A DNA stretch of 64,000 nucleotides from an uncultured Pseudomonadales bacterium (GCA_964556485.1 CAZKVV010000003.1:56610-120609); one strand, 5' to 3'. Positions 1 through 64,000 are shown, numbered from the stretch's first letter. The notes: a model not told the origin generated them from the letters alone. Made by a program: numbers and translations.

Positions 1-354
1 AGCAACAGTTAGGGCTGCCATCCCAGAACCCGAACTTGAAAGCCCAGTCGCTTTAGGAAATGAGTTATGAGAAACAACTTTAGCTCTGGTTGTGACACCA
101 ACAATCTTTCGAACTCTATCCAGTTGCTTGGAAACACGACCAGCTTCAACGCCGCCTGCTGCCAATTCTACCGATCCAATGGTAACACTATCACTTTCAA
201 ACTCATCTTGAAAGGCAACTGTTGTGGTGGTATCTAAACCATTCAGAATGATTGAAAGACTTCCATTTTCAGGTAGTCTCAGAACAGCGTCCTTTTTTCC
301 CCAGTATTTAACCAGAGCAATATCTGCAGATGCGGTAACAGTACTTTTTTGCAT
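1..354 (-). CDS. mvaD: diphosphomevalonate decarboxylase, N-terminal part (gene continues past the window start)
   Basis: Minus-strand ORF with ATG at 352-354. N-terminus reads MQKSTVTASADIALVKYWGKKD...SSSGSGMAALTVA, a GHMP-family decarboxylase signature. It lies in the mevalonate operon. Confidence 0.6.
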   Translation of the reverse strand, partial: MQKSTVTASADIALVKYWGKKDAVLRLPENGSLSIILNGLDTTTTVAFQDEFESDSVTIGSVELAAGGVEAGRVSKQLDRVRKIVGVTTRAKVVSHNSFPKATGLSSSGSGMAALTVA

Positions 355-388
355 AATTCTCACTTCTTACTTGATTTTACTCGATACA

Positions 389-1375
389 TCACTCAATACG
401 AACGCCCTGAGCATTTACACCCACATTGATGATGTTGCCACCCACACGTTGCAGAGCTTTAGATACACCAGCTTTATTATCTTCTGAAGCTAACGCCAAT
501 ACACAATCGCCCCCCGCTGCTCCAGAAACAGTTGCCCCATAGGCACCAGCATCGAGTGCTGCCTCCACTAATTCGTCAAGACGAGCAGTACTCACTAATA
601 ATTTTCGAGCATTTTCTTGTGAACGATTAAAGAGCTTGCCGACAGCGCGCCAATCATTCTTTTCAGCGAATCCAACAAAATCGTCAGCAATTTCGCCAAT
701 ATCCTCAAAAACTTTTCTTACTGAAGCAGGATTTTCTCGATACAAATTATCTACCATACGAATCAGCGTTGGTGTATCAGCTTTAGCACCAGAATAAGCA
801 ATGATGAGTGGCAATTTTTCAACCCACACAGCCTTTACCACTTTTGCAGGACTTACGTAATAAAGTGTTCCACCCCAAATGGCTGCAGCAAGATCGAAAC
901 CAGAACCAACACCTTGCACTTCTAATACAGCTTGATAGCAAAGCTTAAATAGTTCTTCATTTGTAAGTAAAACGCCATAGAGTGTGGTAAGAGCTTTGGC
1001 AAAAGCCACAGTCACAGCACTGCTCGAACCAAAACCATAGGATGAAGAAAAATCACTTTTAGTGGTAACAATAATTCCTTCTTTTTGTGGGTAGGTATTT
1101 AAGAAATTTTTGTAGAGAATTTCAATGAATCTCACCGCATTTGGAAGTTCTTTGGTACCAAGTTCGTCGGTATGTTTGGTATATGCCGTTAGTCCAAGAT
1201 CTGGGGCATCTAAATGGAAAACATCAACACCGTTCTTCTTTACCGTTGCGTATAATCGCTGATCAACTGCAGTCACGACGGTAGGATAGCCGTGTACCAC
1301 TGCGTACCCAACTGAAAGCATGAGCTTTCCTGGCGCTGATGCGGTTACTGAATCCACTGCGTGTGAATCTAACAT
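389..1375 (-). CDS. GHMP kinase, probably phosphomevalonate kinase
   Basis: APGKLMLSVGYAVVHGYP N-terminal motif (GGYLVL-like, ERG8-type). SYGFGSSSAVTVA ATP-binding loop. Operon context between a second GHMP kinase and the MVD gene. Confidence 0.5.
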   Translation of the reverse strand: MLDSHAVDSVTASAPGKLMLSVGYAVVHGYPTVVTAVDQRLYATVKKNGVDVFHLDAPDLGLTAYTKHTDELGTKELPNAVRFIEILYKNFLNTYPQKEGIIVTTKSDFSSSYGFGSSSAVTVAFAKALTTLYGVLLTNEELFKLCYQAVLEVQGVGSGFDLAAAIWGGTLYYVSPAKVVKAVWVEKLPLIIAYSGAKADTPTLIRMVDNLYRENPASVRKVFEDIGEIADDFVGFAEKNDWRAVGKLFNRSQENARKLLVSTARLDELVEAALDAGAYGATVSGAAGGDCVLALASEDNKAGVSKALQRVGGNIINVGVNAQGVRIE

Positions 1376-1393
1376 AAATCCTTTACAAGAACA

Positions 1394-2284
1394 CTATTGT
1401 ACCGTACTCGCCTGTGTTTCCCAACCATGGTTGATTGCAAACTGTGCAAGGGTGTCTATCACGGGATGCGTTGCCAATAACCAACCAGATCCTGCTGCCA
1501 CTCCGCCCGCTCCCGTTACTTTTGCAGCGCCACCAATTGCTTCAATTTCCGCAATCATTTGTTGCGCTCTCTGACCAACTACTCCTAACTTAGTCAAGAG
1601 TTTGTTATTCTCGCTTACTAACTCATTTGGAAATACTGAATCACTGCCTGTTGTTAGTTCGGTATACCACCGCTTTGTTTGTTCTGCCATCTGTTCTAAC
1701 TGTTGTGTCACCTCTTTCTCTTGTGCTTTTTTGTCTGCAACAAGCGCCACCATCTCTCCGGTACTCTCTTGAGCTGCACCAGACTGAATTAATAAAACAG
1801 TGCGAGGTTTTTTAACAACTACATTTTTCCACTGGGGAATCGGAGCTTTTGTGTACAACAATGTTTGGCCATGCACCACTGCAGCAACATCCGCCCCACT
1901 CGGATTACCATGGATCATTTTTTCTGCCTCAAGTACGAAGGAAAAATGTTGATCTTTGCTTAACTCCACAGCAAAGTGATCACACAGCGCTTGAAGTACA
2001 GCATTAGCAACAGCTGCAGATGATCCGAACCCAGATTTTTCTGGCAATTCTGAATTTATCTGTACCACTAAACCAGTAGCGTCCTTTGAAAATGTTGCAG
2101 CAAACAGTTGTAAAATTTCCGCAATATATTCTCTCTGGTTTGAGGAAGAATCATTAACTACTGCGACAGTCACTCCAACTGATAATGGTGAAACAAGTGC
2201 AGGATAACCATACACCACGCTGTGTTCACCACTTAAAATAAACTTTCCAGGAGAGAAAAATGATTTTCCAAGTACATTACCCAT
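1394..2284 (-). CDS. mvk: GHMP kinase, probably mevalonate kinase
   Basis: SPGKFILSGEHSVVYGYPAL (MVK-like N-terminus) and KSGFGSSAAVANAV phosphate-binding loop. Confidence 0.5.
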   Translation of the reverse strand: MGNVLGKSFFSPGKFILSGEHSVVYGYPALVSPLSVGVTVAVVNDSSSNQREYIAEILQLFAATFSKDATGLVVQINSELPEKSGFGSSAAVANAVLQALCDHFAVELSKDQHFSFVLEAEKMIHGNPSGADVAAVVHGQTLLYTKAPIPQWKNVVVKKPRTVLLIQSGAAQESTGEMVALVADKKAQEKEVTQQLEQMAEQTKRWYTELTTGSDSVFPNELVSENNKLLTKLGVVGQRAQQMIAEIEAIGGAAKVTGAGGVAAGSGWLLATHPVIDTLAQFAINHGWETQASTVQ

Positions 2285-2567
2285 GTTTGACTACTTTCAA
2301 GCCATAGGGAATAGGCTCTATACCAACTGCTTTTTTAAGTTTTCTGAGCACAAATCGTACCTGATCACCTGCTTGTAGTTCTTCTCCAGGGACCCCCATA
2401 CATTCAAACTGCTTTGTACCTACCTTCACAACCACAAAAGGGTAGCTGCCAAAATAGGCAGTCTCTGTAGCAGGGACCCTAATAACCGTAGCCACCACAA
2501 CTTTTCCCGTTCTTCCCAAAAGTGCAGCCCAGGATTTATTTTTTCGCCAATACTGTGCTGGTTTCAT
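2277..2567 (-). CDS. DUF35-type OB-fold protein, scaffold partner of archaeal-type thiolase/HMG-CoA synthase
   Basis: About 96 aa (MKPAQYWRKNKSW...VVVKVGTKQFECMGVPGEELQAGDQVRFVL), starting at an internal Met. ATGA overlap with the thiolase stop at 2564-2567. Position between the thiolase and kinase genes matches the archaeal complex arrangement. Confidence 0.5.
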   Translation of the reverse strand: MKPAQYWRKNKSWAALLGRTGKVVVATVIRVPATETAYFGSYPFVVVKVGTKQFECMGVPGEELQAGDQVRFVLRKLKKAVGIEPIPYGLKVVKHG

Positions 2568-3676
2568 GAATGTTGCTCCAAGATATGCACTACAGCTGTT
2601 GCGCCACTGCCACCAACATTGTGAGCCAAGCCTCTTTGATACTGCTTTTGCATCAACAACTCCCAAAGATAGGCAACTTGTTTTATGCCTGTTGCACCAA
2701 CTGGATGCCCACAGGCCTTAAGTCCGCCCGAGTGGTTAATCACTATTTTGCCCCCAAATGTTGTCTCACCTGCTATAGTTGCTCTACCCGCATCACCCTT
2801 GGTAAAAAATCCCAAATCTTCGATAGCAAATAGTTCAGCAATAGTGAAACAGTCATGCACTTCTGCTAGTGGAATCGCTGCTGGAGCAAGACCTGCCCGA
2901 GCGAATGCTTGCTTTGCAGCTGTTTTGGTAGCTTGCAACTCGGTGAATGATTTTCTACCAGCCAAATCCAAACTATCCTGACCTTGACCAAATCCCACTA
3001 CTCTCACTTTTGAAGAATGCATCTTTGTCGTTAAAACCACAGCTGCTGCCCCATCTGATACCGGCGAACAGTCCAACATGTGGAGTGGATCGGCAACAAG
3101 CGGACTTTTCTCGACCGCTGCAACAGAAATTGTTTTTCTAAACTGAGCCTTTTTATTCCCCATTGCATGCTGGTGATTTTTGCTTGCAACAGTGCTTAAA
3201 GCTTCTCTAGTAGTGCCAAACTGCTGCATGTGCGCGCGAGCCAGCAATGCGTATAACCCTGGGAAGGTGCTGCCATATTCTGTATCAATGTTCGCTGCTG
3301 AAGACAGAATTTCAGTCACTTCAGCCGCTTTATCTGTCATTTTCTCAACACCTACTACTACCACAGTTTGGTATTGACCAGAGAGCAAGCCAAGTTCTGC
3401 TTGCAATAACGCCACCCCACCAGACGCACATGCTGCTTCAACGCGAACTGCAGGAGGAAAATGCGAAAATAACTCTGAAGCTAAGGCTCCCAAATGTGCC
3501 TGACCCTCAAACTGAGTGGCAGCCATATTCGCCACTATAACTGCATCAACTTGCTTAGGATCAACGGCCGCTGATTTGAGCGCACCTTCAACAGCTTCTG
3601 TCATCAACGCATGCAAACTCTTGTGCCAGAGTTCCCCAAACTGAGTAATATATCCACCCGCAATGACAATATTCAT
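2564..3676 (-). CDS. acetyl-CoA acetyltransferase (thiolase), archaeal-type
   Basis: 370 aa, MNIVIAGGYITQFGE N-terminus. Active-site-like CASGG and GHPVGATG segments. Overlaps the HMGCS gene by 4 nt. Confidence 0.75.
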   Translation of the reverse strand: MNIVIAGGYITQFGELWHKSLHALMTEAVEGALKSAAVDPKQVDAVIVANMAATQFEGQAHLGALASELFSHFPPAVRVEAACASGGVALLQAELGLLSGQYQTVVVVGVEKMTDKAAEVTEILSSAANIDTEYGSTFPGLYALLARAHMQQFGTTREALSTVASKNHQHAMGNKKAQFRKTISVAAVEKSPLVADPLHMLDCSPVSDGAAAVVLTTKMHSSKVRVVGFGQGQDSLDLAGRKSFTELQATKTAAKQAFARAGLAPAAIPLAEVHDCFTIAELFAIEDLGFFTKGDAGRATIAGETTFGGKIVINHSGGLKACGHPVGATGIKQVAYLWELLMQKQYQRGLAHNVGGSGATAVVHILEQHS

Positions 3677-4782
3677 AGTGGTTTAATAAATTCCATGCGT
3701 TTTTGATACTCGCCGTAACTAATGTGCTTGGTAGTTTTTAGTTGATGGGCAATAGTGTTTCTCCACAGCTTTCTTTGAGTAATCAATGCTTTTGTGGTTT
3801 TGAGTAAAAAAGCATCTGACCCCGCTCCCGATCCATACGAGGCAAGCAGAATTGTTTTATCTGCTTCTGCTTCATCCAGCAACTTGACTAACGCTAACAG
3901 TGACGCAGCAGAGTACGTATTGCCAACAGTATCTACTAATAATGATGGAGCTAATTGAGCCTGAGTAAATCCTAATTTTTTAGCTATCGAAACGGGAAAA
4001 TTATAGTTTGGCGTATGAAACACGCAGTAGTCGATATCTTTTGGTGAAAGCTTGGTTTTTTCAAGCAAAAGCGTCACACTTTTTGTAAGGTGAGCAAAGT
4101 ATGCTGGTTGAGCACTAAACCTACCCGCATGGCTAGGATATGAATTTAAAGCACCACGCCAAAAATCTGGTGTGTCAGTAGCAATGGAGGCTGTATCTAT
4201 GATTTCAACCAATACGTTTTCACAACCAACAATAAACGCAGCTGCACCAGCACCAGCTGTATACTCGAGAGCATCACCCGGCTGAGATTGCGCAGTATCA
4301 GTACCTACAGCCAACACTTGCTTGCACATGCCGCTTGCAACATAGGCTGCTCCAATCTGGAGCGCTTGTGTTCCAGCTTTACAGGCAAACTCTAAATCTG
4401 CCAACGAAATATTCTCTGACAGTCCCAATGCTTGAGCGACAATTGTGCCAGTTGGTTTAACTGCGTAGGGATGACTTTCACTACCTACAAATACTGCTCC
4501 AATATCTTGTTCAGATTTTGTAGTTTTGACCTTTTTTTTGATATTCATTTTGACAGCAGCTGCAACTCGATCCACTGCCTGTTGTGCCGCCTCAACCGCC
4601 AGCGTGGCGGCATCTTCATCCAAATTTGGCACCGATTTTGAAATCACCCCCAGTGATTTTTCGCCGGTTCCCGGAGTTGCACCTCGATGCATATCAATTT
4701 CTGTAGTCAATAACCGAGCAGTTGGAATGTACGCACCATACCCAACAATACCCACTGGAAATCGAGTGTTAACCCCTTGCAT
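3673..4782 (-). CDS. hydroxymethylglutaryl-CoA synthase, archaeal-type
   Basis: 369 aa. VGIVGYGAYIP motif, catalytic-Cys region (FACKAGTQALQ), His region (CVFHTPNYNF), GNTYSAS near the C-terminus. Confidence 0.75.
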   Translation of the reverse strand: MQGVNTRFPVGIVGYGAYIPTARLLTTEIDMHRGATPGTGEKSLGVISKSVPNLDEDAATLAVEAAQQAVDRVAAAVKMNIKKKVKTTKSEQDIGAVFVGSESHPYAVKPTGTIVAQALGLSENISLADLEFACKAGTQALQIGAAYVASGMCKQVLAVGTDTAQSQPGDALEYTAGAGAAAFIVGCENVLVEIIDTASIATDTPDFWRGALNSYPSHAGRFSAQPAYFAHLTKSVTLLLEKTKLSPKDIDYCVFHTPNYNFPVSIAKKLGFTQAQLAPSLLVDTVGNTYSAASLLALVKLLDEAEADKTILLASYGSGAGSDAFLLKTTKALITQRKLWRNTIAHQLKTTKHISYGEYQKRMEFIKPL

Positions 4783-5953
4783 GTTTGTGATGAGCCTTTG
4801 CTAACGTTTGTTCGGTGAGGGATGCTAGCCCAGAAATTTCAGCACACAAGGCTGCTGTTGCAACTGCTGCTGCTACATCTATAGATTGCACTTGACCCTC
4901 ACAAATACATGATCTTGCAGCTGTCTGCTGTGGAAGAGCTGTTCCCCCACCAACAGTACCTACCGCTAGTGAAGAAAAATCGATACTGGCATAGACACCA
5001 TCACCCTCAACTTCAAAAGTTACCGCTGCGCTGGATGCGTCGACAACATGCGCAGGGTCTTGTCCGGTCGCAATGTACAGTGCGGCTACTACATTGGCAA
5101 CTTGCATGTTTTGAGAAAAAGAACCAGCTACAGCACTACCAACCAAGTTCTTGGCGACATGTGCTTCCACCAAACTTGTGGGAGTTACTCTCAAACCTTC
5201 CAATACTTTTGCAGAAAGTACTGTTTCCACATGCACTTGATAGCCTCTACCTAATAGTCGGTTAATTGCTGCATCTTTTTTATCGGTGCAAACGTTGCTT
5301 GAAAGTGCAACCATCCGCACCTCTGGCCAACTTGCACCAGCATCAGACCACCAAGAATCAAGTGCAATACTCACCATATTCATACCCATTGCTTCACCAG
5401 TGTCAAAGCGAAATCTGGCAAAAACACGTTTGCCACGAATAAAGACTTCGACTCCTAAGTATGAGAGATGACTACTTGACTTAATTGATGAATCAATTAA
5501 TTTTGACTTATCACTCTTCAGCCATTCAGCAAACTTTTTTGCCATAGCAAAGTTGCTGCAAGCAAAAACCGGCGCTCTGGTCATTCCTGATTTGGTCACA
5601 AATACCCGCACATCACTCAAAGAAAGTGCTCGCGCACCTCTGTTTACACTTGCCACCAAGGCACCTTCTGTCGTAGCTAAAGGAAAAAACAGTTGCTTTT
5701 GTACAGCATTTTGTGAAGAAGGTTCTACACTAATATTGACACACACCGGCCCAGCAATACCTAGCGGAATTGCAATGGAACCTATGAGGTTTTCGCAGTT
5801 TCGTTTGCCTACTATCTCTGGATCAAAAGTAAATTGATTGAGAGTATTAATAACATCTGGATGTAAATCACGCAACATCTCATGACGAATTAAAATCTTC
5901 TTTTTTTCACTCAAATCTGTTTCTTTAATAAAAAATGAATGTTTGTTGGTCAC
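4769..5953 (-). CDS. HMG-CoA reductase
   Basis: 394 aa with class-I HMGR-like segments (EGALVASVNRGARA, DAMGMNMV, GTVGGGT). Confidence 0.75.
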   Translation of the reverse strand: MTNKHSFFIKETDLSEKKKILIRHEMLRDLHPDVINTLNQFTFDPEIVGKRNCENLIGSIAIPLGIAGPVCVNISVEPSSQNAVQKQLFFPLATTEGALVASVNRGARALSLSDVRVFVTKSGMTRAPVFACSNFAMAKKFAEWLKSDKSKLIDSSIKSSSHLSYLGVEVFIRGKRVFARFRFDTGEAMGMNMVSIALDSWWSDAGASWPEVRMVALSSNVCTDKKDAAINRLLGRGYQVHVETVLSAKVLEGLRVTPTSLVEAHVAKNLVGSAVAGSFSQNMQVANVVAALYIATGQDPAHVVDASSAAVTFEVEGDGVYASIDFSSLAVGTVGGGTALPQQTAARSCICEGQVQSIDVAAAVATAALCAEISGLASLTEQTLAKAHHKHARG

Positions 5954-5982
5954 GAAAAGTTAGTCGTAAAGCACCCCAAAAA

Positions 5983-6624
5983 TCATGCAAAATAAAGTTG
6001 CAGCATGAAGACTGTCCACGGAACCAAAAGATATGTTTCACCTTGCAGTACGCAATCTAACGGATGAGTTCTTTTTTGTAATTCTTCCCAAGAATATTCC
6101 AGAGATTGCTCTGCAGTTGGATAGTTAGACTTTTTGATTGCCTCTCGTATCGATTGTTGCAGCTCAACAAGTGGAATCCAAGCAGTTTTGACAACTTCAC
6201 TAGAAACTGGAGTAATTTCGGCGGTTTCATACACTCCCGTAAACACATGGTCAACTTCGTGTTCAGAATACTTTTCGTTGCAGTAAGCACGATACTCAAA
6301 CACACCTTTTTTTTGCAAGGTTGTCCCTATTATGGCAAGCTCCTGTAACAATCTACGGTGGCAACACTGCTCAACGGTCTCACCTTTTTGCACATTTCCG
6401 CAAACTGTATTGCCCCACCAGAGCGCACCTACAATCTTTTGCTCACTGCGTTGCTGAAACAACACCTCATTGTTACTATTAAACAACCAAACTGAAACAG
6501 CACGATGTCGTCTTGTTGGATTTTGATGAGTTGCATACTTTTCATCAAAACCTACCACACAATCTGCACCATCTACCAAGATGCAATTATCTTCATCCAA
6601 CAGCTTAATCTTCGGTTCATTCAT
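5983..6624 (-). CDS. idi: isopentenyl-diphosphate delta-isomerase type 1 (Nudix fold)
   Basis: HRAVSVWLFNSNNEVLFQQRS...WGNTVCGNVQ...CCHRRLLQELAI resembles IDI-1 conserved blocks. First gene of the mevalonate operon. Confidence 0.55.
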   Translation of the reverse strand: MNEPKIKLLDEDNCILVDGADCVVGFDEKYATHQNPTRRHRAVSVWLFNSNNEVLFQQRSEQKIVGALWWGNTVCGNVQKGETVEQCCHRRLLQELAIIGTTLQKKGVFEYRAYCNEKYSEHEVDHVFTGVYETAEITPVSSEVVKTAWIPLVELQQSIREAIKKSNYPTAEQSLEYSWEELQKRTHPLDCVLQGETYLLVPWTVFMLQLYFA

Positions 6625-6632
6625 GAAACAAC

Positions 6633-6983
6633 CTATTTATACTCTGAAACAAATACGATTAATCGAAATCGAAGCAATAAATACCCTAACACAATTTGCC
6701 AGTACAAACAAAAGAAAGTAACGGTATTTGAAAAAAAAGTTACACTATCACACAACAACCAGTGAGAATTTGAACATGACAAAATCATTCTTAACAGTGG
6801 AACAAAAGAAAGCTTCCACACTAAATTTACTACAGCCAGTATGCCGAGTGGAGTCAATGATAACCAAATAAAAAGTTTTTCCTTCACTAAGGATTGCATG
6901 GTCTGATACGGATGAATCAGCAGCCCAGCGGTGATACTCACAACGGCATATAAACTGGATGCAATTAACTGTTTTTTACTCAT
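6633..6983 (-). CDS. small polytopic membrane protein, hypothetical
   Basis: Internal ATG at 6981-6983 overlaps the upstream stop (TAATG). Hydrophobic 116-aa product. Third gene of the ECF sigma operon. Confidence 0.3.
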   Translation of the reverse strand: MSKKQLIASSLYAVVSITAGLLIHPYQTMQSLVKEKLFIWLSLTPLGILAVVNLVWKLSFVPLLRMILSCSNSHWLLCDSVTFFSNTVTFFCLYWQIVLGYLLLRFRLIVFVSEYK

Positions 6984-7168
6984 TAGCGTTTTTCTGCAAT
7001 CTCTAACAACAATGCCGTGACCACTGCCGCACCTACTAATACTTGCCATGAATGAGTACCAAAAAAAGCCGTGAAAACATCCAATTTTTTAGGCAGAAGT
7101 GGACTTTTTGTAAGTTGCGCCTGAAATAGTGCTTCTTCTTGAAGCTTTTCTAAAAAAGTATTTGACAT
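6983..7168 (-). CDS. putative anti-sigma factor, short with one TM segment
   Basis: 61 aa from an internal Met (MSNTFLEKLQEEALFQ...VLVGAAVVTALLL) immediately downstream of the ECF sigma gene. Confidence 0.3.
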   Translation of the reverse strand: MSNTFLEKLQEEALFQAQLTKSPLLPKKLDVFTAFFGTHSWQVLVGAAVVTALLLEIAEKR

Positions 7169-7169
7169 A

Positions 7170-7700
7170 TTAATTTTTAAGCCACAAAAACTTAAACTCT
7201 TCTCTGGCTCTAAAAAGATCGGATTCAACTGCTTTCACAGTGGTACCCAACTGCACTGCAATTTCCTTAACTTTTGCTTTATCAATATATTTTCGTTGCA
7301 ACAGTTCACTATACCCAACGCTCATTTGACTTAATACCAATGCTACTTTGTCTGAAAGTTCTTGACTATCTGCCAGCTTTTCCTCCAGAAAAAATTCTGA
7401 AAGCGGTAGTGCCCGTAAGGCATTCTTGGCGTATTTTTTTCGATAATAGTCTGCAATCTCATGACGTAAAACAGCATTCATCCACGTCCACAGACTGGAA
7501 GCACCTCTAAAAAGGGGCATTTGTCTCAGGCAATTAATAAATGTCTGTTGTGTTAATTCTTCCGCATCTTTGGTGTTGGAAATTTTTTGTAACGCTACCG
7601 CAAAAATTCTGTCATGATAGCTCGAAAACCACTGGGAGACTGCTTTAGAGTCACCAGTTTTCAGTTTTTCAAGCAATGTTGATTCTGATAAAATGTGCAT
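7170..7700 (-). CDS. ECF-type sigma-70 family sigma factor
   Basis: 176 aa. Region 2-like FAVALQKISNTKDAEELTQQTFINCLRQ. Region 4-like VKEIAVQLGTTVKAVESDLFRAREEF. ATG at 7698-7700. Confidence 0.75.
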   Translation of the reverse strand: MHILSESTLLEKLKTGDSKAVSQWFSSYHDRIFAVALQKISNTKDAEELTQQTFINCLRQMPLFRGASSLWTWMNAVLRHEIADYYRKKYAKNALRALPLSEFFLEEKLADSQELSDKVALVLSQMSVGYSELLQRKYIDKAKVKEIAVQLGTTVKAVESDLFRAREEFKFLWLKN

Positions 7701-7729
7701 AAGTAAAGTCTGATATACTATACCACGTA

Positions 7730-8089
7730 ATGCAATGGACTATCGTTCCCCAAGCGTATGCTCAAACTGCTGCCTGCCAGCCAGGACAAGGTGGAGTTGA
7801 CCTCGGCAACTGCCTTCGGCTTGCTGACGACACTCCCGTAAGTATGGTCTATACTAGCCCCGCTTTTCTCGTTAATCTCATCGTCAGCAACCTTTTTATT
7901 ATCTCTGGCGTGCTTTTGGTTGGTCTAATTATTACCGCTGGCTATAAATTCATCACCAAAGGTAAAGAGGGTGTGCAAGAAGCACAACAGATTCTCACCA
8001 ACGCATTGCTTGGCTTTATTCTTATGTTTTCAGCATACTGGATTGTACAAATTATCGCCCTGATAACCGGAGCAGATATACTATTATAA
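7730..8089 (+). CDS. pilin-like two-TM protein (divergent member, paralog A)
   Basis: 119 aa. AYAQTAAC signal-like segment, then two hydrophobic helices separated by a short charged loop (TKGKEGVQEAQQ). Confidence 0.45.
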   Translation: MQWTIVPQAYAQTAACQPGQGGVDLGNCLRLADDTPVSMVYTSPAFLVNLIVSNLFIISGVLLVGLIITAGYKFITKGKEGVQEAQQILTNALLGFILMFSAYWIVQIIALITGADILL

Positions 8090-8096
8090 TACCATT

Positions 8097-8549
8097 ATGA
8101 GAAAATATCTTTTTTTTACTCTAACCGCACTTTTTTTGGCTGTATTACTAGGTGTGCGTGTGGCAAATCCAGTTTTTGCACAAACTGACATACTTGACGC
8201 AGTTGGCACCATTGATAAACCACCTGGTGTTGCTGAATTTGATGAGGCGGGCGGTATTGCTGAAGGTGACATCGGCATCCTCTTTTTCGCTTCAAGAGTA
8301 ATTGCAATCGTAACTATTTTTGCTGGAATTTGGACATTCTTTAATGTCCTGATGGCAGGATTTACCTATGTTACTTCAAGTGGAAATGCACAATCTCACA
8401 CTCTGGTGCGCGACAAACTTACCATGAGTGTGCTAGGAATTCTTTTGATAGTTACCGTATACACCGTTTCTGGCTTGATTGGTGTCATTTTCTTTGGTAA
8501 TGCGACCTACTTATTAAACCCAGTTATTGAAGGGCCAGCAGCAATCTAA
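8097..8549 (+). CDS. VirB2/TrbC-like pilin family protein (paralog B)
   Basis: Signal peptide (cleavage near VFA-QT), TM1, loop YVTSSGNAQSHTLVRDKL, TM2. Confidence 0.55.
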   Translation: MRKYLFFTLTALFLAVLLGVRVANPVFAQTDILDAVGTIDKPPGVAEFDEAGGIAEGDIGILFFASRVIAIVTIFAGIWTFFNVLMAGFTYVTSSGNAQSHTLVRDKLTMSVLGILLIVTVYTVSGLIGVIFFGNATYLLNPVIEGPAAI

Positions 8550-8551
8550 CT

Positions 8552-9091
8552 ATGAAGTCTTTTGCAACCACTGCCACACTCCGTTTTTCTAAACTGTTAC
8601 TCTTTGCTTTTTTTCTACTTGTTCCTTTTTTTACCCAAGCTGAACCTGCGTTTGCTCAAACCTGCTCATACAATAATCAATGTATTAACAATCAACGATG
8701 CTTTTGTATTTATGGTTACTGCGCAATTACCCAATCACCCTGTGGCTCAGCGATAATTGGTGATGTCGAACCACCAAAAGGAGTTGCAGAATATAATGAA
8801 GAATCGGGTGGTGAGGTAGGATTATTATTGTTTGCATCTCGAGTCATACAATTATTATCTGTCATTGCAGGACTTTTTGTGGGCTATAACTTCATTACTG
8901 CGGGCTTTACCTATGTTGGTTCAGCAGGAAATCCACAAGTGCATGCCCAGGTAAAAGATAAACTCACCTATGGATTCATGGGACTAGCATTGATTGTCAG
9001 TGCTTATACACTCGCCGGCATCTTCGGACTCCTATTCTTTGGCGATGCTGGATTTGCACTCAATCCATCCTTGGGGGGTGCTGTACAATAA
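8552..9091 (+). CDS. VirB2/TrbC-like pilin family protein with Cys-rich insert (paralog C)
   Basis: Signal peptide, Cys-rich module (CSYNNQCINNQRCFCIYGYC), TM1, loop YVGSAGNPQVHAQVKDKL, TM2. Confidence 0.55.
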   Translation: MKSFATTATLRFSKLLLFAFFLLVPFFTQAEPAFAQTCSYNNQCINNQRCFCIYGYCAITQSPCGSAIIGDVEPPKGVAEYNEESGGEVGLLLFASRVIQLLSVIAGLFVGYNFITAGFTYVGSAGNPQVHAQVKDKLTYGFMGLALIVSAYTLAGIFGLLFFGDAGFALNPSLGGAVQ

Positions 9092-9112
9092 AAATTAGTA
9101 TATAATTGAGCC

Positions 9113-9481
9113 ATGTTGACGTTACTTGCACAATTTGGCAATGGATTTGACACTTCGGATGCTCCGTTTGCTGAAGACCTCACTACAAATGAGGGAGCAA
9201 CAGCTAGTCTCGAACTTTTCATTTCCAACATGATTGGTGTTCTCACCGTCTTTGCAGGCCTTTTCTTTATTGTTTATTTCGTCATGGCAGCTCTAACTTG
9301 GGTTACGTCTGGTGGTGACACGGGGAAACTTCAAAATGCTCGAGAAAGAATGTTGCATGGCGTTCTAGGTCTGGTTATTGTCGTAGCAGCATACGGAATA
9401 GTTGGCCTCATCGGTTCAATTGTCGGATTCGACCTACTCAATCCTGCAGAAAAATTATTAGAACTTGCTCCAACTCCATAA
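9113..9481 (+). CDS. VirB2/TrbC-like pilin family protein (paralog D)
   Basis: TM1, WVTSGGDTGKLQNARER loop, TM2. No signal peptide from this ATG, so the start may be elsewhere. Confidence 0.5.
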   Translation: MLTLLAQFGNGFDTSDAPFAEDLTTNEGATASLELFISNMIGVLTVFAGLFFIVYFVMAALTWVTSGGDTGKLQNARERMLHGVLGLVIVVAAYGIVGLIGSIVGFDLLNPAEKLLELAPTP

Positions 9482-9927
9482 TGACTATGCATACAAAACA
9501 TCTCAAAAAAACGCTCTCATTTTTACTCGCACTCAGTAGTCTTGCATTGAGTCCCGTGCGAGTTTTGGCAGCCATTAACAACCCAGCCTTATCTGAAGAT
9601 CTCGGCGGAAGCGCCACTGACTCAGAAGCTGCAACATCTGGAGCCATATTTGTCAGTTACCTCGTTTCTCTCTGGGAAGCAGCCATTAATATTGGCGGCT
9701 TACTCGTTCTCATGTACTTCATTTGGGGTTCTATGGAGTGGGTTACTTCTGGCGGTGACGCTGGAAAACTAGAAAAGGCTCGTGGTCGAATGATGCACGC
9801 AGTTATTGGTTTACTGATTTTAGTTTCAAGTTTTGTGATCCTTGGTTATGTCAGCACAGCACTCTTCGGCGAAGACTTCTCAATTCTCAATCTATCGTTC
9901 CCGACACCAGGTAATGACGGACCATAA
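9481..9927 (+). CDS. VirB2/TrbC-like pilin family protein (paralog E)
   Basis: Signal peptide, TM1, WVTSGGDAGKLEKARGR loop, TM2. TAATG overlap with paralog D. Confidence 0.55.
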   Translation: MTMHTKHLKKTLSFLLALSSLALSPVRVLAAINNPALSEDLGGSATDSEAATSGAIFVSYLVSLWEAAINIGGLLVLMYFIWGSMEWVTSGGDAGKLEKARGRMMHAVIGLLILVSSFVILGYVSTALFGEDFSILNLSFPTPGNDGP

Positions 9928-9935
9928 AGGCATTT

Positions 9936-10274
9936 ATGAAAATTGCTCAAGTTGAACTTAATATCGCAGACGAAGCAATTAGCAGAGGCGCGCCTGGCAC
10001 CGCAAATCTCGATCCTACCGATGGTACTGTTGGCTTTGGAAGTTTAGTAAGCAGTATCTTATCGTTTGTTATTCTCATCGCAGCTATTCTAGTTCTCTTC
10101 TACTTAATTTGGGGTGGAGTCGAATGGATTACCTCTGGAGGAGATAAGGGTAAGCTCGAAAAAGCAAGACAACGCATCACCAGCGCAATTCTCGGCATTG
10201 TGGTACTGTCAGGCGTACTTGCAATCTTTAGCGTGGTGCAACAATTCTTGGGCATTGAAGTGTTCAGCTTCTAA
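9936..10274 (+). CDS. VirB2/TrbC-like pilin family protein (paralog F)
   Basis: TM1, WITSGGDKGKLEKARQR loop, TM2. Confidence 0.5.
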   Translation: MKIAQVELNIADEAISRGAPGTANLDPTDGTVGFGSLVSSILSFVILIAAILVLFYLIWGGVEWITSGGDKGKLEKARQRITSAILGIVVLSGVLAIFSVVQQFLGIEVFSF

Positions 10275-10334
10275 CCAAAATTATTGAAATCGTAAAAATG
10301 CCGATGTGTAGTAGAATATATACAAGATAGACAC

Positions 10335-10363
10335 TTGACTCAAGGTCAAAGAAAACTAATAAT
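10335..10363 (+). promoter_or_regulatory. sigma-70-like promoter for pilin paralog G
   Basis: TTGACT at 10335-10340, 16-17 nt spacer, TAATAAT at 10357-10363. Followed by AAGGAG (10383-10388) and ATG at 10392. Confidence 0.45.
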
Positions 10364-10391
10364 AGTAAAAGTGAAAAAAAATAAGGAGACT

Positions 10392-10793
10392 ATGACAAAA
10401 TCACTTAAAAAATATGTAGCCTCTGGCTTAACTACAGGAGCAGCACTGCTCACTGCAGTTTCTCCAGTGTTTGCTCAAATTAATGCCGCAGAAATCGACC
10501 CTGGTAACGGTTTCGCAACAGACATCGGTACGCTCATTAATGCAGTACTATCATTCGTGATGGTTATCGCAGCTTTGCTCGTATTTATGTACCTCATTTG
10601 GGGTGGTATTGAATGGATTACTGCTGGTGGTGACAAAGGTAAAACTGAGTCTGCTCGTAACAAAATTACTGGCGCTATTCTCGGTCTTATCGTTCTCGCT
10701 GCTTCATATGCAATTCTTCTCATTGCTCTTAACTTCATCGGTTTCGCAAACCTTGGTGAAGCATTCAGCAACGTGAAGAGTATCAACGACTAA
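10392..10793 (+). CDS. VirB2/TrbC-like pilin family protein (paralog G, candidate major subunit)
   Basis: Start moved to the ATG at 10392 after a perfect AAGGAG RBS. The ORF-track start at 10335 is a TTG that coincides with the -35 hexamer. Signal peptide (VFA-QI), TM1, WITAGGDKGKTESARNK loop, TM2. Own promoter and terminator. Confidence 0.6.
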   Translation: MTKSLKKYVASGLTTGAALLTAVSPVFAQINAAEIDPGNGFATDIGTLINAVLSFVMVIAALLVFMYLIWGGIEWITAGGDKGKTESARNKITGAILGLIVLAASYAILLIALNFIGFANLGEAFSNVKSIND

Positions 10794-10823
10794 ATTGATA
10801 CAGTTATCTACAACGTAACTAAG

Positions 10824-10852
10824 AAACACCCCGTTAACAGCGGGGTGTTTTG
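10824..10852 (+). terminator. rho-independent terminator after pilin paralog G
   Basis: Stem AACACCCCG (10825-10833) pairs with CGGGGTGTT (10841-10849), 7-nt loop, then a T-run. Confidence 0.6.
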
Positions 10853-10859
10853 ATGTATT

Positions 10860-11444
10860 TTGATATATAATACCCATATGAGAACATTTCTGCATTCAAC
10901 CCTATTAGCAACACTTTTAGTATTTGCAGTAGTTTTATTAGCAGGCAGCATGTCAACCACTCAGATTTTCGCAGATACAGGTACAAATAACACTGCTCTT
11001 ATAAAAAATGGTGATGTTCTCTATCTTGGCAAGACGCTCACTGCTAAAAACTCTGCAACTCGCTCAGCAAGCACTACAAAATCTGCAACCAGTTCAGCGG
11101 GATTATCAATGACTCGATATACTATCTTCCCCAATGTTCAAATTGAAATTCCTCAAGGATTTGCCAAGGATATTGGCTCTATCATCAATGCGCTACTCAG
11201 CTTAGTGATGTTGTTTGGAGCTTTGTTGGTATTTCTGCAACTTATTTTAGGAGGACTGTTCTGGATAACTGCGGGCGGAGATAAAGGAAAAACTGAGGCA
11301 GCTCGCCAACGCATACTTTCTGCGCTACTTGGTCTAATCGTGCTTTCAGCCAGTTTTGCAGTTTTTTCACTTGCACTTAACTTCATAGGATTTGCTTCAA
11401 TCGAAGAAGTGTTTCAAAACACACGCACTATAACTGGTGAATAG
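10860..11444 (+). CDS. VirB2/TrbC-like pilin family protein with extended N-terminal region (paralog H)
   Basis: Signal peptide, S/T-rich spacer of about 80 aa, TM1, WITAGGDKGKTEAARQR loop, TM2. Confidence 0.55.
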   Translation: MIYNTHMRTFLHSTLLATLLVFAVVLLAGSMSTTQIFADTGTNNTALIKNGDVLYLGKTLTAKNSATRSASTTKSATSSAGLSMTRYTIFPNVQIEIPQGFAKDIGSIINALLSLVMLFGALLVFLQLILGGLFWITAGGDKGKTEAARQRILSALLGLIVLSASFAVFSLALNFIGFASIEEVFQNTRTITGE

Positions 11445-11464
11445 CTTCGTTTATAAACACCGAG

Positions 11465-11947
11465 ATGACCGTATTTAAAAACCTTGCTATACTAACTAGT
11501 ATGACAATCACCAGCCGATGGAAAAATAGTACAGCTAGCATTAAAAAAATCGCCACTTTGCTTTTTGTAGTGGCAGTTTCAACGATAGTGAGCGCTCAGC
11601 CTGTTCACGCTCAGACGAGAGAATGGGGCGGTGTTTGTTTAGGCCCAACCGAAGGATCAGCAGATGTGGCAACTATCCAAGGTCTTGAATGCTTAATCGC
11701 TAATGTGTTCATTGTTATTATCACTCTCGTTGGCCTTGCTGGCTTTGTGATGTTTTGTGCTGGCGGAATTATCTGGATGTTTTCAGGAAATGATAGCAAA
11801 AACACTGCTACAGCCAGACAAACTATGACCTATGCGGTTATTGGAATAGTGGTAACCCTCAGCGCATTTATTGTTCTTAACCTAATCTCTGCCTTCACCG
11901 GCATTAGCATCATTACTCAATTCAGAATTCCTACTTCAGAGATGTAG
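11465..11947 (+). CDS. VirB2/TrbC-like pilin family protein (paralog I)
   Basis: Signal peptide (VHA-QT), TM1, IWMFSGNDSKNTATARQ loop (compare the VirB2 WMFG segment), TM2. Confidence 0.5.
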   Translation: MTVFKNLAILTSMTITSRWKNSTASIKKIATLLFVVAVSTIVSAQPVHAQTREWGGVCLGPTEGSADVATIQGLECLIANVFIVIITLVGLAGFVMFCAGGIIWMFSGNDSKNTATARQTMTYAVIGIVVTLSAFIVLNLISAFTGISIITQFRIPTSEM

Positions 11948-11977
11948 CATCTCTTCCTGTAAGGTATAATAAATTTT

Positions 11978-14900
11978 GTGCACACACCTAAGATCCAATC
12001 TGTTGTAACTGTGGTAGCAGCATGTTTTTTTGCTTTTGCTGCGGGCGTGCAAGCTCAGTGTGCGGCTGGACAAATCGATCTCTTGGAATACATGGGACCA
12101 GAAAATGGCCAAAGCTACGATTTGCGATACTGTGGCCCGGCAGGTAGTGGATCCGAACCAATCCAAGTAAATCGAGATACAATTCTTACTGTTGAAGGCC
12201 CAAAGCCCGGCTTCTACCTCAATAAAGGCGGAAATTATGAAGCTTACTTTTATGACAATCAAAACATCTATTTATATGAAGATACTTCTTGGGATGAAAC
12301 ATGTCCAAATGGAGAAGAAGCGTTCTACCGTGTTTTTCGGCCTGGTGGAGCAGCGGGTGGACCTATTCAACGATGTGTGAATATTGGAACAGCCATGTCT
12401 TCTCAACAGTATGTCGTTGGCTACAGTGAAGCTGGATACAACCGAGGAGATGCTGGCACTGTATGTAATAACGGTTACCAACCCACAACCGTTTCCCAAA
12501 TCGTTCAATCGGGTGCAAATAATCCTTACTCACCCACCATTCCAGGTAGTCTTCCAGAGGATACCATCGTGCTCACAAATGCGAGTGGCGCTGGTGCGGG
12601 CGAATCAAAATATTATACCAAAGGGTATGGCCTCACTGCGTTTAGAGCAGTTGATGCCAGTGGTAATGTTTTTTTCTGGAGTTCTTTCTATAAGGATGGC
12701 GTGAGTACTAGCGAGCCCAATTTACAATGCAGCGACAGTGACGTAGAAACTATGACTGGGTATGACACATCAGGCTTTCCAGAATACACCGCAACGGAGG
12801 ATACATACTATCTGCATCCAATTTCTGGTATGTTATCCCCAGGTAGAAGTGTGGAAAAAATCAGAAAAGACCTGGCGCTTTCTGGATATGAAGCATATTG
12901 CGCAGCTGATAATGTCAAAATAAAACCTGAAATTAACACAGCAGAACTCGTTAGGCGCTACTTAGAACTGAATCCCGGTGGCATCAATTTATTGGGTGAA
13001 TCAGTAGAAACTCTTGATGTTTCCACAGCTCAATTCCCCATCTGGAGAGAGTTGGATGCTAAAAAATTTTTGACAACCTCAATAGAGGAGTACTTCAGTT
13101 TTAAAGATGTATATACCCAAATTCCTTCTACAGCAGAACTCAATTCTGCACCCATCAACTCACTATTGAGCGTTGAACAACGTTGCGTCCAAAGTGCAAA
13201 AGTACTTCTTGCTACAGAACTTATGTGCGAAAAACTACTCAATCCTGGTGAATGCGCACCACTCGCCCAACCTGTTCCAGGCACCAACTACAGCGTTGAT
13301 AGCTTGAGGGCAGACCTACACGACTTCATTCCAAAATATAGAGATGGTGGTATTGGGGAAGGATGCAGAGAACTTTACGAAGACCAAGACACCGCGCTTG
13401 AGTTTAAAAAAGGTTTGCAAAACATGCCCCTTGAAATTAATACAGCATATCGCTTTGCATTTTTAGTTGCTGCAATAGAAATGAAACCCCCTGGCAATAG
13501 TAGTGTTGCCACCAGCATCTTTAATTTTTTTACCGGCAGAACTGAAGATCAGCAACCAAAACATGAGGTGCTCGTAACTGCTTTTAAAGTACCAGACATT
13601 GCCACCAACAAGGGTGGAGGTGATGATTCCGGAAGTCAGTATTGGAATGACCCTTCATATCTTACCCGTAATGTACTTATTCCCAGAAAAAGAGTGGCGG
13701 AAATTGAAGATGTGGAACGTCCTGCCCGAAGGCAACAAATTTTAGATGCAGCAGTAAGTGCGGCAGTGCAAAACGATGGAAGTAAAATTTATTGCTATGA
13801 CGGCACATTTCCAGGTGGGATTGGTGTTGAAGCTTGTGAAAATGAAGTTGGCAAAGCAGTGGTAGATCTTATTAATGGTAGTGCTCAGGGATGTAGCGAA
13901 AGAATTGAGCCAGTGATGCAACTGTTTAGTGCAGCTGGTTTTGGAGATGTACTCGATCCATATGGACGTTTTTACATTAATGAATGGGGTCAACAAATCT
14001 TGCTAAACATGTTTGGCGCCGGCTCCTACCCAGACAGAACACATGTTGTAGACAATAATTACATGGATCCGCAAAAGGCAAAAATTGATACTCCGTGGTA
14101 CGAAAAAATTAAATCACGCTGGACCATTAATTCTAATACTTGGCCCGCAGCTACTAATGAAACCAAGGTTTCATTTTACCTCGTCTACCCTTTTGGCTAC
14201 GAGATTGACCAAATTGAAAACGTACTCAAAAATACCTTTTTCACCAAAGATCAATTAGCAACACTCGAAACTGATCCAGCAATTAAGGATCGCTTCCCAC
14301 TGAAGGGAGATCGCAGTGGACTCTCTGGAGGTGGGGTATCTTGGGATTTTGTCGATCCAGAAGAAACTTGTGATAATGGCACTGCAACCCCGGGACCCTG
14401 TACAAAAAGCGTTGATATTACACTGTCGCAAGAAAGTGCTGAGTATGGTGTGTATGGAGCTCGACTTGGATATTGGCTGCGTCAGATTCAAAAATCACTC
14501 AACAGCAGTGTGAGTAGTACACAAAATTATCTATCAAATTGTCAAAGCTTGGAGCAATTTTTCACTGGGCGCTGTGGCAAAGGTTCATCTGGCTCAGGAA
14601 CCGGGACTGGTCCGGGCACAGGCACCGGCACGGGAAACAATCTTGTCGCAGTAGCACAATGTCTCCCCAACAGCCCTCGCATCACGTCTGGAGAAACTGC
14701 TACTCATATTTATACGGATGCCACCAACACCTGCACCACCTTCGTTTCGAACATACATAACATACCAGAGTGGAAAAATCCCAATGATCCAGCTAAAGAC
14801 TGTGCCAATTTATACTCGTATGTTGCCTGCACCTACCCCAATACCTTAATACAGAATGGCGTGAGTAGCAGTGGCCAATTTAACACAACTAGTAGCACCA

Positions 14901-15205
14901 CTGCTTGCGAATACGTCGTTGCGCAAGCACGAGCTGCAGGAATAAGTCCTCGGTTTGCACTTGCCATGTGGGGTGAAGAGTCGGGATTTAGTAGCTATCG
15001 AGTTCCAGATTTTGGCGTCATTTCTCAACCAGCACAAGACATGGGCGCTCAAGTTGGGAGCTTTGTCAGAACGGCAAATAGTTATTCAACACTCATCAAT
15101 TTCTTAGAAGCATATTCTGGTGAAGTTCGAGGTAGTAATGTCTTTTGCAACAATCCCGCATTTGTAGGTCGTCTCAAAACCTTCTACGACTTCCTCGGGC
15201 CATGA
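11978..15205 (+). CDS. large secreted protein (1075 aa) with C-terminal lysozyme-like (SLT/glucosaminidase-type) motif, candidate T4SS cell-wall hydrolase
   Basis: GTG start. Signal peptide (AFAAGVQA-QC). Gly/Thr-rich linker (GSGTGTGPGTGTGTG). C-terminal ALAMWGEESGFSSY resembles the catalytic E-S motif of lytic transglycosylases/glucosaminidases. Confidence 0.55.
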   Translation: MHTPKIQSVVTVVAACFFAFAAGVQAQCAAGQIDLLEYMGPENGQSYDLRYCGPAGSGSEPIQVNRDTILTVEGPKPGFYLNKGGNYEAYFYDNQNIYLYEDTSWDETCPNGEEAFYRVFRPGGAAGGPIQRCVNIGTAMSSQQYVVGYSEAGYNRGDAGTVCNNGYQPTTVSQIVQSGANNPYSPTIPGSLPEDTIVLTNASGAGAGESKYYTKGYGLTAFRAVDASGNVFFWSSFYKDGVSTSEPNLQCSDSDVETMTGYDTSGFPEYTATEDTYYLHPISGMLSPGRSVEKIRKDLALSGYEAYCAADNVKIKPEINTAELVRRYLELNPGGINLLGESVETLDVSTAQFPIWRELDAKKFLTTSIEEYFSFKDVYTQIPSTAELNSAPINSLLSVEQRCVQSAKVLLATELMCEKLLNPGECAPLAQPVPGTNYSVDSLRADLHDFIPKYRDGGIGEGCRELYEDQDTALEFKKGLQNMPLEINTAYRFAFLVAAIEMKPPGNSSVATSIFNFFTGRTEDQQPKHEVLVTAFKVPDIATNKGGGDDSGSQYWNDPSYLTRNVLIPRKRVAEIEDVERPARRQQILDAAVSAAVQNDGSKIYCYDGTFPGGIGVEACENEVGKAVVDLINGSAQGCSERIEPVMQLFSAAGFGDVLDPYGRFYINEWGQQILLNMFGAGSYPDRTHVVDNNYMDPQKAKIDTPWYEKIKSRWTINSNTWPAATNETKVSFYLVYPFGYEIDQIENVLKNTFFTKDQLATLETDPAIKDRFPLKGDRSGLSGGGVSWDFVDPEETCDNGTATPGPCTKSVDITLSQESAEYGVYGARLGYWLRQIQKSLNSSVSSTQNYLSNCQSLEQFFTGRCGKGSSGSGTGTGPGTGTGTGNNLVAVAQCLPNSPRITSGETATHIYTDATNTCTTFVSNIHNIPEWKNPNDPAKDCANLYSYVACTYPNTLIQNGVSSSGQFNTTSSTTACEYVVAQARAAGISPRFALAMWGEESGFSSYRVPDFGVISQPAQDMGAQVGSFVRTANSYSTLINFLEAYSGEVRGSNVFCNNPAFVGRLKTFYDFLGP

Positions 15206-15218
15206 TAAAACGTCTGTT

Positions 15219-16205
15219 TTAACTATTTCTCGATTGGTTTTTTGAAGGAGTGTACTTTAAACTTCCCACTCGCTGTTGTTGGTGCGGTTGCCCTAACTCA
15301 GAATGCTGCTGGGACTGCCGAACCTGAGGACGCTTAGTTGTAACCTGCAATCTTTGCAACGGTTTTTTCTTTTGTTTTGCAAGTGGCTCTCCCTCATCAG
15401 TCGACTCTGTCTCGGCATCAAACTCAGGTTCGACCTCTATAATACCGGGTTGTTCTACAGTTGGCACTGGTTGGATTACTTGCGGTTGTGATGCTCTGGT
15501 TCTACGAGCACCTAAGCGTAAGAGTCTTGCAACTACTTCAAAAGTTGTAGCAGTAGCCCTGAGCGACTGGAGATTTTCTGTTTCCTGCTCAATTCCTGCC
15601 AAAAGCTCCGTAGCAGTATTAGGAGTAATATCCATATTTAAAGACTGGAGTAAATCTGCGGCGAACTCACTTAAAGAAGATGTTCCTACTGAACTAAGGG
15701 ATAAATGACCAATGCTTGTTGGCGAAGTTGTCAACGTTACTGTTGCTGTGTTTTTAAAGACATCTTCATATCCATAATACAACTGCTCAAGCATATCGAG
15801 CGATGTGATGCCAACCAAAATAATTAAATCGGTTTCAAAACCAGTGTATGAATATTCAACAGTACGAGCATCTAGAGGCTGCGCACCTTTTTTTGGTTTG
15901 ATTGTGAGAAAAAATTTTGTTGAATCTTCGGAAATATGATAACTGACTTTATCTACGGCCTGTTCGTTATATTCAAAACTCACACATAAATTTTGGTTTC
16001 CGAGCTCAGTAACAACCTGATCTAATCCTGGTATTTTTCTTGATGAAGCCATGATAACTTCTTTACCGGAAATTCTGAGCGCATCTGTAAGTGCTCCAAC
16101 GCATGCCAACTCATCCTGAGATGCACCTGCTTTGAAGAAAACCACCACACTTTGTGAAGACTGAATGTAGCCAGAAAGCGTGTTCAACTGTGTCTGTTCG
16201 ATCAT
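15219..16205 (-). CDS. DHH/DHHA1-like phosphoesterase-fold protein with apparently degenerate catalytic motifs and a basic/Q-rich tail
   Basis: 328 aa with NrnA-like layout (VVVFFKAGASQDELACVGALTD ... NTATELLAGIEQETENLQ) but no DHH histidine triad visible. Confidence 0.35.
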   Translation of the reverse strand: MIEQTQLNTLSGYIQSSQSVVVFFKAGASQDELACVGALTDALRISGKEVIMASSRKIPGLDQVVTELGNQNLCVSFEYNEQAVDKVSYHISEDSTKFFLTIKPKKGAQPLDARTVEYSYTGFETDLIILVGITSLDMLEQLYYGYEDVFKNTATVTLTTSPTSIGHLSLSSVGTSSLSEFAADLLQSLNMDITPNTATELLAGIEQETENLQSLRATATTFEVVARLLRLGARRTRASQPQVIQPVPTVEQPGIIEVEPEFDAETESTDEGEPLAKQKKKPLQRLQVTTKRPQVRQSQQHSELGQPHQQQRVGSLKYTPSKNQSRNS

Positions 16206-16300
16206 AACTAGATCATAGTATATATCAAATAAGCAATTTTTTCTGGCTCAAATCTAAATCCCCTTACTTCCCCTCCTCGTTTTTTGGTATAATTGCCTAT

Positions 16301-17956
16301 ATGGCCAAAAAAGCCGGATTATTACTAGTACTATTTTTTTCATTTCTTTTTGTAAGAGTGGGCGAAGTTAGCGCTCAGGGCGAAGGCTTTGGTGCGCGGT
16401 ATGAGACAAGTCTACGTGACAGCTACAATCAAGCTATTCAAGATTGTGGAGCTCCCTCATTAGAGTGTTTAGTTCATCATGTGTTTAAATACATTCAAAT
16501 TGAGATTGCCAACACACCTTCGCAATCTCCTCCAATACCGATTAGTGGCGCACCACTCACGGAGGAACAAAGACTAGCTCGAGTTGGAGGTGGTGGCGCA
16601 TCATATGGTTTTATGTACTTGATTGGTCAAATGTATCAGAATCCTGCCGCAAGTACTCACACCTATGTTGCAGATCTTTTGGAAAGCGCCAATATTGCCA
16701 CACCCGCTTATGCGCAAGGTTTAGGTTTTGCCTCTCTTGATCCAATTTTAGAGCTATGGAAAGTGTTTAGAAATATAGCATACATGTTCTTTGTGGTGAT
16801 ATTTATTGTTATTGGATTCATGATTATGTTTAGACAAAAAGTTGGTGGTCAGGCTGCAGTCACTGCTCAACAAGCCATTCCCAGCATTATTGTCAGTCTG
16901 ATTTTTGTAACCTTCTCATATGCAATAGCCGGCTTTATGATCGACATGATGTATATTACCATGTACTTAATGGTTGGTATTTTCGATGCTAGCGGCTCTA
17001 ACATTGGCCAAATTATTGACTACGACATTCTCTCACTCATGGGACAACTCTACAAACCAACTGCGGGAAATTTTGCTGGAAATATTGATATTGTCACCAA
17101 TTTACTTGCTGGTATGGTTGAGACTGAAGCAATTGCTGGAGCTCTTGGCGTAGTTGGCGGTCTTACACTTTCACTCGTACTTGCTGTTGCGGTATTGATA
17201 GGTACTTTTAAACTCTTCTTTGAACTACTTCGCTCTTACTCTTCTGTCATTATTGAAGTTGTTGTTGCACCACTCAAATTAATGTTGGGCGCAATTCCTG
17301 GTAATAATGCCTTTAAGCCCTGGATAAAAAATATTTTTGGCAATCTTATAGCTTTCCCTACTGTTTTATTTATAGTTATCCTGTTTTACCAATTCACCGA
17401 TTTGGGAGATAGAACAGATGGTGGGTTTATGCCGCCCTTTCTACTTGGCCGTGGACAATCAGGCGCCATCGCCACACTCATGGGCTTAGCATTAATCCTC
17501 GCTCTCCCAGAAATTGTCAAAGATGTAAAGAAGAAAGCGGGTGCAAGCGAAGGATTTGGAACAATGATTCAACAAGCAGCAAGCGCCAGACTGAGCAAGG
17601 GTGCAAAAGTAGCTGGCGACTATTCTCTACCATACACTGGAGCAGCTATGTCGGGAGCAAAGGGTCTGGGGCAAGCTTATAGTGCTCACAAACAAGATAG
17701 TGATGCAACACTCGGATCATTCCTCAGAGATGGCATGTGGAATGGAGTTGGTCCAAAAGGAAATAAATTTGGAGGAATTGGCCCTGGTCTCTCAACAGGT
17801 TTCAAAAAAGGAAGAAATGCTCGAGTTTTCTTGGATAGATTAAGAAGCGGACAAGCTTTCGACCCACACAATACTGAAGACTTGCTAAGAAGAATCGCCG
17901 AGGGTAAAGATAAGGACGGCAAAACAATCAAAGAAGAAGTTAGGGGTTCTAAATAA
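16301..17956 (+). CDS. polytopic membrane protein, VirB6/TrbL-like candidate
   Basis: 551 aa. Signal peptide, extracytoplasmic N-domain of about 150 aa, then at least five TM helices and a charged C-terminal tail. Lies within the T4SS locus. Confidence 0.45.
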   Translation: MAKKAGLLLVLFFSFLFVRVGEVSAQGEGFGARYETSLRDSYNQAIQDCGAPSLECLVHHVFKYIQIEIANTPSQSPPIPISGAPLTEEQRLARVGGGGASYGFMYLIGQMYQNPAASTHTYVADLLESANIATPAYAQGLGFASLDPILELWKVFRNIAYMFFVVIFIVIGFMIMFRQKVGGQAAVTAQQAIPSIIVSLIFVTFSYAIAGFMIDMMYITMYLMVGIFDASGSNIGQIIDYDILSLMGQLYKPTAGNFAGNIDIVTNLLAGMVETEAIAGALGVVGGLTLSLVLAVAVLIGTFKLFFELLRSYSSVIIEVVVAPLKLMLGAIPGNNAFKPWIKNIFGNLIAFPTVLFIVILFYQFTDLGDRTDGGFMPPFLLGRGQSGAIATLMGLALILALPEIVKDVKKKAGASEGFGTMIQQAASARLSKGAKVAGDYSLPYTGAAMSGAKGLGQAYSAHKQDSDATLGSFLRDGMWNGVGPKGNKFGGIGPGLSTGFKKGRNARVFLDRLRSGQAFDPHNTEDLLRRIAEGKDKDGKTIKEEVRGSK

Positions 17957-18076
17957 ACCCCTTGGTTGTTTTCAATCCTCATTCTTATTGAAAACCCACT
18001 CGCGTTATCTCATAAGCGAAGTTCGCTCTTCAATACATTTTAAATGCAAATATCAAACTCGCTTACCACTATTAAG

Positions 18077-21000
18077 CTAGTGATCTTTTTCTGCAAGTTT
18101 TAACAACGTACCCTGTCGTGTCAACGGAAACTTCGTATGTTTATGTCTTTTCAACATCTCTAAGTAAATTTTATGCCTCTTTTCTGTTGGTAAAACTTGA
18201 CTTTTTAGCCATACCTCAAGACTTTTTCCCATGATTTGTTGCGGTGGATCTTCGTGATACACTTTTCGATACCAACTATCTACATATTCATACAGGTTTT
18301 TATTTCTACGTAGTTTTGGTGGTGCAAAGTCATGAGAGCGCTGAGCTTTCACACCTTTAATCCGCACCACATTTCCTTTTTCAATTTTTTCTATTGGGTT
18401 TAATGACAAATTATTAATAACCGCTGTCATTTCTGCTTTATAAGAACTAAGACCTCCGTTTCTCGAATCACTGAGGGCCTCAACCATTGCGTGATATAGT
18501 CTTTCTCTTTCTTTTGGATCATCATAATCGTCGAATGCCTGAGCTAATCGCAAACAGTAATGAGTTAATAATGGTTCCAAAAAGAGTGTTAGATGGTTCC
18601 CCGGGAACATTTTAACTTTTCCTGCGGTTTGTAGCCACTTACCCAACAACCCACCCTTACCGGCCTCTTCATAGTGCTCCATGATTTGCTCAAAGGTTAG
18701 GGGCGCTGGTATGTCCTTGTATGCCATCTCAAGCAATTCGCCAAATCCGTTTTCTTCTGCCAACTGATACAACTCAATTGAGCTAACAGATTCCCTGTTG
18801 CCATCAAATTTTTTGGCTAACTCCAAAGCTCGATTTGCTATGTATTCTGGAGACTGAGTGTAGGCCGTCCATCGCTCTTCTTCAATTTTTGTTTTCCTAT
18901 GATTGGTAATCTCAATCACATCGGCTGATGCCAAACCTTCTTTCGCAAGCGCCTCCTGGTAGCTCTGATTATCTTTTGGATCCAACAAATACCTTCTCCA
19001 AGCCCTCTCTTCTTCTTCTTTATTAATTGGGTCGTTAGCAGCAAGTCTTTCTCGCAAACCCTCTCCAACCATTTTTGTTCTATTGCTGTCAATCATGTGG
19101 TCAAAAAGCCAGAGTGTTTCATCTGGATGAAGTCTTAAAAATGCATCTGTAGCCAGACCAATTGACTCACAATATCCTGCTAGGGGAATTCCATGATTCT
19201 CTTTGTAACCTGATTTTCGCTTTGTTTTTTCATCTCTGTGCGCAGTAAAATTATCAATTTCAAAAAACATTCGTTCATGTCGCCACATTTGTTGTTGTAA
19301 TTTAATCATTGCCTCGTGATCTGGCCAAGTCCAGTCTTCACTTTTTGCTGTTTCTTTTGTAACACCTCTTGCAATCGCCTCTGGCTTGAGAGGTTCCTTC
19401 TTTCCATATTTAAATTTGCTTTTTCTCAAATCTTCATGATAAAAAAGTATCCACATCGACCAATCTTCGTCATTTCCACCATACCTAAACATACGGTGTA
19501 CTGCAGCTGCCAGCGGGTCGGAGAACATAATTCTATCTGGATCTTTAACAGCACCATTATGTCCGCGTGTTTGAGTTGTTTTTTGTAATTCTCTAAGTGA
19601 GAGCGTGAGGTAGTCGAAGTTTGTATAAATAAGTTGTGCAAACTCTAGAGCGCGAGGATCATACCGTTTGCCACCTTCTCCGAAAACCTTATTGATATAC
19701 CTATCTAAAACTGTACGGCCGGTTTCACCAATGAGGAGAAAAAAATTCATTTCACCATCAAACTCATATAGTGGAGTTTCTCCAGGCCTCAAGTCGTTAA
19801 CGAGAATTGAAAGTTCTTTTCCATCTCTAAGAACTACACACTGGTCTGGCCGGAGTGACGCAGTTTTGACTACATGTTCTAATATTTCTGATAATTGAGC
19901 ACCATATTCTGGGTGATAGGTGGTGGCAATCAGCAACTCTCTACGAGTAATAATTCTTTTCTGCATCTCAGCGTACAGTTGCGATCTATCAGTGGAAGCT
20001 TTCTCATTTTCATGCTGATTCTGATTATCCATTGTCTTCAGCTGGACTTTAACTTTATAAACAATTCTGTCGATTTCTGCTTTTGGATCACCCTCAATGT
20101 TTGTATTGGCTTTTTTCATGAATTCATTAATGACTTCACGTTCTCTATTTCCGCCTGTAGGACCTTTCCACTCTTTCCACAAGAATGGGTCCATACGAGA
20201 ATCACCAATTTCATCGGCTAGTTCAGCCAACGACATAGTGCTCACTTCTGGTTTAAGCATTGTTTCAAGAATTCCTCCAGCATCCAACAAGTCTCTAATT
20301 CTGGGAACAAGTTGCTCAATTGCTTGAACAACCGATGCCTTTTTTCCTGAAGGATTCAAAAGCCCTTTCACGGAAGCTTTAGCAACCTCATCTGTCAAAT
20401 CTATTTTGAGTTGCTTAAGTGCTTTTCTTGGTAAATCTTGTCTTTTTGCCGGTACTTGAGCAAGTAATCTTTTAATTTCAATGATAATTGGGTTGCTATT
20501 AAAGTCATTAAGCTCTTTTGCTGCAGCATCTTGTTCTATAAGCTCGTTTAACTCGGCTAGTTTTGCTGTCGCAGCATCGAACAAACTTTGTATGTAGTCG
20601 TTCTTAAGATCTCCAAAGTGGTTTGCTGGAGTAAGCCACTCGTTTGCTTTTTTTTCAGCTGTTGCATCAGCCACCTTTGACTGAAGTGCTGTAATTCTAT
20701 CTTGAGGAGTATCGCCAGGAGTATACGGAGGTGCCGGCGACACTCGAGCTGTTTGAGCAACTAAATCTTGCAACATTGGATATTGATCTAGCGTTGCTTT
20801 CCAAGTTTCAAACAATTTTGTATCAATTTCAACAATACGATCGTTTAATTTCTTGCGCATTTCCTTTGCTGGATTAATGTATAAAATGAGTATTTGCCTG
20901 TTTCTTCTGACACTAACCACAGCATCGTCAGAGCGAGCCAAGGCCTCTCTAATTTCTTCTGCATTATCTATGAGTTGATCTAAATCTGCTGTGAGTGAAC

Positions 21001-21877
21001 CACTATGACCCACCACTTGTCTAGGATCCCAATCTGGGTCTGCTAAATATTGATTAGCCTCGGCAACAAATAAGGCTAGTATTCTTAACTCGTCGGGGTG
21101 AGAGGTGTCAACACTTTGCCAGCTTATTTCTTGAGTTGGTGCCTTATCTTTAAGTTGACCTAAAATAGTTGAAATATTGTGTAATAATCCATTAATTTCT
21201 GCAAGCTGATTAGTAAACTCTAGGTCATAACTTAAATCAAGATCTGACATCTCCATGTAAAAACCAACCCTCAGTGCCTCGAGAGCTTCAGCTGCTGTAA
21301 AATCGGAATCTGCCACAGCACGCTGTACTTCTGTTAAAAATGGGCGGAGTTTTGCTAGTAGTGCCTTTTTTTCAGTAGTAAACGACTCCAATCTTTGTGC
21401 TGTATCTTCTTCAATGTCTTGAACAGGTGCTGCGTCTGCCTGATTTACTACTTCTTCAAGAGGTTGCTCGGGTGTTTGAGATTTAGCCATGCGTTCCTGT
21501 GCAACTCTTCGGGCTCTATCAAGCAAGCCAGCACCACCACTTTTGATTTTATTCAATCTATCATTAAGAGCAGCAAGCCTTCTTTGCGCAACAATTTGGT
21601 CAGATTCTTGTGCAGCCCGAACGATCTCTTCTCTGTTAGTAAGGTAATAATCAGCTTGAGTCCTAGATACATCGCTTAGTTTAAAACCTGATTTAAAAAT
21701 AAAACTTTCTAACGTATTAAGGTGTTCGTTTATTGCACCAACATCACGGTTGGCAATTGAAGCAGTGAGAGCAGCAATTAAGCGATTATACTCACCTTGA
21801 AGAGCAATTTTTTCTTGTTGTGGTCTTGATTCACTATCTGGTCTAGCCATGGGTAATATTATATCATTTTTCCTCAT
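18077..21877 (-). CDS. giant cytoplasmic protein (1266 aa), unknown function
   Basis: Long uninterrupted ORF with no signal peptide or TM segment and no recognisable motifs. Divergently transcribed from the downstream large genes. Confidence 0.55.
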   Translation of the reverse strand: MRKNDIILPMARPDSESRPQQEKIALQGEYNRLIAALTASIANRDVGAINEHLNTLESFIFKSGFKLSDVSRTQADYYLTNREEIVRAAQESDQIVAQRRLAALNDRLNKIKSGGAGLLDRARRVAQERMAKSQTPEQPLEEVVNQADAAPVQDIEEDTAQRLESFTTEKKALLAKLRPFLTEVQRAVADSDFTAAEALEALRVGFYMEMSDLDLSYDLEFTNQLAEINGLLHNISTILGQLKDKAPTQEISWQSVDTSHPDELRILALFVAEANQYLADPDWDPRQVVGHSGSLTADLDQLIDNAEEIREALARSDDAVVSVRRNRQILILYINPAKEMRKKLNDRIVEIDTKLFETWKATLDQYPMLQDLVAQTARVSPAPPYTPGDTPQDRITALQSKVADATAEKKANEWLTPANHFGDLKNDYIQSLFDAATAKLAELNELIEQDAAAKELNDFNSNPIIIEIKRLLAQVPAKRQDLPRKALKQLKIDLTDEVAKASVKGLLNPSGKKASVVQAIEQLVPRIRDLLDAGGILETMLKPEVSTMSLAELADEIGDSRMDPFLWKEWKGPTGGNREREVINEFMKKANTNIEGDPKAEIDRIVYKVKVQLKTMDNQNQHENEKASTDRSQLYAEMQKRIITRRELLIATTYHPEYGAQLSEILEHVVKTASLRPDQCVVLRDGKELSILVNDLRPGETPLYEFDGEMNFFLLIGETGRTVLDRYINKVFGEGGKRYDPRALEFAQLIYTNFDYLTLSLRELQKTTQTRGHNGAVKDPDRIMFSDPLAAAVHRMFRYGGNDEDWSMWILFYHEDLRKSKFKYGKKEPLKPEAIARGVTKETAKSEDWTWPDHEAMIKLQQQMWRHERMFFEIDNFTAHRDEKTKRKSGYKENHGIPLAGYCESIGLATDAFLRLHPDETLWLFDHMIDSNRTKMVGEGLRERLAANDPINKEEEERAWRRYLLDPKDNQSYQEALAKEGLASADVIEITNHRKTKIEEERWTAYTQSPEYIANRALELAKKFDGNRESVSSIELYQLAEENGFGELLEMAYKDIPAPLTFEQIMEHYEEAGKGGLLGKWLQTAGKVKMFPGNHLTLFLEPLLTHYCLRLAQAFDDYDDPKERERLYHAMVEALSDSRNGGLSSYKAEMTAVINNLSLNPIEKIEKGNVVRIKGVKAQRSHDFAPPKLRRNKNLYEYVDSWYRKVYHEDPPQQIMGKSLEVWLKSQVLPTEKRHKIYLEMLKRHKHTKFPLTRQGTLLKLAEKDH

Positions 21878-22147
21878 AAAACTGTCAAAGAAGATTTACG
21901 ACAACTAATGCCCACCCACTGTCTGGGTACTATCGTACTTGCATTACCTTATTTTTTTCGCTACAGTGGTGAAACTTTACGGAATCTGGTGAAAATCCAG
22001 AGCTGTGCCGCAACGGTGACTGTTACAAACAGAAGTCCGATCTGTAAAGAAACTTTGTACAACCAAAGTATACCGACGAGCATCGGGCTTGCGCCCATCG
22101 TACTACTTTCCACACCAGCAAGCCTTGTTGCTCCTCTCAGGAGGAGT

Positions 22148-23986
22148 ATGTTGAGCAGACAAGAAAAAAACCCACCTACATCCCAATTTGAACAATGGGA
22201 CGCAACTGATTACATTGCACTAATGGCCAATCCTGCTTTTCGCACGGAGGAAGCATTACGAACTCTTTTTGCAGCCAATTTTTTTGCTTTTGCAGCCGAG
22301 TATACTCGAGGTGAACTCATTTCTAACTTTACAATGAATGTTGATCCTCAAAAAGGCCTGTTGGGAATGTCCTCTTCATACAACGAAGGTATGGAAGGCA
22401 TGGGTGAGCACTTTGAAACTAAAATTGCAGGACAAAAAAAGCAAACTGCTCGAGCAGAGGCGGAAACCAACAATATCGACAAACTAAACGAGTGGTCAAA
22501 AACGGCTCCGGTTGATTCCTTTTTTGTCTGGAATAGTCCGCCAGGAAAGATATCTGAAGGATATGCAGGACTCAATTCGCATTCATTCATTTTTATCTAT
22601 CACAAAACAACTGCAAACACAGTGGTATTGCATCAACTCAGAACCTGGATGTCACTCTCACAACATGCTGAGTTTCAAAATCAGATCTCTTCTCATACCC
22701 AAAACATCTCATCCGCTGTAAATGCAGTAGAACATTCCTATCGCATCATTAATAACATTTCAGTCTTTGAACCCAAAGATGTGGGATGCACTTCCGCAGC
22801 AGAAGTAGTTGCAAAACTAACTGAAAGTGCCTACCAAACAGAGCAAACCTGGAAGACGAAACCACAAGAAATGCCCAAAGTTCCCGATGCTGAATATGCC
22901 CAACTTAGAGACTTTTTACTAAGCCTGTATGTGCGTGTGGTTGTACCCGCTCTTCTTACTGAAGTGCCCGAAACCCAAGATGCAAATAGTACGGAGTGGC
23001 TGGCGTTTATCTCCTCACCAGCATATAAAATGCTCATTCAAAAATTAGATGTTGCTTTCGGCATATTAGCCTATCAACCGCTTACTAAATGGGTGGCAGA
23101 AAAAGACGAAAATAAACAACAATCACTTCTGGGGCAGTTGTTAAGAAAAAAAGATACGTCAATCACCACTCTTTCGTTTGAAGAGATTGAAGAAAAACTA
23201 CTTTCACTCTTTCATTTACAACTACAAAAATCTGCAGGTACACCAATTACTCGAAAACAAATCAAAGAATACAATGCCATCGCTTCATCGCTCATGGCTA
23301 CAACATCAAGAGGATTGAGTTTGGGTCAGTGTGGGCTTGGAACCTTTATACCTACTAGAATGTTCAAAACATTTGGACTACAAGACATAGCTGGCTCAAC
23401 TCTTAACCCAGGAATGCTTCTAGGTTTGCCCTCTCACGAAAAAGCTGCAGCCTTTTCATTCTTAACAACCAAAAAATATCTTCCTCTCCACCTTCCCAAT
23501 GGTGAAACTTGGTATGTTTTAGCCAAACACCATCAACTCTATGCCAATTATTTTGCTCAAAATCCAAATAGTTTCACAGCTGATGGACTGCCCATCGGCC
23601 CTTGCGGCTGGTTACTGCGCGGCGACCCTCGTGGTATGGATGAGCTCGTTTTAACCGGTGGAGAATTTAGTCAATTTGAACTACTCAAAGCGTCGTTACT
23701 CGCCGATTTATTAAGCAATCCTCACGACACACTTTCATTACTCGAATCATCCCTCATGCCTCATATTCACTCCGCTGTACAAAAAGAGAGGCTCACTCAA
23801 GTACTACTCACTTTACATGACGCACTTAAAACAACGGTTTCACTTCAGGAGCTGCTTTTTTCTGATTTTTTTAACAAAACAGCTTTTCCTTTAATAGCTA
23901 GTCTTTCAAAAAAAGTTGATGTTCGCCAATTTGTGACTAATCCAGAGCATACTGCCGCACAAGTTGTTGCTGCTTTTGAGGTATAA
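22148..23986 (+). CDS. hypothetical protein (about 612 aa)
   Basis: Start moved to the ATG at 22148 preceded by AGGAGGAG. The upstream 240 nt of the ORF-track ORF look non-coding (odd composition, structured RNA motifs). Confidence 0.5.
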   Translation: MLSRQEKNPPTSQFEQWDATDYIALMANPAFRTEEALRTLFAANFFAFAAEYTRGELISNFTMNVDPQKGLLGMSSSYNEGMEGMGEHFETKIAGQKKQTARAEAETNNIDKLNEWSKTAPVDSFFVWNSPPGKISEGYAGLNSHSFIFIYHKTTANTVVLHQLRTWMSLSQHAEFQNQISSHTQNISSAVNAVEHSYRIINNISVFEPKDVGCTSAAEVVAKLTESAYQTEQTWKTKPQEMPKVPDAEYAQLRDFLLSLYVRVVVPALLTEVPETQDANSTEWLAFISSPAYKMLIQKLDVAFGILAYQPLTKWVAEKDENKQQSLLGQLLRKKDTSITTLSFEEIEEKLLSLFHLQLQKSAGTPITRKQIKEYNAIASSLMATTSRGLSLGQCGLGTFIPTRMFKTFGLQDIAGSTLNPGMLLGLPSHEKAAAFSFLTTKKYLPLHLPNGETWYVLAKHHQLYANYFAQNPNSFTADGLPIGPCGWLLRGDPRGMDELVLTGGEFSQFELLKASLLADLLSNPHDTLSLLESSLMPHIHSAVQKERLTQVLLTLHDALKTTVSLQELLFSDFFNKTAFPLIASLSKKVDVRQFVTNPEHTAAQVVAAFEV

Positions 23987-23994
23987 TTACCCAT

Positions 23995-26900
23995 ATGAGT
24001 GCAGCTGGATTGCCGCCAGAAGATCTTCGTTTCGAGCTTGTCAAACGACTTGATCCTTCTTTGTCCCTCAAAAACAACCGTTCCCAAGTAGAAATAATTT
24101 TCAACCAGCTCAAGTCAGCATTTAAAAGAGGCGAATTAGTTGGGGATTCATTTATTACCGTACAGCTGGCAGATGCTCGAACACGACTATTATCAGTTGT
24201 CTCCAACACCCGTGAGGGTTTGAGCGAAAGTGAGCAAGAAAAATACTTATTTTACTCAGACTTTGCCGCACTACTTCTAGACATCGCTAAACTCTTCAAG
24301 GCAAGTAGTAAAAAACAAGAATTCACCCAATATGCTACAACCGAAAAACAATTAAAAGAATGGGCTCACGAAGCAGGTGCGCCATATGAATCCATTTCTG
24401 AATTTGCTGTGTGGCAACATCGGTATGAACTACAAACACTTCTAGATAAGTTAGCAGCAAGTTTTAAAGATTTTTCAGTTGATGAAGAAGTCGAAACAGA
24501 AGTTGAGGATGAGGAAACAGAAGCTGAAAAAGACGTCGCACAAGAAGATGATGAAAAAAAGCGCAAGCTAATTGCTGAAGCGTTAGAAAAGCAACAAGAA
24601 GATGTGGCAGCGGCTGCAGCGGCCCTATCTAGTGCGGTGGTGCCCACCACTACAGATGGTGGCGCTGCTCTCGCCAGTGCTTCAGCAACTCCCCCTCCAG
24701 TTTCTATAGACCCTAGCAAACCACTTGGCTCGCAACTAACTGCCAAACAACTTAGTCAATACAATGCCAATATTGGTTGGTTAACCAGTTTTACACTACT
24801 CCAAATTGCAGATGAGATGGGTTTGGAGATTTCCACACTTCCACCAGATTTGCGTGGCGAATTAACCGGAATGGTTGCGACCTACCTCACCACTGAGGGC
24901 GACCTCGCCGAGCTGCTAAAAGGTAGTCCTACCGCTCGTCTCAGAGCTATTCGTGGCTTTCAAAAATACTTACAACAAAATAATTTCTATGACAAACATC
25001 AACTCTATCCTTCAGCCACATCTACGCTTGAAGAAAGAACAGACAAGCGGATAAACGAAATTTTAGGCGATACCAACAGCATAATTGACACCAGCATTCG
25101 CAAAACAGTCGAGGATATTGTCCTAGTTCATGGTCAAAAAAGCCAGAAGCTCATTGACTCTTTCGACAATGCAAAAATTGAACTCATTTTTGGACTAGAT
25201 CGATACAAAATTACCATCGAGCAAGCAGATAAACTCAAGGGTGTTCTTAAATCATATGCCGAAGTGAGATTGGATGAACTCGTTTTGCACACTGGTGATG
25301 AAGACACGCTTGAAGGACTGGATCCCGACCAAAATCCAGAATTAAAAGATGTAACAACACTTGTTGATCAAATTAAAGCAGTAAGAACAACTATTCAGCA
25401 AAACACAACCAGTGCAGACAGTGAAAAAGCGGAACTTGGCGCTGGAGCACTCACTTCTAAAGGAGGAGTTTCTAAAAAAATCAAGCTGGCCGTTGAACAA
25501 AATCAGAAAATTTTTGGTCCATATTGGAGTAGTTTGTCTCCCGAGCAGCAGGCTGTTGTGCTCTCAACACTCGATCCGTCATACAAAAATCTGCTTGAAG
25601 TTAGACAGCATCCAGTAGAAGGCTATCCACTACCTCTAACTATTGCTGAATTTAATCCTGATATTCTTCGTCGCTTTGAACTTGAGCAAAGCATGTTGAA
25701 AAACGGTAAAATGAGCCCTGAGGAGTATCAACTCGCTCTGGAAATTGCACAATACAACGATCTAGTTGAGCAACAAGAGGCCGTTGCTGCGCAACTACGT
25801 CAAGAATATTTAGCTCTCACTTCAGCAGAACAACAAGCAGCAATTGCAACCTCACTAGCCCTCGAAAATCTGGCACAAATGCAAGAACAGGCTAGTTTCA
25901 TGGAAATGTGTCAACAAGATGAAGCATTATGTGCTGCGGGTGGTGGTGAATCAGTCGACTCAGAAGCTATCAACGAACCATCTAATGTTGGCGATGGTAG
26001 TCCTGTTGACAACGGTAGAAGCCTGATAAAAAGAAGGCGTGGTAAAAAAGGAGAAGGTGTTTCTCCTAAAGAGAAAAGGATTAAAGCACTTAAAAATGCT
26101 GCTAGCAAAAAAGCTCATGCCGCTGTTAATAGCGGTCTTACAAAAGCGGCTGGAGCAATTCCTGTTGTTGGAACTGCGGCAGCAGCTGTACTCACTGCGC
26201 TCAGCGCTGTAATTGGCAAAGAAAATGCTAACAAGTTGGTAGCTGGAGTAGGTGTTGCCGCAGGCTTAGTTTTTGCTAAAACACTATATGCTTTCACCAC
26301 TATTGGCGGAGCTCTTGGAGGAGCTATTGGCGGAATTGTAGGAAGCATACTTGCCCCAGGAGCAGGAACGCTTATTGGCGCTGTTCTTGGCGCTAATATT
26401 GGCGCCGCCATTGCTCCTGCCTCTTGGATGGGTGTTTTTAGCGGTGGTGGTGGTGGACTATTTAGTTCAACTGTATTTCCAACAGTTGGCTCGGTTGCTT
26501 CAACTGCCACGAACGCAGCGGGTACTGTTGTCTCGGGTGCGTCTAGTGCCGCTAGTACAGTAGCGCAAGCTACACAAGCAACTACTACAGCAGGGTCTGC
26601 CACAACAGCCGCAACCATAAAGGCGACAGGACTCAACGTGATTACTGCAACAACCAGCCTCACTTTCTTGGCGCCTGTGGGAGGAGTAGTTCTAGCAGGA
26701 TCCTTCACGCTCGTTGTTCTTATTGTTATTTTTGCCGCGTTTCTTGTACCAATGCCTTTTTCTTCTTACTCTGGTGGCGCAAATCAAACCGAATCACTCT
26801 ACGCGACAGTAGAAAAAACCTCAAACCCATCATCGCTCAGTAACAATACCCCAACACAAGTTACCTACACTATTTCGATTGCTCCTCGAACTGGGTATCA

Positions 26901-27735
26901 AATTGAAATTAAGGGTGTAACCGACAGTTTTTCAAATGTTGGCGGTACTGGATCTGTCCCCACTTCACCACTAGTTCGTGATAATTTTCCAACAGGAGTT
27001 TTGTCACAGCCAACCACTACTACCTACACCATTGAGCTTTCTGGAGAAGACATACTCGTTAGCAATACCGTCACCTTTGTCATCGACGTTTTCAACCCAA
27101 GTGGAGAGTTAATTAAACAAGGTGAAAGTATTAGCTCAATTGCTTCAGTGCGCATTGGAAATCCACCCATTGGTTGTTTTGAGTTTGCTCCGGCTGGCGA
27201 AAGAATTACCTACACAACTAACGGTCAATCTTACACCAATATTTCTGAAACCATTACTCAAACAGATCAAAACTTGTTTTTGCAATCTTTTACTCGCAGA
27301 GTAGCAACCAATGCAATGTATATATCATTACTCTGTTCTGACGGCCCCATTCTCATTCATAAGTGGCAAGCAAGTCCATCCGGATACTATGCCTGGGTTT
27401 TTGCTCCAAATAAAATTGGGTTTTATGCACCCGCTTGGAGTTCTGGGCGTTGGTTTGAGTACACACTCATACACGAGACGGGTCATATTATTGATGCGCG
27501 CAATGGAGGACTTCGTACGCAATTCTTACAAGTAAAAACAGATGCATCCTGCTATTCATACCCAGCTACCTGCAGTGAGGGTGAATCATTTGCTGAAGGT
27601 ATGGTCCTCTATGTCTTATATCAAACACTCAGTTTTAACTTTAGCAATTGGACTGGCCCGTTCCCTTTTAAATCAGATTACCCCGTTGAATACAACTGGT
27701 ATAAACAAAATATTTTTGGTGGACAGGAGTTTTAA
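23995..27735 (+). CDS. giant membrane protein (1246 aa) with C-terminal HExxH zinc-metallopeptidase-like motif
   Basis: Acidic coiled N-terminal half. Gly/Ala-rich TM cluster (residues about 720-900). C-terminal TLIHETGHIID followed by a downstream acidic SEGESFAEG (zincin-like). Confidence 0.55.
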   Translation: MSAAGLPPEDLRFELVKRLDPSLSLKNNRSQVEIIFNQLKSAFKRGELVGDSFITVQLADARTRLLSVVSNTREGLSESEQEKYLFYSDFAALLLDIAKLFKASSKKQEFTQYATTEKQLKEWAHEAGAPYESISEFAVWQHRYELQTLLDKLAASFKDFSVDEEVETEVEDEETEAEKDVAQEDDEKKRKLIAEALEKQQEDVAAAAAALSSAVVPTTTDGGAALASASATPPPVSIDPSKPLGSQLTAKQLSQYNANIGWLTSFTLLQIADEMGLEISTLPPDLRGELTGMVATYLTTEGDLAELLKGSPTARLRAIRGFQKYLQQNNFYDKHQLYPSATSTLEERTDKRINEILGDTNSIIDTSIRKTVEDIVLVHGQKSQKLIDSFDNAKIELIFGLDRYKITIEQADKLKGVLKSYAEVRLDELVLHTGDEDTLEGLDPDQNPELKDVTTLVDQIKAVRTTIQQNTTSADSEKAELGAGALTSKGGVSKKIKLAVEQNQKIFGPYWSSLSPEQQAVVLSTLDPSYKNLLEVRQHPVEGYPLPLTIAEFNPDILRRFELEQSMLKNGKMSPEEYQLALEIAQYNDLVEQQEAVAAQLRQEYLALTSAEQQAAIATSLALENLAQMQEQASFMEMCQQDEALCAAGGGESVDSEAINEPSNVGDGSPVDNGRSLIKRRRGKKGEGVSPKEKRIKALKNAASKKAHAAVNSGLTKAAGAIPVVGTAAAAVLTALSAVIGKENANKLVAGVGVAAGLVFAKTLYAFTTIGGALGGAIGGIVGSILAPGAGTLIGAVLGANIGAAIAPASWMGVFSGGGGGLFSSTVFPTVGSVASTATNAAGTVVSGASSAASTVAQATQATTTAGSATTAATIKATGLNVITATTSLTFLAPVGGVVLAGSFTLVVLIVIFAAFLVPMPFSSYSGGANQTESLYATVEKTSNPSSLSNNTPTQVTYTISIAPRTGYQIEIKGVTDSFSNVGGTGSVPTSPLVRDNFPTGVLSQPTTTTYTIELSGEDILVSNTVTFVIDVFNPSGELIKQGESISSIASVRIGNPPIGCFEFAPAGERITYTTNGQSYTNISETITQTDQNLFLQSFTRRVATNAMYISLLCSDGPILIHKWQASPSGYYAWVFAPNKIGFYAPAWSSGRWFEYTLIHETGHIIDARNGGLRTQFLQVKTDASCYSYPATCSEGESFAEGMVLYVLYQTLSFNFSNWTGPFPFKSDYPVEYNWYKQNIFGGQEF

Positions 27736-27737
27736 CT

Positions 27738-28358
27738 ATGGAAAGAGGTCGTAAACGAGTTCACGAGTTACATCAAGAAGTCGCACCCAAACAAGCTGAT
27801 TTTGACAGAAAACCAAAAAAGAACTGGGTATTGCCTGCCATTGCGATTTCAGCAGTGCTGTTGTTGATCATCACCTTCATCAGACTATTCACTCCGGAAA
27901 CACAGCCACCACTACAAGAAAACAGTTGGAATGGCGTTACGCCCGGATATTCCTTCACACAAAAAGTTTCTGAGGAACTCGGCGAACCTATTTCGGTAAA
28001 CATGGTTGGAAATGCAAAAGAAGTTAGTTATAAATCTGTATTCCCTTCCAAACCAAATACTATTCTTGTTTCCGATAATGGTATAGTCGAGTTTATTAAG
28101 GAACATGTCACCTACGACTCCAAACATACTGTTGAAAACTACCTCCCTAAACTCGGTCAGCCTGATTTTGTGTTATTCGCCCCAGAAATTAGCATTGGAG
28201 TGCAAGCGCATGTATTTTTATCAAAAGGCGTAGTACTCATTGCTCACAGCAAAGATAATAGTGTCGAACAAAAATGGTATTTTGCGCCAACTAATAAAGA
28301 TTCGTTTATGTTTACTTGGGGAAAAGAACTTTCAGAATCATTTAGTAATCCAGAATAG
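27738..28358 (+). CDS. bitopic membrane protein, VirB8-like candidate
   Basis: 206 aa. Short basic N-terminus, one TM (WVLPAIAISAVLLLIITFIRLF), extracytoplasmic domain of about 150 aa. Assignment is by architecture and locus context only. Confidence 0.35.
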   Translation: MERGRKRVHELHQEVAPKQADFDRKPKKNWVLPAIAISAVLLLIITFIRLFTPETQPPLQENSWNGVTPGYSFTQKVSEELGEPISVNMVGNAKEVSYKSVFPSKPNTILVSDNGIVEFIKEHVTYDSKHTVENYLPKLGQPDFVLFAPEISIGVQAHVFLSKGVVLIAHSKDNSVEQKWYFAPTNKDSFMFTWGKELSESFSNPE

Positions 28359-28423
28359 CCACATCTAGCATTATATGTGTTGATCCTGCTATTATTAATA
28401 TCTAGTACTCTAAGCGCTGCCCT

Positions 28424-29632
28424 ATGCGAGAACATCCAATTCCACAAGACATTACGGGATACCGCTTCCACATTATTGGGAGTATGACTCTCAAGCAATT
28501 TGTGGAGATTTCAATTGGTGTAGTCATTGGCGGCATCATTTATTCAACCAACCTTCCCGCAGTAATCAAGTTTCCGCTCATTCTATTTTCCGTTGCACTC
28601 GGAGGTATGGCTGCTTTTCTACCAATTGAAGACAGGCCGCTTGATCACTGGATCATCACTTTTTTTAGGGTGATGTACAACCCAACTCAATTTTTTTGGA
28701 GACGTGAGCCCAACATTCCCGACTGTTTTAACTTTACTCCCAACGCTCAAACCATGATTCATGAACCAGAAATTGATCTAGGCCCTGCAAAAAAACAACG
28801 TATCCGTGAGTATATGACCTCCGTACCAAATACAGTCGATCCTTTTGCACTCGATGCTTCCGAAAACTCTCGTATTTCATCAATCATGAGTAGTTTTTCA
28901 AGCACTGAGGTGACCTCAGTACAAGTAACACCAACAAAACTTCCTCAACATATATCCGAGAAACCACAACTTGGCGTACGCGTGAGAAGTCTTCGCGCAA
29001 AAGCAAAAGAGAATGTGGTCTTTATAGCTGAAGATGTAGAAATGACAACTACACACGTGCCTACTGGACCACGAATTATTGAGGAAACAGTTAATGGCGT
29101 TGAGACTAATCTTGCCACTCAATATCTCGAAAGAGAACAACTTACTAAGCAATCTCAAAACGTGTCGGAAGTTGCTGGGAATATTGCAATTCCTGCTCTA
29201 GAAGAAATTCATGTTGTTCCCCAAGCAGAAGATGGGACGGTCGCGCCTGCTATCGACACAACCACACAACAAATGATTTTTGATAATTCTCAAGGAATGG
29301 CAATTAGTGAGGGAATAGCCTCAGAAGAAGCGGGTTTTAACACTTCACTACCATTTCCAGAACCTCCAAGTGAACCAAATAAATTAGTGGGCATGGTACT
29401 CAGTCCAACTAATGAATTAATCGTCAATGCTATTGTTGAAATTCAAACACCAACTGGTGCCGTTGCAAGGGCTGTAAAAACCAACACACTTGGTCAATTT
29501 TTCATCACCACTCCTCTCGAGGATGGAGACTATAATTTAGTTGTTGAAAAAGATGGGTACCAGTTTAGCAACCAACATATACAAATAACCGGAGAAATTG
29601 TTCAACCAATAGAAATAAGAAGTCTTGGTTGA
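28424..29632 (+). CDS. two-TM protein (VirB3/PrgI-like candidate) fused to a CarboxypepD_reg-like beta-sandwich domain
   Basis: N-terminal 2-TM hairpin (FVEISIGVVIGGIIY ... PLILFSVALGGMAAFL). C-terminal GMVLSPTNELIVNAIVEIQTPTGAV...GDYNLVVEKDGYQ. Confidence 0.4.
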   Translation: MREHPIPQDITGYRFHIIGSMTLKQFVEISIGVVIGGIIYSTNLPAVIKFPLILFSVALGGMAAFLPIEDRPLDHWIITFFRVMYNPTQFFWRREPNIPDCFNFTPNAQTMIHEPEIDLGPAKKQRIREYMTSVPNTVDPFALDASENSRISSIMSSFSSTEVTSVQVTPTKLPQHISEKPQLGVRVRSLRAKAKENVVFIAEDVEMTTTHVPTGPRIIEETVNGVETNLATQYLEREQLTKQSQNVSEVAGNIAIPALEEIHVVPQAEDGTVAPAIDTTTQQMIFDNSQGMAISEGIASEEAGFNTSLPFPEPPSEPNKLVGMVLSPTNELIVNAIVEIQTPTGAVARAVKTNTLGQFFITTPLEDGDYNLVVEKDGYQFSNQHIQITGEIVQPIEIRSLG

Positions 29633-29665
29633 GACAGTAATAGAAACCAGCTAAGATACTACATA

Positions 29666-31051
29666 ATGAATGAAACCGTTATTCACTCCACTACTCAAAA
29701 ATTTCTCGATATTTTTGATATTACCAATAATTTAGTGATTCTCAAAGACGGTACTACTTCATTAATTATTCAAGTTGATGCTATGAACTTTGGCTTATTA
29801 GCCGAAGAAGAACAAGATAGCATCATGTATGCCTATGCCGGGTTGCTAAACTCACTTAACTACCCGATCCAAATCATCGTACATTCTCAAACCAAAGATG
29901 TAACTGGTTATCTGAGTATCCTAAAGGATCAAGAAGACACTGCCACCAGTAGAGAAAAACAGCAAAGAATTCGCCGCTATCGTGAATTTGTGAGTAATCT
30001 TATTAAAGAACGCAATGTTTTGGATAAAAAATTTTACGTTACCATTTCTGCAACACCTCTCGAGCTTGGTATGATTGCTCCACAGAGTTTTATCCCGGGA
30101 AAAAGTGAAATTAAAATCACTGGTGAAGAGCGCACGGCTGTTATTGAAAAAGCACGTTATATTCTCGAACCAAAACGAGATCATTTACTCGCACAATTTT
30201 CTCGAATTGGACTGTTTTCTCGACAGTTAACCACTCAAGAAATGATTCAGTATTTTTATATTAGTTACAACCCCGAGGCTGCAGAAGGGCAGCAAATCGC
30301 CGATACTAATAATTACACAACACCCATGGTTACGGCAGGTGTTGAAGGAATGTCCTCTATGAACGCAACACAAATTCCAACCCCTATATCACAGGTTGCA
30401 GCAACTGCACCAGCTGAAACTCAAGCAGTAGTACAACCGACAACTCCTGTTGTCGCACCAACGCCAGCAATAGAGCAAGTGGCCGTAGCAGCGCCACCAG
30501 TCCAAGAAGCTCAGCCAGTTTATTCTGCAGCACCTGTTGCCCCAGTACCACTTCCTGTTGAAGCACAGCTCGAGCAGGTTCCTCAGCAACTGTTAGAACA
30601 ACAACCAGAACCTGTCATTCAAATTGAAAGAGCTCCTGTAGATGTGGTGGTTCCTCAATCGCAATCGGGTGCGTACACGCCAACAATGATGACTACCCCC
30701 ATTCCTCTTGAAACACCCACTCCAACTTCGGTGTCACCAGAACCTATTGCCGCTATTCACCATACTGAAACAGCAGCCTCAACAGAGCCAACTGTAGATA
30801 TGAGTGTTGCTCTAAGCACCACTCCGACTGAATTGCCAAAACCAACGCTACCAGCGGGAATGACTACGACTCAACCAATTAGCGCTAGTGCTGTTACTCC
30901 GCAAGCGCCTGTAGAAGTTCAAACACAGACACCTGTTCCTCAAGAAGCTACTGCGCAAGATGCCATTAATACAACGTTGGGACAACTTGGGGGAATATCG
31001 GTGACGCCAGATAATTCAAACGCAACACTTCCTCCACTTCCTGAAATTTAG
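29666..31051 (+). CDS. VirB4/TrbE N-terminal-domain-like protein with long Pro/Thr/Ala/Val-rich low-complexity tail
   Basis: N-terminal LVILKDGTTSLIIQVDAMNFGLLAEEEQDSIMYAYAGLLNSLN parallels the extreme N-terminus of TrbE/VirB4 (LNKDGSF...RGPDL...E...LNNALRRL). Followed by about 230 aa of PTAV-rich sequence. Confidence 0.45.
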   Translation: MNETVIHSTTQKFLDIFDITNNLVILKDGTTSLIIQVDAMNFGLLAEEEQDSIMYAYAGLLNSLNYPIQIIVHSQTKDVTGYLSILKDQEDTATSREKQQRIRRYREFVSNLIKERNVLDKKFYVTISATPLELGMIAPQSFIPGKSEIKITGEERTAVIEKARYILEPKRDHLLAQFSRIGLFSRQLTTQEMIQYFYISYNPEAAEGQQIADTNNYTTPMVTAGVEGMSSMNATQIPTPISQVAATAPAETQAVVQPTTPVVAPTPAIEQVAVAAPPVQEAQPVYSAAPVAPVPLPVEAQLEQVPQQLLEQQPEPVIQIERAPVDVVVPQSQSGAYTPTMMTTPIPLETPTPTSVSPEPIAAIHHTETAASTEPTVDMSVALSTTPTELPKPTLPAGMTTTQPISASAVTPQAPVEVQTQTPVPQEATAQDAINTTLGQLGGISVTPDNSNATLPPLPEI

Positions 31052-31065
31052 TAGAATGAAAAGTA

Positions 31066-33072
31066 ATGCCTAGCTTGCTTAGTTCACTACCTCTTCCTTT
31101 CGGTAAAAAGAAAACCGATACTATTGTGGTAACTCCAGAGCAGCAAAAAGAACAAGTTGAGTTGGAAAAACTCAAGCAATTTTCGCGTGGCTTGGTTACA
31201 ATTCAAGACATCATTGCTCCGGAAGCCATTGAGGTCGACTTCACCTTTCAAAAAATCAACGACACCTATTCAAGAACGCTCTTTGTTTCCGGCTATCCTC
31301 GCTCGGTGCCAGCCAACTGGTTGTCCCCGCTCATCAACTTCCCACATCAACTAAGCGTGTCAATGTTTGTCTATCCTGTTGATTCTGGTGAAATTCTCGA
31401 CAACCTCAAACGTAAAATCACTGAAATGGAGGCTGAAATTCAGTCTGACCTCCGGGCTGGAAAAATCAGTAATATTAATACTGAAGTGAAGCTCGAGGAT
31501 GCTCGGTTTATTCGAGAAGAACTCGCTAAAGGCTCGGAGCGCTTCTTCCAATTTGGTCTCTACGTTACGATTACAGCAAATGACAAAGATGAACTCGATC
31601 GCGTTACCAAGAGTATTCAATCAACACTTGGAGCCATGTTGATTGTTTCTAAAAAAGCCACTCTCCAGATGGACGATGGCTTCAAAACAACCCTTCCTAT
31701 GGGCGTAGACAAGTTGATGGTGACGCGAAACATGGACACCACTTCTTTAGCAACCACGTTCCCATTCACTTCCAGTGAACTCACTATGGAAACGGGTATT
31801 ATGTACGGCATTAACGAACATAATGATTCTTTAGTTATCTTCGACCGTTTTAAAATGGAAAATGCCAATATGGTGATCTTTGCTAAGTCTGGTGCGGGTA
31901 AATCCTACACGGTGAAGTTAGAAATCTTGCGCCAACTAATGTTTGGGGCTGAAGTCATCGTGCTCGATCCAGAACATGAGTACGAAGATCTATCTCAGGC
32001 GGTTAGTGGCGAGTATATAAATTTCACCTTCAGTTCTTCAGCAAAAATTAACCCTTTCGATCTCTCCAACCTCTATGAAGAAGGCGAAAACGAGTTGGGT
32101 CAAAAAATTATTTCAATTCATGGACTGCTTAAAGTGATGTTGGGCGAAATGACCGCACAACAAGATGCAATGCTCGACCGAGCTCTAGTTGCAGCGTACA
32201 AGGCTAAAGGCATCACTCCCGATCCAGCCACCCAAACCAACGAGCCGCCACTCATGGAGGATGTGTATAAAGCCTTAATTGGTATGGAAGATCAAGAATC
32301 AAATGACATCGCTGCCCGGTTAGAAAAATATATTACTGGTTCATTCAGGGGTATTTTTGACCAAAAATCAAATGTAAGCTTTAATAATCAATTGACTGTT
32401 TTTTCTGTGAAAGAAATGGAAGAGGCAATGCGACCAATTGCTATGTATATGATTCTAGATTTCATCTGGACCCGTGTTAAAAAAGACCTCAAAAAGCGTT
32501 TGCTCATTGTTGATGAGGCTTGGTACTTTATGAAGCATCCTGATTCAGCTTCATTTATTCACTCAATGGTTAAACGTGCACGTAAATACTATTTAGGAAT
32601 TACCACCATCACTCAAGATGTAGAAGACTTTTTGCATAATGATTACGGCAGAGCAATTGTTACAAACGCCTCGATCCAATTTTTGATGAAGCAATCTACT
32701 GCTTCAGTGCCAATTCTGGCAGAAACATTCTATCTTTCTCAAGGTGAGCGCCAGCTTCTCGTCACAGCAGATGTGGGTGAGGGCATTTTCTTTGCTGGCC
32801 AAAATCATGTAGCTCTTCGTGTTGTTGCCTCTGACGAAGAACATCAACTTATTACTACCAATCCTGAAGAAGTGTTTAAGCGTCAACAATTAATCAAAGC
32901 TCAAGCTGCCGCAGAGGCTGCACCTCAACAATCAACCCGCCCACAACCTTCAGCTGCCACCAGAGCACCCCAAACACAGCAGGTGCTGCAACAAAAAATG
33001 CAGCCAACTACTGACACCAGTTTGCCAAAACAACTCAATACCATTAATGACTACATTCCGCCTGAAAACTAA
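31066..33072 (+). CDS. virB4: T4SS ATPase, VirB4/TrbE/TraE family (lacks the usual N-terminal about 170 aa, which appear to be on the preceding ORF)
   Basis: CagE_TrbE_VirB-like block (YSRTLFVSGYPRSVPANWLSPL). Walker A FAKSGAGKSYTVK. Walker B LLIVDEAWYFM. ITTITQD sensor. Confidence 0.75.
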   Translation: MPSLLSSLPLPFGKKKTDTIVVTPEQQKEQVELEKLKQFSRGLVTIQDIIAPEAIEVDFTFQKINDTYSRTLFVSGYPRSVPANWLSPLINFPHQLSVSMFVYPVDSGEILDNLKRKITEMEAEIQSDLRAGKISNINTEVKLEDARFIREELAKGSERFFQFGLYVTITANDKDELDRVTKSIQSTLGAMLIVSKKATLQMDDGFKTTLPMGVDKLMVTRNMDTTSLATTFPFTSSELTMETGIMYGINEHNDSLVIFDRFKMENANMVIFAKSGAGKSYTVKLEILRQLMFGAEVIVLDPEHEYEDLSQAVSGEYINFTFSSSAKINPFDLSNLYEEGENELGQKIISIHGLLKVMLGEMTAQQDAMLDRALVAAYKAKGITPDPATQTNEPPLMEDVYKALIGMEDQESNDIAARLEKYITGSFRGIFDQKSNVSFNNQLTVFSVKEMEEAMRPIAMYMILDFIWTRVKKDLKKRLLIVDEAWYFMKHPDSASFIHSMVKRARKYYLGITTITQDVEDFLHNDYGRAIVTNASIQFLMKQSTASVPILAETFYLSQGERQLLVTADVGEGIFFAGQNHVALRVVASDEEHQLITTNPEEVFKRQQLIKAQAAAEAAPQQSTRPQPSAATRAPQTQQVLQQKMQPTTDTSLPKQLNTINDYIPPEN

Positions 33073-33189
33073 AATCTAACTCCTATCTTTCAAGCTATTC
33101 TTCCCCTTGCATTGTGTGGAAAACTTTGTGTATAAAGAACTCGAACTACTCTGCCCCCACACTATTGTTTCAGATAAGAATATGACTCT

Positions 33190-34788
33190 ATGACACAAGC
33201 TCACAGTATTACTTTTGCACAAGTACGGCAAATTTGGAAACAAGCCTGTGCTGAACTCCAGCTCCAACTTTCTCCGGCGGTATACAGCACTTGGATTGTC
33301 TCCAATCCTTTAACCCAGCTCACTTACTTGAATGAAACTGAAGCTCTCGCAACAATTACCAGCCCAACGGCGTTCCATTCCACAAATCTCAAAAAGAACT
33401 TACATTTACAGCTTAAGCAAGCCTTAGACAAGCATACGAGCCGAAACTGTAACATCGAGTATAAAATTGGTGATCCAGCTCATGCCTCAAATCAAGCTGC
33501 CGAGCAGCAAGGCTTCTCGCCCATGTCAGCCCAATTAAAACCTGAGCCACCCTCTTTTGACAATTTTTCACCGCCAAACAATCAATTTCAGCAGCAGGCG
33601 GGGATGTATCAACAACAATCAAACACGTATCAGCAGCAGCCTCAGCAATCGGGAAATAGTAACTACAACCAGGGACAATCTCCTAGAGTAGATGAATTAT
33701 TTTCAGAATCTGCGCTTTCAAGCGTCGCGACTGATCGTCTTGGGGCAATTGCTCGAAGAGTAGGCCTTCGTACCGATTACACTTTTGAAACCTTCGCAGT
33801 CTCAACCACTAATGAAATGGCGCATGCAGCAGCTACTGCTGTCTCTCACAGGCCTGGAGAAGCCTACAATCCCTTGTTCTTTTATGGTGGTGTTGGTGTG
33901 GGAAAAACTCATTTAATGCACGCCATTGGCAATAATATTTTACGGAACAACCCAAACTCTAAAATTATTTACTCGACTGGTGAAGAATTCACAAATGAAA
34001 TTGTTGATGCCATTCGAACAAAAAAAGCGGTCGATTTTAAATCAAAGTTCCGTTCGGCAGACGTATTATTGATTGATGATATTCAGTTTATTGCTGGTAA
34101 AAATGCGGTCCAGGAAGAATTTTTTCACACCTTCAATGCGCTTATTAAACAACTTCGCCAGGTTATTTTAACTTCTGACAGACCTCCTCACGAAATTACG
34201 CTACTTGAGGATAGACTAAGGTCTCGTTTCGAAGCAGGTCTCATGATTGATATCGGCCAGCCTTCCTTTGAACTCAGAACTGCCATCTTACTAGTCAAGG
34301 CCAAGGCAGCAAAACTTCCGATTACCATGGAAATTGCCAAAACGATTGCTTCTCAAGTAGAAAGCGCCCGTAAAATAGAGGGGATTATCACCAGCATCAG
34401 ATCTGAGGTAGAATTGAAAGGTAAGTCAATCACACCTCAGCTCATTCAAGATCTGCTGCAGGTAGAGATTGTAGAAAAGCGACCACCTATTAGAGTGACG
34501 CCTTCAGAAATAATTAGAACTGTAGCAAACCACTACAAACTAAAGCAAACAGCCATTAAAGGCACAAGAAGATCAAAATCACTAGTAACCGCGCGACATA
34601 TTGCGATGTATCTACTAAAAGAAGATTTGTCATTACCGCTAACTGAAATTGGAAAATGGTTCTCAGGAAGAGATCACACGAGCGTTTTGCATGCAGTGAA
34701 TAAGATTGACAAAGAACAGTCTATAGATGAACAGTTGCAGCAAGACATCTCTGCGCTTCGGATGACCTTAACAGCCATCTCGAGGTAA
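33190..34788 (+). CDS. dnaA: chromosomal replication initiator DnaA
   Basis: Q-rich N-terminal region. AAA+ Walker A GGVGVGKTHLMHAIGN. LIDDIQFIAGK. Domain IV RHIAMYLLKEDLSLPLTEIGKWFSGRDHTSVLHAVNKI. Confidence 0.9.
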   Translation: MTQAHSITFAQVRQIWKQACAELQLQLSPAVYSTWIVSNPLTQLTYLNETEALATITSPTAFHSTNLKKNLHLQLKQALDKHTSRNCNIEYKIGDPAHASNQAAEQQGFSPMSAQLKPEPPSFDNFSPPNNQFQQQAGMYQQQSNTYQQQPQQSGNSNYNQGQSPRVDELFSESALSSVATDRLGAIARRVGLRTDYTFETFAVSTTNEMAHAAATAVSHRPGEAYNPLFFYGGVGVGKTHLMHAIGNNILRNNPNSKIIYSTGEEFTNEIVDAIRTKKAVDFKSKFRSADVLLIDDIQFIAGKNAVQEEFFHTFNALIKQLRQVILTSDRPPHEITLLEDRLRSRFEAGLMIDIGQPSFELRTAILLVKAKAAKLPITMEIAKTIASQVESARKIEGIITSIRSEVELKGKSITPQLIQDLLQVEIVEKRPPIRVTPSEIIRTVANHYKLKQTAIKGTRRSKSLVTARHIAMYLLKEDLSLPLTEIGKWFSGRDHTSVLHAVNKIDKEQSIDEQLQQDISALRMTLTAISR

Positions 34789-35060
34789 AGCAGTTATCCA
34801 CAGTTGTGGATAAATATGAGGAAAAGTGAGTGCATCGACTGTGAATTACTGTGAATAAAAAATGCCATTGTGTACAAGTGCCTGAAAGTTTTAAGCTCCG
34901 TCCACAGTAGTGTCGCATATTTCTTCACATCGGCTTAAGGCTTGTATACACAGACAATTAACATCGTTTAACTTGATTAAAAAGAGGTATTTATCCCCGA
35001 TTTTGTAACTACCTACTACTACAACAACAAGATATATATAGAATATATAGAGAGCGCCAC
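34789..35060. other. oriC candidate (DnaA-box cluster plus AT-rich unwinding region) between dnaA and dnaN
   Basis: Perfect TTATCCACA (34794-34802) and TGTGGATAA (34805-34813) as an inverted pair. Near-boxes TGTGAATTA (34840-34848), TGTGAATAA (34850-34858), TTATCCCC (34991-34998). AT-rich ATATATAGAATATATAG at 35026-35046. Confidence 0.65.
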
Positions 35061-36170
35061 ATGAAACTACATATCTTACAAGAAAACTTAGTATTGGGTT
35101 TATCCCACGTAGCGAAAGCGATTCCTTCGAATCCACAGTTACCGATTCTTTCGGCAGTGCTGTTGGAAGTGACAGATACTGCATGTACCCTTTCAGCAAC
35201 AGATTTATATTTTGGCGTTAAAGTGCAACTACAAGCATCTGTTAAAGAAGCGGGTACTGTTGCTATTCCGGGAAAACAGTTTAAAGAGCTTATTTCTTCT
35301 CTACCTCCAGGAAAGCTTGAACTAGTATTTGAAAACGGCACATTGCATATTGTTTCCGAGCGATCTAAAACAAGACTCCAGTGTCCTGCTTCGGAAGAAT
35401 ATCCACAGTTTCCTCTAGTAACCGGCATTAAAGTTAAGTTCGCCACCAGTGAATTTGAAACAATCGATCAATTGGTAAGCTTCTCTGCCTCGACAGACCA
35501 AGCTCGGCCGGTGTTGACAGCGGTGTTGTTAGATGCTGGTGAAACAGGCTTCAAAGCGGTAGCAACAGATGGTTTTAGGTTAAGTGTATATGAGCTGGTG
35601 AAAACGAGTACTACATTGCCTGCAAAGCTACTTATCCAAGCAAAGGCGTTGCAAGAAGTTACCCGTATTGCTAAGAGCGTTGGTGCAGTAGAAGTTTCAT
35701 TTATAGTTTCTGAAGAATTGAAGCAAGTATATTTCTCTCTTTCTGAAGTCGAAGTCTATGTTCGTTTGCTCGATGGAGAGTTCCCTCCATATCAAAAAAT
35801 AGTTCCATCTGTTTTTACCACAGAAGTCTGGCTGGATGGCGCTGAACTAGAAGATCAAATCAAGCGAGCAAATATTTTTGCTAGAGATGCCTCGAACATT
35901 ATTAAATTAGAAGTTGCTGCAGATAAAGTTACACTTTCAGCAACTTCGCCGACACTAGGAACCTTTAGTGGCGACATCCAGTCTGCAGTTGTCACCGGCA
36001 ACCCTTTAGAAATCGCCTTCAATACTAAATATGTACTCGATATTTTAAAGGCAACGGGTAAAGGTAAAACTTGGTTGGGAATGAGTGACAGTTTAAAACC
36101 AGTACTTTGTAAGGCTGAAGATGCGCCCCAAGCCTATTACGTTATCATGCCATTTAAAGTCACTAAATAG
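35061..36170 (+). CDS. dnaN: DNA polymerase III beta sliding clamp
   Basis: 369 aa, MKLHILQENLVLGLSHVAKAI, three-domain length. Canonical position after dnaA. Confidence 0.85.
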   Translation: MKLHILQENLVLGLSHVAKAIPSNPQLPILSAVLLEVTDTACTLSATDLYFGVKVQLQASVKEAGTVAIPGKQFKELISSLPPGKLELVFENGTLHIVSERSKTRLQCPASEEYPQFPLVTGIKVKFATSEFETIDQLVSFSASTDQARPVLTAVLLDAGETGFKAVATDGFRLSVYELVKTSTTLPAKLLIQAKALQEVTRIAKSVGAVEVSFIVSEELKQVYFSLSEVEVYVRLLDGEFPPYQKIVPSVFTTEVWLDGAELEDQIKRANIFARDASNIIKLEVAADKVTLSATSPTLGTFSGDIQSAVVTGNPLEIAFNTKYVLDILKATGKGKTWLGMSDSLKPVLCKAEDAPQAYYVIMPFKVTK

Positions 36171-36210
36171 GCTGTTCTCAAATCAAGAACTGCTGGTATA
36201 ATGACCCCCT

Positions 36211-36360
36211 ATGCCAAAACGAACATGGAATCCTAAAAAAGGCAAACGACTTCGCAAACACGGTTTTCTTAAAAGACTGAGCTCTATTGGTGGGCTTAAC
36301 GTTCTTAAGAGAAGACGTGCAAAAGGACGTTCTCGTCTTGCAGTTGCTAAGAAAAAATAA
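36211..36360 (+). CDS. rpmH: 50S ribosomal protein L34
   Basis: Not in the ORF track (49 aa). Hand-translated as [49 protein letters not shown]. Confidence 0.8.
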
Positions 36361-36368
36361 CACTAATC

Positions 36369-36704
36369 ATGCTGCCAAAGCAGTATTCTTTTGTACTACG
36401 TCAAGATAGGAGCTTTTTTCAGAAGGCTCGTAGGTCTTTTTCGTCACATTTCACTTTTTTCTTTCAAGATGTCACTAGTCACACTTCTCAAGTAATTGTA
36501 CTTGTTTCTAAAAAGGTATCTACAAAAGCAACAACGAGAAATGCATTGAAGAGAATGGTATACAGTACTCTCGAACCTCTTATTGAGGAACAAGGAAAAC
36601 ACCTGAAAGTTGTGGTGGTACCAAAAGCAAGCGCTCTACACCTTCAAAAAACAGCGATGCAGGCAGAACTCTCGGAGTGGTATCACAAACAAACGATGGC
36701 TTAA
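36369..36704 (+). CDS. rnpA: RNase P protein component
   Basis: 111 aa basic protein (KKVSTKATTRNALKRMVYS) immediately after rpmH. Confidence 0.75.
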   Translation: MLPKQYSFVLRQDRSFFQKARRSFSSHFTFFFQDVTSHTSQVIVLVSKKVSTKATTRNALKRMVYSTLEPLIEEQGKHLKVVVVPKASALHLQKTAMQAELSEWYHKQTMA

Positions 36705-36707
36705 AAT

Positions 36708-36914
36708 ATGAAAAACGCTGGATACAGACTGACATTTCTACTCTATCAAATAGTTAGAAGTTTTAGATATAGTATGCTATCAAGTGTTTTTGGGAATGTT
36801 TCTCACTGCAAACATTCGCCAAGTTGCGGAACCTACACAATTAGAGCAGTGCAAAAAGATGGATTAGCAAAAGGATTACTTAAAGGAGCCTGGCGAGTTG
36901 CTCGCTGTTGGTAA
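36708..36914 (+). CDS. yidD: membrane protein insertion efficiency factor YidD
   Basis: 68 aa with HCKHSPSCGTY...VARCW (YidD CxxxxSCxxY...RC motif). Confidence 0.75.
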   Translation: MKNAGYRLTFLLYQIVRSFRYSMLSSVFGNVSHCKHSPSCGTYTIRAVQKDGLAKGLLKGAWRVARCW

Positions 36915-36922
36915 AATTAGTT

Positions 36923-37678
36923 ATGCAGATGTTCACCGATATATTTATTCAGTTATTAACTTTTCTCAATCAGGTTACAGGTAGTTTGGGTTTAGCCATT
37001 ATTGTCTTTACCTTTTTAATTCGCGCTGCTCTAGTACCTGTTTCTCTCCCCTCTCTCAAAGCTGCTCACAAAATGAAAACTTTGCAGCCTGAAATTAAAA
37101 AACTCAAGCAAAAGCATGGAAAAGACACAAAAGCATTCCAGCAAGCTCAGCTCGATCTTTACAAAAAATATAATGTTAATCCCCTAGCAGGATGTATTCC
37201 TCAATTAGCACAGCTCGCAGTTCTTATTTTCTTATACCAAGCACTTATGAAGTTTCTAAAAGGTGCTGAAGGCGGCATCTCAACAGACTTTCTTTGGTTC
37301 AACTTAAGTCATCCAGATAAAACATATATACTTCCGGTGTTAGCAGGTCTTAGTCAATTGGTGCTTTCTGTCATGATCGCACCCGGCGCGGAAAAGAAGG
37401 ATGAAGTTCCAAACGACAGTAAAAGAAAAAAAGTGCAAAAAGAAAATGAAAAAGAAGAGGATATGGCTGAAATGGCTCAATCAATGCAGCAACAGATGCT
37501 GTTCATTATGCCAATCATGACTGGTATTTTTGCCTTAAATTTCCCTGCAGGCATGGCTATGTACTGGGTTATCACCACTCTCTTTAGTATTGGTCAACAG
37601 TATTACGTTTCTGGCTGGGGTGGCTTAGTCACCTACACTAAGCGAGTAATCACATTAGTACGAGTAAAAAAACAGTAG
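36923..37678 (+). CDS. yidC: membrane insertase YidC/Oxa1 (short Gram-positive type)
   Basis: ATG at 36923 (ORF-track TTG start at 36908). LAIIVFTFLIRAALVP, QPEIKKLKQKHGKD, YKKYNVNPLAGCIPQL. Confidence 0.8.
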   Translation: MQMFTDIFIQLLTFLNQVTGSLGLAIIVFTFLIRAALVPVSLPSLKAAHKMKTLQPEIKKLKQKHGKDTKAFQQAQLDLYKKYNVNPLAGCIPQLAQLAVLIFLYQALMKFLKGAEGGISTDFLWFNLSHPDKTYILPVLAGLSQLVLSVMIAPGAEKKDEVPNDSKRKKVQKENEKEEDMAEMAQSMQQQMLFIMPIMTGIFALNFPAGMAMYWVITTLFSIGQQYYVSGWGGLVTYTKRVITLVRVKKQ

Positions 37679-37698
37679 TTTCAATAAAAGGACATCAT

Positions 37699-38163
37699 AT
37701 GACAATCGAAACCTTTTTATCCCAATTAGCAGAACACTGTGGCGTTGCCGCGAGTGATGTTTCTGTAGCAGTAGAAAAAGAAGAAGAATATATTCGTGTA
37801 ATTCTCACCGTTCCAGCCGATGATTCTGGATTATTTATTGGGTATCATGGCGAGACACTCGATTCTGTGCAAAGAATGGTAAGAATCATTTTTCAACAAG
37901 AATATCCAGATCACAAAATCATGGTTAATGTGAATGAATATCGAGAACAACGAGAGGAAAAGTTGCGAGAAATCACCCAATCGGTAGCGTTGCGCGTGTT
38001 GGAAAGCGGCGTGCCATATACGTTTAATTCCTTTTTCCCAGCTCACGAGCGGTTTGTCATTCACTCATTTTTATCTTCAAATGAAGCATTTTCTGGCTTA
38101 GAGAGTGTATCCGAAGGTGATGGCAAAGACAGAAAACTAACCATTCGATTAAAGACTGAATAA
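37699..38163 (+). CDS. jag: Jag/KhpB RNA-binding protein (KH plus R3H domains)
   Basis: 154 aa. R3H-like FNSFFPAHERFVIHSFL near the C-terminus. Conserved position after yidC. Confidence 0.65.
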   Translation: MTIETFLSQLAEHCGVAASDVSVAVEKEEEYIRVILTVPADDSGLFIGYHGETLDSVQRMVRIIFQQEYPDHKIMVNVNEYREQREEKLREITQSVALRVLESGVPYTFNSFFPAHERFVIHSFLSSNEAFSGLESVSEGDGKDRKLTIRLKTE

Positions 38164-38166
38164 CCT

Positions 38167-38604
38167 ATGCAATTGAGTATTTTTACAGATGGTGGCTCTC
38201 GGGGTAATCCCGGTCATTCTGCTGTTGGTGGAGTTGTTTTTGAGGTGTCAGCGGATGGTTCAAGCGCAACAGAACTCCACACTTTTGCAAACTATTTGGG
38301 TATTGGCACAAATAATGAGGCTGAATATAAAGCAGTCCTCCACTCTCTTGAATGGCTTGTTGCCTTTGAAAGCTTGAGTGCTGTAAAAGCAGTTGAATGG
38401 AGACTTGATTCACAGTTAGTGGTTAATCAACTTTCTAAGCGCTGGAAAATTAAAGAACCTCGAATGGCTGAATTAGCAGAAGCATGTTGGAAAAAAATAG
38501 CTTCCCTTTCTGTCAAATGTTCGTTTTCCTATGTTCCACGTGCAGAAAATAAACAAGCCGACGCGCTCGTTAATCAAGCATTAGACGCTCACATCGCCGA
38601 GTAG
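38167..38604 (+). CDS. rnhA: ribonuclease HI
   Basis: FTDGGSRGNPGHSAVGGVVFE and C-terminal ENKQADALVNQALDA. Confidence 0.7.
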   Translation: MQLSIFTDGGSRGNPGHSAVGGVVFEVSADGSSATELHTFANYLGIGTNNEAEYKAVLHSLEWLVAFESLSAVKAVEWRLDSQLVVNQLSKRWKIKEPRMAELAEACWKKIASLSVKCSFSYVPRAENKQADALVNQALDAHIAE

Positions 38605-38650
38605 TAATCTGCTCATTTCCCTTACCTCGTTTTGTAACCTACAATGATAG

Positions 38651-41647
38651 GTGAAAGAACGTATGGTGCCTCAGTTAGTTACACAACTAGACTCAGATGC
38701 GCCTCGAGTTTTGGTTATAGGAACTCGAGGTATCGTTTCTGCCGCCCTAGCCGATGCCATTACCAGCATTGGCTTGCAGGTAATTCAAATTGAACCTGCA
38801 GCACTATTCGCTCATTCAAATGAATTATATGCAGCCTACAAGTGCGTTTGGTTGGTTGATCCACTTACAGCTTTTTCGAGCGAATACGAAAATACCAAAG
38901 CCCTGCTCTCTCCCTACGGTGCTAAGACGGTACTGATTGTTCCCATCACTGACGGCTTGTCAGCAGGTTTGTTTGAAAACAGATATCAGGCTTGGAAACA
39001 ATCTACTTCGCTACAACAGCGCGTCATTCTTGACTTGAATAGTGAATTTCCTAGTTCAATGTTTGTATTTGCTCATGATCTAGTGCATACCAGCAGTTTT
39101 TCACTCGCTTACTGTAGCGGAGACATTGATCAAGGAGTTCTACTCGATCCGCAGCACAGCTTTTGTGTACAAACCCCCCACGACTTTTCCCAAGCGGTTT
39201 TGGAATATTTGTTTAGACCTATGGATAGTGGTAGTATTCACTTTAAAGGTACTCCTGTCGAGACAACCCTGCTAGTTTCTAAAGTTGCAGAGCTCTATGC
39301 CGCTTACTTTAGAAAACACGTGCATGTTCGGGTTGAGCAAGTTGCGGTGACCTCTGTCCTCCCCTTTGTAGTGACTGAAGTTGAAGTGACAGGAGCCTCA
39401 GCTTTCGAAGTGGTTGATGCTTTTGTTAGAAGTTTGCCCGTTCAGCAGGCTGTAGCTCCTCAAGTAGTAGAAATTATAACTGCAGAAGTAGTGAGCATTC
39501 CTGAACCACAGCAAGAATATGCTCCTCCAGAGCCAGTTGCTACTCAACCACCACCAATATTGCAACCTCAACCTGAATCTCCGCCCCCACAAACACCTCC
39601 ACAAACACAGCTAGTTCAACCAGAAATTCCCCAAGAAGAACAGCAATTTATTAGAGTGCCACCTAAACCTGTTATAGCTGCACAAAAACCTACCAAACCT
39701 AAAGAACTTGATATTAATCAAGAACTGCAAGCTATTTTTAAAACCCCTCGAGCAGTTGAGAAAATTTCTCGAGTAAAAGATATGGCTCACACCGAGATAG
39801 TGCAGACTAGCAAGTCAAAGCGCAAAAAAGTGCTTTTTTATGGAGGACTCGGTTTTATTAGCATTGGGTTTGCGGGGCTTTTCTTGATTGGTGTGTTTAT
39901 GGCGACGCAGTTTTTCTTAAAACAACAGCTATTAGCCGTAGCTAAGGTTGCTGTCGAGACCAATTCAATAGCTGAAGAAGAATGGAATGAACTACGAAAA
40001 ACAGCCTCATTTCTAGATTTACAAGCAACAGCATACGGATCTGTCTTCGACTTAGCGGTAGTCAGTGATGCTGAACACCTAATATCTGTTGCAACAGAGC
40101 TTTCGAACATGTCAACATTCCTAGCCCAAGCTCGTACAGACGTCATTTCGTTGTTTTTATTACTAGTGGACAGAACTAGTGGTGATCTACCCTCTCTTGC
40201 CCAAAAAATGACTTCAGAAGCCCAAACAGCGTACGAAAATCTTTCACTTGTGCAAGCAGGTCTGAGTACGATCTCATTCATGGGTGATTCGCAGGAAAAA
40301 CAGCAACTTATTGAAGCCTATGAAGAAAAAATAAACGAATTACGCAAGTCCTTGGTGCTGCAGCGACAAGTAACTCCTCTACTTGAGAAATTGTTTGGTG
40401 GCAGCGGCAAAAAAACCTATGCTTTAGTGCTGCAGAATAATCAAGAGTTGCGACCAACTGGTGGATTTATCCAGGCAGTAGCACTGCTTAATTTTGAAAA
40501 TGGCGCCTTAATTTCTCACAATGTGTACAGCAGTTATGAAATTGATGCAAAATTGTCAGGAACGGTGGTTCCTCCAGACGATTTGACTCGATTTTTAGGT
40601 GAACAACAGTGGTATTTTAGAGATAGCAACTGGAATCCAGATTTCGTAGCTTCATCTCAGAAAATGTCTTGGTTTATTGAAAGAGCGCTGGGTACGCAAG
40701 TTGATGGAATTGTTGCCGTCAATCTCGATTCTCTCTCAAGTCTGATTGATGCCCTTGGCCCAGTTGAGTTGAGTCAATACAACGAAATTTTGACTGGCAA
40801 AAACCTCAAGGAACGAATGGAGTTCCATTCCGAAGTTGTGTTGGTTGATGTTTCTCAAACAAAGGACTATGGTGTGTTGATCCTAGAACAAGTCGTAAAT
40901 AAAATACAAAATATTCATGAAGACAAAGTGGTTAGTTTTGTTACTTCTCTTGCTGAAGGACTAGATCAAAACCAGATTCTGGTATATGCAAAAGACCAAA
41001 TAGTACAAGAAACAATTGCCTCGATAAAATGGAGTGGTGCGTTGGTGAAGCCAGATTGTCCATCACAGTTTGCTTCTGAATCCTGTATTGTTGATGTGAT
41101 AGCCCAAGTAGCCTCAAATGTAGGGGTAAACAAAGCAAATTACTATCTTGAAGAAACGGTGGATCACGTGGTAACAATCACCCCAAGTGCTGCAGAACAT
41201 ACCCGCACTCTCAGAATTGAAAACACGGCACAATCTAACTCGTGGCCAAAAGGCGACTATAAAGCATATTATCGTTTTTATCTCTCCCCTTCTGCTAAAG
41301 TCTCTACCGTAGAAATAAATGGCCAACCACTTCCCGTTTCTCAGCGTATTGAACGCGTTGAACAAGGCAGAAGTTTAGTAGGATTTTTAGTGACGGTGCC
41401 GGTAAAAGGTCAGTCTGAAGTTGTGGTGCGCTACTCTGTTCCATTGCCTGAAAAAGAATCATTTGCGTATGCGTTTTTCGATCAAGTTCAACCTGGAACA
41501 TCAATAACAGAATCATTCACCTTGGTGCCAGCTGCAGGTCTAAGACCAGCATTAATTGCTCCACAGGCGGAAGTAACTCCTCGAGGCATAGTATTTGCTG
41601 CCAAAAAACAGAAATCACATGGGTTTTACGGCGTTGAGTTTAAGTAA
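38651..41647 (+). CDS. DUF4012-domain membrane protein with Pro-rich linker
   Basis: 998 aa. Cytoplasmic N-domain. PQ-rich linker (PQPESPPPQTPPQTQ). TM (FYGGLGFISIGFAGLFLIGVFMA). Extracellular domain with YALVLQNNQELRPTGGFIQAVALL, a DUF4012 hallmark. Confidence 0.6.
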   Translation: MKERMVPQLVTQLDSDAPRVLVIGTRGIVSAALADAITSIGLQVIQIEPAALFAHSNELYAAYKCVWLVDPLTAFSSEYENTKALLSPYGAKTVLIVPITDGLSAGLFENRYQAWKQSTSLQQRVILDLNSEFPSSMFVFAHDLVHTSSFSLAYCSGDIDQGVLLDPQHSFCVQTPHDFSQAVLEYLFRPMDSGSIHFKGTPVETTLLVSKVAELYAAYFRKHVHVRVEQVAVTSVLPFVVTEVEVTGASAFEVVDAFVRSLPVQQAVAPQVVEIITAEVVSIPEPQQEYAPPEPVATQPPPILQPQPESPPPQTPPQTQLVQPEIPQEEQQFIRVPPKPVIAAQKPTKPKELDINQELQAIFKTPRAVEKISRVKDMAHTEIVQTSKSKRKKVLFYGGLGFISIGFAGLFLIGVFMATQFFLKQQLLAVAKVAVETNSIAEEEWNELRKTASFLDLQATAYGSVFDLAVVSDAEHLISVATELSNMSTFLAQARTDVISLFLLLVDRTSGDLPSLAQKMTSEAQTAYENLSLVQAGLSTISFMGDSQEKQQLIEAYEEKINELRKSLVLQRQVTPLLEKLFGGSGKKTYALVLQNNQELRPTGGFIQAVALLNFENGALISHNVYSSYEIDAKLSGTVVPPDDLTRFLGEQQWYFRDSNWNPDFVASSQKMSWFIERALGTQVDGIVAVNLDSLSSLIDALGPVELSQYNEILTGKNLKERMEFHSEVVLVDVSQTKDYGVLILEQVVNKIQNIHEDKVVSFVTSLAEGLDQNQILVYAKDQIVQETIASIKWSGALVKPDCPSQFASESCIVDVIAQVASNVGVNKANYYLEETVDHVVTITPSAAEHTRTLRIENTAQSNSWPKGDYKAYYRFYLSPSAKVSTVEINGQPLPVSQRIERVEQGRSLVGFLVTVPVKGQSEVVVRYSVPLPEKESFAYAFFDQVQPGTSITESFTLVPAAGLRPALIAPQAEVTPRGIVFAAKKQKSHGFYGVEFK

Positions 41648-41653
41648 GTGAGT

Positions 41654-42325
41654 TTATTCGGCTTTACTTGAATCACTTGATTGTTCTGAATCACCACTCT
41701 TTTCTGATTCAGCAGTAGGTTCCACCGAAGATTCTGAAGGAGTCTCTTCTTCAACTTCTTCTTTAAGAGCTTGGAGCACAACGACTACTTCAGCAGCTGG
41801 ATCGATTTCTTCATCAAGAACAAGTTCAACCTTGCTTCGATCGTAAGAAAGATCAGCTAACGTGATAGTTTGGTCAACTTCAGTGAGTGTAGTGATATCA
41901 ATTTCAAAGTGCTCTGGCAAGTTTGCTGGGAGCGCTTCGACTTCAACTTCATTTTTAACGAGTGAGACTACTGTATCTGGGATGTTATTCTCGCCAACAA
42001 GTACGACTGGTACTGCAGCAGTAATTTTCACCTTAAGATTAACTCTTTTAAATGCCACGTGTTGAATGATTCTTGAAACTGAACCGTAGTCGACTTCATC
42101 AACAAGTGCTGGCTGTTCTTTTTCGCCATCAATTGAAAGATAAAAAAGTCCAGTGTCACCTTGTTTGTTGTAAAGTTTAATAAATGCGTTTGTATCAATG
42201 CTTATTGCTTGTGAATCGGTGCTCAAACCATACACGTTTGCTACTGTTTTTCCGAGAGCTCTTATTTTTTTGGCTTTGATAGCTGTGTCTCTAGTTTGTA
42301 CGTTGAAGGTGACTTTATCCGTCAT
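41654..42325 (-). CDS. rplY: 50S ribosomal protein L25 / general stress protein Ctc with acidic C-terminal tail
   Basis: FNVQTRDTAIKAKKIRALGKTVANVYG ... HVAFKRVNLKV. Confidence 0.7.
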   Translation of the reverse strand: MTDKVTFNVQTRDTAIKAKKIRALGKTVANVYGLSTDSQAISIDTNAFIKLYNKQGDTGLFYLSIDGEKEQPALVDEVDYGSVSRIIQHVAFKRVNLKVKITAAVPVVLVGENNIPDTVVSLVKNEVEVEALPANLPEHFEIDITTLTEVDQTITLADLSYDRSKVELVLDEEIDPAAEVVVVLQALKEEVEEETPSESSVEPTAESEKSGDSEQSSDSSKAE

Positions 42326-42436
42326 AAGTTGTATCCGTTTTTTTAGTTACTGATTATTTGATAACACTACCCCATTTTCACGAACTTGGGAAGTATTCAC
42401 GATATAGCACTATACAACTTTATAGGTCGTTGTCAA

Positions 42437-42859
42437 CTACTGGAGGGACTTAGATGAGATAAAAAGTGGATTATTAGGGTCAATTTTCTGCGCTTGTTGT
42501 AAAAAGAATATTGATTGATTCTCTTCTCCCACAGCCGAGTACAACTGAACGATGTTCAAAAGCACATCTCTGTGAGTGGGTTGCTGTTCTGCTATCCACA
42601 ACCATTTTTGCAGTTCTAATTGGGCTTCAGATCTGGTTACTTCAATTGGGATAAAGGTTTCATCACTGAAATGAGGCTCCTCTAACCCTTTCTCCACTGT
42701 CTGATATGAGTGCGAAAGTACTGCAAGTTCCCCACTCATGACGATAATTGTCAGTGAAGCGACTGAAAAAAGTGATAGTTTGAGTGGTTTTACATAACTC
42801 GCTCCCAATTGAACAAAAAATGATGCTATGTACCAACTCAATTTTATTTTGTAATGCAT
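42437..42859 (-). CDS. membrane-anchored hypothetical protein, TPR-like C-terminus
   Basis: N-terminal TM, C-terminal helical repeat (LLNIVQLYSAVGEENQSIFFLQQAQKIDPNNP). Confidence 0.35.
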   Translation of the reverse strand: MHYKIKLSWYIASFFVQLGASYVKPLKLSLFSVASLTIIVMSGELAVLSHSYQTVEKGLEEPHFSDETFIPIEVTRSEAQLELQKWLWIAEQQPTHRDVLLNIVQLYSAVGEENQSIFFLQQAQKIDPNNPLFISSKSLQ

Positions 42860-43143
42860 GTAGCTTTGATGCTGTTGTTTCGTGTTACATTGGTTAATCT
42901 GGAGTACCCAAAAAAGCCCGATAGAACAAGCAAAATTTCACGGGAAATATTTTATCATATTTTCCTTACAAAAACTGTGACAAATTCCGTTTTCCTCTGG
43001 AAACTGACCTCAAATTTTAAATTTTTTCATCCAAAATTAATTGCTAATCTGGAGTGAAAAGTACTAAAAAGTTAAAAGAATGTTTGAGGAAAAAACGACC
43101 CTAAGATTGAGAGATGAAAAATGCAAGAAAAAAGAATAAAAAA

Positions 43144-45402
43144 CTATTTAGGCCAGGAAGAAGTTGCGAGTAGAGAAGATTTTGTTGCCAGATTAGCAGC
43201 ATGGAGTTGTTGCCAAATTGCTTCAGTAACAAACGGCATAAAAGGGTGGAGTAGGGCAAGAAATGTCTTTAATCCCTCAAGTAGTACTGGGGTAGAAATG
43301 CGGTTTTCCTTGTTTTTTTCAATACAGTCATCACAAAACCAGTGCCAGAATTCATTAGTCACAAACTCTGCAGCCATACCAACTGAAAGTTTATTGAGTA
43401 GTTTTGTGGTTTCTTTAGTGACCTTGGTAAGGTGTTTCTCAAACGCTGCGTCATCTGGAGCGGCAGTGGTAGTTTGGTCATTTTCAGTTGTTTGAATCAC
43501 AAATCTCGAAGCATTCCACACCTTATTTGCTAAATTTCTGGCTGCCTTAAAGTCGGCATCACCAACAGATTTGTCTTGACCTGGAGTTGAACGTATCACC
43601 AGAGCCATGCGGAGCGCATCAGCCCCATAAGTAGAAACAACTTCGAGAGGATTAATAACATTGCCTTTACTCTTACTCATTTTCTGACCTTTGGTGTCGC
43701 GGATAAGGCCATGGAGGTATACATGGGTAAAGGGCGATTTTCCGGTCTTATAAATGCCAAGGAGCATCATTCTCATGACCCAGAAAGGCAAAATGTCATA
43801 TCCAGTTTCCATTACCGAAGTAGGGTAGAAACGATCAAAATCATTAGGCTGCGCATTTTGTAGCGTGACCACTGGCCATTGAGCTGATGAGAACCAAGTG
43901 TCAAAGGTGTCAGTTTCTGCTATCCATCGGCCAGATTCAGGTTGTGAAATTGAAACAGAGTAGGGGACTAAAGTATTTGCTTGCACTGTCTGAATGCCCG
44001 ACACAATGTCAGTCAGCCTGTGTGTTTTGAGTAATTCGAGGAGTGTTCCTTGAATATACGTCTTTTGGGCATCAAGAAATCCAGCGGTTATTTCAGACTC
44101 AAATCCGTCAATTTGATACCAAACCGGGATCTTGATTCCCCATACAATTTGGCGAGAGATGTTCCAATCTTTGAGATTGGCGAGCCAGTGGCGAAGAATT
44201 TTTTCCCGACCTGCGCCATGAATGGTAGTTTCTTTTGAATCGAGTGCTGTTAATGCTTTTTTAACCAAGTTGTTTTGTTTGTCTTGTACTTTGATGAAGA
44301 ATTGGGGAAGGGGTAGTGGCTCAATGACGCGTTTACAACGATAGCAGGTACCAACTCTATTTGAGTATTTGGTGTCAACATGGTCAATATGACCGGTTTC
44401 TTCTAGTTTTTTCACAATCGCTTTGCGGGCCTCAAGTACGGATAAACCGGCGAATTCACCAGCTAATGGAGTCATTTTTCCCTGTAAATTAATGGCAATT
44501 TGCATTGGTAAATCAAGCTTTTTTGCTATTTCAAAGTCGTTGGGATCATGGGCTGGAGTGAGCTTTACAATGCCTGTTCCAAATGCTGGATCAACATATT
44601 CATCGCCAATAATGGTCATTTCTGCATGGGTGAGGGGATTAAAAACTTTTTTGCCAATTAGGTGCTTTTTTGCAGTATCCTTGGGATTAACTGCTAGATG
44701 TGTATCAGCAAAAATCGGTTCAGGTCGCACGGTGGCAACAGTGATGAATTCTTCTGGATTTTCAACTAAAAAGTACTTTATATAATAGAGTGGAACCGTT
44801 TGGTCGGCGTGCAATACCTCGAGTTCTGAGTAACTAGTACCACATTTGGTGCAATAGTTAACAAGGCGAAAATCTCTATATACCAATCCATCTTTGTGTA
44901 ATTGCTGAAATGTTTTAAGCACAGAATTAACAATTTGTGGAGTAAGGGTAAATGAGAAACGACTCCAATCTGCACTAGCGCCTAGTTTTTTGATTTGACT
45001 TACAGCAACGTCAGAGTTTTCTTGGACATAGTCCCAAATCATCTGGTAGAGGGTAGCTCTGTCGAAGTTAAACCGACTTTTACCTTCTTTTGAAAGTTTT
45101 TTTTCAAACACAAACTGGGTTTCAATGCCAGCGTGATCGGTGCCTGGAATCCAGACAGTATCTTCACCTAACATCCTGTGATATCTAATGAGAATGTCCT
45201 CTATCGAAACAAACAACGCATGTCCCAGATGTAACGCATCATTGGCGTTGGGAGGTGGCATGATGATGCTGAAATGTTTTTTAGCAGGGGATTTTTTTGT
45301 GGCTGAATCGACAACAGCTACATCTGGGTTGAAAGCATTAGCTTTTTCCCATAGTTCATACATACGAGCTTCGAGCTCGTTAAAGGCATATTTGGACTCC
45401 AT
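43144..45402 (-). CDS. valS: valine--tRNA ligase (short form, 752 aa)
   Basis: Class I HIGH-type PPPNANDALHLGHA. WNISRQIVWGIKIPVWY (ValRS DWCISRQ...WGHRIPAWY block). KMSKSKGNVI. Confidence 0.75.
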   Translation of the reverse strand: MESKYAFNELEARMYELWEKANAFNPDVAVVDSATKKSPAKKHFSIIMPPPNANDALHLGHALFVSIEDILIRYHRMLGEDTVWIPGTDHAGIETQFVFEKKLSKEGKSRFNFDRATLYQMIWDYVQENSDVAVSQIKKLGASADWSRFSFTLTPQIVNSVLKTFQQLHKDGLVYRDFRLVNYCTKCGTSYSELEVLHADQTVPLYYIKYFLVENPEEFITVATVRPEPIFADTHLAVNPKDTAKKHLIGKKVFNPLTHAEMTIIGDEYVDPAFGTGIVKLTPAHDPNDFEIAKKLDLPMQIAINLQGKMTPLAGEFAGLSVLEARKAIVKKLEETGHIDHVDTKYSNRVGTCYRCKRVIEPLPLPQFFIKVQDKQNNLVKKALTALDSKETTIHGAGREKILRHWLANLKDWNISRQIVWGIKIPVWYQIDGFESEITAGFLDAQKTYIQGTLLELLKTHRLTDIVSGIQTVQANTLVPYSVSISQPESGRWIAETDTFDTWFSSAQWPVVTLQNAQPNDFDRFYPTSVMETGYDILPFWVMRMMLLGIYKTGKSPFTHVYLHGLIRDTKGQKMSKSKGNVINPLEVVSTYGADALRMALVIRSTPGQDKSVGDADFKAARNLANKVWNASRFVIQTTENDQTTTAAPDDAAFEKHLTKVTKETTKLLNKLSVGMAAEFVTNEFWHWFCDDCIEKNKENRISTPVLLEGLKTFLALLHPFMPFVTEAIWQQLHAANLATKSSLLATSSWPK

Positions 45403-45443
45403 GGGGGTATTTTAGCATAGCTAACTGGAGGCAACTCGATTGA

Positions 45444-45477
45444 AATAAAAAAATGCGGGCTTTTTGCAAAGCCCGCA
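45444..45477 (-). terminator. intrinsic terminator in the valS 5' leader (minus strand)
   Basis: Stem TGCGGGCTTT (45454-45463) pairs with AAAGCCCGCA (45468-45477), 4-nt loop. On the minus strand it is followed by a U-tract (45444-45453), 40 nt upstream of the valS ATG. Confidence 0.5.
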
Positions 45478-45779
45478 ATAGTCAGGATTGTTAACTACCT
45501 GCTAGCCGCAAGTAAAAGGCAGTAGACCATTTTGGATTGCAATTAGTGTTAAAACTGACCCTAACACCATACAAGTGCCTGCAAAAATGATCTCACCAAT
45601 GATCCATCGTTTCATTCACACCTCCTCATTTTTTTTTGGAGGTAGTTGCATTACTACCTCGAGGTGAATAAATCTAGGCCGGTATTATAACAAGATTTGT
45701 TTCATTTGAAACAAATAACTTGAATTATGAGTAAAAACTACCTCTTTTCTTGACTAATAAATAGGAATAATATAAAAGT

Positions 45780-46604
45780 ATGCAAAATAGCCATAATCCA
45801 ACAGTACTAAGTACTCCACATGAAATGGAGCATGAGGAAGTCAAGCCATACACACATGTTTCTGAAAGTGGTGTATCTGAAAAAGTCGAACATTTCCACA
45901 AAAAGAAATTGAACTCTAAGAAAGCCAGGCTTTTGCTAGTGGGTCTTTTTTTTATTTTATTAGCTGTTGGTAGTGCTAGCGTGTTATACCTAGTACAAAC
46001 GAGCCAGGATCTAAGACAACAGGCATCAGGGCCCTATCCTTCACCAGTGCCAAAACAATGCAATGGTCAATGTACTACTAATGCTGATTGTACTACTGGT
46101 TATTGTCATCAAATAGCCCGCAGGGTAGGTGTTTGTAGAAACTATAGTTGCGCAAATGATTCTGATTGTATTTGTGCAGTTGTTTGTGAAGGACTTGCGA
46201 GTTGTCCCACAAGTCTCTCATTAAAGCCAATTAATTCGTGTGATGCTGCTTGTGAAGGCGCTAGATGTAACCTTAATTCACAGCCACATTGTGCGACACT
46301 TGATGGCGGAGTTGAAATATTGGGAGTAGGAACTGAATGCAATAAAGACGGAAGTGGAAAGGGGGTTTTGGTATATAAATATTCAGGATCTATGGAACAG
46401 AAACAGTTTGTAGTCACTGCTTGTATATCTGCAATTGGAAAAAACGATTGTTCTGCAGGAAATAACACTATTACAACTCAGTCTACTTCTTATGAACTAG
46501 CAATTCCTACAGGCAAGCAAGCAGAGGTCTCAGTTGCTGTCGAAGTCGTAGGATTGGGAATTCGCTCCAGTTCTCAAACTGAAAAAATGAAATGTAGTTA
46601 TTAG
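45780..46604 (+). CDS. membrane-anchored Cys-rich extracellular protein
   Basis: 274 aa. Cytoplasmic N-terminus, one TM (LLLVGLFFILLAVGSASVLYLV), then repeated C-x-C modules (more than 25 Cys). Confidence 0.5.
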   Translation: MQNSHNPTVLSTPHEMEHEEVKPYTHVSESGVSEKVEHFHKKKLNSKKARLLLVGLFFILLAVGSASVLYLVQTSQDLRQQASGPYPSPVPKQCNGQCTTNADCTTGYCHQIARRVGVCRNYSCANDSDCICAVVCEGLASCPTSLSLKPINSCDAACEGARCNLNSQPHCATLDGGVEILGVGTECNKDGSGKGVLVYKYSGSMEQKQFVVTACISAIGKNDCSAGNNTITTQSTSYELAIPTGKQAEVSVAVEVVGLGIRSSSQTEKMKCSY

Positions 46605-46656
46605 TGTATTAATGGAAGTATTATTACAACTCAGTTTTTGTTGAAATAAAGAAAAA

Positions 46657-46676
46657 GGGCGAACATTTGTTCGCCC
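46657..46676. terminator. short GC hairpin, possible bidirectional terminator
   Basis: GGGCGAAC, loop ATTT, GTTCGCCC. A-rich before and T-rich after when read on the minus strand. Confidence 0.35.
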
Positions 46677-46983
46677 ATGTAAAGAGTTTTGTTTAAACGG
46701 CTTGCACACTTATGGGAATCGCATTGAATTCCCTAGTATGAAACCTTAATAGGTTTAAACAAAACTTTTATTTTCTAAGCTGAAAGTATACATTATTATG
46801 GGTTATTTGTCAATAGTATGAGTTGTTTTGAGATATTTGTAATAAATATATCCTGATTGGTGTGCCAATGTTGGTTTTCGTCATTGGAAAGAAATTACAC
46901 TCCATTTTCAACTGAAGTATAAGGGTGCTGATGTACTGTTCTTATATTTGGTCTAGGCGGTTTGTAGGTCATTCTTTCAGCTA

Positions 46984-48822
46984 TTATCCGCCAGTGCCCA
47001 CCAAATATTTTGCAGACCAAGGTCTGTAATTTGAATAATACGTATCTTGGTGTAGAACTTCACCAGTGGTAGTTGTAACTGTATGATCAAACTCGGTTTT
47101 GATGCCAGAAACTGCCCAGTCAACCTGCTTTCTTGTTCCTGCCGGCAATGTTGGATCAGGAATAAATTCTGTTGCTAACGCTGGTCTAGTATCCCATTTT
47201 CGATAGTTAGATATTTTTGTAGTTCTGCCATCACTTGTGCCAAACAATTCAATTGTTAAATGCAGGTTGGTGGCGTCATTTTGTGTAAAAATAAGAACAT
47301 GATGTTTGGTATCGTTAATAAAGCGGAAATCGACGTTTCCAGAGTACACAGTGGCGTCAAATCCGGGATCTGAGTTGAGTTCGTAGTACGAAACGCGGTA
47401 ACTGTGTTGCAAGCGACGAGTGACGTCTAAACCTGCGTCGAGTACAGATCGAAACAGCGTAGAACTCACTTGACAGACACCGCCGCCATCACCAAGTTGT
47501 GTTTTGCCACCACTAATAACATAGGCCGGCTTAAAACCAGTTTGAGCGGAAATATCGCCCAACGTTTTATTAAATGAAAATTCTGCTCCAGGTGGAACAA
47601 TGGTTGCATTAATTCGATCTGAAGTAATGCCAACATTATGAATTCTACTAGGAATGCTGTGGTTGTAGTAACTTTCACCAAATCCAATTCTTTCTGTTAT
47701 TCCTAAAGTGTTGGTTTGCGCCAGTGTTTTTTCTGGTTTAACTGTAGAAACAGGGAGTGTTTGTGTTTCGACGATGAACAATGGGTCTGCACTTTTTTTG
47801 TCTGGTATTTGTTCAAGTAAGTCGGTGAGTTGTACAAAAAGGATATCTTTCTCGAGCGCGCGTCCATCTCGGTGGGGTGTGAACTCGGTGACTTTGAGTG
47901 TTTCTTCATCATAGGTAAATACAGCGTTATTAGGCTCTCTAAATATTAATTTTGACCATTCATCAATGTTTCTCTTTATATCGTTAAGTGCTAATACTGT
48001 TGGATATCGCAGGAGTGAAACAATTTCGACGTCAGTAAGTGTAAGCTGTGTGTCTTTATCAAAAGAGAAGGGGATTGAAATTCCCACATATGTTTTGGCA
48101 CGCTCCATAAACTCTGTTTGTTGTTCTATTGAAAGCTCAGTACTAGTTGAAGCAATTGGCGTGTTAGTCTCAAAAATATTTTTTTGGGTGTTTTCAATAA
48201 TTTGCAGAACAGCGTCTTTTTGATCTAAAGCTCTGCCCACAAAACCAGGGTACAAAACCAAACTCTTGGGATTTCCTGATTTTTTTAGAGTTAAGGTAGG
48301 TTCTTTGCCAGCAACATCGGTTTGTTGCGATAATAATAGTACAAATAGTGTTACTTTTTCTGCATCTAGCGTGAGACTACTCGAGAGAACTGTTTTATTT
48401 TTGAAACTAGAAAACAATGTTTTTAATCTGGAAATGATAGTTCCGGTTTTACCATGCTCATAAGCCACATCAACAAGGTAGGGAATGTTTCGATGAATAC
48501 CAAGTTCAGCAGCGGCGCTTGAGATACGAATATCATCAACAAAAGCAGAGATAGTAGCTGCTGGAATTTCTAGGTTTTTGGATTCGAGTAATGCAAGTGC
48601 TTCTTGTTTGGTTTTACCACCAACAATAACACTATCAATAGTAGTGTTTGGAAGAATTTTAGTTTTGAAAGTTCTATCAAGAATAAGCAAACCTACTCCA
48701 AGCAGAGAGATGCCAACTAAAATAGCAACGGATACTTTTGTTTCCCATTTCAACACATCGGTCGGTGTTGGTGCTTGCGCAGCAAACGGTGAGTTCATTA
48801 TGCTATTATAGACGAGTAGCAT
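46984..48822 (-). CDS. VanW-family protein with N-terminal TM
   Basis: 612 aa. C-terminal GDGGGVCQVSSTLFRSVLDAGLDV...YSGNVDFRFINDT matches the VanW core. Confidence 0.65.
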   Translation of the reverse strand: MLLVYNSIMNSPFAAQAPTPTDVLKWETKVSVAILVGISLLGVGLLILDRTFKTKILPNTTIDSVIVGGKTKQEALALLESKNLEIPAATISAFVDDIRISSAAAELGIHRNIPYLVDVAYEHGKTGTIISRLKTLFSSFKNKTVLSSSLTLDAEKVTLFVLLLSQQTDVAGKEPTLTLKKSGNPKSLVLYPGFVGRALDQKDAVLQIIENTQKNIFETNTPIASTSTELSIEQQTEFMERAKTYVGISIPFSFDKDTQLTLTDVEIVSLLRYPTVLALNDIKRNIDEWSKLIFREPNNAVFTYDEETLKVTEFTPHRDGRALEKDILFVQLTDLLEQIPDKKSADPLFIVETQTLPVSTVKPEKTLAQTNTLGITERIGFGESYYNHSIPSRIHNVGITSDRINATIVPPGAEFSFNKTLGDISAQTGFKPAYVISGGKTQLGDGGGVCQVSSTLFRSVLDAGLDVTRRLQHSYRVSYYELNSDPGFDATVYSGNVDFRFINDTKHHVLIFTQNDATNLHLTIELFGTSDGRTTKISNYRKWDTRPALATEFIPDPTLPAGTRKQVDWAVSGIKTEFDHTVTTTTGEVLHQDTYYSNYRPWSAKYLVGTGG

Positions 48823-48880
48823 TCCTAGCAGGAATGCAAAAAAAACGATACACTAGTACTACCAACTGTATGAAAAATGT

Positions 48881-50764
48881 ATGAATAGTCCGCTGCCCAA
48901 ACCAACTGCGCCAATATTACCTCAACAACCGCCGCAGCCGGGCGGAAATCCTCCACAAAAGATGGTGATACCTGCACCGCAACCTATTTCACCACCACAG
49001 CAACCTACACCTTCTATTGTACCTACTCAAGTTGTACCTTCGCCATCTCCAGCACCAGCCGCGCCTCCTGCTGCTCCTGTACCACCTGCACCAAGTAGAA
49101 TGCAAGCTCCAGCTCTTACACCTGCTCCTAAGCAAGGCATTCCTCAGCCCGGTGGTATTGCTCAGTCCCCAAATGCTGTCAACTCACCGATGCCTCCAAG
49201 AGCCTTATCTGCACTTTCATCCATGACTAGTTCAACTATTCCTCAAAACACTGTGAAAGGTTTAACTCAAGACCCACTCGCAGTAACCTCACAACCTCCC
49301 TTACCACTACAGTCAGGCTCTATTCCTGCACCAGTTGGTCTAGCAGGAGCACCTACGGCAAAAAATGGCGGTTCTAAGCCTAAATTTGCCACGGCAGAGC
49401 GACCATACATGAAGTTTGTGGTAATGGGTGTCGTAGGTTTATTAGTTGTTGGAATTATTGGATTAGTGCTTTCGAGAGTATTTGGTGGCGATGGCGGCGG
49501 AAATTCTGTTACAGTCGATAAACCAAGTGATGGCACTGGTGGTTCAACAGGTAGACAAACCGTTCCATCTCAGCAAACCACTGTAGAGTACTGGGGACTT
49601 TGGGAACCAAACGAAGTTATGGCAGAAGTCATTGCCGAGTTTGAGTCAGAAAACCCAACGGTTAAAGTGGTATACAGCAAACAGTCACATCTTAATTATC
49701 GAGAAAGACTCCAAACAGCCATTGCTTCAGGCAATGGGCCAGATGTGTTTAGATTTCACGCATCTTGGGTGCCGATGTTAGCTGCAGAACTCAAGCCCAT
49801 TCCCGCTTCAATAATGACTGCAGCGGAGTACAAATCAACCTACTATCCGGTGGCAACATCGCAATTACAGGTAAATGGTCAATACGTTGGTGTGCCAATG
49901 ATGTACGACGGGTTGGCTTTGCTCTACAACAAGGAAATGTTTAAAACAGCAGGTGTAGAAGTCCCAACCGATTGGGGTGGTATTAAAGAAGTCGCCACAA
50001 AATTAGTGGTGAAGGGTTCTGATGGCAAAGTTTCTCGAGGTGGAATTGCCATGGGAAATGCAACGAATGTCGATCATTTTGCTGACATTTTAGGTTTGTT
50101 GATGTTGCAGAATGGTGCAGATTTAACTAAGCCAAGCAGTCAAGAAGTCGCTGATGCCTTAACTTTCTTTACCAGTTTCCAGACAGATGATGGTGTATGG
50201 AGTTCAGAATTACCAAATTCTACCGTTGCTTTTGCTCGGGGAGAGGTCGCTATGATCTTAGCACCTTCTTGGAGAATCCATGAGATTTTAGCAGCAAATC
50301 CAGATCTAGACTTTGGTGTTTCTACAGTTCCAATGGTTGATGAGCGGTTGGCTTGGGCAACCTACTGGGCTGAGGGAATAAATGCTAAAAGTAAAAATCA
50401 AGAGCCTGCTGCAGCTTTCTTAAAGTATCTCACTAAAAAAGAGACACTGCAAAAGTTTTACACAGCATCAAGTAAAGTGCGTGCCTTTGGCGAACTGTAT
50501 CCTCGAGTGGATATGGCTGAAGGTCTTGCTGAAAACGAGTACGTGGCTCCATATCTCGCAGATGCACCCTATGCTAAATCCTGGTACTTAAGCTCTAATA
50601 CTTTTGATAATGGAATTAACGATCAACTTATCAAGTACTACCAAGATGCAGTAACCTCCATGGTTGTCGAAGGCAAAAAAGCAACCAATGCACTGGAAAC
50701 GGTCAATCAAGGTACAACTCAAGTGTTGCGCCAGTATGGCGTGAGTGGAGCATTGTCGAGGTAG
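48881..50764 (+). CDS. ABC transporter substrate-binding protein (family-1, sugar-type) with Pro-rich N-terminal extension and TM anchor
   Basis: N-terminal PQPG-rich 170 aa, TM (FVVMGVVGLLVVGIIGLVL), then TVEYWGLWEPNEVMAEVIAEFESENPTVKVVY, an SBP_bac_1-like domain. Confidence 0.65.
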   Translation: MNSPLPKPTAPILPQQPPQPGGNPPQKMVIPAPQPISPPQQPTPSIVPTQVVPSPSPAPAAPPAAPVPPAPSRMQAPALTPAPKQGIPQPGGIAQSPNAVNSPMPPRALSALSSMTSSTIPQNTVKGLTQDPLAVTSQPPLPLQSGSIPAPVGLAGAPTAKNGGSKPKFATAERPYMKFVVMGVVGLLVVGIIGLVLSRVFGGDGGGNSVTVDKPSDGTGGSTGRQTVPSQQTTVEYWGLWEPNEVMAEVIAEFESENPTVKVVYSKQSHLNYRERLQTAIASGNGPDVFRFHASWVPMLAAELKPIPASIMTAAEYKSTYYPVATSQLQVNGQYVGVPMMYDGLALLYNKEMFKTAGVEVPTDWGGIKEVATKLVVKGSDGKVSRGGIAMGNATNVDHFADILGLLMLQNGADLTKPSSQEVADALTFFTSFQTDDGVWSSELPNSTVAFARGEVAMILAPSWRIHEILAANPDLDFGVSTVPMVDERLAWATYWAEGINAKSKNQEPAAAFLKYLTKKETLQKFYTASSKVRAFGELYPRVDMAEGLAENEYVAPYLADAPYAKSWYLSSNTFDNGINDQLIKYYQDAVTSMVVEGKKATNALETVNQGTTQVLRQYGVSGALSR

Positions 50765-50867
50765 AAAATCCTTTTCGTCTTTTTAGACTCATCAGCACGA
50801 CTACACAGTCGTGGAAGGTGGGCGAGCTTTGCAGCTCGCCCAAATTATTTTACTTTAACTTTTTTAT

Positions 50868-51206
50868 TTACCGGGCGACGAGCATCAGTAGGGGAATTGC
50901 GATAATAAGGGCAACAACCACGTTTTGTTCAAACTGTGGGTTGCGGTCTTGAATCGCTTCACGGAGCGATTTTCCCATCAGGTATTTGGCCGCCATATCG
51001 ATGACGATCCAACCCCAGCCTAAAGTAAACACAAGCCACGTAAATACCGTGGCAAATGCGGCTGGGATCCGAGAAATGGATTCCCAGTAGGCTGCTGGAT
51101 CCTGCAAGATGCCTATGACCAGAAAGATGAGCATTAATGCGCCGATAACGTAGCGCATTTTTTTGTTATAACGATTTCCGTTGCCAGGAAGATTATTTTT
51201 TTCCAT
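50868..51206 (-). CDS. small two-TM membrane protein
   Basis: 112 aa. AGGAG RBS 9 nt upstream of the ATG at 51204-51206. Confidence 0.4.
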   Translation of the reverse strand: MEKNNLPGNGNRYNKKMRYVIGALMLIFLVIGILQDPAAYWESISRIPAAFATVFTWLVFTLGWGWIVIDMAAKYLMGKSLREAIQDRNPQFEQNVVVALIIAIPLLMLVAR

Positions 51207-51233
51207 TTTTTTATCTCCTAAAAGATAGGTTGA

Positions 51234-51260
51234 TTTCCCTGCGACAAAGTCGCAGGGAAA
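51234..51260 (-). terminator. 12-bp GC-rich hairpin between the PspA-like gene and the small membrane gene
   Basis: TTTCCCTGCGAC, loop AAA, GTCGCAGGGAAA. Modest U-run after it on the minus strand. Confidence 0.4.
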
Positions 51261-51308
51261 TCAGTAGATTGGTTAAAAATTTAAAACGATACGCCTAGAT
51301 TGCGATGA

Positions 51309-52085
51309 CTACTTGCCCATCCACTGGGCAATGAGGTCATCATTCGCCTGCGCGCGTTCGCGAGCAGCAATTTCTTCATCCAGGGTGACCGGTTTTTCGT
51401 CAATCAAACGACCAGCCTGCTCGCGCAAGGCGGCCATCTGAGCAGCACTTTGCAGCTCGGCGCGCAAGTTCTGCGCGTCAGCAATGGTATTGCTATTGTT
51501 GCGGCCAGCATCGCGGTCCGCAGCTTCTTCTGCTTTTTTGGCATCTGCCAATTGCGCAAGCCACATCGGACCCTCAGCTTCCAAAGCAGCGTATTCTTCA
51601 CGCATGCTCTTCAGCTTGGCATTACGCTCTTCAAAGCGAGCTTGCCATTGTGCATGAACGCCTTCAGCGCTGGCGAGTTGCGATTGGACAGCGCGCACAT
51701 TTGCGGCGTCCTTATTCAACTCTTCCAGAAGTGCACTTTGGCGAGTTTTGTCGCCGCGTTGTGTCGTGCCAGCTTCAATCCGAGTCATAATTTCTTTCAG
51801 CTCGGCAGCATCACGCTCACCTTCCTCGCTGTAGCGAGCAAGCCGCGTGCGCAGATCGGTCAGTGAACCTTGACCCGTTTCCGGGTTCAGGTATTTCGCC
51901 ATTTCTGCGTACGCTTCTTTAGTGTTCTCGCGCTGCATCGCGATTTCACTATTGAAGGCCTTGAGCATCTGAGCCAAAGCTTCAGCTGGTGTGACAGATG
52001 TGCTCAAAAAATTCTGAAAACGATCGAATTGCACCGACAGAATTTGGCTCACTTTCAACTTGATTACCGGGTTTTGGTTGGTCAT
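51309..52085 (-). CDS. coiled-coil protein, PspA/IM30-like candidate
   Basis: 258 aa, almost entirely helical with heptad-like charge pattern. About 57% GC versus about 42% for the window. Confidence 0.35.
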   Translation of the reverse strand: MTNQNPVIKLKVSQILSVQFDRFQNFLSTSVTPAEALAQMLKAFNSEIAMQRENTKEAYAEMAKYLNPETGQGSLTDLRTRLARYSEEGERDAAELKEIMTRIEAGTTQRGDKTRQSALLEELNKDAANVRAVQSQLASAEGVHAQWQARFEERNAKLKSMREEYAALEAEGPMWLAQLADAKKAEEAADRDAGRNNSNTIADAQNLRAELQSAAQMAALREQAGRLIDEKPVTLDEEIAARERAQANDDLIAQWMGK

Positions 52086-52147
52086 TTTGTTTCCTTTTTC
52101 GATTATTGGGAATTGGGGTTGATAAAATTGGTAAAGCTTGGTTTAAA

Positions 52148-52984
52148 CTAAACGAGATCTTCGACTTCCACTTCTGGATCGAAATCTCGCAAAATGTACA
52201 GCCCGTGGTTGCCTACGCCACCGCGGACTTGCGCGAACAATAAAAATTCACCGGAGGAATCATCTTTAGACAACAAGAACGACATTTGAGTTGTTCCTGT
52301 TTCAGAACCAAAGCGGTTTTCACCGCTGGTCTGACAATTTGTCCAAAGAATATCGGTGCACCGCCATTGTTGATCACTCAGACCTGGGTAGTTAAAAACT
52401 ACTCGGGCTGATTGATTTGATTTGGCAAATGCTTTCCCGTGTTCAGCGAGGTACGTGGTTGGGGCTTGTTCAGCCTTGTCCGTGACCTCCTCACCCATAA
52501 ACCACTGCCAGTTGCCACCTTCCTTGTTGGGAAGATAGGCAATGATCTGGCCGTTGTTTAGGGTGATCCATGGAAACTCTGGCAAGGGTTTGTCAGAGCG
52601 AGGATCCACATGTACCTTATTTTTTGGATTGCCATCAAAGCTTTCCAATTTCAAAAGTACATGGGTGCCTGCAACCGTATGACGGTTGCCCATGATCGTC
52701 AACATGTCCCTAGGCTTTGCAGTTTTAAGCTGGGAAGCTTTGGAGACATGCTGTGTGATTTTTTCAATTTCTTTTTCAACAGCAGCAGTCTTATCTTTTT
52801 GCCTGGTTTGAACAGACAGCGGCACGCCAAAGGGCCACCACTTGTATATCCAAATTCCCAAGCCTGTGGTTGGGTTGTATAAACCATACCCAACTACCAA
52901 GACAGCTGAAATTGCTGGGCCAACAAGGCACAGCAATAAGAAACCTAAAACTTGAAGAAATTCAAGCATGTTTCCTCCTACCAA
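52148..52984 (-). CDS. membrane-anchored hypothetical protein
   Basis: 278 aa. N-terminal hydrophobic segment, then a soluble domain. Confidence 0.4.
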   Translation of the reverse strand: MVGGNMLEFLQVLGFLLLCLVGPAISAVLVVGYGLYNPTTGLGIWIYKWWPFGVPLSVQTRQKDKTAAVEKEIEKITQHVSKASQLKTAKPRDMLTIMGNRHTVAGTHVLLKLESFDGNPKNKVHVDPRSDKPLPEFPWITLNNGQIIAYLPNKEGGNWQWFMGEEVTDKAEQAPTTYLAEHGKAFAKSNQSARVVFNYPGLSDQQWRCTDILWTNCQTSGENRFGSETGTTQMSFLLSKDDSSGEFLLFAQVRGGVGNHGLYILRDFDPEVEVEDLV

Positions 52985-54861
52985 TCAGAATCGGATCCGC
53001 TTCCATAATCGGAATCAGATCCTCCTCCATAGTCGGAATCACTTCCACCGCCATAGCTTCCGCCAGAAGAGCTGTCGCTCGACCAGCTATTGCTAGAAGA
53101 ACCGCCACTGCTGTAATCAAAAGATGACGATTCACTAGCTTGCCTAGCTGCCTCAGCTGCACGTTCTGCTGCTCTTTCAGCAGCTTCCTCTGCAGCGAGA
53201 CGTTGTCGCTCTTGCTCTTCTTGATAATCTTCATACGCACCATAAGCTCTACTTCCTGTGCCATATACTACTGTAGCGGCACTGTTAGCTTCGCTTACGG
53301 CGGGTTCAAACTTTCTTGAAGAAGCGTTCAGGCGGGCGGAAGATAGCAACGACTCGGCGCGATCAAAGTCTGATTTTGCCGAGTATGAGTACGATCCGTA
53401 CGAATTAACGCGCGGTCTTTCAGCAGAAATTGCTGATGAAGCCCGGCTTTCAGCGTTTGGCCATTCGCTACGGTAAGATTCTAGGCTCAACGTTTTGTTA
53501 ATGACGTCTTGCGCAAGATTTTTAGCCGTATTGAGTTCGCCAATTGCTGATTGCGTTTGTCGGTACGCATCATTGAAACGTTGCGTATCAAGTGCTAAGT
53601 ATTCCCGGGCAGTTAGAACTCGGTTGTTTGCCGAAGCTATTAACGAGTTTGCCTGAGTCACATTAGTCGCAATACTAACCCAAGTTGAATTGGCATGCTT
53701 GCTGTCCAGTGTAACCTGTGACACTTCAGCATGATCAACTACTGTCTGGGCAGATTGAGCAAGATTAACCAGACTTATTAGGTCTGTATGTGCCAATCTT
53801 GCACTTTCGACTTCTGTGTTTGCACTTGATTTTGCCGAAGCCGAAGCAGCTATTGAGGCTACTGCAGCTTCATAAGCAACAGGATAATCTACATAGCCAT
53901 CCAACGAGTCATTGAGTGTCGCTTGCGCTAACTCAAGTTGGGTACTGGCTGTGAAGAGCTGATTCTCAGCATCATCAAGCCAATATCCGGTTGCTTGTTG
54001 AATGGCAGCAACGTGATTTTCTGAATCACGCAGCGCTGTGACAGCTTGCTGCGCTTTGGGACCAGCTTCAAGCTTTGTTGTTGCTTGATAGTCCAGTCCC
54101 GCAGTGACCTGTTCCATCAGGGCGTTGATTTCATCAACTTCAATCTTGGCTTGATCCAGACTATGGATTGCCGAGAAAGGATCACCGGTGTGATCATTTG
54201 CCCCAACGGGCGGCAGGTATGAATCGGCTAATGCTAATTCATTTCTTGCCTTTTGGTTCTGCGATGCAGCAGTTTGCAACTTTTCTGAAAGTGGCGTTGT
54301 ATATTTTGGTTGATACAACGCATTCTGATTGTCGTAGCGCGACTGAACTTGCCCGTAGGCAGCTGACGCGGCATCGACATCCTCAACTGTTGATGTGAAA
54401 AGTGCAAAAGCAGTTTCCTGTAGGCGTTGGTTATCATCGAGATTGATCTCGATTTCCCACAGGATTGTCTCGGCTTGTTCAGCCAGACTCGCTGCCTCCT
54501 TCGCATTCTCAAGCCGTTGGTTTGCGCCAGCTACGTTGCCCGACAAAAGTGCTTTTGCTGACTCAATGGTTGAGTCCAGCTCCACAAATTTGTCCGGTAT
54601 CGCTTCGACATATTCTGTTTCAAACCAAGAGCTTTCGCTTCGATCACGCTCAACAAGGTTGTTCTGGGCAATTTCAACTACGGATATGGCATTTTGTGCC
54701 GATTCCGTAGTGGATTTGATCACCCAGCCTGGGATACTAAATAAAAGCAAGTATCCCAGCAACATAATGCTGAACGCAATCCCTTGCGAGAGTGCGAAGT
54801 TTTGCACACTTTTCCCACTCCAGGAGATGATTTCATCAAGTCTAAACTTGAATTCTTCCAT
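52978..54861 (-). CDS. membrane-anchored helical protein with C-terminal Gly/Ser/Asp/Tyr repeat tail
   Basis: 627 aa. N-terminal TM (IAFSIMLLGYLLLFSIPGWV). Long alpha-helical ectodomain. Tail GGSYGGGSDSDYGGGSDSDYGSGSDSDW, reminiscent of TPM/YgcG-type tails. Confidence 0.45.
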   Translation of the reverse strand: MEEFKFRLDEIISWSGKSVQNFALSQGIAFSIMLLGYLLLFSIPGWVIKSTTESAQNAISVVEIAQNNLVERDRSESSWFETEYVEAIPDKFVELDSTIESAKALLSGNVAGANQRLENAKEAASLAEQAETILWEIEINLDDNQRLQETAFALFTSTVEDVDAASAAYGQVQSRYDNQNALYQPKYTTPLSEKLQTAASQNQKARNELALADSYLPPVGANDHTGDPFSAIHSLDQAKIEVDEINALMEQVTAGLDYQATTKLEAGPKAQQAVTALRDSENHVAAIQQATGYWLDDAENQLFTASTQLELAQATLNDSLDGYVDYPVAYEAAVASIAASASAKSSANTEVESARLAHTDLISLVNLAQSAQTVVDHAEVSQVTLDSKHANSTWVSIATNVTQANSLIASANNRVLTAREYLALDTQRFNDAYRQTQSAIGELNTAKNLAQDVINKTLSLESYRSEWPNAESRASSAISAERPRVNSYGSYSYSAKSDFDRAESLLSSARLNASSRKFEPAVSEANSAATVVYGTGSRAYGAYEDYQEEQERQRLAAEEAAERAAERAAEAARQASESSSFDYSSGGSSSNSWSSDSSSGGSYGGGSDSDYGGGSDSDYGSGSDSDW

Positions 54862-55090
54862 TGATTTCTCCTTTTTTGGAAAAGATTGATAAAATTATTG
54901 TTCGTTGGCAACCTCCAGGTGCCAATAACGAAAAATTTTTTAAAAAGTTAAAGTTTTTAAAGAACTAAAGGTCGCACTACCTTGGAACCAAAGGACAATT
55001 AAGTCCAGGGTTCAAGTCATGAAACCAACCTGTATTGTAGCATAAAACATCCTAAATGTAAATACTATGGGTTAATGTTATACTTCCACC

Positions 55091-56023
55091 ATGCACTCAT
55101 TGCAGCAATCAATGCTCATGTCTCTGGCTTACACCAGTCAATTTGAGTACCCACTCACTCCACAAGAGCTGTACACCAGGCTAATTAGCTCAAAAAGTAT
55201 CTCTGTAGACCAGTATCAAGCTGCGCTTTTGACACTCATTTCTCAAAACTATATTCAGCTCATTTCTGTCGAGCAACAGGAGTTTTTAGTGCTCAAAAAC
55301 GCACAGCAAAATTACGCTCGCACTCAAACAACCACCCGCCTGCAACGTCAGGCATTTTCAGCAAAAAAATGGCAAGAAATTATTCCTATCATCACCTTTT
55401 TACAATTTTTACCAGGTATTTCAGGCGTGTTGATCACCGGTTCACTTGCCATGAACAATGCTACAAAAAATGATGATGTTGATTTTTTGATTATCACCAA
55501 ACCTCACATGCTGTGGATACTTAGACCATTAGTAGTGGGGTATTCGTGGATTTTTGGAAAACGACGTTCTTGGCAAAAAGAAGAAAAGAATAGTTGGTGT
55601 TTTAATTTATGGCTGGATGAAAATCATCTTCAAATGCCACTGCAATCACGTTCAATTTACACTGCATACGAGCTCTACCAGGCTAAATGGTTGGTGGGAA
55701 TGCCTCAACTCGTAGCCTCGTACTACACTCAAAATAGCTGGGCTGGTACGCTGCTTCCGCAGTATTCTCTCCAAGTTGCAGCACAAACAATAGCTGCGCT
55801 GAGGCAAAATAGCCATGTTGTTCTCTCACTTTTCACTCCACTGGCAACACTACTGAGTTACTTGTTGGCACCTTTCAACGTACTGCTGTTCTTATTCCAA
55901 CACTTTTATATGTTGCCACACAAAACTACCGAGCGGGTAGGGTATGGCTATGCCTTTTTTCACCCGCGCAACACTAAACAACTCATCTTTACACGCTGGA
56001 AAGAAGCACTGCTGCAGCTATAA
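55091..56023 (+). CDS. nucleotidyltransferase-fold hypothetical protein
   Basis: GISGVLITGSLAMNNATKNDDVDFLII resembles a minimal NTase G[SG]...D.D motif. Confidence 0.35.
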   Translation: MHSLQQSMLMSLAYTSQFEYPLTPQELYTRLISSKSISVDQYQAALLTLISQNYIQLISVEQQEFLVLKNAQQNYARTQTTTRLQRQAFSAKKWQEIIPIITFLQFLPGISGVLITGSLAMNNATKNDDVDFLIITKPHMLWILRPLVVGYSWIFGKRRSWQKEEKNSWCFNLWLDENHLQMPLQSRSIYTAYELYQAKWLVGMPQLVASYYTQNSWAGTLLPQYSLQVAAQTIAALRQNSHVVLSLFTPLATLLSYLLAPFNVLLFLFQHFYMLPHKTTERVGYGYAFFHPRNTKQLIFTRWKEALLQL

Positions 56024-56031
56024 TTGCTGGT

Positions 56032-56553
56032 ATGCCTCAACGCCAAATCACTCATGTTCCTGCGGAAAGCTATAAATATCAGTCGGCATTTATGGTTCCC
56101 ACACCTCTGGCAGATTTTCTAATGGCTGCAGATGGCACTAGGGTTGTGTTGGTAACCGGCGTTTTTGACGTACTGCATCAAGAACATCTGGTTTTTTTAG
56201 AAAAAGCTAAAGAATTGGGTGATGTATTAGTAGTTTGCATTGAGTCAGACGTGCGAGTTCGCCAGATTAAAGGGCCAGATCGACCTCATTTTTCTGAATT
56301 TGAGCGAAAGCACCATCTGGATGAACTAGAAATTGCCGACATGGTCGTGATTCTGCCAGACGAATTTTCTCAACCATTACATCATCAAACCTTTATTTCC
56401 CAAATTCAGCCAGATTTTCTTGCTGTTTCCTCACATACCGCTCATCTTGATAAAAAACAGGCAATTATGTCGCTACATGGCGGAAAAGTAGTGGTTGTAC
56501 ACGAGCATAATCCTGACGAATCTACGTCACAACTGCTTTCTAGGTCAAGCTGA
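56032..56553 (+). CDS. cytidylyltransferase-like (HxGH) nucleotidyltransferase
   Basis: VVLVTGVFDVLHQEHLVFLEKAK (GxFDxxHxGH-type motif). Confidence 0.5.
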   Translation: MPQRQITHVPAESYKYQSAFMVPTPLADFLMAADGTRVVLVTGVFDVLHQEHLVFLEKAKELGDVLVVCIESDVRVRQIKGPDRPHFSEFERKHHLDELEIADMVVILPDEFSQPLHHQTFISQIQPDFLAVSSHTAHLDKKQAIMSLHGGKVVVVHEHNPDESTSQLLSRSS

Positions 56554-56618
56554 ACTTGTACAAAGGCCTCCTTCTGCAGCATACTAGCGGTAGTACTTCT
56601 TAGCTGAAAGGTCGTTTC

Positions 56619-56927
56619 ATGAAGAACATGTTATTGGTGGTGATTGGATGTGGGGTACTGCTTGGAGCCTGCGTTAATACTACAAACTCAACAACTGCGG
56701 GTGAAGCAGAACAAACTCCCATTTTAGCTGTTGAAGAAAAGCGAGGTGATACTACCAAATCGGGAATGCTGCTCAAAAAAGGTGACACGTACTTTATTCA
56801 ATCTCCAGCTGGTGAAATGGACGAAGTTGAAAGCTATGCAGTAGAACTAAGCGATTTTGTAGGAAAGCAAGTTACCGTAACGGGACAGTATAGTGGTGAT
56901 ACGCTGTTTGTAGGAAAAATAGAGTAG
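56619..56927 (+). CDS. small lipoprotein
   Basis: Lipobox LLGAC at the signal-peptide end. Confidence 0.4.
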   Translation: MKNMLLVVIGCGVLLGACVNTTNSTTAGEAEQTPILAVEEKRGDTTKSGMLLKKGDTYFIQSPAGEMDEVESYAVELSDFVGKQVTVTGQYSGDTLFVGKIE

Positions 56928-56936
56928 AGTGAAGTA

Positions 56937-58304
56937 ATGGCAAAAAGCAAATCGGTGTTTGTGTGTCAGTCCTGTGGATGGAATACCCCAAAGTGGGTTG
57001 GCCAATGTGGAAGCTGTGGTGAATGGAATACTTTGGTCGAAGAAGTAGTTGAGTCTTCTGCAGCTAAGCACACAACCAACGTCAGTTTGGAAAATACACT
57101 AGTAGCTTTTCCAGAGGTGGAGGCGCTGAGAGGCTCAAAACAGCGATTTTCCACACAAATTGAGGAGATGGATCGCGTATTGGGTGGAGAAAATGCTAAT
57201 AAAGGCGTCGTTCCCGGTGCGGTGATGCTTATTGGTGGTGAACCTGGCATTGGTAAGTCCACATTGCTTACCCAGATGGTGGTTGAGTTGTTATTGCATG
57301 GAAAAAGTGAACAACCACTCATGTACGTGTGTGGGGAAGAGAATCCCTCACAAATTGCCTTGCGTATTGAACGAATTGCCCAAAAAAAACTCAACCCGGC
57401 ACAAGCAGCTCGATTACTCTTTATTACTAGCACCGATGTTTCGGTGATTACTTCGCACATGGCTCAACAAAAACCTCAATTGGTTATCATTGATAGTATT
57501 CAAACCGTAACGACTGCAGAATTGTCCGGTGTTGCTGGAAGTGTGGGTCAGATTCGTGAATGTGCCGACAAAATCACCACGGCTGCCAAATTGAACCACA
57601 TTCCAACTTTTTTGGTTGGACACGTCACAAAAGAGGGTAAGATTTCGGGCCCCAAAGTGCTTGAACACATTGTTGACTCAGTTCTCGAGTTAACAGGTGA
57701 GAGAACGGGAGAATTGAGACTGCTTCGAGCCATAAAAAATCGATTTGGAGCCACTGATGAAGTGGGGGTGTTTCGGGTGCAAAATTATGGGTATGAATCG
57801 ATTTCAAATCCTTCGGCATTATTTTTAAGTGAGCATCAAGGAAGTGTTTCTGGCTCAGCAACGGTGTGTGTGGTGGAGGGAACTCGACCACTTTTAGTTG
57901 AAATGCAGGCCTTAGTAATTGGCTCACAATTGGCCATGCCCAGGCGTGTGGGGCGAGGAGTGCCACTTTCTCGCATCCAAGTGATGGCTGCAGTGCTGCA
58001 AAAGCACAGTAGAATCCCGCTAGGCACTCAAGATATTTTTGTGAGTGTCGCTGGTGGATTTGAGGTAAAGGAGCCGGCAATCGATTTGGGTTTAGCCGTG
58101 GCTTTGGCATCTTCACTTAAAGAAAAGCCACTTCCCGAACGCACTGTCTTTATTGGTGAGGTAGGTTTACTTGGCGAAATCCGCACTGTTAATCTTTTAG
58201 ATAGGCGCATTAAAGAGGCAAAAAGACTGGGTTTTGAACACATTATTTCTAGCAAGACTCATCGAAGAGTGGAGGATGTTTTAAACCAGTTTAGCCTGGA
58301 TTAG
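56937..58304 (+). CDS. radA: DNA repair protein RadA/Sms
   Basis: C4 zinc finger CQSCGWNTPKWVGQCGSCGEWNT. Walker A GGEPGIGKSTLL. KNRFG motif. Lon-like C-terminal domain. Confidence 0.9.
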   Translation: MAKSKSVFVCQSCGWNTPKWVGQCGSCGEWNTLVEEVVESSAAKHTTNVSLENTLVAFPEVEALRGSKQRFSTQIEEMDRVLGGENANKGVVPGAVMLIGGEPGIGKSTLLTQMVVELLLHGKSEQPLMYVCGEENPSQIALRIERIAQKKLNPAQAARLLFITSTDVSVITSHMAQQKPQLVIIDSIQTVTTAELSGVAGSVGQIRECADKITTAAKLNHIPTFLVGHVTKEGKISGPKVLEHIVDSVLELTGERTGELRLLRAIKNRFGATDEVGVFRVQNYGYESISNPSALFLSEHQGSVSGSATVCVVEGTRPLLVEMQALVIGSQLAMPRRVGRGVPLSRIQVMAAVLQKHSRIPLGTQDIFVSVAGGFEVKEPAIDLGLAVALASSLKEKPLPERTVFIGEVGLLGEIRTVNLLDRRIKEAKRLGFEHIISSKTHRRVEDVLNQFSLD

Positions 58305-60775
58305 TATCGCTTTTTCCATTTCTGGAAGGATTTTTTCTTAGGATTTTCTGTATTTCCACTGTTTTGCTGCGGAGCTTGCGGGTCAGCTATAGGTTTTGGG
58401 GTAGGGCTAGGTGCATTTTGAGAATTCGCTTGGTTTTGTTGCTGAGAAGGCTGTTGAACTTTTTGTTCAGAATTGTTATCAGAGTTTGATTGGGCAGCAT
58501 TTTCAGTGATTTGTGATTTCTTTGGTTTTGACCAAGCTGGCTCTTTCACTTCATCAGGAATGAGGGTTGAAATTTCCATGATGCCTTTTTTTCTTGCCCA
58601 GCGTTCTCGACTAACTTTGATAACTTTTTCTCGGTTGTTGTTCAAACTCTTGGCTGGCCCAAGGGTATACGCAGGGAAGGGTCTAGAAATAATGTTATCG
58701 ATACTGAGACGGTTAATAATCTGGTGTCTACTTAGTGAAACCAAATCTTCTTTTGTATAGAGTTCGCCATATTCTCTTTCAAAGGCTGCTGCATCTTCGG
58801 CACCCATGACAAAACTTACAATCGAGCCACAGTTACCAAATATGGCCTTTTGCACCTCTTCCGGAATCTGAGCAATATATTGATTCGCAAGTATGAGATT
58901 AAGTCGATACTTACGTGCTTCTGAAAGAATCTTATTAAAAGATTCCGTGGCAAAGTTTTGGAACTCGTCGACATACAGGTAAAAGTCTTTGCGTTCTTCC
59001 TCTGGTATATGCACTCTACTCATGGCGGCAAGTTGAATCTTAGTAATCAACATTGCTCCCAGGAGGGTCGCATTATCTTCACCAAGTCGACCCTGAGACA
59101 GGTTAACGAGTACAATCTTGCCTGTATCCATGGCTTCTTCAATACTAAATGAGCTTTTACGAGCATTCACCACATCACGAACCAGAGGAGAGGACACGAA
59201 TTGACCAACTTTATTCAAGATAGGAGCAATAGCTTCTTGACGTTGTTTGTCCTGCATGCGGTTAAATTCATACAGCCAAAAGTTGCGCAGAATTGGGTCA
59301 TCTAACTCTTCTACCAATGAATCTCTAAATTTCTTATTGGTAAGCATGTCAAGAATGTCAGACAATCTGGCACTTTTACTCTTTAGCAAAGTCAAAAGGG
59401 CATTACGAAGAATGTACTCAAGCCGAGGACCCCATGAGTAGCCATACAGTTTTTGGAACACACTCACAATACCGGAGGCAATTAACTCGCGATGTGCCAC
59501 GTTTTCACCTTCAAACAGGTTTAACTGTACTGTTCTCTCAGGATCGGCAGGGTCAAAATAGATAACATCATTGATTCTTCTTGAGGGAATGTAGTCAAGA
59601 AGGTGCTCTACAAGGTCGCCGTGAGGGTCAATAACGCACATACCTTCATCATTTTTAAGGTCATTGACGGCCATGTTTGCCAGAAGAGTAGACTTACCGG
59701 TACCAGTTTTTCCAATGACATACATGTGGCGTCGACGATCTTCTCGTTTGAGTCCATACACTGTTTCCTGATTCTTAAAAATAGTGCGAGCAATGGGATT
59801 AACCTCCCGTTTAGCCTCTCGAGGCATTTCTTTGGTAACAATGGGCAAGTTCTCTGGCGGTTCTCCAATTAGATTTTTACCCCAAGAAATATTTTGAATG
59901 GACTGAAGCTCGGTAGTAGGGAGGTGGAGGACGGTTGCCAGCTCATCAATTGAAAGATGCATGCTTTGGGTACGCCAAAAAGACCGCTGCTGCATCATTT
60001 TTAGATAGTTTTCCTTGAAAAAATAGGTTTTGCTGAGCGTCAAACTGTTGCCTTCGCTCTCGGTTACGGTACCAAATGCAGAAGCAACGGTCTCGAGAAG
60101 CAATTGGCTGCGTTCATTAGTATGTGCTGATGTAGCAAGTCTAATTCCCACCTTTAGTGATGATGGCTTAAGTTTCTTTTCAATTAACGCCTTCTTAGGA
60201 TGCTTGCCAGTGACCACCTCATTGAGTAAATCTGAGCTGTTCTTGCTTTCAATCAACGAAAGTCCCTTGTTTTTCCAGCTTTCACCATCTTGAGTTAAGA
60301 CAAACTGCACAATCACTCTATCAAGCGGATCAATCTTTGAAAGAGTTGCCAAAAGGGGAGCGATTGGGTCGATATCCTTGAAGTCTTGGTAGGTTTTAAT
60401 CGGCAAATACTCAGCTCGACGCAGAGTAATGTCGCCAAGGCTGATATAGCTACTTTGTTCTTGGGTGTAGGTTGTGGGATTATCGAATTGAACCAGGGAA
60501 TCGTATTGAATTTCTGAAATCAGAACAGCGGGATAACTTGCAGCAATAGTGCTGCGAATATACTCTTTTAGGCGAGTGGGTGTGTAGACTTGAAAGGAAA
60601 TGAGTTGGTTCTCGGCAATGATCTCGATACTGAGAAACTCGTTGGTTCCAAGTAAGTGCCACCACCATTCGTTATGCAGCTCGGGTAATGCCGAAAAAAG
60701 TTGTACAGCAGATTCAGGTGTGTGTTCACTATCACGGCCGGTGCGGAGTTCTAGCAAAACATGGGGAGCAGACAT
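58301..60775 (-). CDS. P-loop ATPase of the T4SS coupling-protein type (VirD4/TraG/TraD-like, DUF87/HerA-related)
   Basis: Walker A VIGKTGTGKSTLLANM. VIDPHGDL. Walker B FYLYVDEFQNF. ARKYRLNLILANQYIAQIPEEVQKAIFGNCG. Disordered Q/N-rich tail. ATG at 60775 preferred; the ORF-track TTG start is at 60850. Confidence 0.5.
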   Translation of the reverse strand: MSAPHVLLELRTGRDSEHTPESAVQLFSALPELHNEWWWHLLGTNEFLSIEIIAENQLISFQVYTPTRLKEYIRSTIAASYPAVLISEIQYDSLVQFDNPTTYTQEQSSYISLGDITLRRAEYLPIKTYQDFKDIDPIAPLLATLSKIDPLDRVIVQFVLTQDGESWKNKGLSLIESKNSSDLLNEVVTGKHPKKALIEKKLKPSSLKVGIRLATSAHTNERSQLLLETVASAFGTVTESEGNSLTLSKTYFFKENYLKMMQQRSFWRTQSMHLSIDELATVLHLPTTELQSIQNISWGKNLIGEPPENLPIVTKEMPREAKREVNPIARTIFKNQETVYGLKREDRRRHMYVIGKTGTGKSTLLANMAVNDLKNDEGMCVIDPHGDLVEHLLDYIPSRRINDVIYFDPADPERTVQLNLFEGENVAHRELIASGIVSVFQKLYGYSWGPRLEYILRNALLTLLKSKSARLSDILDMLTNKKFRDSLVEELDDPILRNFWLYEFNRMQDKQRQEAIAPILNKVGQFVSSPLVRDVVNARKSSFSIEEAMDTGKIVLVNLSQGRLGEDNATLLGAMLITKIQLAAMSRVHIPEEERKDFYLYVDEFQNFATESFNKILSEARKYRLNLILANQYIAQIPEEVQKAIFGNCGSIVSFVMGAEDAAAFEREYGELYTKEDLVSLSRHQIINRLSIDNIISRPFPAYTLGPAKSLNNNREKVIKVSRERWARKKGIMEISTLIPDEVKEPAWSKPKKSQITENAAQSNSDNNSEQKVQQPSQQQNQANSQNAPSPTPKPIADPQAPQQNSGNTENPKKKSFQKWKKRY

Positions 60776-60991
60776 GTGTTTAGTATAGCAGAGCGCGTGC
60801 GCAAGCGTTTGTGGAACGATTGAATAATTGAGTACTAATGATCCGAACAAAGTTTTGGGTTTTATGACAATTTGTTTTCAACAGTTTTGAAAATGAAATT
60901 GAAATGTGTAAAACAAATGTATTTAAATCTATAAATTGTCAACCAAAATAGTTATAAGATTACGCAAAATAAAACAATTATTAGTTATAGG

Positions 60992-61020
60992 TTGACTTGT
61001 TGTAATAAAGGAGTTATACT
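60992..61020 (+). promoter_or_regulatory. near-consensus sigma-70 promoter
   Basis: TTGACT (60992-60997), 17-nt spacer, TATACT (61015-61020). Confidence 0.5.
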
Positions 61021-61026
61021 CGAGGA

Positions 61027-61227
61027 ACAGAGGATTTTGAAGTAAGAATCAAAGCTCTTTGTTTCTTTTTTATATAAAGAAGAATGTTCCTTTATAGTTT
61101 GAGTCAATAGAGATGCCAAAAACGGCTGCATTTTGCTGAAACTAAGTGAAATGGGGGTGAATGTGGTCTGAAAATAAAAAAAGCATTATTATCGCTGGAC
61201 AGACCACGAGTAACAATGCTTTTTTTC
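61027..61227 (+). ncRNA. candidate small RNA of about 200 nt of unknown family
   Basis: Bounded by the promoter above and a terminator: AGCATTATTA (61182-61191) pairs with TAACAATGCT (61211-61220), then a T7 run. Internal hairpins include GTGGTCTG (61163-61170) pairing with CAGACCAC (61200-61207). Only an 8-codon ORF inside. Confidence 0.3.
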
Positions 61228-61437
61228 TCAGAAAGTGTTTTAATACTAGGTCAAAACACTTATAGCCTGGATGATAGCAATCGACCAGGTTAATGTAAAT
61301 TGCATCTTTATAGGACAAAATAGATCATCGCAAGGTGTAGAGTGCTGTGTGGAAGTTTGACAGTTGGGCAGGCAGTTGAACTTCCACTCAAAACTATATA
61401 TCTTTTTTGATTCGCTTGAGTGTGGTAGAAGTAATGG

Positions 61438-62577
61438 ATGCATATTCTTGTATTAACTGCCACCTATACACCAAGTTTAAATGGAGTTGCCATTTCTACA
61501 CAAAGAAGTGTGGAAGAATTACGAAATAAAGGTCATCGAGTTACGGTGATATACCCACAACCTAAAAAGCCGATGCAGACGCATCGAGATGATGTGCAGC
61601 TGCCTTCAATATTTCTTCCCTTTCTCTCAGACTACCCAATTAGTATTCCAGGTTTATATGCTATTGATGCTTTATTTGCATCAAATACTTTTGACATCAT
61701 GCACGTTCACCATCCCATTGTGTGGCTACCTTGGGCATTTAGGTTGCGCAACAAGTATCGGGTGCCAGTTGTTTTTACGTATCACACTCGATATCCAGAA
61801 TATGTTGCTAAATTTTTATGGTTTTTTCCTTCAAAGCTGGTCAAAATGTACATGAATAAGTATCTGCTTGCTGTGTTGAATAGTTGTGACGCTGTTATTG
61901 CAACGACGAAATTCTATAGGAAGATGCTCAAAATGCAGAGTAATTCTCGGATCTATTATGTTTCAACTGCAGCCTTGAAGAAAATAATGCAGAGTAGTGT
62001 TGCTACAAAAACACTCAGAAAGAGATTGGGACTGCCAAATGATCGCACTATTTTACTCAATGTATCAAGACATGTTGAAGAAAAAAATCTTACACTATTG
62101 CTACAAGCTATGGCATTACTTCCAGAAAAGTATGTATTAGTGTTAGTTGGGGAAGGGTCGTATACTACCAATTTAAAGCAAGAATGTCAGCGTTTGGATC
62201 TTGAAAGAAAAGTCATATTTGCGGGTTTAAAAGAACAAACAGAGTTAGCAGAGTACTATAGCTGTGCAGACTTATTTGTGTACTCATCTTTAACCGATAC
62301 TATTGGAATCAATCTGATCGAAGCATTCTCTGCAGGTCTGCCAGTTATTGCAGTTAAAGATGAAAATGTTGAAGAAGTCGTTGTACATCAAAACACTGGC
62401 ATTATATCTGGCCATTCACCTCAAGAGTTTGCCAATAGTATTTTGCAGTTTCCAGAGAAAAAAAGAGCTGATTTTGCAAAACAAGCGCGTGCTATGGCTG
62501 ATACTTTTTCAATTGAGCACACTACGAGTAAGTTGCTCTCCATGTATAAAAAGGTGATTACCCATGCCCCAATTTGA
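61438..62577 (+). CDS. glycosyltransferase family 4
   Basis: 379 aa. C-terminal EAFSAGLPVIAV (Glycos_transf_1 E-x7-E region). Confidence 0.65.
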   Translation: MHILVLTATYTPSLNGVAISTQRSVEELRNKGHRVTVIYPQPKKPMQTHRDDVQLPSIFLPFLSDYPISIPGLYAIDALFASNTFDIMHVHHPIVWLPWAFRLRNKYRVPVVFTYHTRYPEYVAKFLWFFPSKLVKMYMNKYLLAVLNSCDAVIATTKFYRKMLKMQSNSRIYYVSTAALKKIMQSSVATKTLRKRLGLPNDRTILLNVSRHVEEKNLTLLLQAMALLPEKYVLVLVGEGSYTTNLKQECQRLDLERKVIFAGLKEQTELAEYYSCADLFVYSSLTDTIGINLIEAFSAGLPVIAVKDENVEEVVVHQNTGIISGHSPQEFANSILQFPEKKRADFAKQARAMADTFSIEHTTSKLLSMYKKVITHAPI

Positions 62578-63697
62578 TATTGTTATCATTGGCGCTGGAA
62601 TTTCTGGACTGACACTTGCTGAAAGATACGCCTCTCTAGGTAAAAAAGTTCTTGTTATCGAGCGCAGAGATCACATTGGTGGAAATTGTTATGATTTCTA
62701 CAATGCCGACGGCATTTTAGTTTCTAAGTATGGGGCACACTTGTTTCACACCAATCTCGAGGACGTCTGGAAATATGTTAATCGGTTCTCGCAGTGGTAT
62801 GCTTATGAGCATAAAGTTCTCTCAAAAGTTGACGGAAAGTTGGTGCCAGTCCCAGTAAATATCACAACTGTTAATAAGATTTTTGGTTTATCCATCAAAA
62901 CAGAGCAACAGATGAAAGCTTGGTTAGCAGAAAACCAAGTTCCCTTTGCAAAACCTAAGAATGGGGAAGAAGCCGCACTAGCTCGTGTGGGCCGCGTGCT
63001 CTACGAAAAAATGTTTAAGAACTATACCAAAAAACAGTGGGATAAGTATCCACATCAACTTCATGCAGCTGTATTAAATAGGATTCCAGTTCGCACCACA
63101 TTTGATGATCGCTACTTTTCAGACAAATATCAATTCTTACCTACAAAGGGATACATTAAGCTTTTCGAAAAAATGGCAAATCACCCCAATATTACGGTGC
63201 AATTACAAACTGACTACTTCGACATTAAACACACCCTCCAAAGGTATGAAAAACTGTTTTATACTGGACCGATTGATAGATTTTTTGATTTTAAGCACAG
63301 TTTGGGTAGATCTCTCGAGTATCGCTCTATTAATTTTCACTTTGAAACCTTTGATCAGGAAGAATTTCAGCCTGCAGCTGTGATTAATTATCCCTCACCC
63401 GAAGATGGTGAGTTTACGAGAATTGTTGAATATAAACACATGACTCGACAAAAACATCCGCAGACCACCATTTCAAAAGAGTATTCAGTACCTCATGTAG
63501 AAGGTGAAACCGAACCTTACTATCCAGTTGATTCTCCCAAGAACACGGTGTTATATAACAGATATCAAAAAGAGGCTCAAAACCTTACAGATGTTTATTT
63601 TGTGGGTAGACTGGCAAACTACAAATACTTCAACATGGATGAAGCATTTAAGAATGCACTTGACTTATTTAATAAACTCGAGAATATAAGCCTATAA
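62564..63697 (+). CDS. glf: UDP-galactopyranose mutase
   Basis: FDIVIIGAGISGLTLAERYA (FAD Rossmann), YGAHLFHT, C-terminal YFVGRLANYKYFNMDEA. Overlaps the GT4 gene by 14 nt. Confidence 0.8.
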   Translation: MPQFDIVIIGAGISGLTLAERYASLGKKVLVIERRDHIGGNCYDFYNADGILVSKYGAHLFHTNLEDVWKYVNRFSQWYAYEHKVLSKVDGKLVPVPVNITTVNKIFGLSIKTEQQMKAWLAENQVPFAKPKNGEEAALARVGRVLYEKMFKNYTKKQWDKYPHQLHAAVLNRIPVRTTFDDRYFSDKYQFLPTKGYIKLFEKMANHPNITVQLQTDYFDIKHTLQRYEKLFYTGPIDRFFDFKHSLGRSLEYRSINFHFETFDQEEFQPAAVINYPSPEDGEFTRIVEYKHMTRQKHPQTTISKEYSVPHVEGETEPYYPVDSPKNTVLYNRYQKEAQNLTDVYFVGRLANYKYFNMDEAFKNALDLFNKLENISL

Positions 63698-63732
63698 CTT
63701 TGACATTCAACAGCAAAAATGATATACTGTAA

Positions 63733-64000
63733 GCATGTATTTTTCCCCACTTAACCCTGCTTTTTTACGCGGCCGCTTTGCTAAGACACGTAAAGCATTA
63801 GCTGGCGTCATTCCTACTTGGGAAAAGGCGTATGTGTATGCTTCTAGCAAAGCAAAAAAACGCTCAAAAGCACAACTTTTAGCCAGGAGGGCGGTGCACG
63901 CAGTGCTAAGTACGGTGATTGCCGCCAGCATTCTTGTGTGCGCAGTTATTTTTATTCCAAGTATTTACTATATGTTCTTTCCTGCTGACGTACTCGAAAT
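63733..64000 (+). CDS. bitopic membrane protein, N-terminal part (runs off the window end)
   Basis: ATG at 63733. Basic cytoplasmic segment then TM (AVLSTVIAASILVCAVIFIPSIYYMFF). No stop before the window end. Preferred over the antisense 74-aa ORF at 63707-63931. Confidence 0.3.

What the first reader, a model, noticed from the sequence alone, without database searches (positions are those of the whole stretch)
7730..11947. Array of nine tandem paralogous pilin-like genes heading a T4SS-like locus
Nine consecutive same-strand genes (A-I) encode small proteins with the same architecture: a signal peptide (absent from the annotated starts of D and F), a first TM helix, a short conserved loop and a second TM helix, as in VirB2/TrbC pilins. 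Five members share a near-identical loop W(I/V)T(S/A)GGD(K/A/T)GK(L/T)ExAR; B, C, I and A diverge. Members carry individual elaborations: a Cys-rich knottin-like insert in C and an S/T-rich extension in H. Paralog G alone has its own TTGACT...TAATAAT promoter, a perfect AAGGAG RBS and a strong terminator, which suggests a highly expressed major subunit with the others as minor or variant subunits. T4SS loci normally encode one pilin. An expanded, diversified pilin family points to antigenic or host-range variation or a heteropolymeric surface filament. It may be a lineage-specific (CPR-like) adaptation for cell-cell or episymbiotic contact.
Basis: partly seen in the sequence, partly recalled or inferred. 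Interest (0 to 1): 0.75.

Follow-up and report, generated by a model that had tools for sequence, protein, structure and literature searches.

The report
Nine-gene T4SS pilin array, Patescibacteria
Nine neighbouring genes for small two-helix membrane proteins of the "type IV secretion pilin" family sit beside a secretion-machine locus in a tiny uncultivated (Patescibacteria) bacterium; such arrays are already published, but comparison with about 80 related genomes shows a fixed, ordered set of distinct subunits with one separately expressed major member, not a variable repertoire.

Summary
Nine same-strand ORFs (7730-11947) encode paralogous two-TM hairpin proteins. Eight match Pfam PF18895 (T4SS_pilin), six of them above the curated cut-off. 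G has a sigma-70 promoter, an AAGGAG site and a strong terminator. One correction: A also lacks a signal peptide, as D and F do.

This kind is already published. A 2025 paper reports 441 arrays of 2-11 VirB2-like pilins in Patescibacteria, commonest in Microgenomatia and Saccharimonadia. A Saccharibacterium has an essential six-pilin array.

What I add comes from 81 related loci. Gene order A-(B/C)-D-E-F-G-(H)-I is collinear in 69 of 72 arrays. Same-position proteins from different genomes are 45-61% identical; paralogs within one genome are 27%. Only G-type genes carry an SD (70% of loci) and a terminator (73%).

This favours a heteromeric assembly with G as major subunit over antigenic or host-range variation. 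It is a new member of a known kind and of moderate interest.

The parts
7170..7700 (-). ECF-type sigma factor, transcribed divergently from pilin A (29 nt between the two start codons)
   Evidence: Pfam Sigma70_r2/r4_2/ECF. NCBIfam TIGR02937, 69.8 bits against a cut-off of 42.9. Homologs were found in 57 of 81 related loci; in 40 the gene lies adjacent to and divergent from the A-type gene, and in 16 it lies further away. A regulatory link to the array is inferred only.
6633..7049 (-). Conserved small 2-TM protein downstream of the sigma gene; a possible anti-sigma or partner, function not tested
   Evidence: Two hydrophobic peaks. Homolog present in 56 of 81 related loci. No Pfam match.
7730..8089 (+). 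Pilin A (119 aa): no signal peptide, 2-Cys ecto-motif, first gene of the array
   Evidence: PF18895, 24.3 bits, E 3.4e-5. TM helices. Conserved motif C.PG.GG.DLG.CL...PAFLVNL in orthologs. TGaTATACT box ends 10 nt before the ATG. 71% of A-type genes have such a box.
8097..8549 (+). Pilin B (150 aa): signal peptide plus hairpin; B/C subfamily
   Evidence: No Pfam hit, but 49% core identity to C. Signal peptide and 2 TM. B-type orthologs identified in 48 loci.
8552..9091 (+). Pilin C (179 aa): signal peptide, 6-Cys ecto-module, hairpin
   Evidence: PF18895, 27.5 bits. The 6-Cys module C.Y..QC.NN..C.C...C...PCGSAIIG.VEPP.GV is conserved in 9 relatives examined and absent in 3.
9113..9481 (+). Pilin D (122 aa): no signal peptide, acidic N-tail
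   Evidence: PF18895, 31.3 bits. N-terminus MLTL(I/L)AQFG.GF is conserved and the protein is 122 aa in all close relatives. N-tail charge -5.
9481..9927 (+). Pilin E (148 aa): signal peptide plus hairpin
   Evidence: PF18895, 33.7 bits.
9936..10274 (+). Pilin F (112 aa): no signal peptide. It lacks the C-terminal Gly-linker and 6-Cys module that F orthologs carry in L003, L005, L007 and L012
   Evidence: PF18895, 31.9 bits. Ortholog sequences.
10335..10391 (+). Promoter and ribosome-binding site of G: TTGACT (10335-10340), 17-nt spacer, AATAAT (10358-10363), AAGGAG (10383-10388)
   Evidence: The same TTGAC(T/G)-N17-(T/G/A)ATAAT plus TAAGGAG layout occurs in L009, L003, L005, L007, L012 and L032. 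An SD of 5 nt or more is found at 70% of G-type genes against 0-14% of other types.
10392..10793 (+). Pilin G (133 aa): candidate major subunit
   Evidence: PF18895, 36.4 bits, the best of the nine. 630 homologs; the mature core is nearly invariant. Between-genome core identity is 60.8%, the highest of all types. AF2 model shows a helical hairpin, 42-77 and 82-116, pLDDT about 90 or higher across the hairpin.
10823..10861 (+). Intrinsic terminator after G (13-bp GC-rich stem plus T-run)
   Evidence: -23.3 kcal/mol, z -3.7. A hairpin of -12 kcal/mol or stronger follows 73% of G-type genes against 4-14% of other types.
10878..11444 (+). Pilin H (188 aa from ATG 10878): G-derived copy with a 66-aa S/T-rich ecto-extension; the fastest-evolving member
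   Evidence: 68% core identity to G. PF18895, 22.3 bits. Orthologs are only 45-58% identical in close relatives whose G is 77-95% identical. A second G-like copy follows G in 25 of 68 arrays. TATAAT ends 6 nt before the ATG.
11465..11947 (+). Pilin I (160 aa): signal peptide, conserved 2-Cys motif; last gene of the array
   Evidence: PF18895, 32.4 bits. Motif W.GVC.G...DVATIQGLECLIANVF is conserved even in distant loci. Between-genome identity 55.4%.
11978..15205 (+). 1075-aa secreted protein of unknown function immediately after the array
   Evidence: Signal peptide. Adjacent downstream of I in 32 related loci. No Pfam, NCBIfam or PDB match; my guess of an SLT-like C-terminus was not supported.
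16301..17956 (+). 551-aa polytopic membrane protein, VirB6-like by fold
28424..29632 (+). PrgI/VirB3-like membrane protein with a C-terminal CarboxypepD_reg domain
   Evidence: PF12666 PrgI, 26.1 bits against a cut-off of 27; PF13620, 35.6 bits. Two N-terminal TM peaks.
29666..31051 (+). 461-aa protein, weakly TrsD-like (VirB4 N-terminal-domain-like)
   Evidence: NCBIfam TrsD E 5e-4; N-terminal part of Mycoplasma VirB4 E 1e-6; both far below cut-off. BLASTP against the window's own VirB4 found nothing.
31066..33072 (+). VirB4 ATPase, Gram-positive (CD1110) type
   Evidence: NF045971, 387.9 bits against a cut-off of 325. PF19044, AAA_10 and CagE_TrbE_VirB.
33190..34788 (+). dnaA, followed by dnaN, rnpA and yidC: the locus lies beside the chromosomal replication-origin gene cluster
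58301..60850 (-). VirD4-like coupling-protein homolog, 25 kb from VirB4
   Evidence: PF10412 TrwB_AAD_bind, 48.2 bits; TraG-D_C. NF045973 CD1115 family, 49.8 bits, below cut-off.

Best explanation
The nine genes are a complete copy of the tandem 'T4SS pilin array' of Patescibacteria (Microgenomatia-type lineage), encoded beside a chromosomal, Gram-positive-type T4SS next to dnaA.

Topology. Each product is a helical hairpin membrane protein with both ends outside the cell and a short basic loop inside. Six members enter with a cleavable signal peptide (A-x-A | Q site). A, D and F insert through an acidic N-tail.

The set is not a collection of interchangeable variants. It is an ancient, ordered group of at least seven distinct orthologous classes: A, B/C, D, E, F, G and I. 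B/C and G/H are optional extra duplicates.

Proposed roles. G has its own sigma-70 promoter, one of the genome's rare Shine-Dalgarno sites and its own terminator, and it is the most conserved class. I propose it is the abundant shaft subunit. The others would be low-abundance specialised subunits for priming, adaptor or tip positions. They carry class-specific, often disulfide-stabilised outer modules and come from the flanking transcription units (A-F, and H-I).

Assembly. VirB4 would extract these subunits from the membrane and assemble them on the VirB6-like platform into a pilus-like or stalk-like structure crossing the wall. H, the fast-evolving S/T-rich copy of G, is the best candidate for a contact-specific part.

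Status of each step.
- Shown by computation: family membership, predicted topology, orthology and collinearity, expression signals, and the locus components.
- Inferred: insertion route, cleavage, assembly into a filament, stoichiometry, and the role in cell-cell contact or transport. The last rests on analogy with the essential array of Southlakia epibionticum.
For: Family: PF18895 hits for 8 of 9, six above the cut-off.

Orthologous classes: 69 of 72 arrays are collinear with the window. The nearest neighbour is 'other genome, same class' for 531 of 582 proteins and 'same genome' for only 16. Identity is 45-61% for same class between genomes and 27.5% for different classes within a genome. 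Class-specific motifs are conserved. The commonest compositions are ACDEFGI, ABDEFGI and ABCDEFGhI.

Purifying selection: dN/dS 0.03-0.26.

G as major subunit: SD in 70% of loci against 0-14% for other classes; terminator hairpin in 73% against 4-14%; flanking gaps about 86 and 68 nt against a few to about 50 nt for the other junctions. The -35/-10/SD layout is conserved in relatives. Only 6 of 50 window genes have any SD-like site. G has the lowest dS and the highest conservation.

Machine: VirB4 CD1110 family, 387.9 bits; PrgI-like; VirB6-like fold; VirD4-like.

Literature: arrays of 2-11 pilins with mean identity 25%, near dnaA (PMC12102498). The pilin series in S. epibionticum is essential (PMC10633639; PMC12857230), which argues against redundancy.
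Against: No filament made of these proteins has been seen in any Patescibacterium (PMC12857230; literature search).

There are no expression or proteomic data for this organism. Codon-bias support for G is weak (ENC 44 against 47-55, on short genes).

The related loci were found through G-specific peptide patterns, which may inflate G's apparent conservation.

dS is saturated, so dN/dS values are rough.

The array lies 16.5 kb from PrgI/VirB4, and two intervening genes are on the other strand.

Polypeptides elsewhere with 6-17 fused hairpin domains fit a membrane-embedded assembly at least as well as an extruded pilus.
Confidence: 0.6

Rival explanations
1. Variant repertoire. The paralogs are alternative, interchangeable major subunits that provide antigenic or host-range variation, as proposed for TrwL of Bartonella Trw and VirB2 of Anaplasma. 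The 2025 Patescibacteria T4SS paper suggests the same for these arrays.
For: Paralogs are highly divergent: mean 27%, maximum 50%. The outer regions differ most. H evolves fast (45-58% identity where G is 77-95%) and is present in only part of the arrays. B/C and G/H duplications vary between genomes. There is precedent in Bartonella (PMC2610397), and PMC12102498 makes the suggestion.
Against: 69 of 72 arrays are collinear and orthologs are one-to-one across genomes. Only 16 of 582 proteins have their nearest relative in the same genome. dN/dS is at or below 0.26. Class-specific motifs are conserved over long distances. Paralog DNA is at most 73% alike over 84-94 nt and there are no inverted repeats, so no substrate exists for gene conversion or inversion. 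The promoter/SD/terminator asymmetry is fixed on one class. The pilin series is essential in S. epibionticum.
Confidence: 0.12
2. Membrane or wall-spanning machine parts rather than a pilus. The hairpins form a heteromeric ring, stalk or short pseudopilus inside the T4SS channel. This could be a substitute for the VirB5/VirB2 stalk in a monoderm, with no long external filament.
For: Gram-positive-type T4SSs generally lack pili (PMC12102498; PMC10633639). No pilus has been observed so far. A VirB6-like stalk-base protein sits next to the array. Proteins with 6-17 fused hairpin domains exist elsewhere, which implies side-by-side packing in one membrane-anchored chain. The nearest curated family is the Mycoplasma ICE 'pilin-like' protein NF045849 (G: E 2.8e-7, sub-threshold), from wall-less organisms with no known pilus.
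Against: One strongly and separately expressed class suggests a high-copy polymer rather than fixed stoichiometry. Extracellular Cys-rich and S/T-rich modules suggest exposure beyond the membrane. In part this rival differs from the best explanation only in the length of the structure.
Confidence: 0.22
3. Unrelated small membrane proteins, such as holin-, immunity- or bacteriocin-like proteins, that resemble pilins only because any two-TM hairpin does, with no T4SS role.
For: Simple hairpins give non-specific fold matches. Weak stray Pfam hits to holin and DUF families. The array is 16.5 kb from PrgI/VirB4.
Against: An independent curated profile (PF18895) matches eight members. The VirB6-like gene is two genes downstream and this arrangement is syntenic in 32 loci. 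The published survey found VirB2-like pilin genes in 1,948 VirB4-containing assemblies, with the pilin near virB4 in 1,135 of them. The pilin series inside the T4SS cluster of S. epibionticum is essential.
Confidence: 0.03

Closest known systems
Patescibacterial T4SS VirB2-like pilin arrays (Quinonero-Coronel et al. 2025, PMC12102498), including the essential six-pilin array of Southlakia epibionticum ML1 (Wang et al. 2023, PMC10633639) and the 'Sec-secreted array' of Nanosynbacter lyticus TM7x
   Same: Tandem PF18895-type pilin genes. Low within-array identity: 27% mean and 50% maximum here, against 25% and 54% published. Chromosomal MPF_FATA-type T4SS near dnaA. No relaxase detected. Microgenomatia-type lineage, where such arrays are reported as abundant. 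Nine genes falls within the published range of 2-11.
   Different: Nothing categorical. My comparison adds points not stated in those papers: fixed gene order and one-to-one orthology across about 70 species-level genomes; a seven-class core; one class (G) with its own promoter, SD and terminator; and a VirB6-like gene beside the array, recognisable only by fold. Whether the six Saccharibacterial pilins correspond to these classes was not tested.
TrbC/VirB2/TraA conjugative pilins of diderm T4SS (Pfam PF04956) and archaeal conjugative pilins (PDB 8dfu, 8dft)
   Different: The sequence match is below the family cut-off (21.4 against 27.9 bits) and hhalign is not significant. There are nine paralogs instead of one. 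Three members have no leader. The array is not adjacent to virB3-virB4. The host is a monoderm. No filament or lipid association has been shown.
Tandem trwL (virB2) and trwJ copies of the Bartonella Trw system; VirB2 paralogs of Anaplasma
   Same: Several tandem VirB2-like genes in a chromosomal T4SS that serves host contact rather than conjugation.
   Different: Those are lineage-specific duplications thought to be under diversifying selection and to give surface variants (PMC2610397). Here the paralogs are ancient, collinear, conserved class by class and show no sign of positive selection.
Major and minor pilin gene sets of type IV pili and type II secretion pseudopili (for example GspG with GspH-K). 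This is an analogy only.
   Same: One abundant major subunit plus a conserved, ordered set of several divergent, non-redundant paralogs encoded together.
   Different: No homology: the fold is different (a single N-terminal helix plus a globular domain), as are the prepilin peptidase processing and the ATPase family. Functional equivalence here is an inference.
Mbov_0395-family pilin-like conjugal transfer protein of Mycoplasma ICEs (NCBIfam NF045849)
   Same: It is the best curated-family match for 7 of the 9 paralogs (G: 30.1 bits, E 2.8e-7). Its partner ATPase family, Mbov_0397, also matches the window's VirB4 (256 bits). Both hosts are monoderm or wall-less.
   Different: All scores are below the curated cut-offs (40 and 590 bits). 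In Mycoplasma ICEs it is a single gene as far as I know (from memory, not checked).

Membership tests
Pfam PF18895 T4SS_pilin | Profile match at or above the gathering score (26.6 bits) | tested here: met
   C 27.5, D 31.3, E 33.7, F 31.9, G 36.4, I 32.4 bits. A (24.3) and H (22.3) are just below. B has no hit but is 49% identical to C over the core.
Pfam PF18895 T4SS_pilin | Two transmembrane helices joined by a short basic loop | tested here: met
   All nine have this: hydropathy peaks 2.2-3.0 and loops with 2-4 K/R. The AF2 hairpin for G has pLDDT about 90 or higher across the hairpin.
Pfam PF18895 T4SS_pilin | N-terminal cleavable signal peptide | tested here: inconclusive
   B, C, E, G, H and I have n/h/c regions and an A-x-A site. 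A, D and F lack an h-region, and this is conserved in their orthologs. I used a hydropathy and motif check only; no dedicated signal-peptide predictor was available.
Patescibacterial T4SS pilin array (PMC12102498) | Two or more pilin genes in tandem with low mutual identity | tested here: met
   Nine contiguous genes; mean identity 27%, maximum 50%. Published values: 2-11 genes, 25% and 54%.
Patescibacterial T4SS pilin array (PMC12102498) | Within 20 coding sequences of an MPF_FATA-type virB4, on the chromosome, often near dnaA, without a relaxase | tested here: met
   VirB4 (CD1110 family, 387.9 bits) lies 10 genes after pilin I, and dnaA follows it directly. No relaxase family was found among the ORFs of 100 aa or more scanned with Pfam. 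This holds for the window only.
Patescibacterial T4SS pilin array (PMC12102498) | Patescibacteria host | tested here: met
   Syntenic relatives are Pacebacteria, Woesebacteria, Microgenomates and Patescibacteria MAGs. The window has no rRNA for direct placement.
Patescibacterial T4SS pilin array (PMC12102498) | Required for epibiotic growth | not testable with these tools
   Known only for S. epibionticum, from Tn-seq.
TrbC/VirB2 conjugative pilin (Pfam PF04956) | Profile match at or above the gathering score (27.9 bits) | tested here: not met
   G 21.4 bits (E 2.9e-4); D 16.5 bits. hhalign of A2 or A1 against seven annotated VirB2/TrbC proteins gives probability 1% and 25%, aligning the cleavage motif only. 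Some G orthologs do carry a precomputed PF04956 hit.
TrbC/VirB2 conjugative pilin (Pfam PF04956) | Helical-hairpin pilin fold | tested here: inconclusive
   [not shown]
TrbC/VirB2 conjugative pilin (Pfam PF04956) | Polymerises into an extracellular, lipid-associated filament | not testable with these tools
   No structural or imaging data exist. The literature says a pilus is hypothetical.
Variant-pilin expansion (Bartonella Trw / Anaplasma type) | Lineage-specific recent duplications with diversifying selection | tested here: not met
   69 of 72 arrays are collinear. The nearest relative is in the same genome for 16 of 582 proteins. dN/dS is at or below 0.26, with dS saturated. No long DNA repeats.
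VirB6/TrbL family (for the 551-aa neighbour) | Sequence-profile match | tested here: not met
   No Pfam or NCBIfam hit, even at E up to 10.
VirB6/TrbL family (for the 551-aa neighbour) | Polytopic helical fold like VirB6 | tested here: met
   [not shown]

The most novel reading that the evidence does not exclude
The Microgenomatia-type T4SS builds a genuinely heteromeric pilus or stalk from seven or more ancient, non-interchangeable VirB2-like classes. One dedicated, separately transcribed major pilin (G) forms the shaft. The others take fixed priming, adaptor or tip positions on a divergent VirB6 platform. This would be a T4SS counterpart of the major/minor pilin division of labour in type IV pili, an organisation not known for any T4SS.

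A corollary concerns origin. The pilin component may have been inherited with the monoderm (Mollicutes-ICE-like) machinery rather than borrowed from diderm systems.
Probability: 0.4. Interest if true: 0.65.

Novelty: new member of a known kind. Interest (0 to 1): 0.4.

Why it matters
The T4SS and its pilin series are essential for the epibiotic life of the one genetically tractable Patescibacterium, yet their function is unknown and no pilus has been seen.

This locus adds no new kind of system. The comparative picture does turn a vague idea ('many variable pilins') into specific, testable predictions:
- which gene should be the major subunit (G-type), and so the target for antibodies, tagging or cryo-ET;
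- which classes should be non-redundant minor parts;
- which member (H) may carry host specificity;
- which neighbouring protein is the missing, highly divergent VirB6 of Microgenomatia.

It also argues against reading these arrays by analogy with the antigenic variation of Bartonella and Anaplasma.

Tried and rejected
Tests that gave nothing or were inconclusive:
- PDB sequence search with the G-type profile: only chance hits to CD20.
- Foldseek of the G model against the PDB: nothing significant.
- hhalign against seven annotated VirB2/TrbC proteins fetched from plasmids: only the signal-cleavage motif aligns.
- tblastn of G against 72,556 plasmids: nothing.
- My guess that the 1075-aa protein ends in an SLT/VirB1-like domain ('AMWGEESGF'): no Pfam or PDB support, so I dropped it.
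- BLASTP of the 461-aa protein against the window's VirB4 N-terminus: nothing. Only weak NCBIfam TrsD-type hits were found.
- Codon usage (ENC, GC3) as an expression proxy: G is only slightly biased and the genes are too short.
- dN/dS: dS is saturated (above 1), so the values serve only as a rough sign of purifying selection.
- The motif TGATATAHT as a special array promoter: 3 hits against 1.5 expected, not enriched. I replaced it with the broader -10-box analysis.
- Rfam scan of the window: no RNA family, so no rRNA for taxonomy.
- The AlphaFold-database fold library was not available.
- Exact-protein look-up of the 551-aa protein: no contig record. The cluster look-up gave no names.

An error of mine, corrected. 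An early note said that F orthologs of 190 aa have an N-terminal signal peptide. The extra part is in fact a C-terminal Gly-linker plus a 6-Cys module.

Rejected ideas:
- Annotation error as the reason for the missing signal peptides. In-frame stops exclude longer N-termini and the short N-termini are conserved.
- Recent tandem amplification.

Full report
1. WHAT IS THERE

All are on the + strand and are separated by 0-117 nt.

Pfam's T4SS_pilin model (PF18895) matches eight of them independently. C, D, E, F, G and I score above the curated cut-off, and A and H just below. B has no hit but is 49% identical to C over the hairpin core. A profile built from the nine finds no further copy anywhere in the 64 kb.

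Each protein has two strong hydrophobic helices and a short loop carrying 2-4 K/R. D-H share the loop motif W(I/V)T(S/A)GGD.GK...AR. The 6-Cys insert of C and the S/T-rich extension of H are there.

G is preceded by TTGACT-17-AATAAT (10335-10363) and AAGGAG (10383-10388, 3 nt before ATG 10392). It is followed by a 13-bp GC-rich stem with a T-run (10823-10861); the region folds at -23.3 kcal/mol, z = -3.7. So the TTG 'start' at 10335 is really the -35 box.

First, A also lacks a signal-peptide core, and an in-frame stop at 7700 rules out a longer N-terminus. Second, G is not the only gene with promoter-like signals (section 4).

2. CONTEXT

The window is chromosomal.
- Upstream lie mevalonate-pathway genes and a divergently transcribed ECF-type sigma factor (7170-7700).
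- Downstream of the array lie a 1075-aa secreted protein without any family match, a 328-aa gene on the other strand, and a 551-aa polytopic membrane protein.
- Next come several large proteins with no family match, followed by a PrgI/VirB3-like protein (26.1 bits against a cut-off of 27) and a weakly TrsD-like 461-aa protein.
- The locus then holds a VirB4 ATPase that passes the curated cut-off of the Gram-positive CD1110 family (387.9 against 325 bits).
- Directly after VirB4 come dnaA, dnaN, rnpA and yidC.
- A VirD4-like gene sits 25 kb further on.
- No relaxase family was detected.

Relatives with the same synteny are Pacebacteria, Woesebacteria, Microgenomates and 'Patescibacteria group' MAGs. 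Several carry an evidently wrong 'Pseudomonadales' label.

3. IT IS A KNOWN KIND

A 2025 survey of 3,035 Patescibacteria genomes used PF18895 among other profiles. It reports 441 arrays of 2-11 VirB2-like pilin genes in 383 assemblies, especially in Microgenomatia and Saccharimonadia. Within-array identity averages 25% with a maximum of 54%. The T4SS is of MPF_FATA type, usually lacks a relaxase and often lies near dnaA (PMC12102498).

[quoted passage not shown] A 2025 review calls them six structurally conserved, sequence-divergent VirB2-like pilins and stresses that a pilus is still hypothetical (PMC12857230). A search for later structural work found none.

The window's array has nine genes, mean identity 27% and maximum 50%, and fits this description in every respect tested.

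4. WHAT THE COMPARISON ADDS

I collected 80 species-level loci through the G-type protein and several metagenome contigs. I then typed every pilin-like ORF by its best match to A-I.

(a) Order. 69 of 72 arrays with six or more typed genes follow the window's order. The commonest compositions are ACDEFGI (14), ABDEFGI (10), ABCDEFGhI (8, the window's type) and ABCDEFGI (7). Complete arrays have 6-11 genes, most often 7.

(b) Orthology. Over 90 core columns of 582 proteins, proteins of the same class from different genomes are 45-61% identical. Different classes in one genome are 27.5% identical. The nearest neighbour is 'other genome, same class' in 531 cases and 'same genome' in 16.

(c) Class signatures conserved over long distances:
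- A: a 2-Cys motif.
- C: a 6-Cys module.
- D: a leaderless N-terminus MLTLIAQFG.
- F: an N-terminus MK(I/L)AQV. In some relatives F also has a C-terminal Gly-linker and 6-Cys module that the window lacks.
- I: the motif W.GVC...DVATIQGLEC.
Cys-rich modules at both the N- and C-ends fit an out-in-out topology.

(d) Selection. dN/dS against three relatives is 0.03-0.26 for all members, although dS is saturated. H has the highest dN and G the lowest dS.

(e) Recombination substrate. At the DNA level the paralogs share at most 73% over 84-94 nt, and there are no inverted repeats.

(f) Expression signals.
- An SD of 5 nt or more precedes 70% of G-type genes against 0-14% of the other classes.
- A strong hairpin follows 73% against 4-14%.
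- G is flanked by gaps of about 86 and 68 nt, against a few to about 50 nt for the other junctions.
- In seven genomes examined by eye, the F-G spacer holds TTGAC(T/G)-N17-(T/G/A)ATAAT and TAAGGAG, and G is followed by a GC-rich hairpin plus T-run.
- In this genome SD sites are rare (6 of 50 genes). By contrast, 14 of 50 genes have a TATAAT-like box ending 4-12 nt before the start codon, against 2.7% at random positions, which suggests leaderless mRNAs.
- Within arrays such boxes sit before A (71% of loci) and before the gene after G's terminator (H 46%, I 52%).
The conserved layout is therefore: leaderless unit A-F | promoter-SD-G-terminator | leaderless unit (H)-I and onward.

Caveat: the loci were found through G-specific peptide patterns, which may favour genomes with a conserved G.

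5. HOW IT MOST LIKELY WORKS

The following were shown by computation only: family, topology, orthology, expression signals and locus parts.

The rest is inferred.
- The hairpins insert with both ends outside. Six use a signal peptide cut at A-x-A|Q. A, D and F use acidic N-tails (charge -2 to -5).
- They form a membrane pool.
- VirB4 and the VirB6-like platform assemble them into a wall-crossing, pilus-like or stalk-like structure.
- G, the abundant and most constrained class, forms the shaft.
- The other classes occupy specific low-copy positions.
- H, a G-derived copy with a variable S/T-rich extension present in 25 of 68 arrays, is the best candidate for a contact-specific element.

The essentiality of the pilin series in S. 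epibionticum fits non-redundancy.

It could still hold for H and for the optional modules.

A serious rival is a short, membrane- or wall-embedded assembly rather than a long pilus. No filament has been seen. In addition, a search of 1.84 billion representative proteins found 76,859 family members, and the top scorers are single polypeptides with 6-17 fused hairpin domains.

6. RELATION TO CANONICAL VirB2

The link is weak at the sequence level. PF04956 scores 21.4 bits against a cut-off of 27.9. hhalign against seven annotated VirB2/TrbC proteins aligns only the cleavage motif. The PDB sequence search is empty.

The best curated-family match is the Mycoplasma ICE pilin-like protein NF045849 (G: E 2.8e-7, below cut-off). 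The window's VirB4 also matches the neighbouring Mycoplasma ICE ATPase family. This hints that the pilin came with the monoderm machinery rather than from diderm systems, a question the 2025 paper leaves open. It is a lead, not a result.

7. VERDICT

The finding is a new member of a known kind. Interest is moderate (0.4). It comes from the testable subunit model and the fold-level identification of a divergent VirB6, not from the existence of the array.

Noticed in passing
window, genome-wide; e.g. 7711-7719 (before A), 8082-8090 (before B), 9101-9106 (before D), 10866-10871 (before H), 11965-11970 (before the 1075-aa gene), 16288-16293 (before the VirB6-like gene): 14 of 50 genes have a TATAAT-like -10 box ending 4-12 nt (mostly 6-7) before the start codon, against 2.7% at random positions. 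Only 6 of 50 have an SD-like site. This suggests the organism makes many leaderless mRNAs, which makes G's AAGGAG exceptional. In related loci the boxes sit mainly before A-type genes (71%) and before the gene after G's terminator.
   Followed up: partly
proteins P0121 (552 aa), P0124 (1775 aa), P0175 (1147 aa) from the representative-protein search; not in the window: The top hits to the nine-paralog profile are single polypeptides with 6, 17 and 11 tandem pilin-hairpin domains ('poly-pilins'). P0121 and P0124, the two read, are continuous ORFs whose internal repeats are clearly related. Their origin and context are unknown. They bear on whether these hairpins work as membrane-embedded assemblies.
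   Followed up: partly
[not shown]
   Followed up: partly
window 6633-7700 (- strand): An ECF-type sigma factor and one or two small membrane proteins are transcribed divergently from pilin A. Sigma homologs are present in 57 of 81 related loci; in 40 the gene is adjacent to and divergent from the A-type gene. This may be a dedicated envelope-signal regulator of the array. No ECF-type promoter motif was searched for.
   Followed up: partly
related loci, e.g. L013:1566-3625, L023:3524-5378, L047:4312-, L049:3435-: Many related genomes carry an extra pair of genes upstream of the array: a 360-510-aa protein and a 115-275-aa protein, each ending in a pilin-like hairpin. The window has no such pair.
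   Followed up: no
L003, L005, L007, L012 (F-type genes) versus window 9936-10274: F orthologs in these relatives are 190-192 aa, with a C-terminal Gly-rich linker and a roughly 60-aa 6-Cys module. The window and its closest relative L009 have a 112-aa F without it. Cys-rich modules thus occur at the N-end (C) or the C-end (F) of different classes.
   Followed up: partly
window 7730-11947 versus NCBIfam NF045849 and NF045975: Seven of the nine paralogs give sub-threshold hits to the Mycoplasma ICE 'Mbov_0395 pilin-like' family (G: E 2.8e-7), which is stronger than their hit to TrbC/VirB2. The window's VirB4 hits the Mbov_0397 ATPase family at 256 bits. This is a possible clue that the pilin is ancestral to the monoderm-type machinery.
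   Followed up: no
window 389-5953 (- strand): A complete-looking mevalonate-pathway cluster lies immediately upstream: two GHMP kinases, a thiolase, an HMG-CoA synthase-like gene and an HMG-CoA reductase, followed by a NUDIX gene. It is syntenic with the array in close relatives.
   Followed up: no
record titles of L009, L011, L013-L016 and many others: Many MAGs that clearly belong to Patescibacteria by synteny, and in some cases by isolate names such as HK-STAS-PATE-16, are titled 'uncultured Pseudomonadales bacterium'. One is titled 'Vitreimonas sp.' and one 'candidate division TM6'. These are probably taxonomy-label errors in the public records.
   Followed up: no
window 1-64000: No Rfam family reaches its gathering score anywhere in the 64 kb, so no tRNA, rRNA, RNase P RNA or riboswitch is detected next to the origin region.
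   Followed up: no

Follow-up and report, generated by a model that had tools for sequence, protein, structure and literature searches.

Does the leader of a gene for a 612-aa protein, located in a 64-kb stretch of DNA (64,000 nucleotides, hereafter called the window), contain a functional cobalamin riboswitch, and if so, what does it regulate? An initial annotation of this stretch had noticed a cobalamin core pattern followed by a hairpin enclosing the SD sequence, had considered either a variant or degenerate riboswitch or a chance match, and had found the genes behind it unusual for a B12-controlled unit. We analyzed the leader by covariance-model searches, comparison with homologous loci and RNA folding, and the resulting features are collected in Table 1.

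Detection of the aptamer

The sequence quoted in the initial annotation was located at 21981–22023, and the cobalamin core pattern was recovered as a 40-nt match with two mismatches on the plus strand (21980–22019), which is the single site in the 64-kb window. A chance match of the core is unlikely, since none of 100 dinucleotide-preserving shuffles contained the pattern. At gathering thresholds, no Rfam match was obtained in the window or in 13 loci. A permissive-threshold scan yielded a match of 45.2 bits to the AdoCbl riboswitch aptamer RF01482 over 21975–22049, with E-values of 3.5e-7 in a 501-nt search and 4.5e-5 for the whole window, both strands and all 4227 families. Because the curated gathering score is 50 for RF01482 (and 31.5 for RF00174), the default scan stays silent at this score, and the covariance-model match is significant though under the gathering score. 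The alignment spans positions 22–99 of the 149 model positions, which represent the inner closing helix, P4, P5, P6 and the B12 box. RF01482 was the best-scoring family for the window and seven homologous loci, and all homologous leaders gave sub-threshold matches to the cobalamin clan, either to RF01482 with 32–47.7 bits or to RF00174 with 24.3–28.9 bits. Two of the homologous RF01482 matches were full length and aligned CCGACGAGCAUCGG with P13/L13 of the model. With the gathering threshold as criterion for membership in clan CL00101, the window and every homolog fall short, and we attribute this to the missing P1 and the short P13 of 4 bp.

Further sub-threshold Rfam matches lie elsewhere in the window. 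A type III hammerhead ribozyme (RF00008) was aligned over its full length to 50767–50821 on the minus strand with 31.2 bits versus a cut-off of 48.5 (whole-window E 0.01). Its catalytic core CUGAUGA...GAAA is intact with a UC cleavage site, and all three stems (I, CACGAC/GUCGUG; II, GUC/GAC; III, CCU/AGG) appear in the MFE structure, but z is only −0.45; the element is located just 3' of a gene for a solute-binding protein on the opposite strand. A match to MicX at 46643–46799 on the plus strand (33 bits versus a cut-off of 75) rests mainly on the GC-rich hairpin AAAAGGGCGAAC...GUUCGCCC after the ORF at 45780–46604 and is probably just a terminator.

Conservation among homologous leaders

Fetching of 23 loci resulted in ten distinct full leaders and one truncated at its 5' end. 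Scans of genomes and metagenomes gave only five loci, a profile search produced no further close homologs, and in viral contigs, no RNA core and no relatives of the 612-aa protein were found. All leaders share the same order of elements, consisting of the promoter, aptamer, P6 hairpin, B12 box, a short linker, CCGACGAGCAUCGG, a variable stretch and CCC-n-UGCUCCUC-loop-GAGGAG. In the first 17 loci fetched, the motif CCGACGAGCATCGG occurs in exactly one copy each, within the leader. Hardly any variation is seen over about 75 nt, including the aptamer sequence GGAAUCUGGUGAAAAUCCAGAGCUGUGCCGCAACGGUAA, although the downstream proteins are only 47–69% identical and the flanking intergenic DNA is unalignable.

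We counted 24 pairs (P3, P4, P5, P6 base, P13 and a 3-bp kissing loop) in a MAFFT alignment of ten sequences (A3), and all 24 were 100% paired with compensatory changes at three of them (two in P3, one in P4), these counts resting on a comparison set of only 10–11 distinct and mutually related leaders. The observed pairing percentage and covariation score were reached by none of 500 shuffles, and pairing fell to 27–42% when partner columns were slid. Covariation is neutral on P5, the P6 base, P13 and the kissing loop because those columns are invariant. RNAalifold independently recovered P3, P4 and P13 and favoured a different 5-bp P5. P6 forms a single hairpin of variable sequence in a segment of 26–48 nt altogether; its distal stems (CUGU/ACAG, GUUUUC/GAAAAC, GCAU/GUGC, GUGC/GCAC and others) are all hairpins of different sequence which stand between conserved internal-loop strands. 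The MFE structure of the predicted transcript (21972–22160) contained P3, P4 and P6 together with the linker hairpin, long-range helix and sequestor (z = −1.95).

A decaying relic or a chance resemblance without regulatory role would agree with scores below the gathering cut-offs and with the absence of B12 genes nearby. It would leave unexplained why no shuffle matches the core (0/100; E 4.5e-5), why approximately 75 nt stay nearly invariant in front of proteins of ~50% identity and between unalignable flanks, and why P3, P4, P6 and the hairpin are kept by compensatory changes. Judged from these patterns of conservation, such a reading appears effectively refuted, and we regard it as extremely improbable. 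The significant covariance-model match and the orthologous leaders, which keep the structure with compensatory changes in P3, P4 and the sequestor hairpin, instead support a variant cobalamin riboswitch, one of the options raised by the initial annotation, and do not support the chance match that it had offered as another.

Predicted promoter and start of the transcript

The sole invariant blocks upstream of P3 in an alignment of ten leaders (A4) are TTG(CA) and TAnAnT. They form a promoter-like arrangement TTGCA-N17-TAnAnT with a fixed spacer, and P3 begins 7 nt past the −10 element. A consensus promoter scan had missed this site because TTGCAT agrees with TTGACA at three of six positions only. 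From this arrangement, the transcript is predicted to begin 0–3 nt before P3, which would explain why there is no P1 or J1/3; the flanks of P3 are both purine-rich and unable to pair. The CCCACUG-like stretch at 21914–21920, which the initial annotation had pointed out, lies upstream of the conserved promoter, is not conserved and falls outside the RNA.

The public annotation treats the same region as coding, since it starts a 692-aa protein at ATG 21908 and thereby extends the protein across the entire riboswitch (21908–22147). Among the homologs, P0004 and P0010 were likewise called too long, and for others an AUG or UUG within the anti-SD sequence (CCCAUGCUCC) was chosen as start. That the region represents the 80 N-terminal residues of the protein is hardly conceivable. 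The frame is indeed open from 21908, and P0001 is listed in the database with 692 aa, but the extension lacks a counterpart in eight of ten homologs, the two other long calls have only the translated B12 box in common, the nucleotides are conserved in all three frames with stops in other loci, and an SD sequence and start codon are conserved at 22140–22153. Alignments with homologs of the 612-aa protein begin only where ATG 22148 lies, and the counterpart of their UUG start is the adjacent UUG 22151.

Table 1. Features of the riboswitch-like leader and the following operon (window coordinates).
Feature	Position	Strand	Basis or remark
Predicted promoter (−35 TTGCAT, 21939-44; 17-nt spacer; −10 TACAGT, 21962-67)	21939-21967	+	alignment A4
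Aptamer, four-way junction	21975-22049	+	RF01482 alignment, pair counts
P3	21975-80 / 22044-49	+	RF01482 alignment
J3/4 GGAA	21981-84	+	RF01482 alignment
P4	21985-89 / 21997-22001	+	RF01482 alignment
L4 UGAAAAU, T-loop-like	21990-96	+	RF01482 alignment
P5	22004-06 / 22010-12	+	RF01482 alignment
L5 GCC	22007-09	+	RF01482 alignment
P6 base	22014-16 / 22037-39	+	RF01482 alignment
P6 distal stem	22020-23 / 22029-32	+	hairpin formed in all leaders
B12 box AAGUCCGAUCUGUAAAG (3' side of P6, J6/3 and P3 3' strand)	22033-22049	+	RF01482 alignment
Extra linker hairpin ACUUUG-UACAAC-CAAAGU	22052-22069	+	between aptamer and P13
P13 CCGA / UCGG	22073-76 / 22083-86	+	aligned to RF01482 P13/L13 in full-length matches
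L13 CGAGCA	22077-82	+	complementary to L5
Candidate L5-L13 kissing loop	G22007-C22081, C22008-G22080, C22009-G22078; A22079 bulged	+	complementarity
Predicted long-range helix GGGCUUGC / GCAAGCCU	22085-92 / 22118-25	+	predicted in every leader, sequences differ
Predicted anti-sequestor/antiterminator pairing GAGCA / UGCUC	22078-82 / 22129-33	+	complementarity
Sequestor hairpin: CUCCUC (22131-36), loop UCAG, GAGGAG (22141-46), plus G22130/U22147	22130-22147	+	pair counts
SD GGAGGAG	22140-46	+	within sequestor hairpin
Gene 1, 612-aa orphan cytoplasmic protein	22148-23986	+	AUG 22148 or adjacent UUG 22151
Rest of operon, five genes	23995-33072	+	Pfam and NCBIfam scans
Gene 2, 1246-aa membrane protein (TM 718-927, HETGH at 1160)		+	
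Gene 3, 206-aa protein		+	
Gene 4, 402-aa PrgI/VirB3-like protein with CarboxypepD_reg domain		+	Pfam PrgI
Gene 5, 461-aa TraC/TrsD-like protein		+	Pfam TraC-like, NCBIfam TrsD
Gene 6, 668-aa VirB4-like ATPase		+	Pfam P-loop_TraG / AAA_10 / CagE_TrbE_VirB

Aptamer architecture and classification

The four-way junction P3-P4-P5-P6 of clan CL00101 is present in the leader, with an invariant P5 for which RNAalifold offers an alternative. J3/4 GGAA, L4 (GGUGAAAAUCC), the B12 box and the junction nucleotides agree with the cobalamin consensus position by position. The B12 box, of which a canonical downstream copy was reported as lacking by the initial annotation, does exist: AAGUCCGAUCUGUAAAG sits 3' of P6 and is aligned to the RF01482 consensus AAGUCAGGUCUUUugcC, and the homologs contain AAG(U/C)CCGGUC(A/G)GU(A/G)AGG in its place. 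The linker between the aptamer and P13 measures 7–11 nt in most homologs and contains a larger insert in locus L017, while the extra linker hairpin is confined to the window and locus L001, whose stem differs (UCUUGAU/AUCAAGA).

L5 (UGCCG) and L13 (CG-A-GCA) are complementary in all leaders, and their columns are invariant without covariation. The candidate kissing loop may be extended by U22006-A22082 and G22010-C22077. The published L5 consensus UCCCG pairs with L13 loops of the CGGGA type, at times with a bulge (PMC10327014). Because L13 carries a change that fits the altered L5, we read the complementarity as a normal kissing loop which is probably preserved.

In class Cbl-I riboswitches, P1 and P3 are separated by a P2 arm, and P6 is prolonged by the long extension P7-P11 (PMC7367189). 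As the leader has neither, it does not belong to class I. In class Cbl-II, there is no P2 arm, P6 is a simple stem-loop and P1 and P3 are joined via a short J1/3 (PMC7367189); the leader shares the lacking P2 arm and the simple P6 with this class, whereas P1 and J1/3 are absent. We file it as a variant of the cobalamin riboswitch instead of a member in the sense of the curated criteria; points against it include the P13 of only 4 bp and the closing helix of 6 bp versus 12 in the model.

Among the known families, RF01482 (clan CL00101, class Cbl-II architecture), which we take to be derived from eut-locus riboswitches of Firmicutes, has in common with the leader the P3-P6 junction, GGAA, GGUGAAAAUCC, the B12 box, the short linker and a P13 hairpin with CGAG in its loop. 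The closing helix is shorter here because the RNA is predicted to start at P3; P13 has 4 bp compared to ~12 bp in the family, L5/L13 read UGCCG/CG-A-GCA instead of CCCG/CG-A-GG, and the window has the extra linker hairpin. The translational class Cbl-IIa riboswitch env8HyCbl (4FRN) has a compact class-II aptamer, a bulged kissing loop and control of RBS access, much as proposed for the leader, but its J1/3 T-loop, absent here, contacts the ligand site, and its RBS is part of P13 instead of a separate downstream hairpin (PMC7367189, PMC10327014).

Predicted expression platform

The SD-sequestering hairpin CTCCTC-TCAG-GAGGAG described by the initial annotation was found at 22131–22146, abutting ATG 22148, and is conserved in the leaders. 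Across 11 leaders, 97.4% of the cells were paired compared to 45–55% in slid controls, and one compensatory pair was observed (U-A to C-G in L013 and L014). Of the structure as it had first been read, the core and the SD hairpin stood, whereas the B12 box, P13/L13, the predicted anti-sequestor pairing, the predicted promoter and the terminator-like nature of the hairpin in most homologs had been missed.

In nine of the 11 leaders, the hairpin is followed by a U-tract with seven U in 8 nt (UUUUUUG) that itself includes the UUG start codon. In these leaders, the hairpin has the features of both an intrinsic terminator and an SD sequestor. In the window and its closest relative L001, UAUGUU stands in place of the U-tract, and for this reason control in the window is probably translational only. 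Within a single clade, a combination of transcriptional and translational control seems to have given way to translational control alone. At the nucleotide level, the U-tract and UUG start GAGGAGUUUUUUG of the leaders L004–L017 are replaced by GAGGAGUAUGUUG at 22147–22153 in the window and L001.

Terminator-like hairpins with U-tracts, together with RF01482 as the best-matching family, also fit a B12-dependent short RNA like EutX/Rli55, in which termination in the leader would generate a trans-acting sRNA of ~170–200 nt with control of the operon being secondary. We consider this highly unlikely, since the hairpin contains the SD sequence of the downstream gene and the start codon falls within the U-tract or directly behind it, the window and L001 have kept everything except the U-tract, and no conserved extra single-stranded motif for binding of a target or a protein was seen.

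A long-range helix was predicted in every leader with differing sequences, for example GGCUUGC/GCAAGCC in the window, GGACGC/GCGUCC in L006 and GCGUAUU/AAUACGC in L014. Its cognate duplexes have a mean energy of −11.1 kcal/mol versus −8.27 ± 0.60 kcal/mol for permuted partners, a value which none of 100000 permutations reached, this statistic being inflated because the leader sequences are related. The helix places L13 and the 3' strand of P13 beside the anti-SD region. There, GAGCA(U)-n-GGG... can pair with ...CCC-n-(A)UGCUC in all 11 leaders. The GAGCA:UGCUC pairing is complementary in 11/11 leaders but invariant, and covariation is silent on it; the true 3' partner ranked in the top 1% of about 1200–3900 background windows in nine of ten loci. 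The end of UGCUC overlaps the beginning of the hairpin's CUCCUC arm, so that this pairing is incompatible with the first four positions of the sequestor stem (22130–33), and it is likewise incompatible with P13/L13. Constrained folds with P13 and the hairpin (OFF) or with the extended helix (ON) are nearly isoenergetic, differing by ≤2.3 kcal/mol in all 11 leaders; 5–6 of the six SD nucleotides are paired in the OFF fold, and only a remnant of 1–4 nt in the ON fold. The unconstrained MFE structure of the window retains the sequestor.

Other pairings were rejected. An alternation of the P3 3' strand (GUGAGG) with the anti-SD sequence CUCCUCA was dropped because the complementarity is lost in the window (GUAAAG) and L001 (GUAAGG), and a pairing of GACGAG with the U-tract, frequent in RNAfold structures, was judged a weak A-U/G-U artefact.

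In the corrinoid riboswitch of the Priestia megaterium metE gene, the ligand-dependent kissing of L5 and L13 stabilizes P13, and the terminator forms; this logic of P13, antiterminator and terminator was proven by mutagenesis (PMC10327014). Because the logic of the leader resembles it, we propose that the leader acts as an OFF switch. In the ligand-bound state, a corrinoid would be held by the four-way junction P3–P6, and L5 (UGCCG) would kiss L13 (CG-A-GCA) of the short P13. With P13 locked, UGCUCCUC would be free for pairing with GAGGAG, hiding the ribosome-binding site and, in most homologs, also forming a terminator because the U-tract comes after the hairpin. In the ligand-free state, GAGCAUCGGG (L13 and the P13 3' strand) would lengthen the long-range helix via CCC..UGCUC, and the hairpin would lose its 5' arm and expose the SD sequence. 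The repressing, transcriptional metE riboswitch (PMC10327014) differs in its full P1/P2 aptamer, the UCCCG L5 and five contiguous kissing pairs; it controls a B12-independent methionine synthase instead of a T4SS operon, whereas here L13 would partly join the antiterminator and the hairpin would double as SD sequestor.

The downstream operon

The leader precedes six genes at 22148–33072 which are separated by intergenic gaps of 2–65 nt. Terminator-like sites within the operon are not in excess (10 found versus 13.2 expected). The gene for the DnaA protein starts at 33190, 117 nt downstream of the operon, which is succeeded by dnaA, dnaN, yidC and jag. Loci L001, L018 and L022 have the identical gene order, and the operon is followed by dnaA-dnaN-rpmH-rnpA-yidD-yidC in L018 and L022. 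A megablast search of 18000–32000 against plasmids gave no match, and the region is chromosomal, beside dnaA. The combination of VirB4, PrgI/VirB3-like and TrsD-like proteins, encoded on the chromosome near dnaA, is that of an MPF-FATA-like T4SS of Patescibacteria. The chromosomal T4SS cluster surveyed in these bacteria likewise carries PrgI/VirB3-like, TrsD/TraC-like and VirB4 genes by dnaA with VirB2-like pilins nearby; the survey proposes origin-proximal gene dosage as the expression mechanism and mentions riboswitches zero times (PMC12102498). The initial annotation was right in that the regulated genes are not classical B12-related genes; the two genes that it named open a Patescibacterial T4SS operon.

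The 612-aa protein has 11 close relatives among 5.8 billion clustered sequences, with about 45–69% identity, and those with names are from Patescibacteria (Woesebacteria, Pacebacteria, 'Patescibacteria group' and HK-STAS-PATE-16, which is filed under Pseudomonadales). An exhaustive HMMER search extended these to a wider uncharacterised family of 89 representatives (E ≤ 1e-3) of ~550–750 aa, and no Pfam domains were found in ten scanned distant relatives. Searches of Pfam, NCBIfam and PDB sequences with both orphan proteins (612 and 1246 aa) gave no match. The 612-aa protein shows a weak PAS-like subdomain and invariant residues that include two cysteines. The operon is also present in two MAGs (L008 and L010) that were deposited as 'Pseudomonadales bacterium' (SRP192515_co1_162 and HK-STAS-PATE-16), a label which is probably a taxonomic mislabel.

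Elsewhere in the window, we observed four tandem VirB2/T4SS_pilin-like ORFs at 8552–11947 and a TrwB/TraG-type coupling-protein-like gene at 58301–60850 on the minus strand. Because these further T4SS parts lie outside the riboswitch operon, control by the riboswitch would not extend to the entire system. A mevalonate-pathway cluster at 389–5953 on the minus strand comprises genes for two GHMP kinases, a thiolase, an HMG-CoA synthase-like protein and HMG-CoA reductase.

The usual regulon of cobalamin riboswitches consists of B12 synthesis, transport and use (PMC9600662). No B12-related gene families were found in the operon or elsewhere in the 64-kb window, and the operon departs from this regulon by encoding T4SS-type and orphan proteins. 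The odd gene context would be explained if the RNA descended from a cobalamin aptamer and its ligand had changed to a corrinoid precursor or analogue or to an unrelated metabolite. Apart from the atypical genes, this would be in line with the departure of L5 from UCCCG, the scores under the Rfam cut-offs and the absence of P1 and J1/3, which provide binding-site contacts in class IIa (PMC7367189). In contrast, J3/4 GGAA, the L4 T-loop, the B12 box and the junction nucleotides all follow the cobalamin consensus, and the change in L5 is compensated in L13, which argues for a normal kissing loop and against a remodelled pocket. We know of no riboswitch with a cobalamin fold that binds a non-corrinoid ligand, and consider a changed ligand unlikely. 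We infer a corrinoid as the ligand. A precedent for a B12 riboswitch before a gene without an evident role in B12 metabolism is that of M. tuberculosis ppe2, for which the organism, aptamer type and target differ from those presented here (PMC11260477).

Discussion

The leader probably represents a cobalamin (corrinoid)-sensing riboswitch of class-II-like architecture which very likely serves as an OFF switch before a T4SS operon, as judged from its conserved aptamer and pairings. Its position before a Patescibacterial T4SS operon is unprecedented. We found no paper in the literature linking cobalamin riboswitches with Patescibacteria or, functionally, with T4SS, and a literature search on B12-dependent enzymes in Patescibacteria yielded nothing usable.

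The ultrasmall, symbiotic Patescibacteria (CPR) lack the capacity to synthesize most cofactors and grow in attachment to host bacteria. Because the regulated unit is a T4SS-type operon, high intracellular B12 would shut off the synthesis of the apparatus in the proposed OFF switch, which suggests that the B12 supply controls the cell's host-interaction machinery. More speculatively, the intracellular level of host-derived corrinoid might, in this Patescibacterial clade, gate a T4SS-type apparatus whose task is to obtain nutrients or cofactors from the host cell and which is repressed by feedback under ample B12; we put this forward as a tentative and rather doubtful possibility. The acquisition role would then belong either to the whole apparatus or to the two clade-specific lead proteins of 612 and 1246 aa.

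In Saccharibacteria, the T4SS was essential in one species tested, and its role was called completely unknown (PMC11665869). For expression of the Patescibacterial T4SS, gene dosage close to the origin is so far the sole mechanism proposed (PMC12102498). As seen here, a compact cobalamin aptamer without P1 can remain below the standard Rfam cut-offs, and the number of such elements in CPR genomes is therefore probably underestimated. If the reading presented here is true, a ligand-sensing RNA would be the first specific regulatory input for a Patescibacterial T4SS operon, and because B12 riboswitches usually mark genes for the supply or use of B12, it would provide a concrete lead to the function of this T4SS-type system.

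Follow-up and report, generated by a model that had tools for sequence, protein, structure and literature searches.

A membrane-anchored protein of a Patescibacteria type IV secretion locus with a predicted, exchangeable metallopeptidase head and a head-specific partner gene

The window, that is, the entire stretch of 64,000 nucleotides that was analysed (CAZKVV010000003.1:56610-120609), is part of the chromosome of an ultrasmall Patescibacteria (CPR) bacterium and contains a monoderm-type type IV secretion system (T4SS) beside dnaA (Table 1). The cluster agrees with the published CPR T4SS (PMC12102498), and its PrgI/VirB3, TrsD/TraC-like and VirB4 genes, spanning positions 28424-33072, bear out the T4SS assignment made in an earlier note on this stretch. 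Profiles supported neither the VirB6-like nor the VirB8-like label that the same note had given to neighboring genes, and the neighbor listed there as 612 aa long, the ORF at 21908-23986, encodes 692 aa (619-648 aa in homologs). The neighbors p692 and p1075 had no match in Pfam, NCBIfam, PHROGs or PDB; no other hydrolase domains were found in the T4SS cluster by Pfam, and the window gave no hits in Rfam or tRNA scans. A neighboring gene specifies a long secreted protein rich in Cys. Given that the cluster is chromosomal, adjoins dnaA, dnaN, rnpA and yidC in all loci and includes no relaxase among the scanned ORFs, a mobile-element or conjugative origin of this copy is unlikely.

Table 1 Features of the T4SS locus and of the 1246-aa protein (aa, residues of that protein)
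Feature	Position	Strand	Remarks
Nine small two-TM ORFs	7730-11947	+	8/9 match T4SS_pilin (VirB2-like); head of the same cluster
Polytopic 551-aa protein	16301-17956		In the cluster
Whole ORF	23995-27735	+	ATG start, 1246 aa; scaffold aa 1-1062 and swappable zincin head aa 1063-1246
N-terminal region, ~aa 1-717	23995-26145	+	Acidic; no TM; ends in K/R-rich patch
Gly/Ala-rich hydrophobic cluster, aa 718-809	26146-26421	+	Glycine-zipper-like; by hydropathy
Low-complexity Ala/Ser/Thr/Gly linker, aa 810-887	26422-26655	+	
Last and strongest TM segment, aa 888-922 (...LVVLIVIFAAFLVPMPF)	26656-26760	+	AFLxP kept family-wide
Beta-sandwich stalk domain, aa ~937-1054	26803-27156	+	Ig-like, DUF11/DUF7507-like
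Junction motif GNPPIGCF, aa 1055-1062	27157-27180	+	Family form GNPxxGC[FW]
Predicted zincin (gluzincin) metallopeptidase head, aa 1063-1246	27181-27732	+	
HETGH (H1160, E1161, H1164), aa 1160-1164	27472-27486	+	Predicted: two zinc ligands and catalytic base
Y1189 (CYSYP/TYP motif; Y1187 in one other alignment)	27559-27561	+	Aligns with lethal factor Tyr in '...TSYG...'
E1197-S-F-A-E1201 (ExFAE), on following helix aa 1195-1208	27583-27597	+	E1197, predicted third zinc ligand
p206, 206 aa, N-terminal TM and ~150-aa ectodomain	27738-28358	+	Head-specific partner
PrgI/VirB3 fused to CarboxypepD_reg	28424-29632	+	
TrsD/TraC-like gene	29666-31051	+	
VirB4 ATPase	31066-33072	+	

The 1246-aa ORF is present as the earlier note described it, and so are its acidic N-terminal half (net charge -42 over aa 1-660, by composition) and its glycine-zipper-like TM cluster. 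The acidic region gives way to a K/R-rich patch (net +10 over aa 660-720, by composition), followed by hydrophobic Gly/Ala-rich segments at aa 718-742, 748-767 and 769-809, which probably form four membrane spans, and by the last TM segment; the zipper, GxxxGxxxGG...GxxxG, appears in the 150-sequence family consensus. No known domain was detected in the full protein or its N-terminal region by Pfam, NCBIfam, PHROGs or PDB sequence searches, and Foldseek comparison with PDB and viral structures yielded matches limited to Ig-like ones, on the stalk domain. A paralog elsewhere in the window was sought and rejected, as was an extended VirB6 identity (no VirB6/TrbL/PrgH match in Pfam or NCBIfam).

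Homologs covering the full length of the protein are 39-68% identical to it. An exhaustive search of cluster representatives with the C-terminal profile recovered the family, with 390 representatives of clusters at 50% identity matching at E<=1e-3; a word-index protein search did not reach it, yielding no matches for the C-terminal 320 aa alone and a single protein for alignment A4. The gene lies inside the T4SS cluster in all 43 related loci, which fall into two conserved gene orders, and the conservation of order, a check proposed in the earlier note, holds throughout the related loci examined. The protein has the look of a conserved core part of the CPR T4SS that is tethered to the membrane, and not of an effector to be translocated, a role that had been considered for it.

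The HExxH motif occurs once in the protein, compared with 0.006 occurrences expected by composition, and was found in 0.4% of 20,000 shuffles. These shuffles, along with the retention of the motif in 127 of 127 family members, led us to reject a chance occurrence; conservation of HExxH was one of the two refutation tests named beforehand in the earlier note, the other being the presence of a zincin fold, and the protein passes both. Across these 127 sequences, with an overall identity of only 17-50%, H1160, E1161, H1164 and E1197 are the only columns of the C-terminal region that are 100% invariant. Within the acidic SEGESFAEG (aa 1194-1202) that the earlier note had flagged, E1195 is conserved in just 31 of the 103 residues present at that column, so that E1197 is the candidate third ligand. 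E1201 is 98% conserved, and both E1197 and E1201 are invariant in A4. The motif Tyr (Y1189 or Y1187) is 90-98% conserved and precedes E1197 by 8-10 residues.

An AF2 model built from a 40-sequence alignment reached a pLDDT of 92.9 (with a five-sequence alignment, the zincin region stayed below 50) and predicts the zincin fold that the earlier note anticipated: a beta-sheet subdomain, an active-site helix and a lower helical subdomain. HETGH sits on the predicted active-site helix (aa 1151-1169, model residues 222-240), and the ExxxE motif with the putative third ligand is on the consecutive helix (model residues 266-279). With its predicted Glu ligand on a helix, the head is a gluzincin of clan MA(E), and therefore the Met-turn for which the note had proposed to look is not expected. 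A metzincin was rejected: the extended motif is absent, HETGHIIDARN having, past the second His, neither Gly at +3 nor His/Asp at +6, and the invariant downstream ligand is Glu. Judging from these residues, the head is apparently active; zinc would be bound by H1160, H1164 and E1197, with E1161 as the base, E1201 in the second shell and the Tyr as a transition-state helper.

The closest relatives by fold are the M34 peptidases, namely PPEP-1/2/3 and the catalytic domain of anthrax lethal factor (ATLF, PF07737), which show the same order of motifs, HExGH ... Tyr ... E-x-F-A-E; HEFGH ... SYG ... EFFAE of lethal factor aligns residue for residue with the head in profile comparisons. M34 enzymes are extracellular and zinc-dependent, as predicted for the head. 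Sequence similarity, however, is not significant: the best E value for ATLF is 0.034, those for PDB profiles are 0.008-0.3, and identity is 10-15%. None of 40 members reached the family threshold of Peptidase M34/ATLF, three being sub-threshold, and the window protein has no Pfam match at all. Moreover, M34 enzymes are secreted, whereas the head is tethered to a membrane scaffold of ~1060 aa, and its context points to the cell wall rather than to Pro-Pro sites in proteins. MtfA (peptidase M90, 3dl1), a cytoplasmic regulator-binding aminopeptidase, differs in context and has no sequence match to the head. We conclude that the head represents a zincin family that had not been catalogued and whose fold is related to those of PPEP and lethal factor.

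Several features place the C-terminal region outside the cell and the N-terminal region in the cytoplasm, as we infer: the K/R patch precedes TM1 (positive-inside), the cysteines C1061 and C1114 are conserved at 96-97% among the 127 sequences, the stalk is Ig-like, and in orthologs an M23 peptidase takes the equivalent position. An even number of TM spans would make the head cytoplasmic, and the span count is ambiguous.

HExxH is absent in 23 of the 150 family members, all of which keep the scaffold up to the GNPxxGC junction. Most of the 23 show the M23 motifs HxxxD and HxH by eye, and a few are truncated; all six tested match Pfam Peptidase_M23 (E 1e-7 to 1e-11). Of six BLASTP comparisons of the scaffold with M23-headed orthologs, four show homology as far as residue 1062, and those with P0141 and P0109 show it as far as residue 1080. 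Homology to P0141 encompasses aa 11-1080 (E 2e-37), and the N-terminal region is weakly conserved even in M23 variants, for example, aa 35-140 against P0069 (E 4e-7). The next gene, p206, begins 3 nt downstream of the 1246-aa ORF, with an AGGAG at 27726-27730 inside that ORF, an arrangement that indicates translational coupling. Members of the p206 family (A5) directly follow the zincin head in 37 of 37 loci, and an unrelated family of ~330-aa proteins (A6) follows the M23 head in 4 of 4; in profile-profile comparison (hhalign) of A5 and A6, the TM region alone aligns (probability 18%), and the ectodomains are unrelated. The head is, then, an exchangeable module that follows GNPxxGC and is replaced together with the next gene. 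In the VirB4 tree, the M23 loci are nested among the zincin loci, and as few as one or two evolutionary events may underlie the co-swap of head and partner.

That M23 and another small gene jointly replace the head and the gene after it suggests that the head cuts the cell wall. A positional counterpart points in the same direction. SEML1_0007 of Ca. Southlakia epibionticum ML1 is a 1113-aa hypothetical protein of the Saccharibacteria T4SS cluster SEML1_0006-0019 that is encoded directly after virB4, near dnaA, and that Tn-seq identified as essential to epibiotic growth (PMC10633639); its residues 951-1105 are annotated with a Hedgehog/DD-peptidase fold, with Foldseek matches to M15B- and M23-domain proteins (PMC10633639 supplements). 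The gene order is that of the 'type B' loci, and the likeness is one of position, size and published fold annotation only; the head is of the Hedgehog/DD-peptidase (M15-like) type, not a zincin, and a lysozyme/CHAP protein comes next instead of p206. Given M23 in orthologs and the DD-peptidase-like fold in the Southlakia counterpart, we infer that the zincin head, too, has peptide links in the cell wall as its target. This substrate assignment rests on module replacement, which establishes that the heads occupy equivalent positions but not that they share a substrate.

We favor, with moderate confidence, the view that the protein is a Patescibacteria-specific T4SS subunit, a surface-tethered cell-wall peptidase integrated in the secretion machine and paired with a head-specific partner. 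The ~715-aa N-terminal domain would reside in the cytoplasm, followed by the glycine-zipper membrane bundle and the final TM helix, and the beta-sandwich stalk would carry a catalytically competent gluzincin head outside the cell, where it would cut peptide links locally. The cuts might let the T4SS or pilus pass through the bacterium's own wall, the role of VirB1 or PrgK, or breach the wall of the host bacterium at the contact site, or both. Most simply, p206 would be an inhibitor or immunity factor that restrains the tethered enzyme or protects against it, or a factor that positions it.

To our knowledge, no HExxH zincin is established as a peptidoglycan hydrolase, and PPEP and lethal factor, the closest folds, have proteins rather than cell wall as substrates. 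Since the best matches by structure and by profile are M34-type proteases that act on proteins, the head could instead be a protein-cleaving protease of the cell surface that targets the nine VirB2-like pilin precursors encoded as an array in the same cluster, the bacterium's own adhesins (so that it detaches from its host) or proteins on the host surface; the neighboring gene for the Cys-rich secreted protein fits this reading as well. We consider it unlikely: in orthologs, the place of the head is taken by M23, whose enzymes are typically peptidoglycan endopeptidases; the head of the Southlakia counterpart is DD-peptidase-like; and the ATLF family threshold was reached by no sequence. Another role for the same surface location would be that of a polymorphic toxin-immunity module, in which the scaffold displays or releases an anti-host toxin head, the downstream gene supplies the cognate immunity, and the aim is host damage or lysis for nutrients rather than T4SS assembly. 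Indeed, the way in which the head and its downstream gene swap together recalls such cassettes, as in CdiA-CT/CdiI and Rhs-CT/RhsI: the N-terminal body is conserved, the junction is sharp, the enzymatic C-terminus is replaceable, and in all loci examined the next gene changes along with the head; a partner that is translationally coupled and membrane-anchored on the producer would suit immunity. Classical polymorphic toxins, however, comprise many unrelated toxin types, whereas only two head types, both peptidases, occur among the 150 representatives. Furthermore, the gene is a single-copy, syntenic core member of the secretion-machine operon, no orphan head or immunity cassettes were seen, and the head stays tethered by TM helices as far as can be told, with no known release site, so that we doubt this explanation strongly.

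Catalysis would be irrelevant if the enzyme fold were vestigial and the protein a structural subunit of the T4SS in which the head and p206 serve as docking elements. The large conserved cytoplasmic and TM scaffold is compatible with such a role, and p206, matching VirB8/PrgL-like proteins in size and topology, could be a diverged VirB8-like structural subunit rather than a head partner, VirB8 being otherwise rarely detected in CPR (PMC12102498). Nevertheless, p206 had no match to VirB8 or any other entry in Pfam or PDB searches, strict invariance of the catalytic residues in 127 members this divergent is unexpected for a pseudo-enzyme, and the M23 heads, too, look intact, by the Pfam threshold in all six tested and by HxxxD/HxH in most of the 23. 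We regard a purely structural function as highly improbable.

Within the preferred reading of a tethered wall peptidase, the nearest known systems are the VirB1-class enzymes, such as PrgK of pCF10, TraG of pIP501 and CwlT of ICEBs1, which likewise belong to VirB4/PrgI-type clusters, next to VirB3/VirB4, and combine a membrane anchor with an extracytoplasmic hydrolase, as predicted for the window protein. The known members carry SLT/lysozyme, CHAP/NlpC-P60 or LytM domains and have short N-termini. The window protein, in contrast, contains no recognized peptidoglycan-hydrolase domain (SLT/lysozyme, CHAP/NlpC-P60 or M23) and consists of the ~715-aa cytoplasmic domain, the Gly-zipper TM bundle and the HExxH head. 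The M23 domain of its orthologs is reported in VirB1-like proteins of CPR, where VirB1 homologs are mostly missing near virB4 (PMC12102498). The protein is accordingly a candidate for the wall-opening activity missing from the Patescibacteria T4SS, a system that these bacteria need in order to grow as epibionts (PMC10633639, PMC12857230). The large family defined here, present in every related T4SS locus examined and bearing a zincin not previously catalogued, would place a peptidase that is catalytically intact by sequence on the cell surface as a part of the machine, and the enzyme and its partner form a pair that is open to testing and may offer a handle on host specificity.

A more specific version is possible, and we put it forward only tentatively: as a kind of 'drill head', an integral subunit of the essential T4SS would confront the host envelope with a wall-cutting peptidase that can be exchanged (zincin, M23 or M15-like), while the downstream protein shields the epibiont's own wall, both being swapped together by recombination at GNPxxGC, as in polymorphic toxin systems, and perhaps tuned to the wall chemistry of different hosts. 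If so, no HExxH-type enzyme before the zincin head would have been dedicated to cleaving peptidoglycan in a secretion machine. At the junction, G1055 is conserved in 141 of 142 and C1061 in 145 of 145 sequences of the family alignment, and the M23 variants run on from it as GCWP....

The ORF encoding the 1246-aa protein (23995-27735, + strand) is present as the earlier note had it; it starts 9 nt past the stop codon of the upstream ORF, and a gap of 3 nt separates its end from the start codon (ATG) of the ORF encoding the 206-aa protein p206, whose ribosome-binding site, AGGAG, lies within the 3' end of the target gene. By composition, residues 1-660 are acidic (net charge -42) and residues 660-720 form a K/R-rich patch (net +10). 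Hydropathy analysis delineates hydrophobic Gly/Ala-rich segments at 718-742, 748-767 and 769-809, followed by a linker rich in Ala, Ser, Thr and Gly (810-887) and a strong transmembrane (TM) segment (888-922). The C-terminal ~320 residues include four cysteines (1061, 1114, 1186 and 1193), and the single HExxH motif of the protein, HETGH, occupies residues 1160-1164; such a motif arises in only 0.4% of shuffles of the target sequence.

A profile of the C-terminal region, searched exhaustively (E ≤ 1e-3), retrieved 390 cluster representatives, in which the match is nearly always the C-terminus of a protein of 800-1700 aa. The HExxH region is present in 127 of the 150 aligned representatives, with H1160, E1161 and H1164 each conserved in 127/127 and G1163 in 121/127. 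Among the C-terminal 317 columns, H1160, E1161, H1164 and E1197 alone are 100% invariant, whereas E1201 and the Tyr of a TYP motif reach 98%, and C1061 and C1114, 96-97%. The acidic SEGESFAEG stretch flagged in the earlier note holds up in the family alignment as far as the invariant E1197 is concerned, but its first Glu (E1195) is not conserved. The signature of the head is thus HExGH ... Y ... ExFAE. In sequence terms this is the pattern of a gluzincin, and by appearance the enzyme has kept an intact catalytic site. When 40 family members were compared with Pfam, no family reached the threshold; the sub-threshold matches were scattered among various zincin families, with DUF7507/DUF11 matching the stalk.

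Given a 5-sequence alignment, AF2 modeled the stalk alone, but with 40 diverse sequences it produced a confident model (pLDDT 92.9, pTM 0.85) in which a beta-sandwich (aa ~937-1054), similar to RbmA and other Ig-like folds, is followed by a mixed beta/alpha domain with the HExxH and ExFAE motifs on helices (aa 1151-1169 and 1195-1208, respectively). In a PDB profile search, lethal factor and PPEP-1/Zmp1 were weak matches (E 0.008-0.3), and in the alignments the HExGH, Tyr and ExFAE of the head pair with HEFGH, SYG and EFFAE. The head is a zincin with M34 as the nearest fold family, yet by sequence it falls outside M34.

The window is a chromosomal region of a member of Patescibacteria (CPR, Minisyncoccota), and the close relatives of the target are found in Patescibacteria MAGs. 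The gene resides in a monoderm-type T4SS cluster that, besides the genes in the table, holds a TrsD/TraC-like gene and VirB4; the small-ORF pilin array is a feature reported for CPR T4SSs. In this array, the second ORF (8097-8549) shows the same hydropathy pattern as the others without a T4SS_pilin match. The PrgI/VirB3 fusion is kept in all related loci. Immediately after the PrgI/VirB3, TrsD/TraC-like and VirB4 genes come dnaA, dnaN, rnpA and yidC, and the cumulative GC skew minimum (~32-36 kb) falls at dnaA (33190-34788), so that the T4SS cluster abuts the probable replication origin; this arrangement is the one published for CPR T4SSs (PMC12102498).

Table. Genes of the T4SS cluster around the target gene
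Feature	Coordinates	Strand	Description
Pilin array	7730-11947	+	Nine small two-TM ORFs, eight with a Pfam T4SS_pilin (VirB2-like) match; heads the cluster
p1075	11978-15205	+	1075 aa, one N-terminal hydrophobic segment, 25 cysteines; directly 3' of the pilin array
p551	16301-17956	+	551 aa, polytopic, ~7-8 hydrophobic segments; a conserved member of the cluster (27-63% identity)
1266-aa protein	18077-21877	-	No TM segment, fast-evolving
p692	21908-23986		
p206	27738-28358	+	206 aa, A5 family
PrgI/VirB3-CarboxypepD_reg fusion	28424-29632	+	PrgI/VirB3-like aa 5-88; C-terminal CarboxypepD_reg (prealbumin-like) aa 321-389

The polytopic protein p551 is likely the VirB6-type channel subunit, although it matched none of the VirB6, TrbL and PrgH profiles. 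The cysteine-rich p1075 is 52% identical to its counterparts in related loci and drew no match from Pfam, NCBIfam or PDB; it may be a secreted or surface protein associated with the T4SS. The 1266-aa protein has tblastn matches in only two loci (24-27% identity); related loci carry opposite-strand genes for proteins of 793-1551 aa at the corresponding position. Divergent from the pilin array is a gene for an ECF-type sigma factor (Sigma70_r2/r4_2; 7170-7700, -), a candidate regulator of the cluster. A VirD4-like coupling protein (TrwB_AAD_bind, TraG-D_C; 849 aa) is encoded ~25 kb from virB4 (58301-60850, -), next to a RadA-like gene (56937-58304), in agreement with the reported rarity of CPR T4CPs near virB4.

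Scanning of 43 related loci (GTDB genomes, Logan, ENA and JGI contigs) by tblastn and HMM placed the target gene within the T4SS cluster in all loci with enough flanking sequence. Two gene orders were found: Type A, that of the window (p551 ... p692 - target - p206 - PrgI - TrsD - VirB4 - dnaA), and Type B (PrgI - TrsD - VirB4 - target - p206 ... dnaA on the opposite strand). In one lineage (L039, 9686-10576, and also L040), the zincin head is a short 297-aa ORF directly 3' of virB4, without the giant scaffold, and a p206-family gene still comes next. Two points we regard as secure: the target belongs to the conserved parts of the CPR T4SS locus, and its architecture runs from a long N-terminal region through a membrane bundle and an Ig-like stalk to a gluzincin head that is catalytically intact.

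HExxH is missing from 23 of the 150 representatives. Past the same stalk and the junction GNPxxGC, most of the 23 display, by eye, the M23 motifs HxxxD and HxH, apart from a few truncated sequences; each of the six tested matches Pfam Peptidase_M23 (E 1e-7 to 1e-11). The M23-headed proteins are full-length homologs of the target (for example, target aa 11-1080 aligns with the family member P0141), with the alignment ending exactly at residue 1062 in four of six comparisons and at residue 1080 in two, and their genes sit at the same position in the locus. In a neighbor-joining tree of VirB4, M23 loci are nested among zincin loci, and in VirB4 and PrgI they match the window as closely as several zincin loci do, a pattern indicating that the difference is a replacement and not deep divergence.

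The downstream gene changes with the head. An HMM for the p206 family (A5) matches the ORF directly 3' of the target in 37/37 zincin loci (30 of them distinct) whose sequence extends downstream, and none of the M23 loci has such a match. An HMM for a ~330-aa family (A6) matches the ORF at this position in all four M23 loci for which DNA is available but never in a zincin locus; in a fifth M23 locus, without DNA, a 334-aa gene takes the downstream position. Both partners consist of an N-terminal TM segment and an ectodomain, the latter with no sequence match in Pfam or PDB, and in a profile-profile comparison of A5 and A6 the TM anchor alone aligns (probability 18%). The perfect association, together with the translational coupling, suggests that head and partner are a direct functional pair. 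The simplest reading is that the partner is an inhibitor or immunity factor, the main alternative being a structural, VirB8-like subunit for docking of the head.

Four features lead us to infer that the head is outside the cell: the patch that fits the positive-inside rule, the pair of conserved Cys residues, the Ig-like stalk and the replacement, in orthologs, by M23, an extracytoplasmic type of enzyme. This location requires an odd number of membrane spans, most simply five. The main rival view of the head is that of a surface protease cutting proteins (pilins, adhesins or host proteins), and the enzymes of the closest fold do cleave proteins. We favor peptide bonds of the cell wall as the substrate, given that the two other heads seen there, M23 and the DD-peptidase-like one of Southlakia, both belong to peptidoglycan peptidase types, that a Pfam scan of the window's T4SS cluster finds no further hydrolase domain, and that CPR T4SS clusters usually lack a recognizable VirB1 (PMC12102498). 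The wall cut would belong to the bacterium itself, to its host or to both.

In the published literature searched, there appears to be no account of the family itself, of its zincin head (a member of no Pfam family), of the head swap delimited by the junction or of the downstream gene co-varying with the head. Wall hydrolases associated with T4SS are already known, and for Southlakia an essential 'peptidase downstream of virB4' has been reported (PMC10633639). In Southlakia epibionticum, whose T4SS layout is Type B, the positional counterpart SEML1_0007 (1113 aa) adjoins virB4, has a C-terminal Hedgehog/DD-peptidase fold, is essential in Tn-seq and has Foldseek neighbors that include proteins with M15B and M23 domains (PMC10633639 supplements); it is likened to the target by position, size and published fold annotation.

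Elsewhere in the window, a mevalonate-pathway-like gene run (389-5953, -) encodes two GHMP kinases, a thiolase, an HMG-CoA synthase-like protein and an HMG-CoA reductase (E 3e-89), and is followed by a NUDIX protein gene (5983-6624). Two of the related Patescibacteria T4SS/dnaA MAG contigs, L005 and L007, carry the public title 'Pseudomonadales bacterium' (one isolate HK-STAS-PATE-16), which is probably a taxonomic mislabel.
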